The notes beneath the pieces are model-generated. The model had not been told where the DNA came from and made no database searches. It saw only the letters and a list, made by a program, of their open reading frames with translations. Position numbers and translations under genes: made by a program. DNA of 64,000 nt, taken from Clostridia bacterium (GTDB lineage Bacteria > Bacillota > Clostridia > UBA1381 > UMGS1253). Numbering within the stretch: position 1 is the stretch's first letter; every line of letters starts with the position of its first letter. Below, piece by piece: positions 1 through 64,000 of this stretch. The DNA lies in assembly GCA_045578865.1 (NCBI GenBank), contig JAZNLB010000003.1:559-64558 (forward strand), written 5' to 3'.

Positions 1-390
1 TAAAATATCAGCACATAAATCTCCTGTTACTGTAACATAATCTGCAGTCCAGGAGTAACCTGAGGCATTTATGAGGCCTGGGTTTAAGCCTAATATAACA
101 TGTGACTGAATTTCGCCCGCCTGCACATTTGTTGCATCTATGTCATGGCCATTGAGCAAATTAATGGTTTGTGCAATCATTTCCATGTGACCTAGTTCCT
201 CGGCGGCGATATCTAGAAACAAGTCTTTAATTTCGGGATCTTTAATACGAAAACTTTGTGACATGTACTGCATAGCCGCTTTGAGTTCGCCATTTCCGCC
301 ACCGAGTTGTTCCTGGAGCAAAACAGCGTATTGTGGGTTTGCTTTTTCTACTTCTACAGGATGAAAAAGCATTTTTTCGTGTTTAAACAT
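1..390 (-). CDS. Manganese (di-Mn, non-haem) catalase, N-terminal part; gene runs off the left edge
   Basis: Absent from the ORF track because it is truncated. Reverse-strand ATG at 390-388, 8 nt after GGAGG. Translation MFKHEKMLFHPVEVEKANPQYAVLLQEQLGGGNGELKAAMQYMSQSF...FLDIAAEELGHMEMI matches the conserved Mn-catalase N-terminus, including the E-x-x-H ligand motif. Confidence 0.8.
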   Translation of the reverse strand, partial: MFKHEKMLFHPVEVEKANPQYAVLLQEQLGGGNGELKAAMQYMSQSFRIKDPEIKDLFLDIAAEELGHMEMIAQTINLLNGHDIDATNVQAGEIQSHVILGLNPGLINASGYSWTADYVTVTGDLCADIL

Positions 391-566
391 TTTCTTTACC
401 TCCAATTTATATAGTTTTATTTATTTTTGGCAGTTTCAGAAAAGTTATTCATAATGTTGTATAAATGTGGTTTTTGTACAGGCAAATTTTATAAGGAAGA
501 ATCACAATGAAAAGAACTTTAGCATTAGCACTCTGCATTTAGACCATTCTGCTTTTCCATATAGCG

Positions 567-742
567 AATTATTAATATCACCAGAACAACATTAGCGCTG
601 TCAAATTATTGACAAAACTTGATAAAATGAATATAATTGTAGTATTAGAAAGTGAGTATATTACAGATAGCAGTTTAAACGATGCCCATGTCTAGATTAT
701 AATCATACATAACGAGAGAAAAAATGGGAACAGCCTTAGGAT
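567..742. repeat. Copy 1 of a ~175-bp direct repeat (divergent promoter region plus first codons of a GGDEF-type ORF)
   Basis: Aligns almost without gaps (one 1-nt indel), roughly three-quarters identical by eye, with 4861-5038. Shared blocks include attaatatcacc, attgacaa, gtattagaaa..tgagtatattaca, gtttaaac, attataatcatacat and aaaaaatg.gaacagc. Confidence 0.85.
609..637 (+). promoter_or_regulatory. Sigma-A type promoter upstream of galT
   Basis: TTGACA (609-614), 17-nt spacer, TATAAT (632-637): perfect consensus hexamers. Confidence 0.6.
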
Positions 743-851
743 ACAAGTTATGAGGATATACCACTTTTGTGGTATGCTCGTTGGACCTTTGTCGCGCAGT
801 AAAAATATTTTATAAAGCACATTTAGAAATTTGCAGAAAGAGGGGATAGAA

Positions 852-2345
852 ATGATAAATAGAAGAATTGACAAGTTAATATCATACGGATTAATGACGG
901 GGCTTATATATGAAAATGATGTAATATATGTACGCAATAAAATTCTTACAAGACTCGGTTTGGATTCATATGAAGAAACAAACGAAAGCTGTGAATCCAT
1001 TAGTGAAATAAGCGGAATATTAAAGGATATTACAGATTTTGCTGTAGAAAGAGGAATAATTGAAGATAGTATCATATACAGAGATATTTTTGATACTGAG
1101 ATTATGGATATTCTGACACCGTATCCGTCTACGGTTATAAAAACTTTCAATGAAAAGCATGAAAAAAGTCCTAAAGAAGCAACAGATTACTTTTATAGCT
1201 TGTCGTGTGATAGTAATTATATTCGCCGAGACAGAATTAAAAAAGACATAAAATGGAATGTAGAGTCTGAATATGGCGAGATTGAAATAACGATTAATTG
1301 TTCAAAACCGGAAAAAGATCCAAAAGCAATAGCTGCTGCGAAACTTCAAAAACAGTCATCTTATCCCAAATGTCAACTTTGTATTGATAATGAGGGCTAT
1401 GGTGGAAGAGTAAATCATCCTGCGAGACAGAATCATAGGATTATCCCTGTTCAAATATGCGGAGAACAATGGGGATTTCAGTACTCACCTTATGTTTATT
1501 ATAATGAGCACTGCATTCTTCTTAATGCAAAACACACACCTATGATTATTGATAAATCTGTTTTTTCAAAACTGCTTGATTTCATCAGACAGTTTCCCCA
1601 TTACATTGTTGGGTCAAATGCTGATTTGCCTATTGTTGGCGGTTCAATTTTGACACACGAACATTTTCAGGGCGGTAATCATATTTTTGCAATGCACAGA
1701 GCAGAAAGTGAAAAGTTTTATGATATAAAAGGGTTTGAAGATGTTGAAATAAGTCGATTAAAGTGGCCGATGTCGGTTATTAGATTAAAGAGTGATGATA
1801 AAGATAAGGTAATTGAATTATCCGCCAGAATTTTAAATAGTTGGAGAAGTTATTCTGACGAAAGTGCGTTTATCTTTGCCGAAACAGAGGGTGAACCACA
1901 TAATACAATTACGCCTATTGCAAGTATGAGTGATGGTAAATATGTAATGGACTTGGTATTAAGAAATAACATTACAACCGAAGAACACCCATTAGGGGTT
2001 TATCATCCGCATAAAGAACTTCATAATATCAAAAAGGAAAATATTGGCTTGATTGAAGTTATGGGACTGGCGGTTTTGCCATCAAGACTTGTTGAGGAAA
2101 TGAATGCAGTTGCAGATGCTCTTGTAAATGGTTTGGATTTAAGCAAAAACGAAAAGACAAAAGCGCACAAGGAATGGGTTGAGAAATTTAAAAATAATTA
2201 TTCTGAAATAAATAGGGATAATGTGAATGAAATATTAAGACAGGAGATTGGCAAAACTTTTGTTACCGTTCTTGAACACGCAGCTGTGTATAAACGCGAT
2301 AAATCGGGAAAGGATGCATTTGATAAGTTTATAAATCAAATATAA
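852..2345 (+). CDS. galT: Galactose-1-phosphate uridylyltransferase (type 2, Firmicute-like)
   Basis: Track ORF 831-2345. I prefer the ATG at 852, which follows AGAGGGGA. Length is ~497 aa. Has the HIT-like motif LTHEHFQGG, and lies in an operon with galM and galK. Confidence 0.9.
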   Translation: MINRRIDKLISYGLMTGLIYENDVIYVRNKILTRLGLDSYEETNESCESISEISGILKDITDFAVERGIIEDSIIYRDIFDTEIMDILTPYPSTVIKTFNEKHEKSPKEATDYFYSLSCDSNYIRRDRIKKDIKWNVESEYGEIEITINCSKPEKDPKAIAAAKLQKQSSYPKCQLCIDNEGYGGRVNHPARQNHRIIPVQICGEQWGFQYSPYVYYNEHCILLNAKHTPMIIDKSVFSKLLDFIRQFPHYIVGSNADLPIVGGSILTHEHFQGGNHIFAMHRAESEKFYDIKGFEDVEISRLKWPMSVIRLKSDDKDKVIELSARILNSWRSYSDESAFIFAETEGEPHNTITPIASMSDGKYVMDLVLRNNITTEEHPLGVYHPHKELHNIKKENIGLIEVMGLAVLPSRLVEEMNAVADALVNGLDLSKNEKTKAHKEWVEKFKNNYSEINRDNVNEILRQEIGKTFVTVLEHAAVYKRDKSGKDAFDKFINQI

Positions 2346-2355
2346 GTGAGAAGAA

Positions 2356-3381
2356 ATGTATGTAGTTAAGACGAAAATCGGCTATTATAATCATGAGGAT
2401 ATTTGTTTATATACCATCGACAATAAAAAAGGTTTGTCAGCACAGATGCTTAATTATGGTGGTATAATAACTAAGCTCATTTATAATGGAGTAGATGTGG
2501 CGCTGGGGCACAACAATTTAGAGGAATACTTCGGCAATGACGGGTATTTCGGTGCGCTCATTGGCAGAAATGCTAATCGTATTGAAAACGCAGAATTTGA
2601 ACTCAATGGCAAAGTATACAACCTTTTTGCAAACGATGGAAAGAACAATCTGCATGGTGGAAAAGAAGGCTTTGATAAAAAAATATGGGATGTCACAATC
2701 GTTGATGAAGAAGAACCTTCGCTTGTTTTGTCTACTATAAGCAAGGACGGCGAAGAAGGCTTTCCGGGGAATGTGAACATACAGGTAACATATACACTAA
2801 CAAATGATAACTGTCTGAAAATTCATTATGTGGGTGAAAGTGATGCAGATACTGTGCTTAATATGACAAATCACACATATTTTAATCTAAATGGTCATTC
2901 AAGCGGAGTTGTTGATGACCATATGCTCTGGATTGACAGTGATTTTTATACTCCAATTTCAGATAAATGTATTCCAACCGGTGAAGTGCTTAGTGTAAAA
3001 AATACGCCATTTGATTTTTCTGCTGAAGATACCCTAAAAGAAAGATTGAAGTCAGAATACGAACAAATTAAAAAGTTCGGCGGTTTTGATCATAATTTTA
3101 TTCTCAATGGTCGAGGGTATAGAAAGGTTGGTAAATGCACAGGCAATAAGACTGGTATTGTTATGGAGATATATACCGACCAAAGTGGTATGCAGGTATA
3201 TTCAGGGAATGGGATAGATGAAAATCGTGTGTGCAAGGACGGCGTAACCTACGGTAAACATTGCGGAATATGTTTTGAAACTCAAAGCTTTCCAAACAGC
3301 ATGAAGATTACGCACTTCCCAAATGCAATTTTGAGAAAAGGCGAAAAGTACGACACGGTCACAACATATAAATTTATATAA
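2356..3381 (+). CDS. galM: Aldose 1-epimerase (galactose mutarotase)
   Basis: 341 aa with typical mutarotase blocks (GRNANRI, NLHGG..GFDKKIW, NMTNHTYFNL, GFDHNF). Sits between galT and galK. Confidence 0.85.
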   Translation: MYVVKTKIGYYNHEDICLYTIDNKKGLSAQMLNYGGIITKLIYNGVDVALGHNNLEEYFGNDGYFGALIGRNANRIENAEFELNGKVYNLFANDGKNNLHGGKEGFDKKIWDVTIVDEEEPSLVLSTISKDGEEGFPGNVNIQVTYTLTNDNCLKIHYVGESDADTVLNMTNHTYFNLNGHSSGVVDDHMLWIDSDFYTPISDKCIPTGEVLSVKNTPFDFSAEDTLKERLKSEYEQIKKFGGFDHNFILNGRGYRKVGKCTGNKTGIVMEIYTDQSGMQVYSGNGIDENRVCKDGVTYGKHCGICFETQSFPNSMKITHFPNAILRKGEKYDTVTTYKFI

Positions 3382-3406
3382 ATTCTGATATAAGGATGGG
3401 ATTCAT

Positions 3407-4591
3407 ATGACAGTTCAAGATATGAAAAAAATGTTTTTAGAGGTTTATGGTGGTGATGATTTAGAACTTCGTATATTTGAATCGCCGGGCAGAGTGAATC
3501 TTATTGGTGAGCATATTGACTATTGTGGCGGTTGTGTAATGCCGGCGGCACTTACAATGAAAACTACAATTATTGCAAGAAAAAGAAATGACGATGTTAT
3601 TCGTTTGAAAGCAACTGATTTGGATTTGATGGTTGAAACAACTATACCTGAAATGGCGAAACTCAAAGGTAAAATAAAATGGGGAGATTACCAAATAGGT
3701 GTGGCTTTGGAACTCATAAATGCCGGATATGATATTTGTGGTTGTGATTTATTATACGATGACACAGTTCCACATGGCGGCGGGCTTTCGTCATCTGCCG
3801 CAATAGAGGTATCTACTGCACTCATGTTTGCCACCTTTGCAAATGAAAAGACGGGAAGCAATAAAGAAATCGACATGATAGAAATGGCGTTGCTTTCGCA
3901 AAAAGCAGAACATAATTTTATTGATGTAAAATGCGGAATTATGGATCAGTTTGCATCTGCTATGGGAAAAGCAGACCATGCAATATATTTGAACTGTGCC
4001 ACATTGGAGTATGAGCACATACCGCTAAAAATGGACGGATACAAAATTGTGCTTACAAATACCAATGTAAAGCATTCTCTTGGCAGTTCCAAGTATAATG
4101 AAAGACGAAAAGAATGTGAAGAAGGCTTATCTGTATTAAAAACTGCCATGCCGAATATTAATCAGCTTGCTGATGTTTCACCTGAAAAATTTGAATTACA
4201 TAAAGACCTAATAGCAGATTTGATCGTGCAAAAACGCATAAAGCATGTTGTATATGAGTGCGACAGAGTTAAAAAGAGCGCCCAAGCTCTAAAAAACAAT
4301 GAAATTGATAAATTCGGGGAATTCATGAATGCTTCTCATAATTCTTTGCAATATGATTATGAGGTTACATGTCCTGAATTAGATTTTGTCGTACAGGAAG
4401 GAAGACAAATCGAGGGTGTTCTTGGAATAAGAATGACCGGGGCAGGATTTGGCGGCTGTACTGTGGCTATCATAAAGGATGAGAGCATTGATAAGTACAT
4501 TGAAATTGTTGGGACAAAATATAAAGAAAAATTTGGACACGAAGCTACATTTTATGTTACAGAAATAGGAGACGGCGGTAGAGAAATATAA
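3407..4591 (+). CDS. galK: Galactokinase
   Basis: 394 aa. Galactokinase signature GRVNLIGEHIDY and GHMP kinase motif PHGGGLSSSAA. Confidence 0.95.
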   Translation: MTVQDMKKMFLEVYGGDDLELRIFESPGRVNLIGEHIDYCGGCVMPAALTMKTTIIARKRNDDVIRLKATDLDLMVETTIPEMAKLKGKIKWGDYQIGVALELINAGYDICGCDLLYDDTVPHGGGLSSSAAIEVSTALMFATFANEKTGSNKEIDMIEMALLSQKAEHNFIDVKCGIMDQFASAMGKADHAIYLNCATLEYEHIPLKMDGYKIVLTNTNVKHSLGSSKYNERRKECEEGLSVLKTAMPNINQLADVSPEKFELHKDLIADLIVQKRIKHVVYECDRVKKSAQALKNNEIDKFGEFMNASHNSLQYDYEVTCPELDFVVQEGRQIEGVLGIRMTGAGFGGCTVAIIKDESIDKYIEIVGTKYKEKFGHEATFYVTEIGDGGREI

Positions 4592-4627
4592 AACAAAAGA
4601 AACTATAAAAATCATTTGGCTCGACCT

Positions 4628-4677
4628 AAAAGAATAGCACATGATTTGTTCAAAACAATCATGTGCTATTCTTTTTC
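4628..4677. terminator. Bidirectional intrinsic terminator between convergent galK and the XRE gene
   Basis: 16-bp perfect stem: agaatagcacatgatt (4631-4646) pairs with aatcatgtgctattct (4657-4672). Flanked by an A-run and a T-run. Confidence 0.8.
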
Positions 4678-4866
4678 AAACTTAATAATGTCTTCTACTT
4701 TGCAATCAAGTGCATAACAAAGGGCATCAAGAGTTTTGGTGCTGATTGCTTCACCCTTTTTTATTCTGTGGAGAGTGTTTGCAGAAAAACCTTGTTTAAA
4801 TATCAAAAAATATTCAGTTAATCCCTTTTTAAAAAGAGTATTATAAAAAGGTTTGTAACTAATCAT
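4666..4866 (-). CDS. Small XRE/Cro-type helix-turn-helix transcriptional regulator
   Basis: Track ORF 4666-4878. The ATG at 4866 follows GGTGA. Sequence ...FSANTLHRIKKGEAISTKTLDALCYALDCKVEDIIKF is a typical short HTH_XRE protein. Confidence 0.8.
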   Translation of the reverse strand: MISYKPFYNTLFKKGLTEYFLIFKQGFSANTLHRIKKGEAISTKTLDALCYALDCKVEDIIKFEKE

Positions 4867-5038
4867 TAATATCACCAAAACAATATTATCATACTTAAAG
4901 TATTGACAATACTCAACAAAATGAGTATAATCGTTGTATTAGAAAAATGAGTATATTACATTCAACGGTTTAAACTGTACCCATACCTACATTATAATCA
5001 TACATGAAGAGGGGAAAAAATGAGAACAGCATTGGGAT
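4861..5038. repeat. Copy 2 of the ~175-bp direct repeat (functional XRE/GGDEF divergent promoter region)
   Basis: See 567-742. This copy runs from the XRE start codon to the first ~6 codons of the GGDEF gene. Confidence 0.85.
4903..4931 (+). promoter_or_regulatory. Sigma-A type promoter of the GGDEF gene
   Basis: TTGACA (4903-4908), 17 nt, TATAAT (4926-4931). Paralogous to the promoter at 609-637. Confidence 0.6.
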
Positions 5039-5616
5039 TGACAGCGGTCATAACAATATTACTAATGATTATTATATTAAAACTTTTATTAAAAATTCGA
5101 GTTCTTCGCAAAAAAAATAAATATGTTGATGAAGCAAATATGTGGCATAGACTTGCCGTTACAGATGACTTAACAGGGATTTATAATAGAAATGCGTATA
5201 ACATATATATGGAGAGGGCCAAAGTAGACGCGAAACATAAAGAAAGGGGAATTATCCTTTTCGATGTTGATAATTTTAAAATAATCAATGACACACAAGG
5301 TCATCTGGCTGGAGATGCTGTGTTGAAGAATGTGGCGAAAAATCTTACGGAGGTTTTTTTAGAGCCTCAATATAGTGTTTTTCGTATAGGTGGAGATGAA
5401 TTTGCTGTTTTGTCCAAAGGCGTTTCAGAAAAGGAAATGATTGAACGGTTGATTATTTTAAGAAAGATACTCAACGATAATGGCGATATCAGTTTATCAA
5501 TAGGATATTCAATGATTAAAGATACGCAGGAGAAAGCATTTGGGTATGCAGATGATATGCTTTATGCGGATAAACTATCTAAAAAATTGCGAAACTGTCC
5601 TTTGGAGCCCACATGA
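5020..5616 (+). CDS. Membrane-anchored diguanylate cyclase (GGDEF domain)
   Basis: 198 aa. N-terminal hydrophobic helix (LTAVITILLMIIILKLLL), then a GGDEF domain with an intact RIGGDEF active-site motif and DDLTGIYNR. I see no RxxD I-site 5 residues upstream. Confidence 0.9.
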   Translation: MRTALGLTAVITILLMIIILKLLLKIRVLRKKNKYVDEANMWHRLAVTDDLTGIYNRNAYNIYMERAKVDAKHKERGIILFDVDNFKIINDTQGHLAGDAVLKNVAKNLTEVFLEPQYSVFRIGGDEFAVLSKGVSEKEMIERLIILRKILNDNGDISLSIGYSMIKDTQEKAFGYADDMLYADKLSKKLRNCPLEPT

Positions 5617-5695
5617 TTTTCCCATCAGTTTTAGTTAAAGTTTAAAATGTTGTGTCTCCTCAATAGACAAGAGAATAGGAAATTTTGTATGGCGA

Positions 5696-5729
5696 GTAAA
5701 GGCTCTCACAAAGTTGTGAGAGCCTTTAC
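5696..5729. terminator. Strong hairpin downstream of the GGDEF gene (probable terminator; T-tract poor)
   Basis: 15-bp perfect stem gtaaaggctctcaca / tgtgagagcctttac with loop aagt. It is not followed by a clear U-run. Confidence 0.45.
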
Positions 5730-5771
5730 TGTCTTTAACAGAGCAATTATAAAGAAGTGCTTTTTTAAGTT

Positions 5772-5847
5772 ATTTAGATAATTGTCTAAATAGGTGTTGA
5801 CAGGCAAGGGGTTTTGAGGTATACTATATTTAGATAATTATCTAAAT
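5772..5847 (+). promoter_or_regulatory. Promoter flanked by twin 20-bp palindromic operators (probable SdpR/ArsR autoregulatory sites)
   Basis: atttagataattgtctaaat (5772-5791) and atttagataattatctaaat (5828-5847) bracket TTGACA (5797-5802), 17 nt, TATACT (5820-5825). Confidence 0.7.
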
Positions 5848-5868
5848 GCTTTGAGGAGAGGTGGAATT

Positions 5869-6138
5869 ATGGGGATAAATGAAACATTAAAGGCGATTTC
5901 CGACCCGATGCGCCGCGAGATTTTACAGATACTCAGAGACGGAAGAAAATCCGCAGGTGAAATTGCCGAGCGGTTTGATTTAACGGGAGCGACGGTATCA
6001 TACCATTTGGCAAAATTAAAAAGTGCGGATTTGATTGCTGAGCAAAAACACAAAAACTTCATTTATTATGAACTCAATGCATCTGTATTTGAGGAAGTTT
6101 TGAGTTGGATTTATACTTTGGGAGGGAGACTAAAATGA
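5869..6138 (+). CDS. sdpR: ArsR-family autorepressor, SdpR-like
   Basis: Track ORF 5851-6138. ATG at 5869 after GAGGAGAGGTGG. Sequence ISDPMRREILQILRDGRKSAGEIAERFDLTGATVSYHLAKLKSADLI is an ArsR-type winged HTH. ATGA overlap with the downstream SdpI-like gene. Confidence 0.8.
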   Translation: MGINETLKAISDPMRREILQILRDGRKSAGEIAERFDLTGATVSYHLAKLKSADLIAEQKHKNFIYYELNASVFEEVLSWIYTLGGRLK

Positions 6139-6749
6139 AAAAGATTAAATGGAAATATATGATGTTGACCTGTACAATTTGCCTGCTGCCGATTATTTTT
6201 GGCATAATTTTATGGGACAAATTACCGCAGACCATTGCAATACATTTTAATTTATACAATGAGCCGGACGGGTTTACAACCAAAGGCTTTGCAGTATTCG
6301 GGCTGCCTGTTATGATGGCGTTTTTGCAGGCAATCAGCTGCCTGATTAACGATATTAACGCGTTCAAGTATGGCGAGCGCAAGAAATTTGAGCATGCAAC
6401 AAAATGGATTATTCCTATAATGTGTATACTTCTGCAAGCCGCAACGCTTGCGTACGCACTGGGCAGAGCCGTTGATATCCGCAGGGTTGCCTGCGGGATT
6501 GTCGGCGTGATATTTTTGGTAATCGGCAATTATTTGCCGAAACTCGATTATGTTAAAAGCTATGATCTTGATACGCAGAAGTCGAGAAAAATTAACCGTT
6601 TTATCGGTTATGAAAGTTTTGTGCTGGGGCTTTTGTTTATCCTCGGCATTTTTCTGCCGCCGGCATTTAATGTTGCGTGCCTACTGCTTTTAATTCCGTA
6701 TGCGATTGTTTCTGTGGTTTACAGTGTTTGGGTTATAAAAAGAGGATAA
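6135..6749 (+). CDS. sdpI: SdpI/YhfL-family integral membrane (immunity/signal) protein with DUF1648-like N-terminus
   Basis: ATG at 6135 after GGAGGGAG. Multi-pass membrane protein. N-terminus LPIIFGIILWDKLPQTIAIHFNLYNEPDGF is typical of the family. Coupled to an SdpR-like repressor. Confidence 0.7.
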   Translation: MKKIKWKYMMLTCTICLLPIIFGIILWDKLPQTIAIHFNLYNEPDGFTTKGFAVFGLPVMMAFLQAISCLINDINAFKYGERKKFEHATKWIIPIMCILLQAATLAYALGRAVDIRRVACGIVGVIFLVIGNYLPKLDYVKSYDLDTQKSRKINRFIGYESFVLGLLFILGIFLPPAFNVACLLLLIPYAIVSVVYSVWVIKRG

Positions 6750-6810
6750 CTTGCATAATTACATCCGAAGACGGACATACTTTCCGTATTAAAACAAAGG
6801 ATGTGAAAGC

Positions 6811-7245
6811 ATGGTAGAACCAGATACAATTAAACTTTTGCGTGAATGTGATGCGGGTGTGAAGATGGGGGTTTCCTCCATTGAAGAGGTGTTAGATTAT
6901 GTGGACAGTGATTCGCTCAAACAAATTCTCACGAAAAACAAAGAGGAGCATGACAAACTGGATGTGCAGATTCAGGCTCTTTTAGACACATACCGCGATG
7001 AAGGCAAAGAGCCTGCACCGATTGCCAAGGGTATGTCGTGGATGAAAACCAATTTTAAACTTGCGATGGACGAATCGGATGCAACGGTGGCAGATTTGAT
7101 GACAGACGGTTGCAACATGGGCGTAAAGTCGCTTTCCAAGTATTTAAACCAGTATGCGGCGGCGGACGAAAAAAGCAAGGACATCACAAAATCGCTCATT
7201 CATTTGGAAGAACAGTTGGCGGTGTCGCTTCGAGCGTACTTGTAA
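6811..7245 (+). CDS. Hypothetical all-helical protein (family not confidently recognised)
   Basis: 144-aa ORF with an AAAGGA RBS and its own terminator. Charged, helix-prone sequence with no diagnostic motif. Confidence 0.6.
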   Translation: MVEPDTIKLLRECDAGVKMGVSSIEEVLDYVDSDSLKQILTKNKEEHDKLDVQIQALLDTYRDEGKEPAPIAKGMSWMKTNFKLAMDESDATVADLMTDGCNMGVKSLSKYLNQYAAADEKSKDITKSLIHLEEQLAVSLRAYL

Positions 7246-7256
7246 AAAAGAAAAAA

Positions 7257-7290
7257 GCATCTAAGACAAAGGGCTTGGATGTTTTTTTCT
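7257..7290 (+). terminator. Intrinsic terminator
   Basis: Stem catctaag / cttggatg (8 bp including one G-U) followed by TTTTTTT (7282-7288). Confidence 0.6.
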
Positions 7291-7415
7291 TTTTGTGTTC
7301 CGGTCTTTGGGGGTGAATTGACAATCGGGGCATACTGTGATAACATTATACATAGATATTCAAATAATAAGCGAAGTTTAATTGTGCTTCTGCAATTAAG
7401 AAGGAGGACAACGGT

Positions 7416-7994
7416 ATGAATATTTGTGTATACGGAGCATCGAGTAACAGTATTGATAAAATTTATTTGGAGACTGCCTATACATTGGCGTCCAAAATGG
7501 CAAAACGCGGCCATACGCTTATATACGGCGGTGGCGGGAATGGTGTGATGGGCGCTTGTGCGCGCGGAGCAAACGATAATGGCGGCAAGATTGTTGGCAT
7601 TTCACCAAAATTTTTCACGGTGGATGGTGTGCTCTATGACAACTGTACGGAATTTATTTTCACTGAGACCATGCGAGAGAGAAAAAGGATTTTGGAAGAC
7701 CGTTCCGATGCCTTTGTAATTGCACCGGGTGGTATCGGCACCTTTGATGAGTTTTTTGAAATTTTAACGCTCAAACAACTAGAGCGCCATAATAAACCGA
7801 TTGCAATTTTCAATGTAAAGGGCTATTATGACTTGATGATTGAAATGCTCAACAAGACGGCGGAAGGCAAGTTTATGACGAAAAAAAGCTTAGAACTTTT
7901 CGAAGTGTTTGATGAGGCGGAGGACCTGCTCGACTATATTGAAAATTATGATGAAGCGCCGATAGACATCCGTGAGTTGAAGGATATCGGCTGA
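7416..7994 (+). CDS. LOG-family protein (TIGR00730 type; nucleotide 5'-monophosphate N-glycosidase / cytokinin riboside 5'-monophosphate phosphoribohydrolase-like)
   Basis: 192 aa. Signature motifs GGGGNGVMG and PGGIGTFDEFFE. RBS AAGGAGGA. Confidence 0.85.
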   Translation: MNICVYGASSNSIDKIYLETAYTLASKMAKRGHTLIYGGGGNGVMGACARGANDNGGKIVGISPKFFTVDGVLYDNCTEFIFTETMRERKRILEDRSDAFVIAPGGIGTFDEFFEILTLKQLERHNKPIAIFNVKGYYDLMIEMLNKTAEGKFMTKKSLELFEVFDEAEDLLDYIENYDEAPIDIRELKDIG

Positions 7995-8048
7995 TATTGA
8001 CTTTATACAAAGGATACAAATTGCAAACGAATGCGAGGGGGAAGAAAA

Positions 8049-11000
8049 ATGGATATTAAAAAGCAGGTTTCGAATTTTTACAGAAGTTTCAACTGTAATC
8101 CCGTCATTTTATATGTAGGGCAAAACATATCCGTTTCGGATTTGAAGGCGCATATTGTCGGCTTGCCGTGGAGTTGCGTGCTGACCAGCCGTCGGGAACC
8201 GGAATTTGCCGGTTTATTTGCCACGGAATCTCGAGAAGTAAGAGATTGCGCTAAAAAAGAAGATATTCCGGCAAAACCGATTAATAAGCAGATGCTCAAT
8301 GTGTTGCGTTTGTATGGTATCGAAGGCGAGGAAGATGAAAAAAACGAGCTGTTAGCACAGATGTTTTCGGGCAGGGATTCGGGAATTTCTGCAAAACAGA
8401 CGGTTGCGGCAGAAATGTTTCGTGTTTTAAATTCCCTGCTTGATTGTGCCAGTCAGTTGGTGGTAGTTGGTTACGACCAAACCAACGAAGGCGAGCTTTC
8501 GCTTTATGATTTTTGTTCCACATTACTTGGAGACCGCATCCCGAACGGCAGCGTGCATATCTGGGGTATAGATGCCGAGGATGAAAATAACAAGCCGATT
8601 GAGATGCTGGCTGCCGAAAAGAAATTTGAGCTGATTCCTACATCGCTTGCCGAAGCGCTTATCGAGGCAGGTAAAACGGAAGAAGATGTGATGATGCCGA
8701 GTTATATCGAGACGGGCGATGATGTTTTCTATTGCGACAAAGCGCCGATCGGTATATCTCAAGATGACCTTGTGCAGTTTCGCCATATGGCAACATTGTT
8801 GACGGAAAAAACCGTTAATGCGGTGCGCCCGTACGGCAAGTCAATGTATGAAAGATGGTTTTTTAATTTCTTAAATTCAAGTTCAACGGAAGGTCCGCAG
8901 TGGTATGGCTACCTGTCGAAGTTTTATGTAAAGAGAAGTTTTGAAGATCCGCTTGCGGTGCTGGTTCGCAAGATGCTTGACGGTACAATTCCGCTTGAAA
9001 AACGCGGTCCGGTTATTTTGGAAGGCCCGTCCGGCAGCAGTAAGAGTGTAACGCTTGCGGCGCTCGCATATCGCATATTCAACGAAGGTCTTTGTCCGGT
9101 TATCTTTATCAAAAAGGACTCGTTTTTGTTTTATAATGAAAGCGAGGAAATGAATAAACTTGAAGAGTTGATGCGTCTTATTGATGAAAAAACGCAAAAG
9201 CAGATGCGTATTTTGATTGTATGGGACTGTTCGTCTTACCGTTCAGTAGAGGTCAATGCTTTGCGCCTGACCAGACAGCTGCAAAACAAGGGATTTCGCT
9301 TTGTGTTGGTGTGCAGTGCATACGGCCGCCCGTTTGAGAGCGGACAGACCAATGAGTATTTTAGAACAGAAGAGCCGAGCAAGTTGTTTGCCTGCAAAAA
9401 AGAGGAGGCGCAGATTGTCAAGAGCCGTTCCTGCTATTATATCAATGCTTGCCGTGATATGACCAAGCGTGAAATTGTGGATTTGTGGAATCGTATTTCG
9501 GACTATTCAGGATTAAGTCCGGAGACCATCCGCTATTGGAAAAATCGTTTTGAGCAGCAAAATGAAACGAGTATTTTCCAGTACTTTTATCGACTGATTG
9601 CACTTTTGCGACCGAATCTGGAGCGCGGTCTTTCGCGCGAAGAACAAAAAATATGGCAGTATGTGGAAGCGCAGGTGCGCGAGATTTTGGATGCGCCGGA
9701 GGAGGAAAAGCCACTCACGGCAATGGAGCTTGCTTTGCAGCGTGCAGGGCTGGATATCTCAACATTGCATGCAGAGCAGGGAGAAAATGATGCAGAGACG
9801 GACAATATCGACATGGAGGCATTTTGCCTTTGCATTGCGATGTTCAGCCGTTTTAAACTGGAGGTACCATACAACATTGCTTTTCAAAGTTTGACGGGGA
9901 TGAGCAATGCAAATATGGTTTATTCTGCCACGCACAGAAAACTTTTTGAAATAATTACAAAAATTCCGCTCGTTTACTATGGAGAAAGCGAGGCGGACGG
10001 CGATTATGCTTTCCGTTTCAGAAATGCGTTTGAAGCACAATTATTCTTGGAGCGTAAAGACCCGACGGGCGAAAAGCAGTTGAAGCAAATTTTGCAGATT
10101 ATCCGTCTTTACAATGAAGAATATGAGAGAAACCGTTTTGAAGACGAGCGCTTTAAAAAGAGTTTGATTGACTTTTTGCGCCTTATTGGTCCGAACTCGG
10201 ATTATTATAAAGGCAAAGAGCATGAATATGATGTTGACCATTTGTATATCTTGGGCAATCTGGATAAGTTGGTTGCAGAAGTGGAAGCGCTTGATGTGCC
10301 AAATAAGGATGGCGGATTTACTCAGTTGTCGGTTACTTTTATGCGTGAGTTTTTCGGTAAACTTTGGGATGCCAGAAGCACGGAGCGCGGCGTAAAGAAG
10401 TGGGAAGCATGTCCGGACCACTTTAATAAAGAAACCTACGAACTGCGTATCGAACAGTTAAGTAAGGCGCGTCGCTTGGCAGATGAGTGTGTGGAAACGC
10501 TGAAAAATAAGATTGATGACTTGACAATGCATTGGGAAAACAAGCAACGAATGGCGGAAGAAAAGAATTCGTTGGCAGTGGAAACTGCGCTGATTAATGC
10601 GACCATTGAGCGATTGGAAAAAGAATATAGCGAATGTTGCAAGGAAAACGGACAGACACCGGAAGAAAAGTATTGTGTATTGCATACAGAGTATCAGGAA
10701 ACTTTCCGTCAACTTGAAAAGGTGATTTATTACAACCCGCTCAACGGTTATGCCTATAATGCGCTTTTTAGTGCTTTTGAGCAGATGTATAATAAGGAAA
10801 GTGTTTCGCAAGAAAAGAAGCTGCAACATTTAAGTGAGATTATGCCGCTTGTGGACTTGGCGACCAATCCGGATATTGTTAACCGTGGCGAGAGAGAAGA
10901 TGAACTCAGCAAGCATGTGCAAAGAATTTATGATTTCAGTAAAGGCTATGCGATTACAATTGATCGAATTTTAGCGCGTGGCGAGCAAGAAATGGCCGAT

Positions 11001-11783
11001 GAAGCGATGGAGGTATACTTTAAACTTTATGATGCGCTTATGGAGTCGAATAATCCGGCGGCAATCTTGTTTGTTTGTCAAAAGGAACTGGCAGCGGCAC
11101 AGATTTCTTCTGAAACAGTGGATGAACTCAGTACAGCACAGTTGGAGGTTTGTCAAAAGGTACGCAAATTTATGAGCAGTTCCGACAACTACGATTGTGT
11201 TTCCACAAAAGCCAATGCGATGGCGCTTTTGATACGCACCACATGGATGTGTGCAAACAAGCGTCCATTAACGGGTGGTCGTGACCGACAGTTGACATAT
11301 CTGGACGATAGGCAGTGGCGCGAAGTTCAAAGACTTTGCCGCACCTACGAGGAAACGGCAAGCCATATCGGCTATCAGCCGGTTATTATGTTGATTTATG
11401 CGTTGTCCGAAATTCAGGTCAATGCAGATTATCGGGCAGCAAGTGATATTTTACGAAAACTCAGTGAAGGCCGATTCTTTAATTTGTCCAGAATGAGAAC
11501 GCCGTATATGATTTGTAAGAAGGATGGCAGCGGGCAGTTGGAAACCTTTACCGGTCGTGTAAATTACATTCAGGACACCAGAAAAGGCAGTTTCAAGATT
11601 GCAGGAATTCCTGATCGCTTGATTGGCGGAGAGTATGGCGTGCACTTTGTATGTCAGAATCTCGGCATTAAGAGTATGCCGCCGCTGAATAAAAGATATG
11701 ATGACCTTGAACTCGGCCTGGGATATATGGGCTTGACTGCTTATACCGAACAGGGCAGGAAGGAACGAGGTGAGTCGGTATGA
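8049..11783 (+). CDS. Large (1244 aa) uncharacterised P-loop NTPase with a degenerate SIR2-like N-terminal module and a long helical C-terminal region (STAND/NLR-like architecture)
   Basis: Track ORF 8031-11783. I prefer the ATG at 8049 after GAGGGGGAAG. Walker A GPSGSSKS (nt 9024-9047). Walker B-like RILIVWDCS (nt 9207-9233). N-terminal motif order VILYVGQNIS / WSCVLTSRRE / VLRLYG / LVVVGYDQTNE parallels SIR2_2, but the catalytic positions are substituted. The remaining ~800 aa are helix-rich. The family call is from pattern memory only. Confidence 0.85.
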   Translation: MDIKKQVSNFYRSFNCNPVILYVGQNISVSDLKAHIVGLPWSCVLTSRREPEFAGLFATESREVRDCAKKEDIPAKPINKQMLNVLRLYGIEGEEDEKNELLAQMFSGRDSGISAKQTVAAEMFRVLNSLLDCASQLVVVGYDQTNEGELSLYDFCSTLLGDRIPNGSVHIWGIDAEDENNKPIEMLAAEKKFELIPTSLAEALIEAGKTEEDVMMPSYIETGDDVFYCDKAPIGISQDDLVQFRHMATLLTEKTVNAVRPYGKSMYERWFFNFLNSSSTEGPQWYGYLSKFYVKRSFEDPLAVLVRKMLDGTIPLEKRGPVILEGPSGSSKSVTLAALAYRIFNEGLCPVIFIKKDSFLFYNESEEMNKLEELMRLIDEKTQKQMRILIVWDCSSYRSVEVNALRLTRQLQNKGFRFVLVCSAYGRPFESGQTNEYFRTEEPSKLFACKKEEAQIVKSRSCYYINACRDMTKREIVDLWNRISDYSGLSPETIRYWKNRFEQQNETSIFQYFYRLIALLRPNLERGLSREEQKIWQYVEAQVREILDAPEEEKPLTAMELALQRAGLDISTLHAEQGENDAETDNIDMEAFCLCIAMFSRFKLEVPYNIAFQSLTGMSNANMVYSATHRKLFEIITKIPLVYYGESEADGDYAFRFRNAFEAQLFLERKDPTGEKQLKQILQIIRLYNEEYERNRFEDERFKKSLIDFLRLIGPNSDYYKGKEHEYDVDHLYILGNLDKLVAEVEALDVPNKDGGFTQLSVTFMREFFGKLWDARSTERGVKKWEACPDHFNKETYELRIEQLSKARRLADECVETLKNKIDDLTMHWENKQRMAEEKNSLAVETALINATIERLEKEYSECCKENGQTPEEKYCVLHTEYQETFRQLEKVIYYNPLNGYAYNALFSAFEQMYNKESVSQEKKLQHLSEIMPLVDLATNPDIVNRGEREDELSKHVQRIYDFSKGYAITIDRILARGEQEMADEAMEVYFKLYDALMESNNPAAILFVCQKELAAAQISSETVDELSTAQLEVCQKVRKFMSSSDNYDCVSTKANAMALLIRTTWMCANKRPLTGGRDRQLTYLDDRQWREVQRLCRTYEETASHIGYQPVIMLIYALSEIQVNADYRAASDILRKLSEGRFFNLSRMRTPYMICKKDGSGQLETFTGRVNYIQDTRKGSFKIAGIPDRLIGGEYGVHFVCQNLGIKSMPPLNKRYDDLELGLGYMGLTAYTEQGRKERGESV

Positions 11784-12769
11784 GAAATGGTTTGATGGGC
11801 AATCATGTAGAACTGCTCAATTCTGCAGTTCAGACGCAGATTGCCAAGCATCTGTTTCTGGTGTGCAACTATCAGCCGGTGCCGATGGCAGCGCCTCATG
11901 CAAGTACAAGGTTTTTAATTCGAATTCAGGAGCTATATAAAGTAGTCGCGGACTGTGGCGATTTGGTACGCAAGATGAAAAAAATTTTGCCGAAGCATGT
12001 ACTTGAGAAGCATAAAAATCTTGAGGCTATGCTGGAAGAAGAGCTTGAACCAAAGGTTAAACTGGTTGAACTGCTGCGTTTTGTAGTTGATCATAATAAT
12101 GCTGAGGAAAACGGGTATGAGCAACAACAGCAGTTGCAGCAATACGAGATTTGGGTTAAGAAACAGATTTCAAAACCTCAACCGGAAACGGAAGAAGATT
12201 ACGAGGTTTTAGACAGTGCATTGGAAGTGCTTTCCGATGAACTTTGTGCAGTTATTCATCGCGTTATTGTCTATATCGGAGAAATGCAGTATGCCGATAA
12301 AAGCAGTATAATTCGGAAGTGGGAATGGCAAATTCTCGACTGGTATGCGCGGCCGTTCGGCAATTTATATTATGGCTTTCTGGCAATGACATACTTTTCC
12401 AAAGCGCGCAGCAGGGATGGTAAATTTGAGTTCGTAGACGATGCACAAAGAACCGTATGTGTTGAGGAGTGGGTTTCTCGTATGCTTCGTCATGAACTGC
12501 AAACGAAAATCGATGGTACAAAAGCGGCGATTGAAGTTTGCGGACCAATACCGGTTTTGCTTGAACAACTGGAGACGGAGCAGGCAGAACTGGAAGGGTT
12601 GGAAGCTGAAATTCAAAAGGAAAAGGGCGACAGGAGATATTTTTTAAATCGCTTGCCGGAGTGGCTTCGTGAAACGATGAGAGAATGTCACTGCTCGATG
12701 TTGCCGCAGGAATTGATTGATGAGGATATTAAGCGCCGATTTGAGTCTGTGCCGACCGCTGATTTTTAG
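11780..12769 (+). CDS. Hypothetical 329-aa protein, translationally coupled partner of the large NTPase
   Basis: Its ATG overlaps the upstream stop as ATGA (11780-11783). Helical/coiled-coil-looking, with a Q-rich patch (EQQQQLQQ). No recognisable motif. Followed by a strong terminator. Confidence 0.75.
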   Translation: MRNGLMGNHVELLNSAVQTQIAKHLFLVCNYQPVPMAAPHASTRFLIRIQELYKVVADCGDLVRKMKKILPKHVLEKHKNLEAMLEEELEPKVKLVELLRFVVDHNNAEENGYEQQQQLQQYEIWVKKQISKPQPETEEDYEVLDSALEVLSDELCAVIHRVIVYIGEMQYADKSSIIRKWEWQILDWYARPFGNLYYGFLAMTYFSKARSRDGKFEFVDDAQRTVCVEEWVSRMLRHELQTKIDGTKAAIEVCGPIPVLLEQLETEQAELEGLEAEIQKEKGDRRYFLNRLPEWLRETMRECHCSMLPQELIDEDIKRRFESVPTADF

Positions 12770-12776
12770 TGATAAA

Positions 12777-12817
12777 GGGGGTGTAAAACTTGGTTTTTAC
12801 ATTCCCTTTTATTTTTT
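12777..12817 (+). terminator. Intrinsic terminator closing the 8049-12769 operon
   Basis: Stem gggggtgtaaaa / ttttacattccc (12 bp including 2 G-U) with a 6-nt loop, followed by TTTTATTTTTT. Confidence 0.8.
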
Positions 12818-13048
12818 CTGCGTTGCAACGAAAATGCTTTTTGATAGTTTTGCTTAAGCAGGTGCGGGTATAAAACCGAGTTTTCGGCGGGAGTGTTCGT
12901 CAATCGTGCATCCGAAGCAAGTGTTAAAGCGCTTGCGGAGCACGCGATTGGAAAGGGTAACGACCGAAGATGGTGAAATTTTTAATTCATCTTGTAACAC
13001 ATCATTGACAAACCTACAAAAAACGCGAAAGAATGTGCACCAAGTGTA

Positions 13049-13077
13049 TTGACGAGAGTGCGAAAAAATTATATAAT
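13049..13077 (+). promoter_or_regulatory. Sigma-A type promoter of cysE-cysS
   Basis: TTGACG (13049-13054), 17 nt, TATAAT (13072-13077). The leader to the cysE ATG is only ~40 nt. Confidence 0.6.
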
Positions 13078-13117
13078 ATGGTGTGGTGTATAAGGAGAAA
13101 TTGTAAAGGAGACGGGT

Positions 13118-13762
13118 ATGTTTAAAAATATTCGTTACGATATAAAATCTATATTGGAACGCGACCCTGCGGCAAGAAACGGCTTTGAAGTTTTTTTGCT
13201 CTATCCGGGATTTCATGCCCTTTTATATCATCGTGTGGCACATTGGTTTTATAAGCACAACATGAAATTTATGGCACGGTGGGTATCGCAGACAGGTAAA
13301 TTCTGGACGGGAGTTGAAATTCACCCGGGGGCAACGATCGGGCGAGGCCTTTTAATCGACCACGGCGCAGGTGTTGTTATCGGCGAAACTGCTGAAATCG
13401 GCGACAACTGTACTATCTATCAGGGAGTAACGCTCGGCGGAACGGGTAAAGATGTCGGCAAGCGACATCCGACACTCGGCAACAATGTCATGGTCGGTGC
13501 CGGCGCAAAGGTGCTCGGGCCGTTCAAGGTTGGCGACAATGCAAAGATTGCCGCAAATGCGGTTGTTTTGTCCGAGGTAGAGGAAAATTCCACTTGCGTG
13601 GGCGTGCCGGGCAGAATGGTGAAGCGTGCAGGGCAGAGAGTCAGTGCAGACCTTGACCAGATTCACATTCCGGACCCCGTCAGCATGGAACTTTGTAAAG
13701 TGCTTATGCGCGTAGAAAAACTAGAAAAGAAACTTGCTGAGTCAGAGGGAGGCAAACAATGA
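13118..13762 (+). CDS. cysE: Serine O-acetyltransferase
   Basis: 214 aa. N-terminal ERDPAARN block plus left-handed beta-helix hexapeptide repeats (GATIG.., GAGVVIGETAEIG.., GVTLGG..). Confidence 0.9.
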   Translation: MFKNIRYDIKSILERDPAARNGFEVFLLYPGFHALLYHRVAHWFYKHNMKFMARWVSQTGKFWTGVEIHPGATIGRGLLIDHGAGVVIGETAEIGDNCTIYQGVTLGGTGKDVGKRHPTLGNNVMVGAGAKVLGPFKVGDNAKIAANAVVLSEVEENSTCVGVPGRMVKRAGQRVSADLDQIHIPDPVSMELCKVLMRVEKLEKKLAESEGGKQ

Positions 13763-15150
13763 AATTATATAATTCATTAACCAAAACAAAAGAAGAATTT
13801 ATTCCGATTACGCCGGGTGAGGTGAAAATGTACGCCTGCGGCCCGACTGTATACGACTTTTTCCATATCGGAAACGCGCGTCCGTTTATTGTGTTTGACA
13901 CGCTTCGCCGTTATTTTGAGTACAGCGGTTACAAAGTAACCTTTGTGCAGAATTTTACGGATATTGATGACAAGATGATCAACCGTGCCAACAAAGAGGG
14001 CATTACCGTGCGCGAGTTGGCAGACCGCTTTATTGCAGAGTACCGCGTAGATGCAAAGGGCTTAAATATCCGTGAAGCGAGCGTACATCCGCGCGCAACC
14101 GAGCATATTGCGGAGATTATTGAAATCGTAGAAAAACTTATCGCTGAGGGTTATGCTTATGAGGTGGACGGCGATGTTTATTATGCGACCAAGAAATTTA
14201 AAGATTATGGTAAACTTTCGCATCAGCCGCTCGAGGATTTGGAATCCGGCGCACGCATCAGCGTAGACGAGCGCAAGCGCGATCCCATGGATTTTGCGCT
14301 TTGGAAAGCGCAGAAGCCGGGTGAACCTGCATGGGAAAGCCCGTGGGGTATGGGCAGACCGGGCTGGCATATTGAATGTTCTGCGATGTCAACCAAGTAT
14401 CTTGGTAAAACCATTGATATTCATGCCGGCGGTAAGGATTTGATTTTCCCGCACCATGAAAACGAAATTGCACAGAGTGAGGCAGCTAACGGACAGCCGC
14501 TTGCACACTACTGGCTCCACAACGGTTACATCAATGTGGACGGCGTGAAAATGAGCAAATCGCTCGGCAACTTCTTTACCGTTCGAGATATTGTAAAACA
14601 TTTTGATTATTCCGTTATTCGCTTCTTCATGCTCTCTGCACATTACAGAAGTCCGATTAACTTTGCCGATGCACTTTTGCAGCAGGCAAGAGCGGGGCTT
14701 GAGCGCCTTATGAATTGTGTTTCTAGCCTGCGTTTTAAAATTGAACACGCACCGGAGGGTGAAGTGGACAGCGAAACGGCAACGCTCGTTACGGAGCATG
14801 TGGCAAGCTTCAAAGAGGCTATGGATGATGACCTCAATACTGCTGCGGCCATCGGAGTCGTTTTTGAATTGGCAAAAACTGCCAACACTGTCAGCGCAAG
14901 CGAAAATATAACTAAGCAGACACTTTCTCTCCTGCTCTCTGCTCTGACCGAGCTTTGCACTGTTTTGGGCGTGGAAACCGCGCAGGAAGAAGAAACGCTG
15001 GATGCTGAAATCGAAGATTTAATCGCACAGCGTACTGCCGCAAAAAAAGCGAAAGACTTTGCAACTGCCGATGCTATCCGTGCCAAACTTTTGGACATGG
15101 GCATTGTGTTAGAAGACACCAGAGAAGGCGTTAAATGGTCTAAAAAGTAA
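13759..15150 (+). CDS. cysS: Cysteine--tRNA ligase
   Basis: 463 aa. Class I synthetase motifs HIGN and KMSKS. ATGA overlap with cysE. Confidence 0.95.
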   Translation: MKLYNSLTKTKEEFIPITPGEVKMYACGPTVYDFFHIGNARPFIVFDTLRRYFEYSGYKVTFVQNFTDIDDKMINRANKEGITVRELADRFIAEYRVDAKGLNIREASVHPRATEHIAEIIEIVEKLIAEGYAYEVDGDVYYATKKFKDYGKLSHQPLEDLESGARISVDERKRDPMDFALWKAQKPGEPAWESPWGMGRPGWHIECSAMSTKYLGKTIDIHAGGKDLIFPHHENEIAQSEAANGQPLAHYWLHNGYINVDGVKMSKSLGNFFTVRDIVKHFDYSVIRFFMLSAHYRSPINFADALLQQARAGLERLMNCVSSLRFKIEHAPEGEVDSETATLVTEHVASFKEAMDDDLNTAAAIGVVFELAKTANTVSASENITKQTLSLLLSALTELCTVLGVETAQEEETLDAEIEDLIAQRTAAKKAKDFATADAIRAKLLDMGIVLEDTREGVKWSKK

Positions 15151-15271
15151 ATTTCGCACATTGCGTCGTTGCAACCGACGGCTCGTATCCGAGTACTGTG
15201 TCGCCGTTTGCGCCTGGCGCTGTATTGAAAAATCCGTTTTTAAATAAAAACAGGAGAAAAAGGCAATCGTT

Positions 15272-15688
15272 ATGAAATTGATTTCTGAACTGGGGATTGA
15301 AAATCCTCAACTTTATGCACCGCTGACGCTGGCGATTATCGGCGACAGTGTATATGATTTATATGTGCGTACGCGTTTAAGCGAGGGAGGGTCGTTGCCG
15401 ACGAATACTATACATAAAGCGGCGACTTCCTATGTTAAGGCGGCGGCACAGGCAAAAAGCGTCTATGCCATTATGGACGCGCTTTGCGAAGACGAACTGG
15501 CGGTGTTTAAGCGCGGGCGTAATGCACACAGCGCGACGGTACCGAAAAACGCGCGCGTGTCCGATTATCGTGCGGCAACGGGCTTTGAAGCACTTTTGGG
15601 GTATTTGTATTTAAAGGATGCGCCAAAACGACTTAGCGAAATTTTATCTCTGGCATTCGAGGCTGCAGAGGCACAGGAAACAATATAG
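15272..15688 (+). CDS. mrnC: Mini-ribonuclease 3 (Mini-III)
   Basis: 138 aa. LAIIGDSVYDLYVR and the RNase III-like catalytic core. Classic Firmicute cysS-mrnC synteny. Confidence 0.8.
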   Translation: MKLISELGIENPQLYAPLTLAIIGDSVYDLYVRTRLSEGGSLPTNTIHKAATSYVKAAAQAKSVYAIMDALCEDELAVFKRGRNAHSATVPKNARVSDYRAATGFEALLGYLYLKDAPKRLSEILSLAFEAAEAQETI

Positions 15689-15724
15689 TTTTCAAATATA
15701 TACTAAACTGAGGAGGAATCTGGT

Positions 15725-16570
15725 ATGAAACCGGAAAGAGTAAAAGAACTGGCACAAATTGCCAATCGTGTTCGTAAAAGCATCTTAACGGGTGTTTACA
15801 GCGCGAAAAGCGGTCATCCGGGCGGCTCGCTGTCCATTGCAGATGTGCTGACCGTACTGTATTTTGATGAAATGAATGTAGACCCGAAAAATCCGAAGGA
15901 CCCGAAGCGTGACCGCTTCGTGCTTTCGAAGGGTCACTGTGCGCCGGCACTGTACGGGGTGTTGGCAGAGCGTGGATTTTTTGACCCGTCTGAGCTTGTG
16001 AATTTGCGTAAGATGGGGCACTTTTTACAGGGACATCCGGACATGAAGGGTGTTCCGGGTATAGATATGTCCACTGGCTCGCTCGGTCAGGGTGTTGCGG
16101 CAGCAGGCGGTATGGCGAAGGCAGCAAAAATCGATGGCTCTGACTACCGTGTATATGCGGCACTCGGTGACGGTGAAATCGAAGAAGGTGAAGTATGGGA
16201 AGCAGCAATGTTTGCAGCGCACCACAAACTCGATAACCTCACAATTTTTGTGGACAACAACAATTTGCAGATCGACGGTGACATTCGCACTGTAATGAAT
16301 CCGCATCCGATTGATGAAAAGTACAAGGCATTTGGCTTCCATGTAATTTGTATTGACGGTCACGACCTTGAAGCGATTGCAGATGCGATTGCTGAAGCAA
16401 AGACCGTAAAGGGCAAGCCGACAGCGGTTATCTGCTCGACGATAAAGGGCAAGGGCGTTTCCTTTATGGAAAACAACTACGGCTGGCACGGTAAAGCACC
16501 AAGCGAAGACGAGTACAATAAGGCTATGGCTGAATTGGAAGCCATTGATAAAGAATTGGAGGTGCTTTAA
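15725..16570 (+). CDS. Transketolase, N-terminal (TPP-binding) subunit
   Basis: 281 aa. GHPGGSLS and GDGEIEEG TPP-binding motifs. Split transketolase arrangement. Confidence 0.9.
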   Translation: MKPERVKELAQIANRVRKSILTGVYSAKSGHPGGSLSIADVLTVLYFDEMNVDPKNPKDPKRDRFVLSKGHCAPALYGVLAERGFFDPSELVNLRKMGHFLQGHPDMKGVPGIDMSTGSLGQGVAAAGGMAKAAKIDGSDYRVYAALGDGEIEEGEVWEAAMFAAHHKLDNLTIFVDNNNLQIDGDIRTVMNPHPIDEKYKAFGFHVICIDGHDLEAIADAIAEAKTVKGKPTAVICSTIKGKGVSFMENNYGWHGKAPSEDEYNKAMAELEAIDKELEVL

Positions 16571-16572
16571 TC

Positions 16573-17520
16573 ATGGCAGAATTAAAACCGATTGCAACCA
16601 GACTTGCGTTTGGTGAAGAACTTGCCGAGATTGGCGGCAGAGAAGATATTGTAGTTTTGGATGCAGACCTGAGTAAGTCAACGATGACCTACATTTTTAA
16701 AGAAAAGTATCCGGAGCGTTTTGTGAATTGTGGTATTGCAGAAGGCAACATGATGACAACGGCGGCAGGTCTTGCCTCCACAGGCAAAAAAGTATTTGCG
16801 GCTTCTTTTGCGATGTTTTCTACGGGTAGAGCATATGAGCAAATCAGAAACTCTATCGCATACCCGAATTTAGGTGTTTGCGTTGTTGGTTCGCACGCAG
16901 GTCTCACTGTTGGCGAGGACGGCGCATCGCATCAATGTATTGAAGATGTTGCGCTGATGCGTGCAATGCCGAATATGACTGTAATTTCTCCGGCAGACGG
17001 TACGGAAACCAAAGCGGCTCTGCGTGCGATTGCGGACTACAAGGGTCCGGTGTATCTGCGTGTTTGCCGTCTGGCTATGCCGATTTTATTTGATCCGGAC
17101 GAATACGGCACATTTGAAATTGGAAAGGGCAAGGTGTTGCGTGAGGGCAGCGATATTGCAATTATCGGTTCCGGCCTTTTGCTTCATGAGGCTGTAAAGG
17201 CTGCACAGGCGCTTGAAGAGCAAGGTATTAGCGTAAGATTGGTAGATATTGCGACCATTAAACCGCTTGATGAAGAATTGGTAATTGAATCTGCAAAGAA
17301 ATGCGGCGCCGTTTTGGTGTGTGAAGAGCATAATGTGATTGGTGGTCTCGGCGGCGCGGTTGCAGAAACCCTTTCTAAAAACTGCCCAACCATTATGGAT
17401 ATTATCGGCGTAAAGGATACCTTCGGTTGCTCCGGTGATCCAATGCAGTTGTTGGAAAAATTTGAAATGAGTGCTTCGCATATTGAAAAAGCAGCTAAGG
17501 CACTTATTGCAAAGAAATAA
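16573..17520 (+). CDS. Transketolase, C-terminal (pyrimidine-binding) subunit
   Basis: 315 aa. NCGIAEGNM block. Starts 2 nt after the N-terminal subunit gene. Confidence 0.9.
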   Translation: MAELKPIATRLAFGEELAEIGGREDIVVLDADLSKSTMTYIFKEKYPERFVNCGIAEGNMMTTAAGLASTGKKVFAASFAMFSTGRAYEQIRNSIAYPNLGVCVVGSHAGLTVGEDGASHQCIEDVALMRAMPNMTVISPADGTETKAALRAIADYKGPVYLRVCRLAMPILFDPDEYGTFEIGKGKVLREGSDIAIIGSGLLLHEAVKAAQALEEQGISVRLVDIATIKPLDEELVIESAKKCGAVLVCEEHNVIGGLGGAVAETLSKNCPTIMDIIGVKDTFGCSGDPMQLLEKFEMSASHIEKAAKALIAKK

Positions 17521-17531
17521 TTTGAGGAAAC

Positions 17532-17565
17532 AAAAAATCTCTCCACTATGCGGAGAGATTTTTTA
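17532..17565. terminator. Bidirectional intrinsic terminator (transketolase / deacetylase convergent pair)
   Basis: Stem aatctctcc / ggagagatt, with an A-run upstream and a T-run downstream. Confidence 0.75.
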
Positions 17566-17609
17566 ATTGGTTACTTTAATTTTGTCTTTGCCCAATCGGG
17601 CATAACTTT

Positions 17610-18893
17610 TTAAGGCATGTTATAATACACGCTGTCTACATCAAAGAAGGTTTTGTTGATGAAATCCTTTTTAGTACGCATATTGTAGCGGTCGAGGTTC
17701 AAACGCTCTGAGAAGAGTACCCCCTCGTCCGTTTCATAGGTACGCATCGCCGGGCTGACCGGACAAAAGATGTTGTAGCCCATATTTTTCATGTATTGCA
17801 AGCGGTCATCGCCTTCCGGGAGAAAATAGCCGAAAGGACTGATGTAGATATCGGTGTTGTGGATCAAGTCTGCGATGCGCTCTTTAAAGCGGTTTGTATC
17901 ATAGGTTAGGTCTTCCATTTCCACACCGCCGTCGCGAAAATAGTCGTTGTGCGTGTAGCTGTGGCATGCAAGAAGCCAACCGGTATCGAGTAGTTTTTGC
18001 GTGATTTTGAGCGCCTCAGCCTTTGCCTTTTCCTGTTCTTCACCTTCAAGCTTTACGGTGCGGTAGCCAAAAACGCCCTCGTACCCCGTCACGGCAACAA
18101 TGCCTTTTGCTCCCCGCCAAGAAAAGTCGGGGTGTTCGCGCACAAATTCATCGAGAATCGGCATTACATCGCCGTCGTAAGTAACGATAACTTCGCCGCT
18201 CGGCGTGGTTACTTCGCACGCAAGATTTCCTTCGTCATTGATTACAAGTCTGTCTGCAAAGCCGTCGCCTTTCATATATTCGTAGTAGTTTACATCGTCA
18301 ATGGAAATGATGAGGGGTTTTTTCCCCGGCGGCAGTAAAATTTCACCGTCTGCCTTGACTTGGTCGAGCGGAAAGAGTATAAAGTCGCGCTCGTAGAGTT
18401 GCGGCAGCATCGCCTTAAACTCGGAAACGGTGGTCATCCACATATCGTAGCCTTCGTGTTTGTAGTCGCCGTCAAAGGCGAGTTCGGGGTAGATAATCAA
18501 ACTGTGGAAAAAGACATGATAATACTGTCCGTCATAGGGAACAAGAGCCGCCTTTGCCGTTTCGATTTCTTGTTTTAATGTAAGCACTGCCTCTTTTTGT
18601 GCATACTTGGATTCGGAAAGCAGCGTCAGCGCCTCATCGTAAAAATAACTTTTGGAGAGTGCTCTTGCCTCCTCGAGCGTTGTATCGAGTTTGGAGGCAG
18701 ACGACTGACCGCTGTTTTGCATGCAACTTTGTATACCAAGCACGAGACCCGCAATCAGGACAAGCGCGCCGAGTAACAGTATAATTAAGCGCCAGGGCAA
18801 GTGTGTTTTTCGCTTTTTGGGCGGTCTTCCCGGTTGCACTGCGCCGATGGATTCGAGCAAATCTTCTCTGGATATTTCGAGGGAATTGTTCAT
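17610..18893 (-). CDS. Membrane-anchored polysaccharide deacetylase-family protein
   Basis: 427 aa. N-terminal TM helix (WRLIILLLGALVLIAGLVLGI). NodB-like motifs IISIDDV and CHSYTHNDY. Confidence 0.6.
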   Translation of the reverse strand: MNNSLEISREDLLESIGAVQPGRPPKKRKTHLPWRLIILLLGALVLIAGLVLGIQSCMQNSGQSSASKLDTTLEEARALSKSYFYDEALTLLSESKYAQKEAVLTLKQEIETAKAALVPYDGQYYHVFFHSLIIYPELAFDGDYKHEGYDMWMTTVSEFKAMLPQLYERDFILFPLDQVKADGEILLPPGKKPLIISIDDVNYYEYMKGDGFADRLVINDEGNLACEVTTPSGEVIVTYDGDVMPILDEFVREHPDFSWRGAKGIVAVTGYEGVFGYRTVKLEGEEQEKAKAEALKITQKLLDTGWLLACHSYTHNDYFRDGGVEMEDLTYDTNRFKERIADLIHNTDIYISPFGYFLPEGDDRLQYMKNMGYNIFCPVSPAMRTYETDEGVLFSERLNLDRYNMRTKKDFINKTFFDVDSVYYNMP

Positions 18894-19007
18894 AACGGTT
18901 CTCCTTTATAGCAAATCTTAAATTCATTATAAAGGAGAAAATACAATTTGTCGATATAATTCGACAAAATTTGCAAAAAAATATGGCAGAAAAAAGTCAA
19001 CAAACAG

Positions 19008-19036
19008 ATTGAAATTTGCGGCTGAATTGGGTATAA
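19008..19036 (+). promoter_or_regulatory. Sigma-A type promoter of trxB
   Basis: TTGAAA (19008-19013), 17 nt, TATAAT (19031-19036). Confidence 0.55.
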
Positions 19037-19079
19037 TTATAATGTAATTTAAAGTTAGATGTGGAAAAGAGGAACAATC

Positions 19080-19985
19080 ATGTATGATATTTTGATATTC
19101 GGTGCCGGAACGGCGGGACTTACGGCGGCGATTTATGGCGTTCGTGCAGGCAGAAAGGTTGCTGTTTTGGAGGAGGGCGTGTACGGCGGACAGATTGTGA
19201 ATACCTTGGAGATTGAAAACTATCCTGGCATTGCTAAGGTTTCGGGAGTGGATTATGCGACCGGTCTTTTTGAACAGGCAACGAATCTCGGTGCAGAAGT
19301 CATGTTTGATGCCCCGGTGTCGGTAGAAAAAACGGATGGTTTTGTCGTGCAGACCAGACGCGGCAAGACGCTGGAGGCTAAGTCGCTGATTTTGGCGGTC
19401 GGCGCGAAGAACAGACCGCTCGGCGTGGACGGTGAAGAAAAATTTGTGGGGCGCGGCATTTCGTACTGTGCAACATGTGACGGCGCATTTTTCAAAGGCA
19501 AGGATGTGGCGGTGGTCGGTGGCGGTAATACGGCCATTGACGATGCGTTGTTTTTGACGGACTACTGTAATAAGGTGTATTTAATTCATCGCAGACAGGG
19601 CTTTCGTGCCGAGGAAGCAAAACTGGCACTTTTACGAGAAAAGAAGAATCTTGAATTTGTGCTCGACAGTGTGGTTGAAGCCGTGCAGGGTGAAGATAAA
19701 CTGGCGGGTGTCACTATAAAAAACAAGGTGACAGAGGCGGTGGAGCACCTGGCGCTTGACGGCATATTTGTTGCGGTGGGACAGGTTCCGGCAACCAAGA
19801 TTGCCGAAGGGCTTGTGGCGCTGGACGATTATGGTTATATCGTAGCAGGTGAAGATTGCAAGACGAGCGCTGAGGGCATTTTTGCGGCAGGCGACTGTCG
19901 CACAAAGCAGATTCGTCAGTTGGTAACTGCGGCGGCGGATGGTGCGGTGGCGGCGCTTGCGGCTTGCGAGTATATTCGTAAATAA
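19080..19985 (+). CDS. trxB: Thioredoxin-disulfide reductase
   Basis: Track ORF 19059-19985. ATG at 19080 after AAAAGAGGA. FAD motif GAGTAGLTAA, redox-active CATCDG, NADPH motif GGGNTA. Confidence 0.9.
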   Translation: MYDILIFGAGTAGLTAAIYGVRAGRKVAVLEEGVYGGQIVNTLEIENYPGIAKVSGVDYATGLFEQATNLGAEVMFDAPVSVEKTDGFVVQTRRGKTLEAKSLILAVGAKNRPLGVDGEEKFVGRGISYCATCDGAFFKGKDVAVVGGGNTAIDDALFLTDYCNKVYLIHRRQGFRAEEAKLALLREKKNLEFVLDSVVEAVQGEDKLAGVTIKNKVTEAVEHLALDGIFVAVGQVPATKIAEGLVALDDYGYIVAGEDCKTSAEGIFAAGDCRTKQIRQLVTAAADGAVAALAACEYIRK

Positions 19986-19995
19986 CGGGGGCGGC

Positions 19996-20160
19996 ATGGA
20001 CGAGAAATTTTATACGGTAGCAAGAATTGAAGGGGAGTATGCCGTTTTAAAAAACGAGCAGGACGGCGGCGAAGTCTTTATCGCGCTTGCACTTCTGCCG
20101 TTCGGTGCGGATTTGGGTGTGCTCTTAAAATATGCGAATTTTGAATACAGTATATGTTGA
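19996..20160 (+). CDS. Small DUF3006-like protein
   Basis: 54 aa, MDEKFYTVARIEGEYAVLKNEQDGGEVFIALALLPFGADLGVLL... This resembles the DUF3006 pattern (xRIEGdyAVle..dg....p...LP..a..G). The in-frame ATG at 19996 lies within track ORF 19939-20160. Confidence 0.5.
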   Translation: MDEKFYTVARIEGEYAVLKNEQDGGEVFIALALLPFGADLGVLLKYANFEYSIC

Positions 20161-20162
20161 AG

Positions 20163-20196
20163 GAAGCGGTGATTTTTAATTCACCGCTTCTTTTTG
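20163..20196. terminator. Bidirectional terminator overlapping the 3' end of the spoVB-like gene
   Basis: Stem gaagcggtga / tcaccgcttc (10 bp) followed by TTTTT. Confidence 0.7.
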
Positions 20197-21722
20197 ATTT
20201 GTCGCAGCAGGGCTATGTCCGATGCCGTGACCGTGCCGCTGAGCACGGCAAACAGACAAAAGACGGCTGAAAAAATCAAAATGCCGCCAAACAGCGCATA
20301 CGGACCTGCAAAAAATTGCTTATAGACTTGCAGACAAAGCATGGCAAGGGCACAGGACAGAATCGGCATAGAGATTTGGCGTGCGCGGATTCGGATGCCG
20401 CTCACCTGCACAAGGCGGCGCAGGCAAGCAAGCGAAGTATACAGGTTGCTTACAATCATAATCCATAAAAAGCCATCAAGACCGTAGCGCGGAACAAAAA
20501 ACCATACGGCGACGATGCGAAGGACAGAATTGGCTAAATTGTAGCGCAGTGTGGACATTTGCTGACCGAGGCCGTGTAGAAGACCGGTAGCAATGCTCTC
20601 TAAATACATCAGCGGCAAAATCGGGGCGAGGAAAGCGAGCAGATAGCCTACATGCTCGTCTTTATAGAGTAGGTTTGCAATTTCGTTCGGGTAAGTCATA
20701 AACACGCCGGCAATCAAAAGCGAGGAAACAAAAGTGATGCGTAGTGCAAAGTGCGAGGAGCGAACAATGCCGGTTTTTTGTTTTTTTGCATCAAATTCCG
20801 AAAGTTCGGGGACTAAGAGTGTCGAAAGTGCGTTTAAAAAAGAAGCCGGGAAAAACAGAGCAGGCAGAGCCATCCCTTTGAGCATACCGAATTGTGCAAT
20901 AGCGTGCGTATTATCGCCGGAGAAACTTGTCAGCGCTTGCGGTACAAGCAAGTTTTCCGCTGTATGCAAGGCAGTGTTGATGTGTCCTGTGAAAGCGATG
21001 GGCAAAAACACAGCGAGCAGGCGGGGAAAAACAGAAGTGATTTTGTGTGTGGAGGGCATGAGGTTTTTTTCGTCCTTTTTATAGAAGGCTGCCAGATAAA
21101 TGCAGGCGGCAACTTCGCTGACTGCATTGCCGAGCACAATGGCGACGCAGGCATAGCCCAGACCGTGCTTTGCCATCGGGCGAAGTAAAAGCCATACGGC
21201 AAGAATCCGAATGATTTGTTCAAGTAGTTGGGAATCTGATGGTGTTTTGGCATTGCGTCTGGCCATAAAGTAGCCTTTAAAGCAAGCGCTGACAGACATA
21301 AACGGCAGACCAAGCGATAAAATCCGCAAAGAAAGTGCGGTGCGGCTATCGGAGAGCCAATGCAGGGCGAGTGTGTCTGCAAACAGATACAGACACAGGC
21401 AAGCGCCGCAACCGAGAGTCAGCGCAAGCGGCAGAGCCTTTTTTAAAATGGTTTGGACTGCCTCTTTGCCGCCCATGGGGGCATCTTGTGCAATCAGTCG
21501 CGTAACCGCAAGGCTGAGGCCGGCGGTTGCAAGGGCACCGGCAAAAGTATAGACGGAGAAAATCAATGCGTGCAGTCCCATACCTTCAGCACCGATTTGA
21601 CTTGCGATATATATACGCATGCCCATGCCTGCTGTACGCAAAAGCAGGGAGGTTATGGTTAAAATGGCTGCGTTTTTGACGAATGTTCGTTTCTGCATAC
21701 GGACTTTGCTCCTTTGGGTCAT
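20181..21722 (-). CDS. spoVB: MOP-superfamily flippase, stage V sporulation protein B-like / polysaccharide biosynthesis protein
   Basis: 513 aa with ~14 predicted TM segments. N-terminus FVKNAAILTITSLLLRTAGMGMRIYIASQIGAEGMG is typical of the SpoVB/MurJ-like family. Confidence 0.6.
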   Translation of the reverse strand: MTQRSKVRMQKRTFVKNAAILTITSLLLRTAGMGMRIYIASQIGAEGMGLHALIFSVYTFAGALATAGLSLAVTRLIAQDAPMGGKEAVQTILKKALPLALTLGCGACLCLYLFADTLALHWLSDSRTALSLRILSLGLPFMSVSACFKGYFMARRNAKTPSDSQLLEQIIRILAVWLLLRPMAKHGLGYACVAIVLGNAVSEVAACIYLAAFYKKDEKNLMPSTHKITSVFPRLLAVFLPIAFTGHINTALHTAENLLVPQALTSFSGDNTHAIAQFGMLKGMALPALFFPASFLNALSTLLVPELSEFDAKKQKTGIVRSSHFALRITFVSSLLIAGVFMTYPNEIANLLYKDEHVGYLLAFLAPILPLMYLESIATGLLHGLGQQMSTLRYNLANSVLRIVAVWFFVPRYGLDGFLWIMIVSNLYTSLACLRRLVQVSGIRIRARQISMPILSCALAMLCLQVYKQFFAGPYALFGGILIFSAVFCLFAVLSGTVTASDIALLRQIKKKR

Positions 21723-21847
21723 AGTACTAAACTATATGGATTTTCACATAAGAATATCCGTCAAATTGTTAAAATAATAACTATGGTTGCCTAAACAAGA
21801 AGAGTGTGATAAGATTATATAATAACAGAAAAAAGGGGGCGTACAAT

Positions 21848-23173
21848 ATGGCATTAACCTTTAAAGGCGGTGTGCATCCGGCGGACAACAAGCAACAGTC
21901 CAATAAAATTCCGATCCGCAATATCGGTGGCTGTGGCGAGCATATCTATCCGGTGCAACAGCATATTGGTGCACCGCTGACGCCGACGGTGGCTGAGGGT
22001 GACCGTGTGTATGTCGGCACGAAAATTGCAGATGCTGAAAGTTTTGTATCTGCACCGATTCACAGTTCAGTTTCAGGAACGGTGAAAGCGATTGAACCGA
22101 GACTGCACCCGAACGGCAGCAGGATATTAAGTATTATCGTGGAAAATGATTTTGAGTATGAACTCGATGAGAATATTGAACCCAAGGGTGAAATAGAGGA
22201 TTTAAGTCCGAAGGAGATTATAGAAATTGTGCGTGAGGCAGGTATTGTCGGCATGGGCGGCGCAGGCTTTCCGACGCATGTAAAACTTTCGCCTCCTCCA
22301 GACAAAAAGATTACACATGTGATTGTCAACGGGGCCGAGTGTGAGCCGTATTTAACGAGCGACCATCGTGCCATGGTAGAGCGCCCGGACCAGATCATTT
22401 ACGGCCTGCGTGCGGTGATGCACATTTTCGGTTTAAAAAACGGTTATGTGGCGATTGAAAACAATAAGCCGGATGCCATTCGCGCGGTGCGCGCGGCAGC
22501 AGGAGACGGCATTGAGGTTAAGGTATTAAAGAAAAAGTATCCGCAAGGTTCTGAAAAGCATATTATTTATGCGGTAACAGGACGCGAAGTGCCGTCGGGC
22601 GGTTTGCCTGCAGATGTGGGTGTGGTTGTGCTCAATGTGGATACGGTGACCAGCATCGGTATTGCACTAATGACGGGTATGCCGGCCATTCGCAGAATTG
22701 TAACGGTTTCGGGTGATGCCATGAAGAAAACCGCCAATTTTGAAGTGCGTACAGGCACACCGTTTCGTCATGTGTTTGCCGAGGCAGGTGGCTTTGCCGT
22801 TGAACCTGTAAAGATTTTGCAGGGCGGTCCGATGATGGGTATTGCACAGTCGAGCCTGGATGTACCGGTTACGAAGGCCACATCGGCACTCTTGGCGCTT
22901 GCACGCAGTGAAGCGGTATATGATGACACACAGGCTTGCATCCGTTGCGGTCGATGTGTAAAGGCTTGCCCGATGCACCTGGTACCGATGATGCTTAATA
23001 ACTACGCAAAGGAAAATGACTTGGAGATGTGCGACAAACTCCATGTCACAGATTGTATCGAGTGCGGCAGTTGTGCATATATCTGCCCTGCAAGAAAGCA
23101 TCTTGTTTCTAATATCCGCGTAGCAAAACAGGCTGTGCTTGCAAAGCGCAGAGCGCAAGCGGCGAAAAAATAA
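21848..23173 (+). CDS. rnfC: Rnf electron transport complex subunit C
   Basis: Track ORF 21806-23173. ATG at 21848 after AAAAGGGGG. MALTFKGGVHP start, GMGGAGFPTHVK, and two 4Fe-4S motifs (CIRCGRCVKACP, CIECGSCAYICP). Confidence 0.9.
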   Translation: MALTFKGGVHPADNKQQSNKIPIRNIGGCGEHIYPVQQHIGAPLTPTVAEGDRVYVGTKIADAESFVSAPIHSSVSGTVKAIEPRLHPNGSRILSIIVENDFEYELDENIEPKGEIEDLSPKEIIEIVREAGIVGMGGAGFPTHVKLSPPPDKKITHVIVNGAECEPYLTSDHRAMVERPDQIIYGLRAVMHIFGLKNGYVAIENNKPDAIRAVRAAAGDGIEVKVLKKKYPQGSEKHIIYAVTGREVPSGGLPADVGVVVLNVDTVTSIGIALMTGMPAIRRIVTVSGDAMKKTANFEVRTGTPFRHVFAEAGGFAVEPVKILQGGPMMGIAQSSLDVPVTKATSALLALARSEAVYDDTQACIRCGRCVKACPMHLVPMMLNNYAKENDLEMCDKLHVTDCIECGSCAYICPARKHLVSNIRVAKQAVLAKRRAQAAKK

Positions 23174-23192
23174 GTTGAGGGGAAAAGTGTAT

Positions 23193-24224
23193 ATGACAAA
23201 CGAAAAATTTGTAGTTTCGGCATCGCCGCATATCGTCAGTGAAAATACGACACAGCGTGCTATGCTGGATGTAATTATAGCGTTGATGCCTGCGTTGCTT
23301 GCCGGTTGGTATATCTTCGGTCTTAGGGCGCTTTTGGTTGCGGTTGTTTGTGTGTGCACAAGTGTGGTTGCGGAATTTGTTTATCAGTGGCTCTATTTTG
23401 GTGTACAAATTAAAAACGAGCAAGGCATGGCGTTTGGGAAAGCGCTTTCGCTTGCGGGAAAGAAAAGCACGATCGGCGATTTATCCGCTGCAGTAACCGG
23501 CCTGTTACTGGCATTGAATATGCCGCCGAGCATTCCTTTGTGGATGGTCATGATTGGCTGTGTGTTTGCCATCGTGCTTGTAAAGCAACTTTTCGGCGGT
23601 CTTGGGCATAACTTTGTCAATCCGGCATTGGCGGCGAGAGCATTTATGCTTTCGGCGTGGCCTGTGCAGATGACATCGTTTTCTGGCCCGGTTGGCAGTT
23701 TTGCAAAATTCAGCGTAGATGCGGTATCAAGCGCAACGCCGCTTTCGGCACTGAAACAGACGGGCAATGCGGCTGCAACGCTGCAGGATGCTTTCTTTGG
23801 AAACATCGGCGGTTGTATCGGCGAGGTGTGTGCTCTGGCAATTTTAATCGGTGCGATTTACCTTTTGATGCGCGGCGTGATTGATTTGCGTATTCCGCTG
23901 ATGTTTCTTGGTACTTTTGCCGTGCTGACCTTCTTTTTCGGTACATACAAATATGATTTGCAGTTTGTACTTTTAAGTCTTTGCTCGGGCGGAATCATGC
24001 TCGGTGCATGGTTTATGGCAACGGACTATGTCACTACGCCTGTCACGAAGGGCGGGCATTGGATTTTCGGTTTGGGTTGCGGTATTATTACCTTCGCCAT
24101 CCGTCGCTTCGGTGGTTATCCGGAGGGTGTAACCTATGCTATCCTTCTTATGAATATTGCATCACCGCTTATAGACAAACTGGTGCATCCGCGAGTGTTC
24201 GGGGAGGTGAAAAAGCGTGGCTAA
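23193..24224 (+). CDS. rnfD: Rnf complex subunit D
   Basis: Track ORF 23139-24224. ATG at 23193 after GAGGGGAAAAG. NqrB/RnfD-type membrane protein (SASPHI.., SSATPL FMN-attachment region). Confidence 0.9.
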   Translation: MTNEKFVVSASPHIVSENTTQRAMLDVIIALMPALLAGWYIFGLRALLVAVVCVCTSVVAEFVYQWLYFGVQIKNEQGMAFGKALSLAGKKSTIGDLSAAVTGLLLALNMPPSIPLWMVMIGCVFAIVLVKQLFGGLGHNFVNPALAARAFMLSAWPVQMTSFSGPVGSFAKFSVDAVSSATPLSALKQTGNAAATLQDAFFGNIGGCIGEVCALAILIGAIYLLMRGVIDLRIPLMFLGTFAVLTFFFGTYKYDLQFVLLSLCSGGIMLGAWFMATDYVTTPVTKGGHWIFGLGCGIITFAIRRFGGYPEGVTYAILLMNIASPLIDKLVHPRVFGEVKKRG

Positions 24225-24816
24225 TGTAAAGGAAATCATAAAAAACGCCGTTGTATTGTTTTTGATTACGGCAGTCGTGGCGGCGCTTTTGGCCGGAGCA
24301 AACCTTTTAACGAAAGATAAGATTGCTAAAAACAGTCTCTTGGCTGAACAAGAGGCGCTTGCAGAGGTTATAGATGCCGACGACTTTGAAGTGACGCAGG
24401 ATTTGGCGCTTCTGGAAACGGCGGAGCCGATTACGGCGGCGTATGTTGCACAAAAAGATGGTGCACCGGCTGGCTGGTGTTTTAAGGTAGCACCGTCCGG
24501 CTACGGCGGCGAGATGGAACTGATTTTCGGGGTGGATAATAATTTGGTGATTACCGGTGTCAGCGTGCTTTCGCACGGCGAGACCGCCGGCCTCGGTGCC
24601 AATATGACCAAACCGGAATTCCGCAGCCGTTTTGTAGGTAAAAAGGAAATTGCCGGTGTGGTAAAATCGGGCGCAAAAGACAATGAAATTCAGGCGCTTT
24701 CCGGCGCGACCATATCTTCAAAAGCTGTGGCGCGCGGCGCGCAGACAGCTTTGGATGCAGCGAATTTTTTGGCGCACACACCGGGCGTGGATTTTGAAAA
24801 GGAGGCGGCAAAATGA
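24217..24816 (+). CDS. rnfG: Rnf complex subunit G
   Basis: 199 aa, GTG start overlapping the rnfD end. FMN-binding motif SGATISS. Confidence 0.85.
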   Translation: MANVKEIIKNAVVLFLITAVVAALLAGANLLTKDKIAKNSLLAEQEALAEVIDADDFEVTQDLALLETAEPITAAYVAQKDGAPAGWCFKVAPSGYGGEMELIFGVDNNLVITGVSVLSHGETAGLGANMTKPEFRSRFVGKKEIAGVVKSGAKDNEIQALSGATISSKAVARGAQTALDAANFLAHTPGVDFEKEAAK

Positions 24817-25433
24817 AAGCAAATAAAGCAGTAAATACATTTACCGCCGGTCTTGTAGAGAATAATCCGACCTTTGTACAACTCATCGGTATGTGCCCGA
24901 CATTGGCGACCACAACCTCGCTTCAAAACGGTTTTATGATGGGCCTTGCGGCAACTGCGGTTTTAACGGCATCCAATGTGGTGATTTCTCTTTTGCGTAA
25001 ATGTATTCCCGACAAAATCCGTATTGCGGCGTATGTTGTTGTTATTGCGGGCTTTGTAACGATGATTGAAATGCTGATGAAGGCGTTTTTGCCGGAACTT
25101 TCGGAAAGTTTGGGCATTTTCATTCCGCTTATTGTTGTAAATTGTATTATTTTGGCGCGTGCAGAGGCATTTGCATCGAAAAACAGCATAGGTCTTTCGG
25201 CACTCGACGGACTGGGCATGGGTTTTGGTTTTACGCTGGCCCTGTCTTTGATTTCCGCCGTGCGTGAACTTTTGGGCGCAGGCTCGATTTGGGGCATGCA
25301 GATTCTAGGCGCGCCGTATGAGCCGATGCTCGTGTTTATTTTGGCGCCGGGTGGATTTATTGTCCTTGGTCTGCTGATTGCAATTATTCAGATGATTCGC
25401 AATAAAAACAAGAAGAAAGGCGGTGCGGCATAA
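24813..25433 (+). CDS. rnfE: Rnf complex subunit E
   Basis: 206 aa, NPTFVQLIGMCPTLA block. ATGA overlap with rnfG. Confidence 0.9.
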   Translation: MKANKAVNTFTAGLVENNPTFVQLIGMCPTLATTTSLQNGFMMGLAATAVLTASNVVISLLRKCIPDKIRIAAYVVVIAGFVTMIEMLMKAFLPELSESLGIFIPLIVVNCIILARAEAFASKNSIGLSALDGLGMGFGFTLALSLISAVRELLGAGSIWGMQILGAPYEPMLVFILAPGGFIVLGLLIAIIQMIRNKNKKKGGAA

Positions 25434-26017
25434 TGGATTTTTCCGGATTTATCAACATCGTACTGACCGCTATCTTGATTGAAAATTTCGTATTGGTAAA
25501 GTTTTTGGGTATATGCCCGTTTTTGGGTGTTTCCAAAAAGGTGGATACCGCCGTGGGCATGGGTGGTGCGGTAGCCTTTGTTATGACGCTTGCCAGTGCG
25601 CTGACCTACCTTGCGTGGACCTACATTCTCATACCGCTCGGTTTAGAGTATTTGCAGACGATTGCATTTATCTTAATTATTGCCGTACTGGTGCAGTTTG
25701 TGGAAATGGTACTCAAAAAACTTTTGCCGGCACTCTACAATGCGCTTGGCATTTATCTGCCATTGATTACGACGAACTGTGCGGTGCTTGGAGCGGCAAT
25801 TTTGAATGTGCAAAACGGCTATAATTTTATACAGTCTGTTTTGTTCGGGCTTTGTTCGGCGCTCGGATTTACGCTGGCGATTGTTCTGTTTGCGGGCGTG
25901 CGTGAGCGCACGCAGTTTTCCAAACCGCCCAAGTGCATGGAAGGTTTTCCGATTGCCTTGGTATCCGCAGGTCTGATGGCGTTGGCATTTGGCGGATTTT
26001 CCGGTTTTTCGATTTAA
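25433..26017 (+). CDS. rnfA: Rnf complex subunit A
   Basis: 194 aa, ENFVLVKFLGICPFLGVS block. 1-nt overlap with rnfE. Confidence 0.9.
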   Translation: MDFSGFINIVLTAILIENFVLVKFLGICPFLGVSKKVDTAVGMGGAVAFVMTLASALTYLAWTYILIPLGLEYLQTIAFILIIAVLVQFVEMVLKKLLPALYNALGIYLPLITTNCAVLGAAILNVQNGYNFIQSVLFGLCSALGFTLAIVLFAGVRERTQFSKPPKCMEGFPIALVSAGLMALAFGGFSGFSI

Positions 26018-26039
26018 GTAAGAAAGGAGTACACGGGTG

Positions 26040-26819
26040 ATGCAGATTTTAACAGCAGTAGGAGTGCTTGGTGGCCTCGGTATTCTTTTCGGGGCGATTT
26101 TAGGCATAGCATCTCTTTTGTTTTATGTAAAAGAAGATCCGCGCGTGGCGCAGATTACCGAACTTTTGCCCGGTGCGAACTGCGGCGGTTGTGGCTTTGC
26201 CGGTTGTGCAAATCTTGCGGCGGCGATTGCTAAAGGGGAAGCACCGATTACGGCTTGTCCGGGGTGCAGCGCAGAAAACACGGCAAAAATTGCTGAAATT
26301 ATGGGAAGCGGCGCCGTGGAAAAGAAACGCATGGTTGCTTTTGTAAAGTGCAGCGGCGCTAAAGATACCGTTGCGGAAAAATATATTTACAGCGGTGTCG
26401 AGGATTGTTTGGTTGCGGCAAGACTGGGCGGAGGCATGAAAGTGTGCTCGGCGGCGTGTCTTGGCTTGGGCAGTTGCGTAAAGGCGTGCCCGTTTGATGC
26501 AATACATATCCAAAACGGCGTTGCCGTGGTGGATGAAAATAAATGTACCGCTTGCGGCAAGTGTGTCCAAACCTGCCCGAAGGGCGTTATTGAAATCGTA
26601 GCGGCAGATACCCCTGTCAAGGTGGCGTGCAACAACAACGAAAAAGGCGTTATGGTTAATAAGTTTTGCTCGGCAGGTTGTATCCGGTGCAAACTTTGTG
26701 AAAAGGCGTGTCCGGTGCAGGCGATCCGTGTAGACGCCGCCAGCGCAGTGATTGATTACAATAAATGTATCGGTTGCGGTGCTTGTAAAGAAAAATGCCC
26801 GAGAAAAGTTATTGTCTGA
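26040..26819 (+). CDS. rnfB: Rnf complex subunit B (ferredoxin-like)
   Basis: N-terminal anchor, CGGCGFAGC cluster motif and several CxxCxxCxxxCP ferredoxin motifs. Confidence 0.85.
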   Translation: MQILTAVGVLGGLGILFGAILGIASLLFYVKEDPRVAQITELLPGANCGGCGFAGCANLAAAIAKGEAPITACPGCSAENTAKIAEIMGSGAVEKKRMVAFVKCSGAKDTVAEKYIYSGVEDCLVAARLGGGMKVCSAACLGLGSCVKACPFDAIHIQNGVAVVDENKCTACGKCVQTCPKGVIEIVAADTPVKVACNNNEKGVMVNKFCSAGCIRCKLCEKACPVQAIRVDAASAVIDYNKCIGCGACKEKCPRKVIV

Positions 26820-26826
26820 CTCGTAT

Positions 26827-26860
26827 AAATCCGCACAATCAACCAGTTGTGCGGATTTTG
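26827..26860 (+). terminator. Intrinsic terminator of the rnf operon
   Basis: Stem aaatccgcacaa / ttgtgcggattt followed by T residues. Confidence 0.75.
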
Positions 26861-26935
26861 CATGCTTTCGCAGATTGACAAAATACAAATTATGGCATAC
26901 AATGGTGCTATATGGGTTAATAAGGGGAGAGTCAG

Positions 26936-28465
26936 ATGGGATTTTGGCCAAGAAAGGTACTTAGAGAGATAACGCATGCTTTGGGAAATGGCGCATACAA
27001 GAAAAAAGCAAAAAAATATCCGGAACTGTTTTTTACATTGAGAGAACTTTGCGTGCGCGCAGGATTGAACATGGAAAACACCGATGGGAATGTGCAGGCA
27101 AAACTGGACAAAACCGTTTCGTATGTATGCCGTTGGGGTGACAGATTTACAAAAGATTGCATCTGTGTGCAACTCTATGGAGACAGCGATGCGGAGATGA
27201 AACTGGCTACACAAAGCGGCGCTTTGGTTTGTGTGACCGACCATGGCATCGACGGGGTGGACTGTATTGTAGTTGAGCATCCGGAGATTGTTTATGCAGA
27301 TTTGTGTGCCATCCTTCGTGAAAATGCGAAGACGGAAGCCACAGTTGTTGTGGGTAGTATTGGTAAGACAACGACGAAGAAAATGATTGAATCGGTATAC
27401 CGCCAAGCGTTTTATACGATGTGCGATTCGGGAAATGATAATATATTAGATAGCGTGGGCTCAATTTGTCAGCACTTGCCGCGTAAGGCAAAGCAATATA
27501 TTGCGGAACTTTCCGAAGATACGCCCGGTTTGATTGAACAAATGTCGAAGATTACAAAACCGAGCATTGCCGTGATTGCAACGATTGATAAATCTCATAT
27601 TGAGCATTATGGCAGTGAAGAGAATATTTTCAACGAGTTTCGTTCCGTGACAAAATATATGCCTGAAGACGGAGTATGCATCATCGGTCTGGACCAACCG
27701 AATGCGAAGGCGTTGATTACGGACAAGCGTGTGATTTATGTTTCTGATAAAAATTCGGAGGCGGATTTTTGGGCATCCGATATTGCAGTAACGCCGTCAG
27801 GTCTTACATTTCATGTGCACGAAAAGGCAACCGGAAATGTCTATCCGGTAGAATTAATCAATGCATTTGCACACCATAATGTATCTACGGCACTTTTGGC
27901 ATTTGCCGCAGGCGTGGCAGCCGGTGTCGGTTATAAGCAAATCGTGGCCGGTTTGAAAACATACCGTGCGACGGGTATTCGCCAGAATGTATATAAGGCG
28001 GGCAGCAAAGTTGTTTATGCCGATTGCTATAATGCAGTTGCAAAATCCATTCGCTCTGCGATTTCAGGTGCACAGCAAATCCCGGTGCGTGGCAAGAAAA
28101 TTGCTGTGCTCGGTGATGTTGCTGAAGCAGGGGATTATACGGAATCGACACATATGGAAATTGCTGAAATTATCAATGCGTCCGATTTTGATGTTGTGAT
28201 GACTTTCGGTACGGAACTTAAAAAGGCATTGACAAAAACAAAGATGCGTGATGGTTTGCTGGTTTTGACCTTTGAAAAGCAAAAGGTAATGAACCGCGCG
28301 CTGAAAGCACAGGTGAAAAGCGGTGACCTCGTTTTGTTCAAAGCGAGTCACAGCGGGCATTTAAACAAATCGATTGCGGCAGTTTTTCCGTTTGCCTATA
28401 TGTATCAGGCAATCAAATATTATACCCCGCGTTTGATGTGGCATTTTAAGGTTATTTTAAACTAA
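26936..28465 (+). CDS. murF: Mur ligase family protein, MurF-like (UDP-MurNAc-tripeptide--D-Ala-D-Ala ligase)
   Basis: 509 aa, RBS AGGGGAG. ATP-binding P-loop VVGSIGKTTTKKM. Adjacent to ddl, as in other Firmicutes. The N-terminal ~100 aa are atypical. Confidence 0.6.
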   Translation: MGFWPRKVLREITHALGNGAYKKKAKKYPELFFTLRELCVRAGLNMENTDGNVQAKLDKTVSYVCRWGDRFTKDCICVQLYGDSDAEMKLATQSGALVCVTDHGIDGVDCIVVEHPEIVYADLCAILRENAKTEATVVVGSIGKTTTKKMIESVYRQAFYTMCDSGNDNILDSVGSICQHLPRKAKQYIAELSEDTPGLIEQMSKITKPSIAVIATIDKSHIEHYGSEENIFNEFRSVTKYMPEDGVCIIGLDQPNAKALITDKRVIYVSDKNSEADFWASDIAVTPSGLTFHVHEKATGNVYPVELINAFAHHNVSTALLAFAAGVAAGVGYKQIVAGLKTYRATGIRQNVYKAGSKVVYADCYNAVAKSIRSAISGAQQIPVRGKKIAVLGDVAEAGDYTESTHMEIAEIINASDFDVVMTFGTELKKALTKTKMRDGLLVLTFEKQKVMNRALKAQVKSGDLVLFKASHSGHLNKSIAAVFPFAYMYQAIKYYTPRLMWHFKVILN

Positions 28466-28480
28466 TATAGGGGAGAGAAA

Positions 28481-29407
28481 ATGAAAGAAAAGAAAATACT
28501 GGTGGTTATGGGCGGTTGTTCTTCAGAGCGCGAGGTTTCGCTGCGTAGCGGAGAAGCGATTTACAATGCGCTTGTTTCCATGGGCTATAATGCGAAAAAA
28601 TTTATACTTGATGAAAACAATGCCTGCAAAATTGCCGAGGAGGCACCGGATTTGTGCGTTCTTGTTTTGCACGGAAAAGGCGGTGAGGACGGCACCATTC
28701 AGGGCATGCTTGAACTGATGGGCATTCGCTATACAGGGTCGGGAGTTGCCGCAAGTGCAAACTGCATGAATAAAATCCTTGCAAAGCAGGTGCTTTCTTT
28801 TGAAAATATTCCGACGCCGGAGTTTTCGGTTATCCGTAAAGGTGAGGATGCAACACCGTTTGTGGAAAGTGTAGTTTCTCGATTCGGTTTTCCGCTCGTT
28901 GTCAAAGCGCCGTGTCAGGGTTCAAGCGTAGGTGTGGAAATTGTTCACACACGCGAGGATTTGCTGGGCGCGATTGAAAAAAATATTGTGTATGACGGCG
29001 AGATTTTGATAGAGCGATTTATTTGCGGTATGGAATTAACCGTGCCGGTGATGCAGGATGGGGATAAAACGATTGTATTTCCAATTGTGGAGATTGTTTC
29101 GGAAAATGCTTTTTATGATTTTGAATCAAAGTATACTGTTGGAATGAGCCGTCATATTATTCCGGCGCGCATTCCACCGGAGACTGCAAAAGAGATTGAA
29201 GTGTGTGCAGTAAAGGCCTATAAAGCTTTGGGATGCAAAGGCATTGCTCGGATTGATTTCTTTGTGGATGCTGACCTTGCGCCGTATGTGATTGAAATCA
29301 ACACCATCCCGGGCATGACAGCGACTTCGCTTGTGCCGGATTCTGCCAAGGCGGCGGGGATATCCTTTGAAGCGCTGGTAGAAAAAATGGTTTTACAGGT
29401 TTTATAA
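28481..29407 (+). CDS. ddl: D-alanine--D-alanine ligase
   Basis: 308 aa, ATP-grasp. GGCSSEREVSLRSG, HGKGGEDGTIQG, EINTIPGMT. Confidence 0.9.
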   Translation: MKEKKILVVMGGCSSEREVSLRSGEAIYNALVSMGYNAKKFILDENNACKIAEEAPDLCVLVLHGKGGEDGTIQGMLELMGIRYTGSGVAASANCMNKILAKQVLSFENIPTPEFSVIRKGEDATPFVESVVSRFGFPLVVKAPCQGSSVGVEIVHTREDLLGAIEKNIVYDGEILIERFICGMELTVPVMQDGDKTIVFPIVEIVSENAFYDFESKYTVGMSRHIIPARIPPETAKEIEVCAVKAYKALGCKGIARIDFFVDADLAPYVIEINTIPGMTATSLVPDSAKAAGISFEALVEKMVLQVL

Positions 29408-29416
29408 CATAAAAAT

Positions 29417-29450
29417 ACTTGCGGTGCATTGTTGCCGCAAGTGTTTTTTA
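29417..29450. terminator. Intrinsic terminator after ddl
   Basis: Stem acttgcgg / ccgcaagt followed by TTTTTTATTTT. Confidence 0.7.
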
Positions 29451-29762
29451 TTTTCCGTCCCACAAATATTTATTTAAATCCACGCAGCCGTCTTTTACCT
29501 CGATTCCCTCGTTTTGCAAAAGGCGGATTTGTTCGTTTTCGCCGCCGAATACAAAGGCGGGGGATACCGCACCGAAGCGGTTGACGACACGATAGCACTT
29601 AATGTTTTTCGGGTCCGGATTTGCATGTAGTGCATAGCCGACCACCTGCGACCAGTGCGGATTGCCTGCAAGGCGCGCAACCAAACCGTAAGTCGCTACT
29701 TTTCCGCGCGGTATGCGACGAACGATGTTATAAATTTTTTCAAAAGTATTTTGTTTTTCCAT
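29448..29762 (-). CDS. MGMT-family (methylated-DNA--protein-cysteine methyltransferase DNA-binding domain) protein
   Basis: Track ORF 29448-29924. I prefer the ATG at 29762 (MEKQNTFEKIYNIVRRIPRGKVATYGLVARLAG.. onward, 104 aa). The active-site region reads KCYRVV instead of the canonical PCHRV. Confidence 0.7.
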   Translation of the reverse strand: MEKQNTFEKIYNIVRRIPRGKVATYGLVARLAGNPHWSQVVGYALHANPDPKNIKCYRVVNRFGAVSPAFVFGGENEQIRLLQNEGIEVKDGCVDLNKYLWDGK

Positions 29763-29883
29763 AAAGTTCACCCTATTTAGTGTAGCACAAATGTATTCTT
29801 CTATGCAAGAGCGTAGGTTATTGAAGCGATGAAAAACAAAAAAACAAGGAAAAATACTCACTTGCGATGAAGTGAGTATTTTT

Positions 29884-31152
29884 TTATCTGATTTTTTCTG
29901 TCTTGTCCACCATGAGCTCTGCAAATATGCCGTAGCCTCGGGCGGGGTCGTTTACAAAGACATGCGTGATTGCACCGATGAGTTTGCCGTTTTGAAGTAT
30001 CGGACTGCCACTCATGCCTTGCACAATACCGCCGGTCAACTCCAGAAGTTCCGGGTCGGTCACGCGCAGCACCATCCCTTTTTCATCGCTTGCGGCGGTG
30101 AGCACGCGTTCGATGCACACATCAAATTCTTTTGCGTTTTTTCCGTCCGGTGCAAACCTTAACTTTGCTTCGCCTTCGCGGATTTCAAAGCGGCTTGCGA
30201 CAGAAACGGGAGAGGTTGCCGGTAAATTTTTGCTGTTCCAGATACCGTAAATACCTGCAGCGGAATTGGAAAGCACGCTGCCGTAATTGCCCGGTAAAAA
30301 TGTGCCGCAAAGTTGACCGGGGCTTCCTTTCTGGCCGCGTGTGACGGCGGTGACCTCGCAAGGGGAAACCGAACCGTCAAGCACGCTCATCAGTTGAGCG
30401 GTGTCGATGTCGGCGATACCATGCCCGAGTGCTGCATACACGCCCTTATCCGGCCGGACGAATGTGAGCGTGCCAAGACCTGCCGTGCTGTCACGCACCC
30501 AGGCGCCGATTTTGATGCCGCTGTGTGTATGCGCGGGAACGATGCTAAGGTTGTTTTTTTCACCAGCGCGCACATACTCGAGTGTAACTTCGGCAGAGCC
30601 GATTTGTCCGAGCAGTTCAGAAAAATGATCTGCATCCACAATTTTTTGACCGTTTAAACTTAAAAGCACATCACCGGTTTGCAGACCTGCAGCCTTGGCG
30701 GGAGAGGCGCTTTTTCCGTTTGTGTCCGTAATATCGGTAAGCGCAACTACCAAAACGCCGTCGGTATAAATGCGGATGCCCAGACTTTCGCCACCGGGAA
30801 TAACTGTGCATGTATCATACACGCTGACCGCTACTTTTTTCAAGGGCAGAAAACCGAACAGTTTTACATCGAGATTGTACTCGCCGACGGTACTTGTATC
30901 CAATACGATTCCCTTGTTTTGCGCGGCAGATAATGAGTTATAAACGGCGGAAATTTTATCCGGCTGCCTGTTTGCCGTAAGCGGCAAAGCCATGGATGCG
31001 TCTTTGGAAACGCAAATTCTGTCAGGGAGTGTGCGATACACGCACAGCGCGCCGAGGGCAAACGGCGACAAAAGCAGAGCAACTGCACATAGGCAGGACA
31101 AAAGGCGTTTAAAACGCAATTCTATCACATCCCGAACAGAAAATTGAAGCAA
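29884..31152 (-). CDS. spoIVB: SpoIVB peptidase (stage IV sporulation protein B, S55)
   Basis: 422 aa. N-terminal anchor, PDZ region (GLQTGDVLLSLNG), and catalytic His (AALGHGI) and Ser (GMSGSPI) blocks. Confidence 0.85.
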   Translation of the reverse strand: MLQFSVRDVIELRFKRLLSCLCAVALLLSPFALGALCVYRTLPDRICVSKDASMALPLTANRQPDKISAVYNSLSAAQNKGIVLDTSTVGEYNLDVKLFGFLPLKKVAVSVYDTCTVIPGGESLGIRIYTDGVLVVALTDITDTNGKSASPAKAAGLQTGDVLLSLNGQKIVDADHFSELLGQIGSAEVTLEYVRAGEKNNLSIVPAHTHSGIKIGAWVRDSTAGLGTLTFVRPDKGVYAALGHGIADIDTAQLMSVLDGSVSPCEVTAVTRGQKGSPGQLCGTFLPGNYGSVLSNSAAGIYGIWNSKNLPATSPVSVASRFEIREGEAKLRFAPDGKNAKEFDVCIERVLTAASDEKGMVLRVTDPELLELTGGIVQGMSGSPILQNGKLIGAITHVFVNDPARGYGIFAELMVDKTEKIR

Positions 31153-31251
31153 TCAGACTTCGTTTTTAATGTAACCGTCGGTGGCGTGTTTATGTGTTAT
31201 AAAACCATACAAAATTCCTAAAAAATGCTAACTGGTATTTGTCATGCTACC

Positions 31252-31280
31252 TTGACAAAGTTTAAAAATTTGTATATAAT
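31252..31280 (+). promoter_or_regulatory. Sigma-A type promoter driving the FMN riboswitch / ribU
   Basis: TTGACA (31252-31257), 17 nt, TATAAT (31275-31280). Confidence 0.65.
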
Positions 31281-31292
31281 AAATATAGAGAA

Positions 31293-31425
31293 ATCTTCAG
31301 GGTTGGGTGCAATTCCCTACCGGCGGTAAAAATTGGTTTTTTAAAAATCAGTTCAAGCCCGCGAGTCGAAAGACTGACTCGGTGTGATTCCGAGGCCGAC
31401 GGTAAAGTCCGGATGAAAGAAGATA
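31293..31425 (+). promoter_or_regulatory. FMN riboswitch (RFN element)
   Basis: Conserved RFN blocks: tcttcagggttgggtgcaattccctaccggcggta ... agcccgcgag ... tcggtgtgattccgaggccgacggtaaagtccggatgaaagaaga. P1 pairs tcttc with gaaga. Followed by a T-rich tract and a weak hairpin, ccctg..caggg plus T-run (31447-31471). Confidence 0.9.
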
Positions 31426-31513
31426 TGTTTTTTCTTTTTTTGTGTGCCCTGTGATTTTTCAGGGTTTTTTTAAATTTTTCGCATCAGCGAAAGCAACGGA
31501 GGGAGAAAAAACA

Positions 31514-32101
31514 ATGAAAAAAATCACAGTAAGAACAATTACGGTGGTAGCGATGCTGTCTGCGGTGTCGGCGGTGCTTATGATGTTGCAAATAAAGTTT
31601 CCGTTTATGCCATCGTTCATTTCATTTGATGTTTCGGATATGCCGCCGCTTTTGGCGAGTTTCGCACTCGGTCCGATATGGGGCGTTGTGGTATGTCTGA
31701 TTAAAAATGTTCTGCATGCTTTGTCGTCTAGCACGGGCGGCGTGGGTGAGCTTTCGAATTTCATTATCAGCAGCGCTTTTGTTTTCGTGGCAGGTTGGAT
31801 TTATGATCGGATAAAAACGCGGAAGGGCGCAATCGTCAGTTCCGTAATCGGTGCGTTGGCATCTGCGGTGCTGTGCGTATTTTCAAATTATTTTATTATT
31901 TACCCGTTGTTTGGATTGATTGGTTGGAAACAGGAAATAATCTTGGGTGCGTATCAAATGATTTTGCCGTGGGTCAGCAATATGTGGCAGGCACTTTTCA
32001 TTTTTAATTTGCCGTTTACTTTTGTCAAAGGGCTTTGTTGTGCATTGATTGCGTTTGCAATTTATAAACCGCTTTCGCCGGTGATGAAAGGCAGAAGGTA
32101 G
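31514..32101 (+). CDS. ribU: Riboflavin transporter, ECF S-component
   Basis: Track ORF 31442-32101. ATG at 31514 after GGAGGGAG. MKKITVRTITVVAMLSAVSAVLMMLQIKFPF.. with a multi-TM ECF-S pattern. Located downstream of the FMN riboswitch. Confidence 0.85.
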   Translation: MKKITVRTITVVAMLSAVSAVLMMLQIKFPFMPSFISFDVSDMPPLLASFALGPIWGVVVCLIKNVLHALSSSTGGVGELSNFIISSAFVFVAGWIYDRIKTRKGAIVSSVIGALASAVLCVFSNYFIIYPLFGLIGWKQEIILGAYQMILPWVSNMWQALFIFNLPFTFVKGLCCALIAFAIYKPLSPVMKGRR

Positions 32102-32139
32102 TAGGTTACATAGTTAGTATAGCCGAAGGGGGAAAAGAT

Positions 32140-33147
32140 ATGAGAATTATTGTAGATGCCATGGGCGGTGACGCATCGCCGAAAGCACAACTGGAGGGTG
32201 CACTTCGCGCCGTTCGTGAGCTTGGATTGGAAGTGGCTTTGGTGGGCGATAGCGACTTGATTGACGGCTATATGACAGCGATGGGAGAAGAAAAACCGGA
32301 AGGGCTTACATTGGTGCATGCCTCTGAAGTGATTACCAATGATGAAGATCCGGCATTTGCGCTCAGAAGAAAAAAGGATGCCTCTATTGTGGTGGCGGCA
32401 AATATGCTTAAAAACGGCGAGGGTGATGCGTTGGTTTCTACCGGCTCTACCGGCGGCGTGTTGTGTGCAGGGCTTTTAATCGTCGGCAGAATTCCGGGCG
32501 TGCAACGACCGGCGCTTGCGCCGGTGTATCCGACGCAGCGTGGCTATGGAGTGCTGATAGATTGCGGTGCCAATGCGGATTGTAAGCCGCAGTATTTAGC
32601 GCAATTCGGTGTGATGGGCAGCATCTATGCCGCAGCTGTTTTGGGAAAAAAGGATGCAAAAGTTGCGCTGATTAACAACGGCACGGAGGAGCATAAGGGC
32701 AGCACGCTTTATAAAGAAGCGCATGCGCTTTTAAAGCGGGCGCCGATTCATTTTATCGGCAACATGGAGGGCCGAGATGTGATGAGTGGCGAAGCTGATG
32801 TTTTGGTGTGCGACGGCTTTACGGGAAATGTCATTTTAAAGGTCATTGAAGGTGTGTCATCTACACTTTTAAAGAATGTTAAGAGTGCGATGATGAGTAC
32901 ACTTAAAACTAAAATCGGTGCGCTTTTGGCAAAAGATGCTTTTAAGAGTTTGAAAAAAAAGATGGATTATTCCGAGCACGGCGGTGCGCTGTTGCTCGGC
33001 ACAAAGTATCCGATTGTAAAAGGACACGGCGCGTCTGATGCAAAAGCTGTTTTTAGTGCAATTCGTCAGGCAGCGCGTATTGTGGAAGCGGATATCGTGC
33101 GTAAAATTGCAGCAGAAATCGAAAAAATGGCGGAAACGAATGCTTAA
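32140..33147 (+). CDS. plsX: Phosphate acyltransferase
   Basis: 335 aa. MRIIVDAMGGD start and GFTGNV block. Confidence 0.9.
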   Translation: MRIIVDAMGGDASPKAQLEGALRAVRELGLEVALVGDSDLIDGYMTAMGEEKPEGLTLVHASEVITNDEDPAFALRRKKDASIVVAANMLKNGEGDALVSTGSTGGVLCAGLLIVGRIPGVQRPALAPVYPTQRGYGVLIDCGANADCKPQYLAQFGVMGSIYAAAVLGKKDAKVALINNGTEEHKGSTLYKEAHALLKRAPIHFIGNMEGRDVMSGEADVLVCDGFTGNVILKVIEGVSSTLLKNVKSAMMSTLKTKIGALLAKDAFKSLKKKMDYSEHGGALLLGTKYPIVKGHGASDAKAVFSAIRQAARIVEADIVRKIAAEIEKMAETNA

Positions 33148-33258
33148 TTTTCTATGAAAATCTTAAAAAAACTTGACAAAAAGCTCCATATTTGGTATAT
33201 ACATTAAATAAGGTATGATATTTGTACCGATTCAGCAGGAAAATGGAGGGAAAACCAA

Positions 33259-33480
33259 ATGACATTTGAAAAAATTAGAGGAATTATTGCTGAACAACTT
33301 GGCATAGATGCAGAAACGATTACGATGGAATCTTCCTTTGTAGATGACTTGGGCGCAGACTCGCTCGATATTGTCAGCTTGATTATGGCAATGGAAGAGG
33401 AGTTCGGCATTGAATTTGCCGAGGAAGATACGGATAAAATCAGAACAGTGGGCGATGCTGTGAACTACATTGCTGATTAA
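33259..33480 (+). CDS. acpP: Acyl carrier protein
   Basis: 73 aa with the phosphopantetheine attachment motif DLGADSLD. Confidence 0.9.
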
Positions 33481-33491
33481 GTTGCGTTGAG

Positions 33492-33518
33492 AGCAAAGGG
33501 TTTCCCCTTTGCTTTTTA
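33492..33518 (+). terminator. Intrinsic terminator/attenuating hairpin after acpP
   Basis: Stem agcaaaggg / ccctttgct with loop tttc, followed by TTTTT. Confidence 0.65.
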
Positions 33519-33534
33519 CTTTATGGAGGAAAAA

Positions 33535-34227
33535 ATGGAAAAAACAAAGATTGCGGCTTTTGAAAAAGAAATCGGCTATACATTTAAAGACAAAAAGTTG
33601 CTTGTTTTGGCACTGACACACTCGTCGTATGCCAATGAGAACGGCCTTGCAAAAACAATGTGCAATGAGCGATTGGAATTTTTGGGCGATGCCATTGCGG
33701 ATATGGTGGCAAGTGATTGCCTGTTTCGCAAAATGCCGGGCAGTCAAGAGGGCGTGCTGACGAAAACGCGTGCCCGTGTGGTTTGTGAGGCATCTTTTGC
33801 CAAACTGGCAAGCGAGATGGGTTTTGGAGAGTATATCTTGCTTGGCCGTGGCGAGCAGGCGAGCGGCGGGAACAAGCGTGCTTCGGTGTTGGCGGACTGC
33901 TTTGAGGCAGTGGTGGCGGCAATTTATCTCGATGGCGGCATAGAGTGTGCGTTCGCGTGGACGAAGGCGCGCTTGGAGCCGATGCTGATTTTGGCAAGCG
34001 AAGGCAAAGCAGGTAAGGATTTTAAAACGCTTTTGCAGGAAACTACGCAAAAGGGCAAGAGCGGCAAAGTGACTTACCGTCTGATAGACGAGCATGGCCC
34101 CGATCATGCAAAGGTTTTTACGGTGCAGGTGTGTGTAGACGATCGGTGTGTTGCCGAAGGTAGGGGCACCAGCAAAAAAGATGCCGAGCAGGCAGCTGCC
34201 GCAGCGGCATTGAAGCTGTATGAGTAA
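33535..34227 (+). CDS. rnc: Ribonuclease III
   Basis: Track ORF 33487-34227. ATG at 33535 after GGAGGA. RNase III signature NERLEFLGDA and a C-terminal dsRBD. Confidence 0.9.
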   Translation: MEKTKIAAFEKEIGYTFKDKKLLVLALTHSSYANENGLAKTMCNERLEFLGDAIADMVASDCLFRKMPGSQEGVLTKTRARVVCEASFAKLASEMGFGEYILLGRGEQASGGNKRASVLADCFEAVVAAIYLDGGIECAFAWTKARLEPMLILASEGKAGKDFKTLLQETTQKGKSGKVTYRLIDEHGPDHAKVFTVQVCVDDRCVAEGRGTSKKDAEQAAAAAALKLYE

Positions 34228-35224
34228 GGGAAAAAGAAAAGTAAATATTCCTATTTTTGTGCCACATCAGGGATGTAGGCATCAATGCAGTTTTTGTAAT
34301 CAAAAAGCGATTACGGGCGTACAAGAAACGGTGACGGCGCAGTCAGTGTGTGAATGTATTGAAAAAGCGCTTGGAAGCATTACAAGGGAAAATACGCACG
34401 CAGAGGTCGCCTTTTTCGGTGGGAGTTTTACGGCGATTGATGCTTGCTTGCAAGAAGAATTGCTCGGTGCGGCATTGCCTTTTTTGTCTGCAAGGCAAAT
34501 AGACGGAATTCGCATATCCACTCGACCGGACTGTATAGACACGCAGGTGGTTAATCGCCTTTTGCGCTACGGTGTAACGAGCGTGGAACTCGGCGCACAG
34601 TCGTCGTCCGATGTAGTTTTGGAAAAAAACAGGCGCGGACACACCTTTGCGGATGTGCGTGCAGGTACGGCGCTTTTGCGCGACGCCGGGTTTGAGGTTG
34701 GTTTGCAGATGATGCTTGGCTTACCCGGGTCGGACGCACAAACAGATTTGCAGACGGCGCGTGATTTGGCGGCGCTTATGCCGGATACAACGCGAATTTA
34801 TCCGACGGTGGTGCTTCGCAACAGTGCGCTGTGTGACTTGTATGAAAGTGGTCGGTACATACCGCTTGAACTGGAGGATGCGGTAACGCGAGCGGCGCAG
34901 GCATATATGGTGTTTAAGCAAGGGGGCGTGCGTGTGCTGCGTATGGGGTTGATGGCTTCGGAGTCCTTCTTTCAAAACGCTGTGGCGGGCATTGTACATC
35001 CGGCATTCGGCGAATTGGTATTTTCCAGATTATATCTTTGGAAAATGCAAGAGGTGCTTGCCGGAAAAACCGGCGGAGAAATCACATTTTATGTGCATCC
35101 GGGCGAAGTGTCGAAGGCGCTGGGCAACAAGAAGGAAAACAAAAAACGCATTTTCAGTGAACAAGGTGTAAACATTCGAATAAAAGAGAATGAAACAGTT
35201 GAATCCGGCGAGATTTTATGGTAG
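34220..35224 (+). CDS. Radical SAM protein (ELP3/MiaB-like family, function unassigned)
   Basis: 334 aa. CxxxCxxC cluster motif in [16 protein letters not shown]. Conserved position between rnc and smc. Confidence 0.75.
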
Positions 35225-35270
35225 AATATACTTATGATATTCTACCATTTTTTTGGCAGATAAGGGGAGA

Positions 35271-38200
35271 ATGGCTTTGTATTTAAAAAGCATAGAACTT
35301 GTGGGATTTAAGTCTTTTGCAGACAAGACAATTTTAAATTTTGAGCCGGGTGTAACGGGCGTTGTAGGTCCGAACGGCAGCGGTAAAAGTAACATTTCCG
35401 ATGCAATTCGTTGGGTTATGGGCGAAATGAGCGCCAAGGCTCTGCGCGGCGGCAATATGCAAGATGTTATTTTTAACGGCACGGAAAAGCGAAAGCCGCT
35501 CGGCTATGCACAGGTGAGTCTGACTCTGGATAATAGCAATCGTGCTTTCTGTGTGGATTTTGATGAGGTTTGCGTTTCCAGGCGCGTATATCGCTCCGGA
35601 GAAAGTGAATACTATATTAATGGCGCACAATGCCGTTTAAAAGACATCCATGAACTGTTTATGGATACAGGCCTCGGCCGTGAAGGATATTCCATCATCG
35701 GACAGGGCAAGGTCAGCGAGATTGTGTCGGGCAAGAACGAGGAACGCCGAATTATGTTAGATGAGGCCTCCGGCATTTCCAAATACCGTCACCGCAAAGA
35801 AGAGGCACAGCGTAAATTGGGGCATACAGAAGAAAACCTTGTGCGTATCCGCGATATTGTGACAGAGCTGGAAACGCAGGTAGAACCGCTGTTTAAGCAG
35901 AGCGAAAAGGCGAAAAAATATCTCAACTTGCGTGAATCTCTTAAAAAAATTGACCTCAATTTATTCATCCGTTCGACAGACCGCCTAAAAAAAGACGGGG
36001 ACGAAACGGACAAGAATTTTATTATCGTGACAGAGCAACTGACGCAGGCGCAGGGTGCTTATTCCGAAACGGAACGAAAAATTGAAGAAGAAAATACAAA
36101 GGCAGATGCACAGGAGCACCTTGCCTTGCAGTTGCATACGCAAAGCACGGATACGGAGGTTGTCATCCGAGAGTATTTGGGCGAAATCGAAGTTTTGCGC
36201 CAGAAAGTTGAATCGGGTAAGACTGCTTCGGGCAGAAGTGCGGCGGATGTGCAGAATTTAAAGACACGCTTGCAGGCGGCGCAGGAAAATCATGCGGGCA
36301 TTGAGGGTGAACGCCGTGCGCTGGAAGAGCAGCTTGATGCAAAGAAAAAAGAACTTGCGGATTTAGAGCAGGAGAGCAGAGCGGCGGCACAGCAGTATGA
36401 AACGCATGTGCGCTCCATCAATGATGCCAAAAGCGATATGATTGAAAAACTAAATGCGATTGCAGAACTCAAGGCGAAACTGAGTTCTTACGAGGCGTTT
36501 AAGACGGGCTTTGCAGAGCGCAAACAGGCGCTTTTGCAGACGCAGGCAGTGGGAGAACAGACAATAGCGGCGCTCCGGGAAAAGAAGGAACGGGCGGAGA
36601 CTCTGTTACTCAAAAAGCAAGAAGAAATTGTAGAAATGGAAAAGGAAATTTCCGTTCTGGAGCGTGATATTCTGATTCGTGACGGCGAATTTGCGGCGGC
36701 GGAATTTGCGCGCATTGGAGCAACGGAGACGCTCGGGAAAAAGGCATCCCGCTTGTCGATGCTGCGTGAAATGGAAAAGGATTTTGAAGGCTTTAATCGC
36801 AGCGTAAAAGGTGTGCTGGAAGCATACGGCCGCGGCGAATTAAAGCAGGTGAGTCTGCACGGGGCACTTTCTGCTTTGATTGAAGTGGAACCCAAAGCGG
36901 TGATTGCGATTGAAACCGTGCTCGGTGCGGCGGCGCAAAACATCGTCGTAGAAACCGAAGAAGATGCCAAAGCAGCCATTGCTTATTTAAAGCAAAACAA
37001 ACTCGGCAGAGTAACATTTTTGCCTGTATCTTCGGTAAAGGGGATGCAGCTAGAGGAAGAAAAAGAAGTAAAGAACATGCGTGGTTTTGTGGCGATGGCA
37101 GATGCTATGGTGAGCACCGATGTTCACTTTAAACAGATTATTTCGCATTTGCTCGGAAAAACCGTTGTAGTGGACAGTATGGATAATGCGATTGCCATCA
37201 GCCGCAAATTCGGGTATCGTTTCCGCATAGTTACGCTTGAAGGCGAAGTGCTCAATGCCGGCGGTGCGATTACGGGCGGCAGTGTAAATAAGCACACGGG
37301 ACTTTTAAGCCGTGCAGGTGAAATTAAGACTTTGGAAAAAGAAGCTGCTGAGTTTCAAAAGAAAGTCGATGCGGCGGACGAACAGATGAAGGTAATAAAA
37401 GCGGCGATTGCTTCGCTTGAGGAAAACAAGGCGGAAAAAGCGCAGGCGATTAATCTTGCCCGCCAGGAAAGCGTGCGTCTGAGGGCGGATGCCGATTATG
37501 CGGCGCAGGAGCTGGATAGCGGTGAAAATGCAGTAGCAGCGGCAGAACTCGAAAAAGAACAAATCGAATTGCAGATGAAACAGACCAACGACAACATTGC
37601 GCTGGTTATCAATCAGATTACCTCCAATGAGTTTGCGGTAGAAGCCACCAATAAAACCATCACCGAGATGGAGGCCGGTCTTGCGGATTGTGAGGCGGCG
37701 CGCGCTTTGGCCGGCGAGGCGGTAGCGGACAAACAAATTGAAATTACGAGCATCGGTCGTGATGTTTTTGCGCTCAGACAGCGTGCGGCGGATGTGCTTA
37801 TGCAAATCGGCGAGGTTGCACGGGATATTGAAAGCCGTGAGGCTGATATTCGTGCAAACGACGATGCGGCGGTTCAAATGCTTGGTCAAATTGAGCAAAA
37901 ACAGGCGCTTGTAGAAGAAACGAAGAAGAAGTCCGAGCAGATTTATGCAGACATTGATGCGGCAAACAAAGCGCGTGCGGCAGCGAAGGCGGCGGCAGCG
38001 CAACTTATGGAGGATAGCAAGGAGGCGCGCGAAAAGATTTTTGCGCTTCGCGAAGAGCAAAACCGAATCAATGCGCGCCGCATAAAGATTTCCGAAGAAT
38101 TGGAAACACTTTCCGAACGCATCTGGGAGGAATACGAACTGACCTATTCCGCTGCACTCGAATATAAGGCGGAAATCGGCACGGTGACCGAGGCACAAAA

Positions 38201-38846
38201 GGAACTTGCATCCCTGCGCGGTCAAATTCGAGCACTGGGCAATGTTAATGTGGATGCCATTGAGGAGTATAAGGCGGTTAAGGAAAGATTTGACTTTTTG
38301 TCGGAGCAGCTCAGCGACCTTACCGAAGCCAAGGTGGATTTGGAAAAACTGATTGCTTCCATCCAAGAAAAGATGAAGGAGCAGTTTAAGGAGCAGTTTG
38401 CGGTTATTAACAAGCATTTTTCAGAGACATTTACGGCACTGTTCGGCGGCGGCCGCGCGGAGCTGAAATTGGTAGACCCGGACAATGTGCTTGAAAGCAG
38501 TATTGAAATTGAGGCACAGCCACCGGGCAAGAAACTGCAAAACTTGAGTCTGCTTTCGGGCGGCGAGATGGCATTTACGGCGATTGCGCTGTTGTTTGCA
38601 ATTTTGAAGGTGCGTCCGACTCCGTTTTGCGTGCTTGACGAAATTGAGGCGGCGCTCGATGAATCGAATGTATACCGCTTTGCAGACTATGTGCGTGATT
38701 ACAGCAAAAAGACGCAGTTTATTTTGGTTACGCATCGTCGCGGTACGATGGAGGCGGCAGACCTGCTTTATGGTGTAACCATGCAGGAAAAGGGCGTATC
38801 CAAGCTTTTGGCATTGCGTCTTGATGAAGCACAGAATTTAGAATAG
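35271..38846 (+). CDS. smc: Chromosome partition protein Smc
   Basis: Track ORF 35253-38846. ATG at 35271 after AAGGGGAGA. Walker [10 protein letters not shown], long coiled coils plus hinge, signature LSGGE, Walker [12 protein letters not shown]. Confidence 0.95.
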
Positions 38847-38848
38847 GA

Positions 38849-39769
38849 ATGAAGGAAATGAGATTTTTAGATAAGCTCAAAAGCGGGATTGCAAAGACAA
38901 GAGATGCCTTTTCGGAAAAGGTAAGCATCATCTTTTCTGCATTTACACATGTGGATGAAGAATTGTTTGAAGAACTGGAAGAGGCGCTCATTACGGCGGA
39001 TGTGGGATTTGAAACATCCATGGAAATTATTGAAAATCTGCGTGAGCGTGTAAAACGAGAGCGTACGCAAGAACCGCAACAGGTTCAAACGATGCTCGGC
39101 GAGGTTATTTCCGAAATGCTTACCGAAACGCAGACGCCGTTTTTACATGACGATAAGCCGGCGGTGTTGCTTGTCATCGGTGTCAACGGGGTGGGTAAAA
39201 CTACGAGCATCGGTAAATTGGCAATGCATTTTAAAAATCAGGGAAAGAAAGTGATGCTTGCGGCGGCAGATACATTCCGTGCGGCAGCTATAGACCAACT
39301 CGACATCTGGGCGCAGCGCAGCAGTTGCGAAATTATCAAACACGCCGAAGGAGCAGACCCCGGGGCTGTGGTGTTTGATGCGCTTGCGGCGGCAAAGGCG
39401 AGGGGTTGCGACCTTTTGATTTGTGATACGGCAGGCAGACTGCACAACAAAAAGAATTTGATGGATGAACTTGGCAAGATTTCGCGCATCATTGACCGTG
39501 AAGCACCGAATTTTCAAAAACAGGTCCTGCTTGTTTTAGATGCGACAACGGGGCAAAATGCCATCAGCCAGGCAAAACTTTTCTCGGAAAGTGCCGGCAT
39601 TGACGGCATCATTTTGACAAAACTTGACGGAACGGCAAAAGGCGGCGTTGTGATTGGCATTTGCCGTGAGCAGAGTATACCGGTACGGTTTGTCGGGATT
39701 GGAGAAGGGATAAATGATTTGCAGCCGTTTGACGCTGCGGATTTTGCAAAAGCATTATTGGAACAGTAA
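38849..39769 (+). CDS. ftsY: Signal recognition particle receptor FtsY
   Basis: 306 aa. SRP GTPase motifs [19 protein letters not shown]. Confidence 0.9.
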
Positions 39770-39799
39770 AGGATTTTGTTTTCGAAAGGATGTGAAACA

Positions 39800-42586
39800 G
39801 TGGCTTTTAACGAAAAAGATTTTCAAAATGCGAAGACGGTAAATACCAAACACCCTAGAGAAAAACGCCTTTTAACGATCTGGATTGTACTTGGTTTGCT
39901 TGGCGTATTGTTGGTGGCGGCTTTGACGATGTATGTTCGTTATATCCGCATTTACGAAGTCGGCGCACAGTTTACCGAAGTGTACTGGACGAACTTGCGT
40001 ACGAGCATTGTTGCACAAATTGCGAGTTTTCTTGTTGTGTTCGTGCTCTTTACGGTCAACAACCTCGTTATCCGAAAGATTGTGTGGAGAGAACATAGCG
40101 ATTTAAAAGTAATTTCGAATTTGCTGCCGATGCTTTTGGTCACTGCGGTCATTGCGTTTGTCGCCAGTCGTTTTATCAGCGAAAGTGTCTATACGCGTTT
40201 TCTGGAATTTGCCAATGCAACGAGTTTCGGATTGACGGATCCGCTTTTGGGGCAGGATATCGGCTATTATATGTTCCAAAGACCGTTTATCATGTCTGTG
40301 GTGGATAGTGCAAAAGTGATTTTGATTATTCAGGCGGCTTATACGGTTATTGCATATTGCATTTTATATGCGCGTATGGGTGTGGATAGTTTTGGAGATA
40401 TCTTTAAAAGCCGTCCGGTGCTGGTGCATTGTTTCGTAGATGTTTTTCTGATTTTTCTTTGCATTGCGCTCACCTTTAAATTTAATTCGGAAAATTTGCT
40501 TTATGGCGCCTTTGGCAACAACTTAAACGGCGCAGGTTATACGGACACTTATGTATGGCAGGCATATTATAAGTGTGCGCCGATTGTTCTTTTGCTTTCG
40601 GTTGCCGTTACGGTATTTATGCTGATGCGCGGTAAAATCAAGGGCGCAATCGGTGGCGTACTGTTGTTTCCGGCAGCTTGGGTTTTAACGGCAGTGATTT
40701 CGCTTGGCGTGCAAACGCTTGTGGTTGCACCTAATGACATTGCCATTGAGTCGGACAATATCTGCAACAATATCCTTATGACGCGCAGTGCCTACGGTTT
40801 GGACAAAATCAGAGAAATTGCGCTTCCGATTAACAATACGCTGACCCAAAGTGATTTGGATGCAAATCAAGAAACGATAGACAACATTCGAGTGCTGGAT
40901 TACAATTCAACGGTGACGGCTTTTAACAAGCTGCAGGGCATCAAACCGTATTACACATTTAAAAATACGGATGTATCTGCCTATACGATGAATGGCAGAA
41001 AAACTACGCTTGCCATCGGTGCAAGAGAACTGGATTACGAAAAACTTGCAACGGATGCAAACGACAGTTATGTAAACAAAACCTATAAATATACACATGG
41101 TTACGGTGTTGCGGTAAGCCCGATGCACCGTGCGACGGCCGAGGGGCAGCCGGATTTTGTGGCAAAGGATATTCCGCAGGAAACGATTGAGGGCTTTCCG
41201 AACATCACACAGCCGCGTATCTATTATGGTGAGTATACAAATAGCCATGTGATTGTAAATACCAAACTCAGGGAAATTGACTATTCCGAAGGTCAGACCA
41301 ATGTGGAGTTTTCCTACGATGGTGCAGGTGGTATTGCGCTTGACGGATTTAACCGCATATTGTTTGCTTTTTTAGAAGGCGACTACAAGATGCTTATGTC
41401 CGGTCAGGTGACCAATCAGTCTCGCATTTTAACCAATCGCAATGTGCGCGAACGCGTACGCAGTGTAGCGCCATTTTTTGTCTATGACGAAAATCCGTAT
41501 CTGGTAGTTACGGCGGATGGAAAACTCAAGTGGATTATAGATGCCTATACCGTGTCGGACCAGTTTCCGTATGCTCAGACATATTCGGCGGGCTTTAACT
41601 ATATCCGAAATTCCATCAAAGTGGTTGTAGATGCCTATGATGGAACGGTGCATTTTTATATTGCCGATACAACCGATCCGATTGCGCTGACCTATCAAAA
41701 AATTTATCCGTCTTTGTTTGAAGACGGTGCGATTCCGGAGGATATCCGCGCCCATGTGCGCTATCCGGAATATCTGTTTAATGTGCAGGCACAGATGTAT
41801 AAAAAGTATCATATCACAGACCCGCATGTATTTTATAACAGCAGTGATATCTGGGATATCGCCAAGGAAAAGTCCGGAGATAAGGACGCGCAGTATATTG
41901 TACCGTACTACAACATGATGCGCCTTTACGGACTTGAGCAAAATGGTTTGAGCTTGTATCTGACGATGCCGTTTACGATTTTAAACAAGGACTACATCAG
42001 CAGTTATTTTGTTGCCGGTTCGGATGGTGACAGTTACGGTCAACTTGTGAGTTACAGGTTTATTAACGCTGAAAAGAATGCCTACGGCACGATGCAGATG
42101 GAAAATCGCATTGATAACGACCCGGAGATTTCCGGTCAGATGACATTGTGGGGACAGGGCGGCTCCAATGTAGTGCGAGGCAACATGATTATTGTACCTG
42201 TCAAGGATTCGCTTCTGTATGTAGAGCCGGTGTATATCACTACCAACAATGCGGCTTCCTTCCCGGAATTGAAGCGCGTTATTGTAGGGTATAAGGAAAA
42301 TATTGTGATGGAGACAACTTTGCAGGCCTGTCTTGCAAAATTGTTTGGAGATGGCGGTATAGTACAAGCGCAGACACCACCGTTGCAGCAGGAGACCGAG
42401 GTGCTTTTGCCGGACGAGAGCGAAACGCAAGTACCGCCGATTGCACAACAGGATGTATTGGAGAAGGTGCGACAGTTGTATGCAACTTATAAGCAATACA
42501 ACGCCGCCGGAGATTTTGAAAATGCCGGCAAGGCATTGGCGGAACTGGACAGACTTTTAACGGATAGTGCAGGCATCGTTCAATAA
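39800..42586 (+). CDS. UPF0182-family large integral membrane protein
   Basis: Track ORF 39776-42586 (TTG). I prefer the GTG at 39800, 9 nt after AAAGGA; the start remains uncertain. ~7 N-terminal TM helices followed by a large extracytoplasmic region, as in the UPF0182 family. Confidence 0.6.
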   Translation: MAFNEKDFQNAKTVNTKHPREKRLLTIWIVLGLLGVLLVAALTMYVRYIRIYEVGAQFTEVYWTNLRTSIVAQIASFLVVFVLFTVNNLVIRKIVWREHSDLKVISNLLPMLLVTAVIAFVASRFISESVYTRFLEFANATSFGLTDPLLGQDIGYYMFQRPFIMSVVDSAKVILIIQAAYTVIAYCILYARMGVDSFGDIFKSRPVLVHCFVDVFLIFLCIALTFKFNSENLLYGAFGNNLNGAGYTDTYVWQAYYKCAPIVLLLSVAVTVFMLMRGKIKGAIGGVLLFPAAWVLTAVISLGVQTLVVAPNDIAIESDNICNNILMTRSAYGLDKIREIALPINNTLTQSDLDANQETIDNIRVLDYNSTVTAFNKLQGIKPYYTFKNTDVSAYTMNGRKTTLAIGARELDYEKLATDANDSYVNKTYKYTHGYGVAVSPMHRATAEGQPDFVAKDIPQETIEGFPNITQPRIYYGEYTNSHVIVNTKLREIDYSEGQTNVEFSYDGAGGIALDGFNRILFAFLEGDYKMLMSGQVTNQSRILTNRNVRERVRSVAPFFVYDENPYLVVTADGKLKWIIDAYTVSDQFPYAQTYSAGFNYIRNSIKVVVDAYDGTVHFYIADTTDPIALTYQKIYPSLFEDGAIPEDIRAHVRYPEYLFNVQAQMYKKYHITDPHVFYNSSDIWDIAKEKSGDKDAQYIVPYYNMMRLYGLEQNGLSLYLTMPFTILNKDYISSYFVAGSDGDSYGQLVSYRFINAEKNAYGTMQMENRIDNDPEISGQMTLWGQGGSNVVRGNMIIVPVKDSLLYVEPVYITTNNAASFPELKRVIVGYKENIVMETTLQACLAKLFGDGGIVQAQTPPLQQETEVLLPDESETQVPPIAQQDVLEKVRQLYATYKQYNAAGDFENAGKALAELDRLLTDSAGIVQ

Positions 42587-42590
42587 AAAA

Positions 42591-42631
42591 CAAAAATTGC
42601 ATCCCATAAAAAATATGGGATGCAATTTTTT
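42591..42631 (+). terminator. Intrinsic terminator
   Basis: 14-bp perfect stem aattgcatcccata / tatgggatgcaatt followed by TTTTTT. Confidence 0.85.
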
Positions 42632-42792
42632 AATATCGTTTTAATTCCTGAGCAGTGCGGTTTTGAATAAAGAGGCATACAACTGATAGCCGGAGGCATT
42701 CAAGAGTGCACTGTCTTTAAAAACAGGAAGCGCCGCAAAATGACAAGTATAAAAAGCATGGTGATTGCAAAAAATATATCAGGTGATTTTTT

Positions 42793-43629
42793 ATGTGGAA
42801 ACGCTATTTTGTGGAGTATGCTTGCGTTGCGCTGGGTGCGCTGACTCTGGCGTTGGGGCTTAATGTCTTTTTAGTGCCGATGCAGCTGTCGGTCGGCGGT
42901 GTCGGCTCGATCGGTACGGTTCTTTTGTATCTTATAAACCTGCCTCTTTCGGTGACCAATCTCGTTATAAATGCAGGGCTGTTTGTTGTAGGATATAAGT
43001 ATCTTGGCAAGGCGATGCTTGTAAAAACAGTGGCGGGTATTTTGTTTTTGTCCTTGTTTTTATCGCTTACAGAAAAGCTGCCTGCCTTTACGGACGATGT
43101 TTTACTGGCAGCACTGTTCGGCGGTTTATTGTGTGGGGCAGGCGTTGGTATCGTTGTGCGCTTTGAAGGCTCTACGGGTGGAAGCGATTTTGCGGCGGTG
43201 ATTTTGCATCATATATTTGCACATCTGTCGGTGCCGATTTTGCTTTTGCTTTTGGATTTGGCAGTTGTGTTTGTCAGCGGATTTATATTTGAAAGTGTGG
43301 CGGTGACGCTTTATTCTGTGTTGGCGCTTGCGGTTGCAGCTAAGACGGCGGATATGATTTTGACCATGGGTGATATGGCAAAATCCGTATTCGTTCTGTC
43401 CGAAAAAGCAGATGAAATTGCAGGATATATCCATGAAAAAATAGAGCGCGGCGTAACGGGAGTGCATAGTCGCGGCATGTATACAAAAAAAGACAGGTTG
43501 ATGCTTTTGTGTGCAGTCAGCCCCAAACAACTGCCCATGCTTGTGCACGGAATAAAACAAATTGATAAAACGGCTTTTATCATTATTACAGATGCACATC
43601 GGGTGGTGGGCGAGGGCTTTAAAAAATAA
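42793..43629 (+). CDS. YitT-family membrane protein (DUF161/DUF2179)
   Basis: 278 aa. Typical N-terminus ALGLNVFLVPMQLSVGGVGSIG, multi-TM, and a C-terminal DUF2179-like soluble domain. Confidence 0.8.
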   Translation: MWKRYFVEYACVALGALTLALGLNVFLVPMQLSVGGVGSIGTVLLYLINLPLSVTNLVINAGLFVVGYKYLGKAMLVKTVAGILFLSLFLSLTEKLPAFTDDVLLAALFGGLLCGAGVGIVVRFEGSTGGSDFAAVILHHIFAHLSVPILLLLLDLAVVFVSGFIFESVAVTLYSVLALAVAAKTADMILTMGDMAKSVFVLSEKADEIAGYIHEKIERGVTGVHSRGMYTKKDRLMLLCAVSPKQLPMLVHGIKQIDKTAFIIITDAHRVVGEGFKK

Positions 43630-43725
43630 ATAAACCGTATTCCCCTCGGCTTATGAACGAATACTACGGCGAAGGCTTGACAGCACAAAGGCCATAAGGT
43701 ACAATGAGCAAAAGGAGTGAATGCT

Positions 43726-44415
43726 ATGCAGATTTGCAGTTTAATTAAACTATCCTTAAACGATTACCCGGGCAAGATGGCGTGCACATTGTTTACCGGT
43801 GGATGCAATTTGCGTTGCCCGTTTTGTCATAATGGACCGCTTGTACTGGAGGAGCCGATAGCGGAAGTAGCACAAGAGGAGTTTTTTGCTTTTTTACAAA
43901 AACGCAAGGGAATTTTAGATGGCGTATGCATCAGTGGCGGCGAGCCTCTTTTGCAACCGGATATTGAACCATTTATCCGCAAAATCAAGGCACTTGATTA
44001 CAGCGTGAAGCTTGACACCAATGGCACGATGCCCGACAAACTGATAGCGCTTTGCGAGCAGGAGCTTATAGATTATGTGGCGATGGACATCAAAAACAGC
44101 AAAGAAAAGTATGCACTTACCGTCGGCGTCGAAAATTTTGATATAGCAAAAATCGAAAAAAGTGTGGATTATTTGCTTTCGGGTAAGGTGGAATATGAGT
44201 TTCGGACTACCCTTGTAGCGGAATTTCACACACCACAAGATATTGTGGATATAGGAAAATGGATTTCGGGGGCAAAACGCTACTATATGGCAGTGTTTCG
44301 CGATGGAGAAACCGTGATACATAGTGGCTTGCACGCCCCGAAAAGTGCGGATTTACAGGCGTTTGAAGCTGCTGTAACGCCTTTTGTCGGGGAAGTGCAT
44401 TTGCGTGGCATATAA
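43726..44415 (+). CDS. nrdG: Anaerobic ribonucleoside-triphosphate reductase activating protein (radical SAM)
   Basis: Track ORF 43717-44415. ATG at 43726 after AAGGAG. DYPGKMACTLFTGGCNLRCPFCHN cluster motif. Confidence 0.85.
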   Translation: MQICSLIKLSLNDYPGKMACTLFTGGCNLRCPFCHNGPLVLEEPIAEVAQEEFFAFLQKRKGILDGVCISGGEPLLQPDIEPFIRKIKALDYSVKLDTNGTMPDKLIALCEQELIDYVAMDIKNSKEKYALTVGVENFDIAKIEKSVDYLLSGKVEYEFRTTLVAEFHTPQDIVDIGKWISGAKRYYMAVFRDGETVIHSGLHAPKSADLQAFEAAVTPFVGEVHLRGI

Positions 44416-44444
44416 CAAAATGTTGTGGTTTAAAAAATTTTTTT

Positions 44445-44483
44445 ACACAATATATTGACAACAAAATATAGTAGTGTTATAAT
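44445..44483 (+). promoter_or_regulatory. nrdD promoter overlapped by two NrdR-box-like palindromes
   Basis: acacaatatattgaca (44445-44460) and acaaaatatagtagtgt (44461-44477) resemble the NrdR box (acaCwAtATaTwgtgt). TTGACA (44455-44460), 17 nt, TATAAT (44478-44483). Confidence 0.6.
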
Positions 44484-44600
44484 GGGTACAATCCCGCTTT
44501 TTCCGATAAGAGAAGTGGGAGAGTACTCATTTTTATTTTAAGTCATAATCGCTGATCGGAGCGAAAATCCGAAAAATTGAGAAAGTGGGGGGTATACAAG

Positions 44601-46961
44601 ATGTATCAGGTAATGAAACGCGACGGCGAGCTTGTGGAGTTCGATATTTCGAAAATCAGTGCAGCCATCACAAAAGCCTTTGATGCACAGGGCAAGCAGT
44701 ATCATCCGAGCGTAATTGATTTGCTTGCGCTTAAAGTGACGGCAGAATTTGAGCCGAAAATCAAAAATGATGTTATTAAAGTGGAGGACATTCAGGATAG
44801 CGTGGAGTCCGTGCTCATTTTGGGCGGTTATGCCGATGTTGCAAAGGCATATATTCTTTATCGTCGTCAGCGCGAAAAGGTGCGCGCAACGAAAGCAACC
44901 TTATTAAACTATAAAGACCTCGTAAACAGTTATGTTAAGGTAACGGACTGGCGTGTAAAGGAGAACTCAACGGTTACATATTCTGTAGGCGGTTTGATTT
45001 TGTCCAACTCCGGTGCGATTACCGCAAACTACTGGTTATCCGAAATCTACGATGACGATATTGCAAACGCACATCGTCGCGCAGACATTCACATTCACGA
45101 CCTTTCGATGTTGACAGGATATTGTGCGGGTTGGTCTTTAAAACAACTCATTCAGGAAGGTCTTGGCGGCGTCAACGGAAAGATTACCTCCAAACCGGCA
45201 AGCCATTTATCCACACTGTGCAATCAAATGGTGAACTTCCTCGGTATCATGCAGAACGAGTGGGCAGGCGCGCAGGCGTTTTCTTCATTTGATACCTACC
45301 TTGCACCATTCGTAAAGGTGGACAACCTTTCTTATTACGAAGTGAAAAAGTGCATTGAGTCCTTCGTGTTCGGTGTAAATATCCCGAGCCGTTGGGGTAC
45401 ACAGGCACCGTTTTCCAATATCACTCTCGATTGGACCGTTCCGGCCGACCTTGCGGAGCAGAACTGTATCGTAGGCGGCAAGGAAGTAGACTTTAAGTAC
45501 AAAGACTGTAAGGCCGAGATGGATATGATTAACAAGGCCTTCATCGAAATCATGATTGAGGGTGATGCAAATGGTCGCGGATTCCAGTATCCGATTCCGA
45601 CCTATTCCATCACACGCGATTTTGACTGGTCCGAATCCGAAAACAACAAGTTGCTCTTTGAGATGACCTCCAAATACGGCACACCGTACTTCTCTAACTA
45701 CATCAACAGCGATATGGAGCCGAGTGATGTACGCAGTATGTGCTGCCGTCTGCGTCTGGATTTAAGAGAACTGCGTAAAAAGTCCGGTGGTTTCTTCGGT
45801 AGTGGTGAAAGTACCGGTAGCGTCGGTGTTGTAACGATCAATATGCCGCGTATTGCGTATATGTCTGAAAACGAGCAGGAGTTCTATGCGCGTTTGGACA
45901 ACTTAATGGATATTTCCGCGCGATCTTTGAAAATCAAGCGCACGGTTATCACAAAACTGTTAAACGAAGGCTTGTATCCGTACACAAAGCGTTACCTCGG
46001 CTCGTTTGAAAACCACTTTTCGACCATTGGTTTGGTGGGTATGAACGAAGCGGGTTTGAATGCAAAGTGGCTCAAAGCGGATATGACGAGCGAAAAGACA
46101 CAGAAGTTTACGCAGAATGTTTTAAATCATATGCGTGAAAGACTTTCCGATTATCAGGAAAAGTACGGTGATTTGTACAACTTGGAAGCAACACCGGCCG
46201 AGTCGACTTCTTATCGTCTTGCAAAGCATGATGTAGAGCAGTTCGGTGACATTGTTACCGCAAACGAAAATGGTACGCCGTACTACACCAACTCGTCGCA
46301 TTTGCCGGTTGGTTACACCGACGATATTTTTGAAGCACTCTCCATTCAGGATGATTTGCAGACCTTGTATACTTCGGGGACTGTATTTCATGCCTTCCTT
46401 GGCGAGAAGTTGCCGGATTGGAAAGCCGCAGCAACATTGGTTCGCAAGATTGCACAAAACCATCGCTTGCCGTATTACACACTTTCGCCGACCTACTCCG
46501 TATGTAAAAATCATGGTTACCTAAGCGGTGAGGTTTATACCTGCCCGCAGTGCGGCGAAAAGACAGAGGTTTACAGCCGTATCACAGGCTATTATCGTCC
46601 GGTACAAAACTGGAATGATGGTAAGAGTCAGGAATTTAAGGACAGAAAGGTTTACGATATAGAAAAATCCGATTTGCGTGCACCGGCAACCCCGATTCGC
46701 GCAGAGGATGCTCCGGTAAGTGCCCCGGCAGTAGAAAAGACCTTGTTGTTTACAACAAAGACCTGCCCGAACTGTAAGATTGCGGCAACCATGCTCGGTA
46801 GTGCCGGCATCGAGTATACCAAGGTGGATGCCCAAGAGGTGGCCGATCTTACAAAATCGCTTGGCATCACGCAGGCACCGACGCTTGTTGTAAGAGAAGG
46901 CGATAGCCAGAAAATTTACAGCGGTATTGGTGATATCACCAAGTATTTGCAAAATAACTAA
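44601..46961 (+). CDS. nrdD: Anaerobic (class III) ribonucleoside-triphosphate reductase with a C-terminal glutaredoxin/NrdH-like domain
   Basis: Track ORF 44577-46961. ATG at 44601 after GTGGGGGG. N-terminal ATP-cone, Zn-ribbon CKNHGY..CPQCG, glycyl-radical motif SRITGYYRP (Gly codon 46587-46589). A ~95-aa extension follows, containing FTTKTCPNCK (Cys codons 46764-46775). Confidence 0.9.
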   Translation: MYQVMKRDGELVEFDISKISAAITKAFDAQGKQYHPSVIDLLALKVTAEFEPKIKNDVIKVEDIQDSVESVLILGGYADVAKAYILYRRQREKVRATKATLLNYKDLVNSYVKVTDWRVKENSTVTYSVGGLILSNSGAITANYWLSEIYDDDIANAHRRADIHIHDLSMLTGYCAGWSLKQLIQEGLGGVNGKITSKPASHLSTLCNQMVNFLGIMQNEWAGAQAFSSFDTYLAPFVKVDNLSYYEVKKCIESFVFGVNIPSRWGTQAPFSNITLDWTVPADLAEQNCIVGGKEVDFKYKDCKAEMDMINKAFIEIMIEGDANGRGFQYPIPTYSITRDFDWSESENNKLLFEMTSKYGTPYFSNYINSDMEPSDVRSMCCRLRLDLRELRKKSGGFFGSGESTGSVGVVTINMPRIAYMSENEQEFYARLDNLMDISARSLKIKRTVITKLLNEGLYPYTKRYLGSFENHFSTIGLVGMNEAGLNAKWLKADMTSEKTQKFTQNVLNHMRERLSDYQEKYGDLYNLEATPAESTSYRLAKHDVEQFGDIVTANENGTPYYTNSSHLPVGYTDDIFEALSIQDDLQTLYTSGTVFHAFLGEKLPDWKAAATLVRKIAQNHRLPYYTLSPTYSVCKNHGYLSGEVYTCPQCGEKTEVYSRITGYYRPVQNWNDGKSQEFKDRKVYDIEKSDLRAPATPIRAEDAPVSAPAVEKTLLFTTKTCPNCKIAATMLGSAGIEYTKVDAQEVADLTKSLGITQAPTLVVREGDSQKIYSGIGDITKYLQNN

Positions 46962-46970
46962 GATACAATA

Positions 46971-46997
46971 AAAAAGCACCCGCAGGGTGCTTTTTTA
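46971..46997 (+). terminator. Intrinsic terminator after nrdD
   Basis: aaaaagcaccc gca gggtgcttttttatt. Confidence 0.85.
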
Positions 46998-47261
46998 TTG
47001 CGGATAATTACTTTTCTTCTTCAATGTTTTCCAATGCCACTTTTACCGCCTTCACTACAAAAGAGATAAAGGGGCATGCTTTTCCGTCGATTGCTTTTTC
47101 AAAGGATATTCTACGCTTTGCAAAAGTAATGTTTTTGATAAATTAAAAGTGGTATTGGGTTTGATTCGTGGATACCGATTGTAAGTAAAAATTTGTGCCT
47201 AAACGCAGCTTGGTTGACAAAACTTGTAGAATTGTGTAAAATATAAAAGAGGTGAAAGCAG

Positions 47262-47792
47262 ATGAAAAAGGTTTTGGTGGTTGTCGATTTTCAAAACGAT
47301 TTTATTACCGGCGCATTGGGGTTTTTGAAAGCAAAACAGTTGGAACGCCCGATTTATAACCGCATTGCCGAGGCGCTTCGTGACGGATATGAGATATTTT
47401 TTACTTTAGACATTCACGATGATGCGTATTTAAATACGCGCGAAGGAAAGCATTTGCCCGTCATGCATTGCCGCAAGGGCAGCGAGGGAGCAAAGATTTC
47501 CGGAATGATGAATGATTATTTAAAGTTGCCGCAGGTACATACGGTCAGCAAGACAAGTTTCGGTTCTAGAGATTTGCCGATTGTGATTAAAGAGCATTGT
47601 GGCATGGTTGATGAAATTGAACTGTGCGGTGTAGTTACCAATTTGTGTGTGCTTTCCAATGCGGTCATTTTGCAAAATCACTTTAAGAATGCGACGATTA
47701 AAATTAACGCCGAACTTTGTGCGTCCAACGATGAAACGATGCACGAAAAGGCGCTGGATGTAATGAAAAGCATGCAGTTTGAAATTATATAA
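47262..47792 (+). CDS. Isochorismatase-family cysteine hydrolase (nicotinamidase-like)
   Basis: 176 aa. VLVVVDFQNDF start and catalytic Cys block GVVTNLCV. Confidence 0.75.
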   Translation: MKKVLVVVDFQNDFITGALGFLKAKQLERPIYNRIAEALRDGYEIFFTLDIHDDAYLNTREGKHLPVMHCRKGSEGAKISGMMNDYLKLPQVHTVSKTSFGSRDLPIVIKEHCGMVDEIELCGVVTNLCVLSNAVILQNHFKNATIKINAELCASNDETMHEKALDVMKSMQFEII

Positions 47793-47795
47793 AAA

Positions 47796-47838
47796 CAAAA
47801 AAACCTCCTCAGGTAATAGCCTGAGGAGATATTTTTTA
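47796..47838. terminator. Bidirectional terminator between convergent genes
   Basis: Stem ctcctcagg / cctgaggag, with an A-run upstream and a T-run downstream. Confidence 0.75.
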
Positions 47839-48900
47839 TTATGAAAGCTTGTCCTCTATCCACGCCGTGCCTTTGCAAATGCCGTATTTAAACAGGTAGT
47901 GACGCGGCAGGTCGAGGATGCTGCAGCCTATATGTAGGCATAAGGCAATCAGAAAAACGCCGCCAACCATCTGTGCAGGTGTTTTCTGTGCTAAAAAAGC
48001 ACAAGAATTCCATAAATAATTGCCAAACAGCAGAGGGTGCGTGTGAATTAAAAATACGGAAAAGGAGAGCGGAGCAAAAAAGCGAATCAGTCCTTTGCCG
48101 AAACGCACCTTCATTTTCGCAAACATCAAAAAAAGCGAAATTGCCGCACCTGTCACCAACGGGGCGGGGTAGGTTAAAATCAGATAGTCCCAGTCCGGAT
48201 TATAGGGAGTCTGAAGCAGTTTGTAATCTATGCCGAGTTTGATTGCCCAAGACAAAAGCGTGCAGAGCACAAAGACAAGCAGACACCATAAGGTATGCGC
48301 CTTGGTTTCGATGGCGTGCACTTTGATGTAAGCGCCGATGCAGTACAGATACAAAAGCCAAAGCACACTGTATCCCTGCATCGTGGAGAAAATATCCTTC
48401 TTAAACAGCAGGGGCAAAACAGTCAGGGAGACAAACAGTACCGCAAGTAAACTGCGCGATTTTTCCTTCGGTAATGCCAAAATGCCGGCGTTTAAAAATG
48501 GGGCAAAGAAATAGAGCAGAAAGTATGCGGTAAAGTACCAGTACTGTCCCATCGAAACGGGGAAAATCGCTTTGAGTTGCACTTCTTCGTTTATCAAACC
48601 GGGGCGCAGGTTGCAGACAAGTATCGTGATGAGCAAGGAGTAAAAAAACACCTGCAGCCATAAATTGACAATGCCGGAATATCTGTGTTTGGCATATACG
48701 CCCACATAACCGGAGATGATTGCATAGCAGTTTACGGCGCAAAAAGTCAGCGTTTCAAGAAGCCAGGCGGTATTGTAATGTGCAGAAAATGGTTTAGTTG
48801 CGCCAAGAACGCCACCTGCGCCGAGTACATGCAATATGCATACCATAAACATCGACACTATTCTTAATAAGTCTACACCGTAATTTCGTTTATCTGTCAT
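47839..48900 (-). CDS. Acyltransferase family 3 (OatA-like) membrane protein
   Basis: 353 aa, ~10 TM segments. N-terminus YGVDLLRIVSMFMVCILHVLG is typical of Acyl_transf_3. Confidence 0.8.
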   Translation of the reverse strand: MTDKRNYGVDLLRIVSMFMVCILHVLGAGGVLGATKPFSAHYNTAWLLETLTFCAVNCYAIISGYVGVYAKHRYSGIVNLWLQVFFYSLLITILVCNLRPGLINEEVQLKAIFPVSMGQYWYFTAYFLLYFFAPFLNAGILALPKEKSRSLLAVLFVSLTVLPLLFKKDIFSTMQGYSVLWLLYLYCIGAYIKVHAIETKAHTLWCLLVFVLCTLLSWAIKLGIDYKLLQTPYNPDWDYLILTYPAPLVTGAAISLFLMFAKMKVRFGKGLIRFFAPLSFSVFLIHTHPLLFGNYLWNSCAFLAQKTPAQMVGGVFLIALCLHIGCSILDLPRHYLFKYGICKGTAWIEDKLS

Positions 48901-49251
48901 GCTTTATCAACTCCTGTCGCCATTATACCATAAGTAAAAATGCTTGCTTGCAAGGGCATTTTTACGCAGCCGTCAATATTACAGAATGTACGAAGTACAT
49001 TTGCGACGAAGTCGCAAAGCCTTGCCACGCAAGGCTTGTTGTATTTATTATACCATAAAACACAGATATTTCAATAATGAAATCTTATAAAACAAAAACA
49101 TCCGAATGAATGATAAACAGTTTTAGGGAAGGAAGAAAAAGAAGAAAGAGGATTCGCCTTGCTGCGGCAAGGCCCGGTCGCGGCTCTGACTGTCCACCGG
49201 ACAGTCATTTGTTACCGCTCCCCTTCGAATCCATCCTCGAAGATAAATCAA

Positions 49252-49283
49252 ATAAAATAGGACATCCAAATGGATGTCCTATT
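49252..49283. terminator. Terminator downstream of the tRNA pair (minus-strand direction)
   Basis: 14-bp perfect stem aaaataggacatcc / ggatgtcctatttt with loop aaat. Confidence 0.75.
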
Positions 49284-49288
49284 TTATT

Positions 49289-49373
49289 TGGTGGAAGAGG
49301 ATGGATTCGAACCATCGAAGCTGAAAGCAACAGATTTACAGTCTGCCCCCTTTGGCCACTCGGGAACTCTTCC
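49289..49373 (-). tRNA. tRNA-Tyr (anticodon GTA), CCA encoded
   Basis: Reverse complement is GGAAGAGTTCCCGAGTGGCCAAAGGGGGCAGACTGTAAATCTGTTGCTTTCAGCTTCGATGGTTCGAATCCATCCTCTTCCACCA. It has a 7-bp acceptor stem, anticodon loop CTGTAAA, a long variable arm and a GGTTCGAATCC T-arm. Confidence 0.9.
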
Positions 49374-49376
49374 GTA

Positions 49377-49452
49377 TGGAGCTGGTGATGGGACTCGAAC
49401 CCGCAACCTGCTGATTACAAATCAGCTGCTCTGCCAATTGAGCTACACCAGC
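49377..49452 (-). tRNA. tRNA-Thr (anticodon TGT), CCA encoded
   Basis: Reverse complement is GCTGGTGTAGCTCAATTGGCAGAGCAGCTGATTTGTAATCAGCAGGTTGCGGGTTCGAGTCCCATCACCAGCTCCA. It has anticodon stem-loop GCTGA-TTTGTAA-TCAGC and a GGGTTCGAGTCCC T-arm. Confidence 0.9.
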
Positions 49453-49506
49453 ATATTTTCAATTGCGTTTGCATTTAACGGGTTTGTCCTCAAATGCGAC
49501 TTTTAA

Positions 49507-49535
49507 AGTATAGCACATAAGTTTTTCTCTGTCAA
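49507..49535 (-). promoter_or_regulatory. Sigma-A type promoter of the tRNA-Thr/tRNA-Tyr unit
   Basis: On the reverse strand: TTGACA (49535-49530), 17 nt, TATACT (49512-49507). Confidence 0.6.
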
Positions 49536-49684
49536 GCACTTTTTTAAAAAACTTTTTAACGGGCTATATGGGTTGAAATAGGTGTCGGCTTGTAGTATAA
49601 TTGTAGCGAATAAAGCGCACTCGCTGTTAAAGGTTGCGCTTTGCGGGCAGGAAGTGTCGGGGAAAGAAAAAAGAGGGTAATACA

Positions 49685-50386
49685 ATGAAATTTACATATG
49701 GATTAAAGCGTGGTTTACCGATTGCGCTCGGCTATTTGTCCGTGTCTTTTGGTTTCGGTATTTCTGCGGTTGCGATGGGACTTGCACCGTGGCAGGCGGT
49801 GCTCATTTCACTGATGAATGTTACCTCGGCAGGCCAGCAGGCGGGTGTTGCCGTAATGGCGGCGGGCGGTGCGGCATTTGAAATGATGCTTACGCAGTTG
49901 GTTATCAATATTCGTTATTCGCTGATGGGCATTGCACTTACGCAAAAACTCGGCGATAAATTTACATTTATACACAGACTTTTTTGTGCGTTCGGCATTA
50001 CGGATGAAGTGTTTGTAATGGCGGCGGATGAAAAGGTAAAACTTACGCCGGTTTATATGTACGGTTTAATTTTACTGCCTGTTCTGGGATGGACACTCGG
50101 TACAGCGCTCGGTGCATATGCGGGGCAGATTTTGCCGTCTGCACTTTGTGCGGCGCTCGGGCTTGCCATTTATGCGATGTTTGTCGCCATTGTAGTGCCA
50201 CCGGCAAAGGAAAACCGAGGGGTGCTTTCTACGGTGCTTGTATCGGTGGCGCTCAGTTGTATTTTATACTATGTGCCGTTTCTGAAAGTGCACATCTCAC
50301 AAGGCTTTGCCATTATCCTTTGTGCGGTGATTTCTTCTGCGTTGATGGCGTGGTTGATGCCGCGAAAGGAGGCAAACGATGCGTAA
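49685..50386 (+). CDS. azlC: AzlC-family branched-chain amino acid transport protein
   Basis: Track ORF 49634-50386. ATG at 49685 after AAGAGGG. GLPIALGYLSVSFGFG block. Confidence 0.85.
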   Translation: MKFTYGLKRGLPIALGYLSVSFGFGISAVAMGLAPWQAVLISLMNVTSAGQQAGVAVMAAGGAAFEMMLTQLVINIRYSLMGIALTQKLGDKFTFIHRLFCAFGITDEVFVMAADEKVKLTPVYMYGLILLPVLGWTLGTALGAYAGQILPSALCAALGLAIYAMFVAIVVPPAKENRGVLSTVLVSVALSCILYYVPFLKVHISQGFAIILCAVISSALMAWLMPRKEANDA

Positions 50387-50681
50387 TTATTGGGTTTTGC
50401 TTGTTGTTATGGCACTGACGACTTATTTCATTCGTATGATTCCGTTTGCGTTGTTTCGTTTTCGCATCCGAAGTCGTTTTGTGCAGGACTTTTTGTATTA
50501 TGTACCTTATGCGGTGCTTGGTGCGATGACGGTGCCGTATATCTTTTATGCGACGGGCAATGTTTATACCGCCGTTTGCGGCTTTGTTGTTGCCTTGTTG
50601 CTGGCGTTTCGCGGTATGTCGCTTTTGCCGGTGGCGGCGCTTTCGTGCCTTGCGGCTTATTTAGTTGGATTTTTCTTTTAA
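50379..50681 (+). CDS. azlD: AzlD-family branched-chain amino acid transport protein
   Basis: 100 aa with 3-4 TM segments. 8-nt overlap with azlC. Typical azlCD pairing. Confidence 0.8.
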   Translation: MRNYWVLLVVMALTTYFIRMIPFALFRFRIRSRFVQDFLYYVPYAVLGAMTVPYIFYATGNVYTAVCGFVVALLLAFRGMSLLPVAALSCLAAYLVGFFF

Positions 50682-50703
50682 AATACGGTAATGTAGGGTT
50701 GCA

Positions 50704-50731
50704 AACAAAAAGGAGTAGCGGAGCTACTCCT
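50704..50731 (-). terminator. Terminator of the minus-strand 52766-50777 cassette
   Basis: Reverse strand reads aggagtagc tcc gctactcct followed by TTTTTGTTT. Confidence 0.65.
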
Positions 50732-50776
50732 CTATAGTGAAAGGACCTAAAAATGTACATCATGTTTTTTATAATT

Positions 50777-51364
50777 CTATTTTGCCATAGAACGCCCAAA
50801 CTCCTTTAAAAAACTTTTTGGTATTGTATCTTTTGGAAGAACAAAAATATCATAAATATCAAATTCAGGAAACTCGGCCAAATTTGTATCATAACTTGCT
50901 TCAAAACAATAGGACGCCTCGTCACCCTGCGCGTGTTTTTCAGCAGTTTCTTCTTTGGCCAAATACAGCGGTCCTATCCAAAGTTCATGTTCTGCATCAA
51001 ATTTATAAATATACGGTCCGGCCTCCGGCGTGTCAAAAAACAAGTCATAACTGCAAATGCCCCATGAGATTTCATTCATCTCCCTATCCCTAAAAAACCT
51101 GGACAAGGTTTGTTTGCGAACTGCTGTATGCATGGGATCACTCAAGTCGTATACATTTAAAGTACAGGATAATTTTTTTGGCGAACTCAATTGTAAGTAT
51201 CCGTATTTTCCGTCATAACACTCCGTATATTCTTCTTTTGGAAAAACTGACGATAAATAAACCCGCGGAAAATAAGTAAAAAATAAAGCTATGCTCACAG
51301 AAAGCAAAACAATAATTGCAGTCACAAAGACAATGCATTTAACCTTTTTGGTGTTGTTATTCAT
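50777..51364 (-). CDS. Hypothetical membrane-anchored protein
   Basis: 195 aa. One N-terminal TM helix (CIVFVTAIIVLLSVSIALFFTYF), and the rest has no recognisable motif. Its start overlaps the upstream ORF's end by 8 nt (ATGAATAA). Confidence 0.65.
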   Translation of the reverse strand: MNNNTKKVKCIVFVTAIIVLLSVSIALFFTYFPRVYLSSVFPKEEYTECYDGKYGYLQLSSPKKLSCTLNVYDLSDPMHTAVRKQTLSRFFRDREMNEISWGICSYDLFFDTPEAGPYIYKFDAEHELWIGPLYLAKEETAEKHAQGDEASYCFEASYDTNLAEFPEFDIYDIFVLPKDTIPKSFLKEFGRSMAK

Positions 51365-52766
51365 ATACGATACCCTCCCTGTCGGAATATGTAAATGTTG
51401 CGATTCCGGAAATTCTTAAAACATAGTCTTTGCCACTTACTCCAAGAAAGTCCGCAGCCTTACTGTAGTACCTGTCCGTTCTATACTCTTCATTTGGGTC
51501 AATGATGTCATTAAATATGTACGCAATCGTGACACTGTATTTATCGTTTTCTCTTGGCTCGATCTTCCCCTTCATCTTAAAGTTGCCTACATCCGCATTG
51601 GAACCATTAATCAATTCATACCCTGTTTTATATCCACCTTCACCATCTAACGTTACGGAGATGGTGGCTTCAAATGTTTTTTGTCCCGCGCGAATAGACT
51701 GCTTGGTTTGTTCTGAAAATTTTTGCTTTATTACGGGATTATTCTTCATATAATTATTCCATCTTTTTCCGGACACTTTGACTTCGCTGCCATCTCCGAA
51801 CAACCATGTTCGAAGGACGAATTTTCCAAAATCGTCTTTAATTTCATCGTACATAGATTTTGCAAAACTGTATGTTGGCGCATATATTATGTTATTCAAA
51901 TGCAGGTCATCTGTATACATTACACCATTTTTAATGAAAGTGCCATACTCATCGCCAACATACAGTTCTTCTGTATAACCATTGATTTTTATTGTGGCTT
52001 TTTTGTTTTCAGAGTCCCAATCTACAGAACCGCCGGCATTTTCAACATTTGCTCTGACCGCTTTTGGAGCAGGTTCAGTTACTTTCCAAGCGTTTCCTTC
52101 TCGGTTTAACTCACCGCGTGGTTGGGATTGCCCTGTCGTACTGTCCGCGTACAACGCAGCAGAATTCTTGTGTGGGAATGCAAAATCATTATACGAACGA
52201 TCATTAGCACTCGCCAACGCCTTGTTGCTTTCGGGGTACTGCGCGAGATGATACGCTTTTTCCGGTTCGATTTTGGATGAGCTTTTGTACATGTTTGCCG
52301 AAAAGGTATTGCCAGCGCTTTTTGAGGTAGGTGATATTTCACGGATGGATGTACTCTGCCTTAAAATACTTTCAAACGGCGAGCCTTGGAAGGCATTATA
52401 CATATCGCTCTGTCTTTGGCTTGCATCGGATAGCATTTTGTAATATGCTCGGTCGCCTTCTTCGTCTCCGTATATACCTTGTAAAAATCCATGGTCGAGT
52501 TTGGTAACATTGGGATTTAATGTGTTGTTCGCTGTGCTTTTCAGCAAAGCTCGGATTTGTTTTTGTTCTTGCGCTGCACCATACAACTGTTGATTTTGCG
52601 CTCGTTGCTGCGCCGTTGGAAATCCGTTGCTTTTAAGAAAGTCTTGCGTTTTTATTTTGTTTGCATCGTTGTAGAGATAACTAAGCGCAGAATCTGCAAT
52701 GTCGTCCTCATCGAAAATACTTCCTTTTTTCTCATTATACGCTTTTCTCGCATTTTTGTCCAGCAT
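51357..52766 (-). CDS. Hypothetical 469-aa protein: Q/N/S-rich N-terminal half, central copper-amine-oxidase-N-terminal-like (stalk) motif, unknown C-terminal domain
   Basis: Long ORF in a locally AT-richer segment. aa ~236-290 (VRANVENAGGSVDWDSENKKATIKINGYTEELYVG...) resembles the Cu_amine_oxidN1 repeat; this is a weak call from memory. No signal peptide seen. The ATG has no RBS of its own but overlaps the stop of an RBS-preceded mini-ORF. Confidence 0.65.
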   Translation of the reverse strand: MLDKNARKAYNEKKGSIFDEDDIADSALSYLYNDANKIKTQDFLKSNGFPTAQQRAQNQQLYGAAQEQKQIRALLKSTANNTLNPNVTKLDHGFLQGIYGDEEGDRAYYKMLSDASQRQSDMYNAFQGSPFESILRQSTSIREISPTSKSAGNTFSANMYKSSSKIEPEKAYHLAQYPESNKALASANDRSYNDFAFPHKNSAALYADSTTGQSQPRGELNREGNAWKVTEPAPKAVRANVENAGGSVDWDSENKKATIKINGYTEELYVGDEYGTFIKNGVMYTDDLHLNNIIYAPTYSFAKSMYDEIKDDFGKFVLRTWLFGDGSEVKVSGKRWNNYMKNNPVIKQKFSEQTKQSIRAGQKTFEATISVTLDGEGGYKTGYELINGSNADVGNFKMKGKIEPRENDKYSVTIAYIFNDIIDPNEEYRTDRYYSKAADFLGVSGKDYVLRISGIATFTYSDREGIVYE

Positions 52767-52943
52767 TAGCCGCGTTTTTGCGGATTCGGTAAATAATTTT
52801 TCTGATACATAATTGTACCTCCCGTTAATATAAATTTTCGCTTTTGCGAATGTTTATATTATACCAAGGAAAAAAGGGCTACGACTATCAACTTTTCGTA
52901 AGCGACACATAGGTCGCTTGTTGCGACAAGTGAATTGCCCTGT

Positions 52944-52972
52944 GGCATGTGATTTGAAACCTGCGGTTTCAT
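52944..52972. repeat. Hairpin repeat, copy 1 (ggcatgtgatttgaaacctgcggtttcat)
   Basis: Near-identical to 53123-53149. Contains hairpin tgaaacc-tgc-ggtttca (52955-52971). Confidence 0.8.
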
Positions 52973-53122
52973 ACAAACGCAACCATTTTATTCCGCCGGA
53001 CGGAAGGGGATATGTACTTTTGTGACCAAAAGCACCAAAAGTCCCGGGGGTTCCGATTCCCCCGGGCCCCTAAAACGGCTTGGGAGGGATTGCATCCCCC
53101 CAAGACCCCCTTGCTGCCTTGC

Positions 53123-53149
53123 GGCATGATTTGAAACCTGCGGTTTCAT
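53123..53149. repeat. Hairpin repeat, copy 2 (ggcatgatttgaaacctgcggtttcat)
   Basis: Near-identical to 52944-52972. Hairpin at 53132-53148. Confidence 0.8.
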
Positions 53150-53475
53150 GATTTGCGCCGGTGGCGCATGAATTGTTTGTATATGCAAATGTAAATGTAA
53201 ATGCATTGAGAATGCAATTCGTTTTTATGAAGGGCAATGATTTATCATTGCCAATAATTTCGCTTGTGCCGATTTTTGAAATTGTCCTTAGCGCAGTTGC
53301 AATTTGGGAAGGTGCAAGGAGAACAAGAGGGTTCTTCCGCAAGACAACATAATGCAAAGTCGCAATTATCACAGCGGCATTCGTTTTTGGCAAATTGCCG
53401 TTGAACGGATAAGGAAAACTTTGTTTCCCGGTATATAGCCTGGTTTATTATGTTTCATGAAAAATCACCATATTA

Positions 53476-53497
53476 TCAAATAATAATTATTATTTGA
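53476..53497. promoter_or_regulatory. Perfect 22-bp AT-rich palindrome upstream of an XRE gene (candidate operator)
   Basis: tcaaataataa|ttattatttga is a perfect inverted repeat, ~75 nt upstream of the XRE start. Confidence 0.45.
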
Positions 53498-53571
53498 ATA
53501 GTAATAAATATTGCAATTATATCATATAATTTATTTTGCGTCAATGCGTTAAAATATATATGGTGATGCAT

Positions 53572-53805
53572 ATGAAGGCAGAATACAGAGAACGCTATAT
53601 CAAAATAGGGTTGAAAGTGTCTTATTATCGAAAACTGAAATCTATGACACAAGAGCAGTTGGCGGAAAAGATGAATTGCGATATTTCCTTTATCGGGCAA
53701 ATTGAAGCACCGAATATTTATAAGGCAATATCTATGGATACATTATTTCGCATTGCGGATGCATTGGAAATTGATGCGTACAAACTTTTGAAAGCGGAAG
53801 ATTAA
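53572..53805 (+). CDS. XRE-family helix-turn-helix transcriptional regulator
   Basis: Track ORF 53536-53805. ATG at 53572 after GGTGA. ...LKSMTQEQLAEKMNCDISFIGQIE.. is a classic HTH_3 core. Confidence 0.8.
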   Translation: MKAEYRERYIKIGLKVSYYRKLKSMTQEQLAEKMNCDISFIGQIEAPNIYKAISMDTLFRIADALEIDAYKLLKAED

Positions 53806-53808
53806 ACT

Positions 53809-53848
53809 AAAAGAGGATGCTGAAAATTAGTTTTTGGCATCCTCTTTT
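53809..53848. terminator. Bidirectional terminator between XRE and the Toprim gene
   Basis: 12-bp stem aaaagaggatgc / gcatcctctttt. The right arm lies within the 3' end of the minus-strand gene. Confidence 0.7.
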
Positions 53849-54438
53849 AATTCCTGAGTTATTTTTTTATAGTTTTCCTTATCCGTAATCTGATTGATGA
53901 CCTCGCACAAAAGATTGGTGCTCATGCGCCTCGGCAAACCGAGCCGGGCAAGTAAAGCCCTGCGTTTTTCGGCGCTGCCTGCGCCGCCCGTATACCCATC
54001 GTTATACAAATCCATGCGTGTAATCGGGTTGCGGATTTCCTGCACGGTGGCATCTTCGCCGAGGATGGTTGCTCCGGCTTTTCGAAGTGCAGCACATAAA
54101 AGAGCGCCGTCTATACCTTCTACGCCGAGTTTTCCTTCTTTGGAAGGCACGGTTTTGCGCCGCTCCTTGCCGAAAATATCGGGGATGTAGGCGTGTCGGA
54201 TTTTTTCTTTGTCAATGCCTTGCTTTACAAAATTACGGATGGCAAAACCTGCCGCATCCGAATCGGTAAGCACCACAAGACCGGTTGTATCTGCCATTTT
54301 TCGCAGAAATGCAAGTTTTTGCTTGTCTTTAAAAATCGTAAATCCATTGGTGGCAACGATGACCGCATCCACAACGCTTTCTAAACGGATTTTGTCGTAC
54401 ACGCCTTCCACCACAATGGTTTCTTTTATCTTAATCAC
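53827..54438 (-). CDS. rnmV: Toprim-domain protein, ribonuclease M5-like (DUF4093 type)
   Basis: 203 aa, GTG start overlapping the kinase stop (GTGA). IKIKETIVVEGVYDKIRL...LTDSDAAG is the Toprim E / DxD pattern seen in RNase M5. Confidence 0.6.
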   Translation of the reverse strand: MIKIKETIVVEGVYDKIRLESVVDAVIVATNGFTIFKDKQKLAFLRKMADTTGLVVLTDSDAAGFAIRNFVKQGIDKEKIRHAYIPDIFGKERRKTVPSKEGKLGVEGIDGALLCAALRKAGATILGEDATVQEIRNPITRMDLYNDGYTGGAGSAEKRRALLARLGLPRRMSTNLLCEVINQITDKENYKKITQELKEDAKN

Positions 54439-56282
54439 GCTTGATTTTCCTCTGCTTCTTTTTTCTTTCTGGATGCCCTGCGTTTTGCCGGCAAGGTCAG
54501 CATTACTTCAGTACCTTCGTTTAATTCGGAGGTAATCTGAATTTTGCCGCCGTGCGCTTCAACGATTTCTTTTGCAATGGCGAGGCCCAAACCCGTACCG
54601 CCGGCGGCGCGGGTGCGCGCCTTATCCACGCGATAGAAACGCTCGAAAATACGGGCGATATCCTTTTTGGGAATACCGATACCGTTGTCTTTGACCTTGA
54701 CATACAGTTCGTTGTATAAGTGTCCTGCAAACACCTCAATTACACCGCCGTCCGGCGTGTACTTGATTGCATTGGAAATGAGGTTTGTCAGCACACGCTC
54801 AATCTGGTCGCGGTCGCCGGTAACCGGTGGCAACTCCGTTGTTGCCACGAAGGTGAGTTTGTGCCCTTGCTTTTGCGCGCTCATGGCCATTTTCTCCACA
54901 ACATTTTCAAGCATCTCGCGCATATCAATTTTTGTCTTTTTGACGGTATCTTTGTTATGGTCGAGTTTGGAGAGGGTCAAAAGGTCTTTGATGATACGCG
55001 TCATGCGGTCGGCCTCGGAATTGATGGTTGCAAGGAAGTGGGCATCCATATCGCCCTCTTCTTTGCTGTCGAGCATCGTTTCGGCGTAGGTTTTGATGGT
55101 AGTAATCGGTGTACGCAACTCATGCGATACATTCGCCACAAATTCACGGCGTGCATCATCGAGTCGTTGCAGTTTTGTGATATCCTGCAAAGCAACCACG
55201 ATACCGCCGACCTTCTTGGTTGTTTTTTCTACGGTTTGCGTAAAAGTTGCAAAGAAGGCCTTGATAACATGACTGTGCAGGGTGATGGTATGTTCAAGTG
55301 TCTGCTTTTTCTTTACATATAAAATATCGCCGAGTTTTAAGTTGATACCGACATCATTCATCAGCGTATCAAAATCCACCAAAGACGGTTCTGCAATAGA
55401 GAGCATCTTTGCTGCTACCGGATTGATGTGCAAAATTTTGCCGTCGGTATCAAAGGCGATAACGCCGTCGGTTAAGTTTTCCAAAATGGCGCCGAGTTTC
55501 GTTTTTTCGCCGTCCATTTCGCGGATGGTTTTCATCAGTTCGCCGGACATATATGAAAATGTATCGGCCAAAATTCCAATTTCGTCATCCGGCTTTTTTA
55601 TGCCGGTGCTCATTACCAAGGCGTTTTCTTCGCCGGAAGCAAGTTTTTCGGCGCGACGCGTTAATTCCACAATGGGTTGTGTAATGGTGCGGGAAATGAA
55701 GAAGCCGAGAACGAGCGAAATCATCACGCCCCACAAAAGCGCTTGAAACACAACGGCAATGATACTTTGCGATACATCGGTAACTTCGTCTTTGTTGTCT
55801 GTGATATAGACCACATAGCGCACGGTATTTTCAAAATGTATGGGGTAGGCATAATCCATAATGGAACTGTGACTGCCCACTTTTTTGCCGACTTTACCGT
55901 TCATGGCAGACAGCAGATTTTCCGTTTTCAGTACGGTGTCGCCCGAAAAGTTGCTCGAACCGTCCAGACATATACCGGTTGCGGCATCAAAAATAAAGTA
56001 ATTTCTGTTTTGGGTGATACCGAGGCGGCCGGCATCGGCATAGGCCTCAATGATGTCGGCGATGCGGCGGGGGGCGTTCTCGGCCGCAGCGGCGTCCGAT
56101 AAATCTTTCGCAACCATCGCATCGGCAAACACGGCATCCATATTGTCTGCAAATCGCTGTGCGTAAAAACTGCCCAGAGAGGATACGGAAACTGTACCCG
56201 TAATGATCATGACGGAAAGTACCAACAGCACAAACATTGCAATTATTTTCCATTGCAGGCTTTTAAACAATGCGCTCACCAC
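54435..56282 (-). CDS. Sensor histidine kinase (WalK/VicK/PhoR-like: TM-HAMP-PAS-HisKA-HATPase)
   Basis: 615 aa (GTG start at 56282; exact start uncertain). H-box SHELRTPIT, N-box LISNAIKYT, G-boxes DNGIGIP and GGTGLGLAI. Confidence 0.9.
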   Translation of the reverse strand: MVSALFKSLQWKIIAMFVLLVLSVMIITGTVSVSSLGSFYAQRFADNMDAVFADAMVAKDLSDAAAAENAPRRIADIIEAYADAGRLGITQNRNYFIFDAATGICLDGSSNFSGDTVLKTENLLSAMNGKVGKKVGSHSSIMDYAYPIHFENTVRYVVYITDNKDEVTDVSQSIIAVVFQALLWGVMISLVLGFFISRTITQPIVELTRRAEKLASGEENALVMSTGIKKPDDEIGILADTFSYMSGELMKTIREMDGEKTKLGAILENLTDGVIAFDTDGKILHINPVAAKMLSIAEPSLVDFDTLMNDVGINLKLGDILYVKKKQTLEHTITLHSHVIKAFFATFTQTVEKTTKKVGGIVVALQDITKLQRLDDARREFVANVSHELRTPITTIKTYAETMLDSKEEGDMDAHFLATINSEADRMTRIIKDLLTLSKLDHNKDTVKKTKIDMREMLENVVEKMAMSAQKQGHKLTFVATTELPPVTGDRDQIERVLTNLISNAIKYTPDGGVIEVFAGHLYNELYVKVKDNGIGIPKKDIARIFERFYRVDKARTRAAGGTGLGLAIAKEIVEAHGGKIQITSELNEGTEVMLTLPAKRRASRKKKEAEENQA

Positions 56283-56345
56283 CCAAAAGAAAGTCTAAAA
56301 GAAAATCGGGCGCGATGGTGTATCGCACCCGGAAAAAATACCTGT

Positions 56346-57059
56346 TTATTTAATGTTGTCTTTGTTAAAACAATAACCCACGCCGCGCTTGGTCAAAACG
56401 AAGCTCGGTATGCTCGGGTCATCTTCAATCTTTTCACGCAGGCGACGAATGGTGACATCGACGGTACGAACATCGCCGTAGTATTCGTAGCCCCAGACTT
56501 TTTCTAACAGCATCTCACGCGTAAACACCTTGTCCGGTTGCAGGGCGAGAAACTTCAAAAGTTCAAATTCGCGCAAAGTCAAATCCACCGGTGCATCGTC
56601 GCGACGCACTTCATAACGATCTAAGTTTAATACAATACGGCCTGCATTGATGATGCTGCCGTCATTTGCGCTTTTTTCTTCTGCGCCTTCCGTTACCGTG
56701 CGGCGCAGGTTTGCCTTTACGCGCGCCATCAACTCGCGTACGGAAAAGGGCTTTGTGATATAGTCATCTGCACCGAGTTCCAGACCGAGCACTTTGTCGA
56801 CTTCTTCGTCACGAGCGGTCAGCATCAGAATCGGCGTAGCCATCTTGTTTTCGCGGATTTTACGGCAGACTTCAAAACCGTCCATCTTCGGCAGCATCAC
56901 ATCGAGCAAAATGGCATCCGGATTTTCTGAAAGTGCCAAATCGAGCGCGGTCTGACCATCGTGGGCAACCATTGTGGTATAGCCTTCTTTTTCCAAATTG
57001 ATTTTCAAAATTTCCGCAATCGGAATTTCGTCATCTACGATTAAAATGCGCTTATCCAT
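56346..57059 (-). CDS. OmpR-family response regulator (WalR/PhoP-like)
   Basis: 237 aa. Receiver domain (ILIVDDE, phospho-acceptor LLDVMLP, conserved K) plus a winged-helix output (LTLREFELLKFL). Confidence 0.9.
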   Translation of the reverse strand: MDKRILIVDDEIPIAEILKINLEKEGYTTMVAHDGQTALDLALSENPDAILLDVMLPKMDGFEVCRKIRENKMATPILMLTARDEEVDKVLGLELGADDYITKPFSVRELMARVKANLRRTVTEGAEEKSANDGSIINAGRIVLNLDRYEVRRDDAPVDLTLREFELLKFLALQPDKVFTREMLLEKVWGYEYYGDVRTVDVTIRRLREKIEDDPSIPSFVLTKRGVGYCFNKDNIK

Positions 57060-57359
57060 TCACTTACGCCTCCTCGGCTTACAATTTCATCTTTATTTTA
57101 ACAAACTTATACAAAACTTGCAAGGGAATTTGTATATTTTTATTGAATTTCTTTTTTTGTAAGCTGGAAATTCCGGTAAATTAGGCATTTACATCTATAC
57201 AAAGATATATCGGAAAGGAAATAAGATTATGCACATGAAAAAAGGGGACTTTGCCTGCGGCCGGCGATGGGGTTCGGGTCGCTTCAAACCTTGAAGGTAT
57301 CTGCATTTTCCCGTTTGCAGATGCGGCAATTTTAATTTATAATTATCTGTTCAGAAAAG

Positions 57360-57388
57360 TTGACAAGGTTGATACAATATGATATAAT
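57360..57388 (+). promoter_or_regulatory. Sigma-A type promoter of the pyr operon
   Basis: TTGACA (57360-57365), 17 nt, TATAAT (57383-57388). Confidence 0.65.
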
Positions 57389-57450
57389 TTACAAAAATCT
57401 GAGTATCGGCAGACGGCCAAAAGAGAATAAAACACTTAGTGTTTATGACG

Positions 57451-57483
57451 AAAAAAGCTCCTGCCGGTGGCAGGATTTTTTTA
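57451..57483 (+). terminator. Leader terminator (attenuator) between the pyr promoter and pyrC
   Basis: aaaaaagc tcctgcc ggt ggcagga ttttttt: 7-bp GC-rich stem plus a 7-T run, ~30 nt before the pyrC ATG. Upstream cggcag (57407-57412) could pair with ctgccg of the left arm as an antiterminator. Confidence 0.65.
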
Positions 57484-57514
57484 TGAGAAAATGTGAATTT
57501 TTTTGGAGGATATT

Positions 57515-58738
57515 ATGAAATACAGTTTCGTAAATACGCCGATATACCAAAATGCGCCAATGACCAAGGGGTGCGTGTTTTCTGATGGCGGAAACGATAC
57601 CGGTATTTGTGTGGATTTAAGTCGATATGCTGTTTTACCCGGTTTTGCAGATGTGCATGTGCACTTGCGTGAGCCGGGTTTTTCTTATAAAGAAACGATT
57701 GCGAGCGGCACACGCGCCTGCGCGCGCGGCGGTTATACGCAGGTGTGCAGTATGCCGAATTTAAATCCGGTGCCGGATTCGTATGAAAATTTGAAATTAC
57801 AACTGGATATTATTGAGAAAGATGCTTGTATTGCCGTACAGCCTTATGGCGCAATTACCGTAGGCGAAAAGGGAGAAGCATTGGCAGATTTGGAAGCGAT
57901 GGCGCCGTATGTTTGCAGTTTTTCGGATGACGGTCGCGGCGTCGCAAATGAGGATTTGATGCGTCAGGCAATGCAAAAGGCTAAGGCGCTGGGGAAAATG
58001 ATTGTGGCGCATTGTGAGGACATGACGCTGGTAAACGGCGGTTATATTCATGACGGCGACTATGCCAGAGCGCACGGTCACAAGGGGATTTGTTCAAAGA
58101 GTGAGTATGCGCCGATTGCAAGAGATTTGAAGTTGGCAGAAGAAATCGGTGTGCGCTACCATGTGTGCCACATTTCGACCAAGGAGAGTGTAGAGATTAT
58201 CCGCCAGGCAAAAGCCAAAGGTATTGATGTGACTTGTGAGACAGGTCCGCATTATTTAACACTTTGCGATGCGGATTTGCAGGAGGACGGCAGATTTAAA
58301 ATGAATCCGCCGCTACGCAGTGCGGCAGACCGTGATGCGCTCATCGAGGGCATCTTGGACGGCACGATTGACATGATTGCCACCGACCATGCGCCGCACA
58401 GCGCCGAAGAAAAGGCAAAGGGGCTTGCAGGCAGTGCGATGGGTGTTGTCGGCATTGAAACGGCGTTTCCGGTTTTATATACTGCATTTGTAAAAACGGG
58501 GAAACTGTCTTTGGAAAAATTGCTTGACTTGATGGCATATGCACCGCGCCGCCGTTTCGGATTTGAAGAAAACGGCTTTAGCGTATGGGATTTGGAGGCA
58601 AAGTACACCGTAAATCCGGAGGATTTTGTTTCGCTTGGCAAGAGCACGCCTTTTGCAGGGCGCGAGGTTTACGGCAAATGCCTTTTGACCGTTGCGGGTG
58701 ACAAAGTGGTTTGGGCAGACAAGGAGATATTGGGATGA
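57515..58738 (+). CDS. pyrC: Dihydroorotase
   Basis: Track ORF 57503-58738. ATG at 57515 after GGAGGA. Metal-binding DVHVHLREPG, HVCHIST, ATDHAPH. Confidence 0.9.
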   Translation: MKYSFVNTPIYQNAPMTKGCVFSDGGNDTGICVDLSRYAVLPGFADVHVHLREPGFSYKETIASGTRACARGGYTQVCSMPNLNPVPDSYENLKLQLDIIEKDACIAVQPYGAITVGEKGEALADLEAMAPYVCSFSDDGRGVANEDLMRQAMQKAKALGKMIVAHCEDMTLVNGGYIHDGDYARAHGHKGICSKSEYAPIARDLKLAEEIGVRYHVCHISTKESVEIIRQAKAKGIDVTCETGPHYLTLCDADLQEDGRFKMNPPLRSAADRDALIEGILDGTIDMIATDHAPHSAEEKAKGLAGSAMGVVGIETAFPVLYTAFVKTGKLSLEKLLDLMAYAPRRRFGFEENGFSVWDLEAKYTVNPEDFVSLGKSTPFAGREVYGKCLLTVAGDKVVWADKEILG

Positions 58739-59466
58739 TACAGACGATTTTTGAAATCAAGAGTAACAGGCAAATTGCGAAAAATACTTTTGAAATGGTG
58801 CTTTCGGGCGATACAAGTGCGCTGACGGCGCCGGGGCAGTTTGTCAATATTGCGTTGGACGGATACTTTTTGCGCCGTCCGATTTCGGTGTGTGATTACA
58901 ATTCGAGCGAACTTGTGCTCATTTATAAAGCGGTCGGCAAAGGTACGGAGAAAATGAGCAAAATGGCAGCAGGGGAAACGCTCGATATTTTGGTCGGCCT
59001 CGGCAACGGCTTTGATACGGCAAAAAGCGGAGATGCGCCGGTTTTGCTTGGTGGTGGTGCCGGCGTTCCGCCGATGTACCAGCTTTGCAAAAAATTGCTT
59101 GGCGAAGGAAAGAAAGTGATGGTAATTCTTGGCTTTAACGGCGAAGATGAAGTGTTTTACGAAGAGAAATTTACGGCGCTTGGTGCTAAGGTAATTGTAA
59201 CGACGGCTGACGGCAGCCATGGCACAAAAGGTTTTGTAACCGATGCGCTTAAAACGCTTACATATTCTTATTTTTACGCCTGCGGTCCGGAGCCGATGCT
59301 CAAAGCGATTGATGCGTGTGCTTCTGCGAGCGGACAACTCAGTTTTGAAGAAAGAATGGGTTGCGGTTTCGGTGCGTGCATGGGTTGCACTTGCGAAACC
59401 AAGTACGGCAACAAGAGAATTTGCAAAGACGGACCGGTGCTGGAGCGGGAGGAAATTATATGGTAA
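58735..59466 (+). CDS. pyrK: Dihydroorotate dehydrogenase B electron-transfer subunit
   Basis: ATG at 58735 in ATGA overlap with pyrC. FAD/NAD-binding fold and C-terminal 2Fe-2S motif [11 protein letters not shown]. Confidence 0.85.
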
Positions 59467-60371
59467 ATACAAAAGTAGAACTCAGCGGTATCACGCTTGA
59501 CAATCCGGTGATACCGGCAAGCGGAACCTTTGGTTTTGGCCGTGAATTTGCTGAAATTTATGATATTAACTGTTTGGGTACATTTTCCTTTAAGGGAACA
59601 ACATTAAATCCTCGCTACGGCAATGCGACACCGCGCATCGCAGAAACGGGCGGCGGTATGCTCAACGCAGTCGGTCTGCAAAATCCGGGCGTAGACAAGG
59701 TGATTGCGTTAGAATTGCCCGAACTTGCGAAGGTTTTTCACAAGCCGGTCATGGCAAATGTCAGCGGTTTTTCCGAAGAAGAGTATGTTACCGTTGTGGA
59801 GCGCATGGACGGTGTAGAGCAGGTGGGTTGGATTGAGGTAAATATTTCCTGCCCAAATGTACACGGCGGCGGTCTGAGTTTCGGAACAAGTCCCGAAAGT
59901 GCGGCGCAAATCACAAAAGCGGTGCGCGCAGCAACGAAAAAACCGCTCTTTATCAAACTTTCGCCGAATGTGACAGATATTGCTTCGATTGCAAAAGCCT
60001 GCGAGGCGGCAGGGGCAGACGGCATCAGTCTGATTAACACCCTTTTGGGTATGCAAATTGATTTAAAAAAGAAAAAACCGCTTTTGGCAAATAAGACGGG
60101 CGGTTTGTCGGGTCCGGCGGTGAAGCCGGTGGCGGTACGCATGGTATATCAGGTATACGAAGCCGTAAACATTCCGATTATCGGTATGGGCGGTGTTATG
60201 AGCGCAGAAGATGTACTTGAGTTTATGCTCGCAGGTGCAACGGCGGTGCAGGTCGGCGCAGCAAATCTGGTCAATCCGTTTGCTTGTCGTGATATTGTAA
60301 ACGCTTTGCCGGAAACGATGGAAAAATACGGCATTGAAAGCCTGTCCGAAATTATCGGCGCAGCGCACTAA
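59460..60371 (+). CDS. pyrD: Dihydroorotate dehydrogenase B catalytic subunit
   Basis: The ATG at 59460 overlaps the pyrK end (track ORF 59361-60371 starts too early). [27 protein letters not shown] blocks. Confidence 0.9.
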
Positions 60372-60402
60372 TACAGGATTATAATTGTAGGGAGAGATAA
60401 AA

Positions 60403-61101
60403 ATGGGTAAAGATGTAATTATTGCATGTGACTTTGCAAGCCGCGAAGAGGTACTTGCATTCTTAGACAAATTTACGGGCAGGAAGCCGTTTGTAAAAAT
60501 CGGTATGGAACTGTTTTATGCGGCAGGTCCGGAAATTGTGCGTGAAATTAAGGCACGCGGACATAAAATCTTTTTGGATTTAAAACTTCACGATATTCCG
60601 AACACCGTCAAAAAGAGTATGGCTGTGCTTTCCAAATTGGATGTCGATATGACCAATCTGCATGCGGCAGGCGCAAGTGCGATGATGAAGGCGGCTTTGG
60701 AGGGGTTAACCCGTCCGGACGGCACGCGTCCTCTGCTCATCGCGGTAACGCAACTTACGAGCACGAGCGAAGAAGCGATGCGCGAGGAACTTTTAATTGA
60801 AAAGAGTATGCCTCAAACCGTAATGCACTATGCAAAAAATGCAGCGGCATCGGGACTGGATGGTGTAGTATGCTCTCCGTTAGAGGCAAAAGTCGTGCAT
60901 GACAGTTGCGGCGAGAAGTTTTTGACCGTAACACCGGGCATCCGTTTTGCCGATTCCGAAGTGGGCGACCAAGTGCGCGTAATGACGCCGGCAAAGGCAA
61001 AAGAAATCGGCTCAGATTACATCGTAGTCGGCAGACCGGTTACCGCAGCGGCAGACCCGGTTGCCGCATACGAGCGTTGCGTAGCGGAATTTGTAGGTTA
61101 A
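60403..61101 (+). CDS. pyrF: Orotidine 5'-phosphate decarboxylase
   Basis: 232 aa. [10 protein letters not shown] and the VVGRPV phosphate-binding end. Confidence 0.9.
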
Positions 61102-61129
61102 TGTTGCAAATAGAGGGGAGAAAAGAAAA

Positions 61130-61762
61130 ATGGAAAAGAAAATTGCAAAACACTTATTAAGAATAAAGGCTGTATTTTTAAGTCCGAACGACCCGTTTAC
61201 ATGGGCGAGCGGCATCAAAAGTCCGATTTACTGTGACAACCGCCTGACCTTAACGGATGTAGAGGCGCGCGATGCAGTGGAAAACGGTTTGGCAGAACTG
61301 ATTAAGGCGCACTATCCGGAGGCAGAAGTGCTGATGGGTACATCGACGGCAGGTATTGCACATGCGGCAATCACGGGCCACCTTTTGAAGATGCCGATGG
61401 GTTATGTGCGCTCCGGTGCAAAGGACCACGGTAGACAAAACCAGATTGAAGGCAGACTCGAAAAGGGGCAGAAAGTCGTTGTGGTAGAGGATTTGATTTC
61501 CACGGGCGGCAGTTGTATTGAAGTGGTAAATGTACTGCGTGAAGCCGGTGCGGAGGTACTTGGTATTGTCAGCATCTTTACTTACGGTATGCAAAAGGGA
61601 CTCGACCGTTTGGCAGCGGCAAATGTAAAGAATGTCAGCCTGTCGAATTTCGATGCAGTTGTTGAAGCGGCGGCAGAGGAAGGCTATATCAAGGCGGAGG
61701 ACAAGGCAAGACTGATTGCGTTTAGAAACAATCCGTCCGACGAAAGTTGGATTTCCAAATAA
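61130..61762 (+). CDS. pyrE: Orotate phosphoribosyltransferase
   Basis: 210 aa. PRPP-binding motif [13 protein letters not shown]. Confidence 0.9.
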
Positions 61763-61787
61763 AATATTCGAAAAGGAATGATTGACT

Positions 61788-62705
61788 ATGGAGCATTTGA
61801 TAGATATCGCTGAGCTTTCTACGAAGGAAGTAAGCGAACTGATTGCGAAAGCTGAAGATATTAAAGCCAATCCGCAAAAGTATGCGGAGGTGTGTCGAGG
61901 CAAGATTTTAGCAACACTGTTTTTTGAGCCGTCAACGAGAACGCGCCTGAGTTTTGAATCTGCAATGTTCGGTCTTGGCGGCAATGTACTCGGTTTTTCC
62001 GAGGCGCAAAGCTCATCTGCTTCTAAAGGAGAAAGTGTGGCAGATACGGCAAAGACGGTTTCCTGCTATGCAGATATTATTGCGATGCGTCATCCGAAGG
62101 AAGGTGCACCGCTTGTAGCTTCCATGGCAGCAAGCGTACCGGTAATTAACGCAGGTGACGGCGGTCATAACCATCCGACACAGACGCTTACGGACCTTTT
62201 AACTATCCATAGCGAAAAGGGTAGACTTGATAACTTAACCATCGGTTTTTGCGGCGACCTTAAGTTTGGCAGAACGGTACATTCGTTAATTACAGCACTT
62301 TCGCGCTATAAAAACATCCGCGTGGTTTTGGTTTCTCCGGAGGAACTGAAATTGCCCAGTTACATTAAAAAGGACATTTTGCAGAAAAACAACATCGAAT
62401 ATGTGCAGACAACGGATTTAGAGTCCGTGATGCCCGAACTGGATGTTTTGTATATGACACGCGTACAGCGCGAGCGTTTCTTTAACGAAGAAGATTATCT
62501 GCGTTTAAAGGACAGTTATATTCTTACAACGGAAAAACTGGCGAATGCGAAGAGCGATATGTCGATTTTGCATCCGCTGCCGCGCGTAAACGAAATCAGC
62601 GTAGCCATTGACCAAGATCCGCGTGCTTGCTATTTTAAGCAGGTAAAGAACGGAAAATATGTCCGCATGGCGCTGATTATGAAACTTTTGGGAGTGGAGG
62701 CGTAA
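61788..62705 (+). CDS. pyrB: Aspartate carbamoyltransferase catalytic subunit
   Basis: Track ORF 61782-62705. I prefer the ATG at 61788. [17 protein letters not shown] and HPLPR motifs. Confidence 0.9.
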
Positions 62706-62709
62706 GGCT

Positions 62710-63135
62710 ATGAATATAGATTCGATTAAAAACGGCATTGTAATTGACCATATTACGGCAGGTAAGGGGATGCGTATTTACCACTTACTCGGACTGGACA
62801 ATCTGGATTGCTCGGTGGCCATCATCAAAAATGTGCAGAGCCGTAAAATGGGCAAAAAGGATATCATTAAAATTGATGCAGATATTCAAATCAACATGGA
62901 TATTTTAGGCTATGTAGACCCGGGTGTAACGGTGGATATTATCCGTGACAGTCAACTCGTGGAGAAGCGCTCGATTGCACTTCCGGAGCAACTTACCAAT
63001 GTGCTTAAGTGCAAAAATCCGCGTTGCATTACCACGACGGAGCAGGAGCTAGACCACATTTTCCGTTTAACGGATAAGGACAACCGCATTTACAGATGTA
63101 TTTACTGTGAAGCCAAGGCGTCTGACCACAACTGA
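62710..63135 (+). CDS. pyrI: Aspartate carbamoyltransferase regulatory subunit
   Basis: 141 aa. GIVIDHI block and Zn-binding CKNPRC...CIYCE. Confidence 0.9.
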   Translation: MNIDSIKNGIVIDHITAGKGMRIYHLLGLDNLDCSVAIIKNVQSRKMGKKDIIKIDADIQINMDILGYVDPGVTVDIIRDSQLVEKRSIALPEQLTNVLKCKNPRCITTTEQELDHIFRLTDKDNRIYRCIYCEAKASDHN

Positions 63136-63150
63136 TATGGAGAAAGAAAC

Positions 63151-64000
63151 ATGGAAAAGAAAAACAAGGCGCTGCTCGGTGTTGTTTTAACACTTGTCAG
63201 CGGAATATTTTGGGGCTTTTCCGGCACATGCGGTCAGTATTTAATGCAAAACTGTCAAATGGACACCACTTTTCTGGTGTCCGTTCGCCTTTTGGTCTCA
63301 GGCGTGATGCTGAGTATCTATGGTTTTATAAAAGACAGAAAGGAAATGTGCTCTGTCTGGAAAAGCAAAAAATCGATTGTGCAGCTCATTGTATTTGCCA
63401 TATTCGGTCTGGCATTCTGCCAGTACACTTATTTAGAAGCCATCCGGCATACAAATGCAGGAACGGCAACGGTATTGCAATATACCTCGCCTGTGATGAT
63501 TATGGCTTATGTGTGCTTTGCGACGCATCGCGCGCCGATGAAGAAAGAGATGCTTTGCGTGTTGCTCGCTATAGGGGGTACATATATTTTGGCAACACAC
63601 GGCAACCCGTATGCGATGGCAATCACACCTGCCGGACTGATTTGGGGGCTTGTATCCGCCGTGGCGATGACGACTTATTCACTTTTGCCGGTACAACTGA
63701 CAAAAAAGTACAGCAGCATCACCGTAACTGCATGGGGTATGCTGGTGGCAGGCACGGTGTTTGCGCTGGCAACACAGAGTTGGACTAAAGTGCCTGTGCT
63801 CGATGTGGGCGGCGTGCTTGCGCTTGCGGCGATGTGTCTGTTTGGCACGGCACTTTCATACACGATGTATCTTTGCGGTGTGCAGATGATTGGCGCAGTA
63901 CGCACAAGTATGCTTGCGAGCATTGAGCCGGTGGCGGCAACGGTATTTGCAATTCTATGGATGAAAACACCGTTTGTCTGGGTAGATATTTTTGGTTTTA
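63151..64000 (+). CDS. EamA/DMT-family transporter (partial; continues past the right edge)
   Basis: Absent from the ORF track (open at the window end). ATG at 63151: MEKKNKALLGVVLTLVSGIFWGFSGTCGQYLMQ... with repeated hydrophobic TM segments typical of EamA. Track ORF 63210-63788 is the wrong frame over the same DNA. Confidence 0.8.
   Translation, partial: MEKKNKALLGVVLTLVSGIFWGFSGTCGQYLMQNCQMDTTFLVSVRLLVSGVMLSIYGFIKDRKEMCSVWKSKKSIVQLIVFAIFGLAFCQYTYLEAIRHTNAGTATVLQYTSPVMIMAYVCFATHRAPMKKEMLCVLLAIGGTYILATHGNPYAMAITPAGLIWGLVSAVAMTTYSLLPVQLTKKYSSITVTAWGMLVAGTVFALATQSWTKVPVLDVGGVLALAAMCLFGTALSYTMYLCGVQMIGAVRTSMLASIEPVAATVFAILWMKTPFVWVDIFGF

Follow-up and report, generated by a model that had tools for sequence, protein, structure and literature searches.

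The window analysed here is a stretch of 64,000 nucleotides from a Clostridia bacterium (contig JAZNLB010000003.1), and the cassette under study consists of two overlapping genes on its minus strand. The upstream gene encodes a protein of 469 amino acids (W469; 51357–52766) and the downstream gene a partner of 195 amino acids (W195; 50777–51364). Read from the sequence, the two genes meet at the junction GTATATGAATAAC, where they share 8 nt (ATGAATAA). The two-gene operon ends in a terminator-like hairpin and T-run, found by hairpin scan and reading (hairpin 50709–50733 within an element at 50700–50733, minus strand), with an 11-bp stem, a 3-nt loop, and a TTTTTGTTT tail. Both overlapping ORFs and a terminator of their own had been proposed in a preliminary description of the sequence, and their coordinates and junction agree. 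The same description held the cassette to be more AT-rich than its neighbours. This is borne out by a GC content of 39.8% (window average 45.2%, SD 3.8), which falls within the lowest 9% of segments of the same size, and by a GC3 of 35–40% against 47–55% in the neighbouring genes. The first 5000 bases of the window, at approximately 33% GC, are more AT-rich than the cassette.

The surroundings also match what was first described. Genes for tRNA-Tyr and tRNA-Thr are located nearby at 49289–49452 (minus strand) and are the only RNAs identified by Rfam in the window, while azlC and azlD are backed by Pfam. On the upstream side, the hairpin-repeat cluster comprises a perfect 23-nt direct repeat (52950–52972 and 53127–53149) and a GC-rich hairpin (53043–53066). 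The main pair is alone in the window, with no extra orphan cassettes and, as noted earlier, no integrase. An origin from a mobile element was considered and rejected given the lack of an integrase and of any relatives among IMG/VR viral contigs, INPHARED phages, PLSDB plasmids, or BFVD structures.

W469 is modular and composed of four parts: a helical N-terminal domain, a disordered linker, a copper-amine-oxidase-like (CuAO-like) subdomain, and a colicin-M-like (ColM-like) catalytic domain, the last two of which form a mobile "tip" of ~240 aa. Searches with the single sequences of both proteins against Pfam, NCBIfam, PHROGs, PADLOC, and the PDB returned nothing but a weak match to Cu_amine_oxidN1. 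From alignments and an AlphaFold2 (AF2) model, aa 1–135 (52362–52766, minus strand) form a conserved all-helical domain with helices spanning residues 4–127 (pLDDT ~70–84). Its motifs are FDxDxxAxSALxYLY, KTQxFLKxNGFP, DRxFLxGxxGDEEGxRxY, and AFxGSxFE, and its extreme N-terminus is conserved as ...FPLDKxxKKxYN... The linker that follows (aa 136–232; 52071–52361, minus strand) is rich in Ser, Asn, and Gln, poorly conserved, and disordered according to AF2 (pLDDT 24–39). Conservation drops within it in both alignments made (A1 and A2), and it is the point at which homologs with other toxin heads diverge. The N-terminal half had been characterized as low-complexity throughout; this stands for aa ~136–232 as a disordered region, but not for aa 1–135, which are a conserved domain common to many toxins.

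Among related Clostridia metagenome-assembled genomes (MAGs), the N-terminal domain carries at least eight different C-terminal heads. One homolog (P0002) shares 82% identity with W469 across the N-terminal third and is unrelated beyond it. Ten Clostridia MAG loci matched the toxin, nine through the N-terminal domain with several different C-termini, and one (L017) through a tip fragment only. Six of the ten belong to a single MAG, and at least four of those six are full toxins with different heads. At the DNA level, similarity between loci L001 and L019 stops at about toxin aa 187. On two metagenome contigs that share an rpsU–yqeY locus, the flanks are 99% identical and the N-terminal domain DNA is 82% identical, with unrelated heads and downstream genes. 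Orphan head and/or immunity cassettes were observed in L001 (3060–3956), L007 (8359–8946), and L015 (1543–2130), and also in L006 and L009. As far as can be judged from sequence, the swapped heads, the head-linked downstream gene, and the orphan cassettes in related loci would define a polymorphic toxin/immunity system. The presence of several toxins with different heads in one MAG points to active warfare between strains of ruminant and animal gut communities.

The N-terminal domain has no matches in Pfam, NCBIfam, PHROGs, PADLOC, or the PDB, and a profile of the domain (A7) likewise gave no matches to PDB sequences. None of LXG, WXG100, PAAR, Rhs, or MuF was matched by the domain, and LXG was not found in W469, P0001, P0002, or 10 further proteins with this N-terminal domain. 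For these 10 proteins, Pfam produced sub-threshold matches only, all within the heads (Peptidase_C97/LRAT, DUF1402/Tse3, and Ntox44). W469 has no signal peptide, in agreement with the preliminary description. Housekeeping genes surround the cassette in the window and the toxin genes of loci L009, L011, L012, and L019, with no secretion genes found among them, and T7SS, WXG100, and Lap genes were not found near W469 (within 64 kb of this genome). Since the N-terminal domain is joined to many different toxin heads in related genomes, it is most likely an export or delivery module and is presumed to act as such here. It is conceivable, if doubtful, that the domain defines a previously undescribed export route, used mostly for envelope-targeting toxins of spore-forming gut Clostridia and independent of Sec, T7SS/LXG, Rhs, and phage MuF.

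At the opposite end of the protein, aa 296–469 (51360–51881, minus strand, with the stop codon at 51357–51359) make up the predicted catalytic domain. This region was initially thought to have no known motif, a view that is overturned by profile and structure comparisons. When a sequence profile (A4) was searched against the PDB, the best nine matches were all from the colicin M family (pectocin M1, E = 0.005; syringacin M; pectocin M2; colicin M). The alignment spans the catalytic motif and the entire catalytic domain, with ColM residues 133–261 aligned; the E-values for the ColM PDB sequences are marginal (0.005–0.17). A template-free AF2 model of the domain (pLDDT 85–98) was compared by Foldseek, and the best eight matches were colicin M, syringacin M, and pectocin M2 with probabilities of 0.94–1.0 (E ~3e-3) and sequence identities of 13–16%. 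Profile and model both point to a distant colicin-M-like toxin domain with a predicted ColM fold. The Pfam Colicin_M family (PF14859) did not match W469 at E ≤ 1, nor any of 65 tip-family members at E ≤ 0.01 and E ≤ 0.001. The sequence profile and the AF2/Foldseek comparison are two independent routes to the ColM relationship.

The extent of this tip family depended on the search method. A word-indexed search found only two toxin relatives, and the family was revealed by a full HMMER scan of representatives. With the toxin profile, 464 representative proteins were identified at E ≤ 1e-3, mostly through the tip, and in 126 of 127 homologs the ColM-like domain forms the C-terminal end. Fusions were observed to RHS repeats, eCIS_core/DUF4157, WXG100, DUF4280, and DUF637. 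The CuAO-like and ColM-like parts together cap Rhs proteins, in which a DPxGL motif is followed by both as an uninterrupted module, and the ColM-like part alone caps other scaffolds in many phyla. The Rhs loci with W469-type tips have arrays of orphan tips and small downstream genes. A separate "SDKYDF" head (L010, L001_143, P0024) was considered as a second, more canonical ColM domain; it had no PDB sequence match and an hhalign probability of 35% against the tip profile, and was set aside as a lead only.

Across 111 sequences, the conserved residues of the ColM-like domain are D311, W321-L-x-G-x-G, W336, Y339, N343, G382-Y383, G388, N390, N419-D420-I-I-D423-P-N425, Y428, D431, and D447-Y448. 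W469 keeps all of these family-conserved residues and its 469 codons are fully open; it lacks two His that are frequent in the wider family (positions 320 and 387). From the ColM signature D-x-Y-D-x-N-x3-H-R, only both Asp and the Asn (D420, D423, N425) are conserved in the tip, each in 102–110 of the 110 sequences that cover those columns. The signature Tyr is replaced by Ile, and the His-Arg pair by variable Ser/Thr/Arg. In ColM itself, we take the signature Asp, Tyr, Asp, His, and Arg to be essential. As the Tyr, His, and Arg are not conserved in the tip, its chemistry or substrate may differ from that of ColM. The domain could then combine a ColM-like fold with another activity, either against a different carrier-lipid precursor, such as wall teichoic acid or capsule intermediates, or as a non-enzymatic binder. 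The loss of residues described as essential in the ColM literature agrees with such a change, as do the low identity to ColM structures and a set of invariant residues (N343, Y383, N390, Y428, D431, D447-Y448) with no described ColM counterpart. However, this possibility is rather unlikely given the conserved Asp, Asp, and Asn of the motif core and a profile alignment that extends over the entire catalytic domain. Furthermore, all of the immunity candidates are oriented extracytoplasmically, which fits a target of the lipid II type.

The CuAO-like alpha/beta subdomain (aa 233–295; 51882–52070, minus strand) was recognised from AF2 and a sub-threshold Pfam match. W469 aligns to Cu_amine_oxidN1 (PF07833) over aa 237–277 (19 bits, E = 0.0014), a match that falls short of the gathering score of 24.2 and covers model positions 24–64 of 108 only. 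The homolog P0016 scores 23.8 bits (E = 4.4e-5) against the same gathering score of 24.2. The subdomain was predicted to have a helix and five short strands (pLDDT 71–80), and Foldseek placed E. coli amine oxidase at ranks 32–49 with a probability of ~0.1. The segment resembling a copper amine oxidase N-terminal domain in the preliminary description thus finds weak support in W469 and P0016. In the Rhs tips P0015, P0016, and P0018, the subdomain begins directly after DPxGL, and it is regarded as the first part of the mobile toxin tip.

Cu_amine_oxidN1 domains are common in clostridial envelope proteins. The weak match would be compatible with a structural cell-surface complex in which a wall protein with a copper-amine-oxidase-N "stalk" is paired with a membrane anchor and no antagonism takes place. 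A surface complex had been named at the outset as one of two options, and it is now highly improbable since the toxin has no signal peptide and the CuAO-like segment is just ~60 aa in length and travels with the domain of Rhs, WXG100, and PAAR-like toxin tips. Swapped heads and partners that occur as orphans are, moreover, characteristic of conflict systems.

The W195 partner is composed of a Lys-rich N-terminus, one transmembrane helix (aa ~10–32; nt 51269–51337), and an alpha/beta domain of ~155 aa. The single N-terminal transmembrane anchor was anticipated in the preliminary description and is consistent with a maximum Kyte-Doolittle hydropathy of 2.94 at residue 11 and with an AF2 model (pLDDT 75) that has a helix at 3–40 followed by beta/alpha elements. 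The N-terminus is predicted to be cytoplasmic and the alpha/beta domain extracytoplasmic. A search of the AF2 model against the PDB identified no fold match (best probability 0.21), and Cmi, TipC, and known immunity proteins were not matched.

Eleven W195 homologs were found and, where the upstream gene was readable, they are located behind a W469-type tip or after another toxin/immunity pair. In each of three independent lineages (the window, L001, and L003/L004/L005), a W195-type gene lies directly 3' of a W469-type tip and overlaps it by the same 8 nt, which bears out the co-occurrence of the pair. Directly behind N-domain toxins with other heads, no W195-type gene was present wherever the downstream gene was read. 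W195-type orphans follow other toxin/immunity pairs in L007, L015, and L002. On gene order, W195 tracks the toxin tip and not the N-terminal domain. It is a predicted immunity protein, and we infer the direction of that immunity function. From the two options first given for the pair, effector/immunity is the one that agrees with a partner that follows the tip and with the orphan genes.

The genes downstream of other tip-family members encode a lipoprotein (L024) and a polytopic membrane protein (L025), and the tip relative P0016 (43% identity) is followed by a polytopic membrane protein that is unrelated to W195. A common immunity family for W195, the L024 lipoprotein, an ORF in the L023 gap, and the L025 polytopic protein was examined by hhalign and discarded with probabilities below 1%. 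A C-terminal motif "...IP(K/N)(S/C)(F/L)..." is common to W195 and these downstream genes and is not significant.

The partner might alternatively be a membrane-anchored export, docking, or maturation factor. Translational coupling through an 8-nt overlap is also typical of chaperone/adaptor pairs, the W195 fold has no PDB match, and no secretion system was found, so a dedicated partner is attractive. Nevertheless, such a role is improbable: W195 does not follow the N-terminal domain when the head differs, W195-type genes occur alone behind unrelated toxin/immunity pairs, and the P0016 tip has an unrelated protein in this position.

Taken as a whole, the cassette is best read as a bacteriocin-like module of polymorphic toxin and immunity protein, encoded on the chromosome of an uncultured gut Clostridia bacterium that forms spores, with a probability of roughly 70%. 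The 5' end of the toxin gene provides a complication. A GGGAGG ribosome binding site (52818–52823, minus strand, read from the sequence) is located 7 nt 5' of an ancestral start codon. Further upstream, a TGnTATAAT extended –10-like box was read at ~52858–52866 (minus strand); it is weak evidence because a two-hexamer promoter scan did not list it. What was ancestrally the 5' end of the toxin gene now reads as a leader ORF of 14 codons (52767–52812, minus strand, with its ATG at 52810–52812). A 1-nt deletion in codon 7 knocks this ATG out of frame with W469 and, as a result, the 469-aa ORF begins at an internal Met. The TAA stop of the leader overlaps the ATG of W469 (TAATG). When one A is inserted, MYQKNYYTESAKTRLMLDKNARK is restored, which is identical to the N-terminus of the homolog P0002. 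This frameshift, which separates the ATG at 52810 from the 469-aa ORF, had been missed in the preliminary description.

The deletion is close to the 5' end of the gene, and the toxin is therefore possibly N-terminally truncated or silent. The exact W469 protein was not found in a collection of 15 billion proteins, in which the adjacent W195 protein is present from NCBI. The frameshift and this absence raise the possibility that this genome carries the toxin as a pseudogene. The toxin/immunity identity would then be kept, but with a decaying toxin gene and only the immunity gene functional, protecting against relatives that make the toxin. The separation of an RBS-equipped ATG from the remaining ORF favours this alternative, and pseudogene annotation would fit the absence of W469 from the collection. 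The immunity gene is intact despite the deletion in the toxin gene, and related loci (e.g., L007, L009, L017) often contain orphan immunity genes or decayed pieces of toxin. On the other hand, the other 469 codons are open with all family-conserved residues kept, the TAATG overlap permits re-initiation, the homolog P0001 likewise starts downstream of a missing N-terminal segment, and the deletion could be a MAG assembly error. A decaying toxin gene is, on balance, a lesser but appreciable possibility.

Under the toxin and immunity reading, the tip would act outside the producer, reaching the outer face of the cytoplasmic membrane of a Gram-positive competitor. There it would attack lipid II, or another carrier-lipid precursor related to it, by cutting the undecaprenyl-pyrophosphate linkage, and wall synthesis would be blocked as with colicin M. 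We infer both this substrate and the export route. W195 would be translationally coupled to the toxin and be inserted in the producer's membrane in an N-in/C-out orientation, with its ectodomain binding and neutralising the toxin at the outer face of the cytoplasmic membrane.

The closest comparison is with the colicin M family (colicin M, syringacin M/PaeM, pectocins M1/M2), with which W469 shares the predicted C-terminal fold and the Asp-x-x-Asp-x-Asn core. As in these bacteriocins, there is a layout of N-terminal, middle, and catalytic domains without a signal peptide, and an adjacent immunity gene with a membrane-associated product that faces the extracytoplasmic side (predicted in the case of W195). 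Ghequire et al. 2018 (PMC5821083) describe ColM toxins as having acquired membrane-associated immunity proteins of diverse kinds. The ColM bacteriocins treated there are from Gram-negative genera, whereas the host of W469 belongs to the Gram-positive Clostridia. Other differences are N-terminal and middle domains unrelated to the ColM translocation and receptor domains, a sequence that is missed by the Pfam ColM model and lacks the signature Tyr, His, and Arg, and a W195 fold that does not match Cmi or any PDB entry.

Streptococcus intermedius TelC/TipC provides a second comparison, as a T7SS LXG toxin that is a lipid II phosphatase with a membrane-anchored immunity protein (PMC5555719, PMC6193138). 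Similarities include a Gram-positive interbacterial toxin, predicted lipid II destruction outside the membrane, a bitopic immunity protein with an ectodomain, and the polymorphic logic of an N-terminal domain with C-terminal heads. However, the TelC fold differs from ColM (PMC5821083), W469 has neither LXG nor nearby T7SS/WXG100/Lap genes, and W195 has no fold match to TipC. With Rhs/YD-repeat toxins, W469 shares a homologous tip (up to 43–50% identity to tips located after DPxGL). In contrast to those proteins, it has no RHS repeats, YD shell, or DPxGL, and its tip is borne by a short helical domain and a disordered linker. Finally, T6EC1 is a ColM-fold effector of the T6SS (bioRxiv 10.1101/2023.03.26.534264), and Burroughs and Aravind describe a "novel toxin domain unified with the Colicin M fold" (PMC12419801). 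Like W469, these are polymorphic toxin heads with a ColM-like fold visible only by structure or sensitive profiles, and they have periplasm-facing immunity proteins. They differ from the cassette in their carriers, which are T6SS cores, and cystatin-like lipoproteins with BamE-like immunity, as opposed to the Clostridia N-terminal domain and a W195-type partner.

Polymorphic toxin systems are well established, with further heads and carriers being described on a regular basis. The cassette would add a distant branch of the ColM fold in gut Clostridia. This branch is a widespread toxin tip outside Pfam, carried by Rhs, WXG100, PAAR-like, and DUF4157 proteins across phyla. The N-terminal carrier domain is specific to the family, with no relatives found in the libraries searched, and the toxin gene is possibly damaged in this genome. 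Lipid II is a validated antibiotic target, and its destruction is how colicin-M-type enzymes kill. The enzymes of this type treated in PMC5821083 were presented as Gram-negative bacteriocins. If the N-terminal domain does provide an undescribed export route, the toxins of this family would represent the first Gram-positive "protein antibiotics" of the colicin M type, together with a new immunity fold.

The preliminary description of an AT-rich cassette of two overlapping minus-strand ORFs with its own terminator was borne out. The first ORF encodes a 469-aa toxin candidate (W469, 51357-52766) and the second a 195-aa predicted immunity protein (W195, 50777-51364). As read from the sequence, they overlap by 8 nt (ATGAATAA), and a hairpin at 50709-50733, with its 11-bp stem and T-run, resembles a terminator. 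The GC content of the cassette is 39.8% versus a window mean of 45.2% (SD 3.8), within the lowest 9% of equal-sized windows, and its GC3 is 35-40% versus 47-55% in adjoining genes. Positions 1-5000 form the most AT-rich region (~33-34% GC; GC3 26-33%), whose composition is more unusual than that of the cassette and which contains a galactose-1-phosphate uridylyltransferase gene (831-2345). The neighbours of the cassette are ordinary chromosomal genes: nrdD, isochorismatase, acyltransferase, tRNA-Tyr/Thr and azlCD on one flank, and an XRE-type HTH gene, RNase M5 (Toprim/DUF4093), a histidine kinase/response regulator pair and dihydroorotase on the other. Neither an integrase nor secretion genes are visible in the 64-kb window. 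The presence of SpoIVB elsewhere in the window indicates that the host is a spore-former. Abutting the 3' end of tRNA-Tyr is a perfect inverted repeat (49249-49290) of two 20-nt arms (CAAATAAAATAGGACATCCA / TGGATGTCCTATTTTATTTG) separated by 2 nt. Elsewhere, a 1,250-aa ORF (8031-11783, plus strand), which overlaps a following 329-aa ORF (11780-12769, plus strand) by 4 nt, has no Pfam match at E ≤ 1e-5; a 427-aa ORF (17610-18893, minus strand) is likewise without one.

The XRE-family HTH gene (89 aa, 53536-53805, plus strand) is divergent from the toxin operon and, at 35.6% GC, is also AT-rich, so that the low-GC island may reach ~53805. It is possibly a local regulator of the toxin operon; it is not kept beside the toxin in other loci. 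The upstream intergenic region (52811-53535), for which no Rfam family match was found, contains two identical copies of a 23-nt sequence in direct orientation, at 52950-52972 and 53127-53149. Each copy is internally palindromic (TGAAACCTGCGGTTTCA), and a GC-rich hairpin (53043-53066) sits between the two. Positions 53015-53100 share 78% identity with 9720-9809 of the related locus L011, just upstream of its toxin gene.

A frameshift at the 5' end of the toxin gene had been overlooked. An ATG at 52810, preceded by GGGAGG, is cut off from the 469-aa ORF and opens a 14-codon ORF (MYQKNYLPNPQKRG) whose TAA stop overlaps the ATG of W469 (TAATG). With a single A added behind codon 6, the frame yields MYQKNYYTESAKTRLMLDKNARK, which matches the N-terminus of the homologous protein P0002 exactly; the toxin gene is therefore an ORF of 484 codons that has lost 1 nt. 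A collection of 15 billion proteins has no exact copy of the 469-aa protein but does include the adjacent 195-aa protein from NCBI (P0003), which fits annotation of the W469 gene as a pseudogene in this genome. The deletion may instead be an assembly error, or translation may re-initiate at the overlapping ATG to give the 469-aa product.

An AlphaFold2 model of W469, calculated from 37 sequences without templates, has four parts: an all-helical domain (aa 4-127, pLDDT ~70-84), a disordered linker (aa 128-233, pLDDT 24-39), a small α/β unit (aa 235-294, pLDDT 71-80) and a compact domain (aa 296-469, pLDDT 85-98). The resemblance of a central segment to a copper-amine-oxidase N-terminal repeat received weak support. 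Library searches with W469 returned a single match, to Cu_amine_oxidN1 at aa 237-277, which is sub-threshold (E = 0.0014); the homolog P0016 matches the same family at E = 4.4e-5. P0016 is one of three orphan Rhs tips (with P0015 and P0018) that start at DPxGL and run straight into the copper-amine-oxidase-like (CuAO-like) unit and catalytic module, so that the CuAO-like unit is part of the mobile tip.

The C-terminal domain, previously without a known motif, can now be placed. The tip is covered by no Pfam model. A profile of its catalytic part, built from 30 sequences and run against the PDB, gave the colicin M (ColM) family alone among its top nine matches, which include pectocin M1 (E = 0.005), syringacin M, pectocin M2 and colicin M. 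The alignment spans ColM residues 133-261 and pairs (W/F)NDIIDPNxxYxxD with the catalytic YNDLYDANPSTHRD, and lrHWLxGxG with FRHYLFGNG. A Foldseek search with the template-free W469 model placed colicin M, syringacin M and pectocin M2 in the top eight positions (probability 0.94-1.0), followed by a Bacteroides fragilis T6SS effector CTD (9jdi). Sequence profile and template-free model thus independently point to a ColM-like fold for the tip. Of the 110 sequences aligned at the relevant columns, 102-110 keep the two Asp and the Asn of the ColM signature (D420, D423, N425); the signature Tyr, His and Arg are not conserved in the tip family. W469 retains every family-invariant residue; at positions 320 and 387, W469 and its Clostridia/Rhs sub-branch lack a His that is otherwise common.

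As a toxin domain, the tip is widespread. Among 1.84 billion representatives, all scanned with HMMER, 464 relatives reached E ≤ 1e-3. In all but one of 127 tip matches, no more than 93 residues separate the end of the domain from the protein C-terminus. Proteins that carry it include RHS-repeat proteins as long as 2,210 aa, eCIS_core/DUF4157, WXG100, PAAR-like DUF4280 and DUF637 proteins. Burroughs and Aravind described a "novel toxin domain unified with the Colicin M fold" in polymorphic toxins (PMC12419801), and a ColM-like fold was recently noticed, by Foldseek only, in the T6SS effector T6EC1 (bioRxiv 10.1101/2023.03.26.534264). A review of the ColM family lists bacteriocins from Gram-negative genera only, and the fold of TelC, a Gram-positive lipid II phosphatase, differs from that of ColM (PMC5821083). 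No paper tying ColM-like heads to Clostridia was found in the literature, and phage, plasmid and viral-contig collections contained no relatives.

W195 has a Lys-rich N-terminus, the single TM helix noted earlier and an α/β ectodomain of ~155 aa; the positive-inside rule suggests an N-in/C-out orientation. Its homologs number only 11 in 5.8 billion clusters, and its fold has no PDB match, Cmi and TipC included. Wherever the W469-type tip occurs (the window, L001 and L003/L004/L005/L008), a W195 homolog comes next, again overlapping by the same 8 nt, so the pair does co-occur in other genomes. Where the downstream gene was read, no W195 homolog lies directly behind N-domain toxins with other heads. 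Orphan homologs stand behind other toxin/immunity pairs (L007 8359-8946, L015 1543-2130 and L002), and one lies at the contig edge in L006. Behind other tip-family members lies a gene for a lipoprotein (L024) or for a polytopic membrane protein (L025). According to Ghequire et al. 2018 (PMC5821083), the immunity proteins that ColM toxins have acquired are membrane-associated and of varied structure, a pattern with which the immunity candidates of the tip family agree. W195 thus behaves as the cognate immunity protein of the tip, and the effector/immunity option of the preliminary description is supported by this co-variation, the orphan copies and the exchange of heads. The genes downstream of two distant tip members (L024 4774-5238, L023 ~4900-5300) carry 'W....D...LW..SSDIGL' and a C-terminal 'IP(K/N)(S/C)(F/L/I)', loosely recalling 'W....SYDLFF....G.Y.Y' and 'DTIPKSFLK' in W195 (50777-51364); hhalign detects no significant similarity between them (probability <1%).

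Many toxin heads share one carrier, the helical ~135-aa N-terminus seen in W469 (N-domain). P0002 has 82% identity to W469 in the first third and is unrelated beyond it, where an NCYAYAL motif suggests a cysteine peptidase. When GTDB species genomes were scanned with the N-domain patterns, 10 loci turned up, all in MAGs of uncultured animal-gut Clostridia and six of them in a single MAG; nine match via the N-domain and L017 via a tip fragment only. Translations of these loci and a representatives search gave the following head types: SLT/lysozyme-like (P0014, P0021, L011), several Cys-peptidase-like (P0002, P0023, P0025, L013, L014), glycine-zipper membrane (P0028, P0035), 'SDKYDF' (L010, P0024, P0041, P0049), the window's own (W469, P0001, L008, P0020) and others of no recognised type (L012/P0154, L015). 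The downstream genes mostly encode TM-anchored proteins or lipoproteins; that of L015 is soluble. At the rpsU-yqeY locus of two metagenome contigs, the flanks are 99% and the N-domain DNA 82% identical, and past the N-domain both heads and downstream genes are unrelated. This is direct evidence for recombinational replacement of head and immunity genes. The N-domain profile has no match in PDB, Pfam, PHROGs or PADLOC, and no description of it was found in the literature. No T7SS, WXG100 or Lap genes lie near the N-domain loci, which sit amid housekeeping genes.

A second head on the N-domain (L010 505-1791, L001 3060-3491, L009 10749-11234; P0024, P0041, P0049) carries 'SDKYDFTEF', a sequence that resembles the canonical colicin M DKYDF motif, and is followed by its own TM-anchored partner. 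With an hhalign probability of only 35% against the W469-type tip profile (E = 4e-4) and no PDB sequence match, its kinship to that tip is unproven. The cassette at L017 9696-10356 has decayed: what is left is an N-domain fragment, 34 residues of the CuAO-like unit that share 53% identity with W469 aa 245-278, and a short piece resembling SleB/CwlJ, with a lipoprotein gene behind it. Toxin loci thus undergo decay as well as recombination. A dispersed GC-rich repeat of ~260 nt, with copies 88-94% identical, flanks the toxin cassettes of the Clostridia MAG JAZRUW and close relatives (L012 9561-9960, L003 1742-2000, L008 1994-2154, L013 1866-2044, L015 7193-7421, L016 8975-9180, L017 9655-9747). 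It yields spurious ORFs ('...SRPHFYDKIK.QNSHGVLQENL...') and could be MITE-like in nature, or serve as a substrate for the recombination that exchanges cassettes.

The toxin is modular, and its head, which is swapped by recombination, combines a predicted ColM-like fold with a conserved acidic motif; the downstream protein co-varies with it and is membrane-anchored, with a domain predicted to face outward. In Gram-positive competitors the tip would have no outer membrane to cross and would attack lipid II, or a related precursor carried on undecaprenyl-PP, at the outer leaflet. The CuAO-like unit may aid surface binding, W195 would block the toxin at the producer's own membrane, and the N-domain would drive export or delivery. 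Like W469, the ColM bacteriocins of Gram-negative bacteria have no signal peptide. The observation made in the preliminary description is real, and its formerly unknown domains are now placeable. The cassette is most probably a polymorphic toxin/immunity pair, a kind already known; what is new in it is an immunity candidate whose fold has no PDB match, an uncharacterised carrier domain and a distant ColM-like head in a Gram-positive host.
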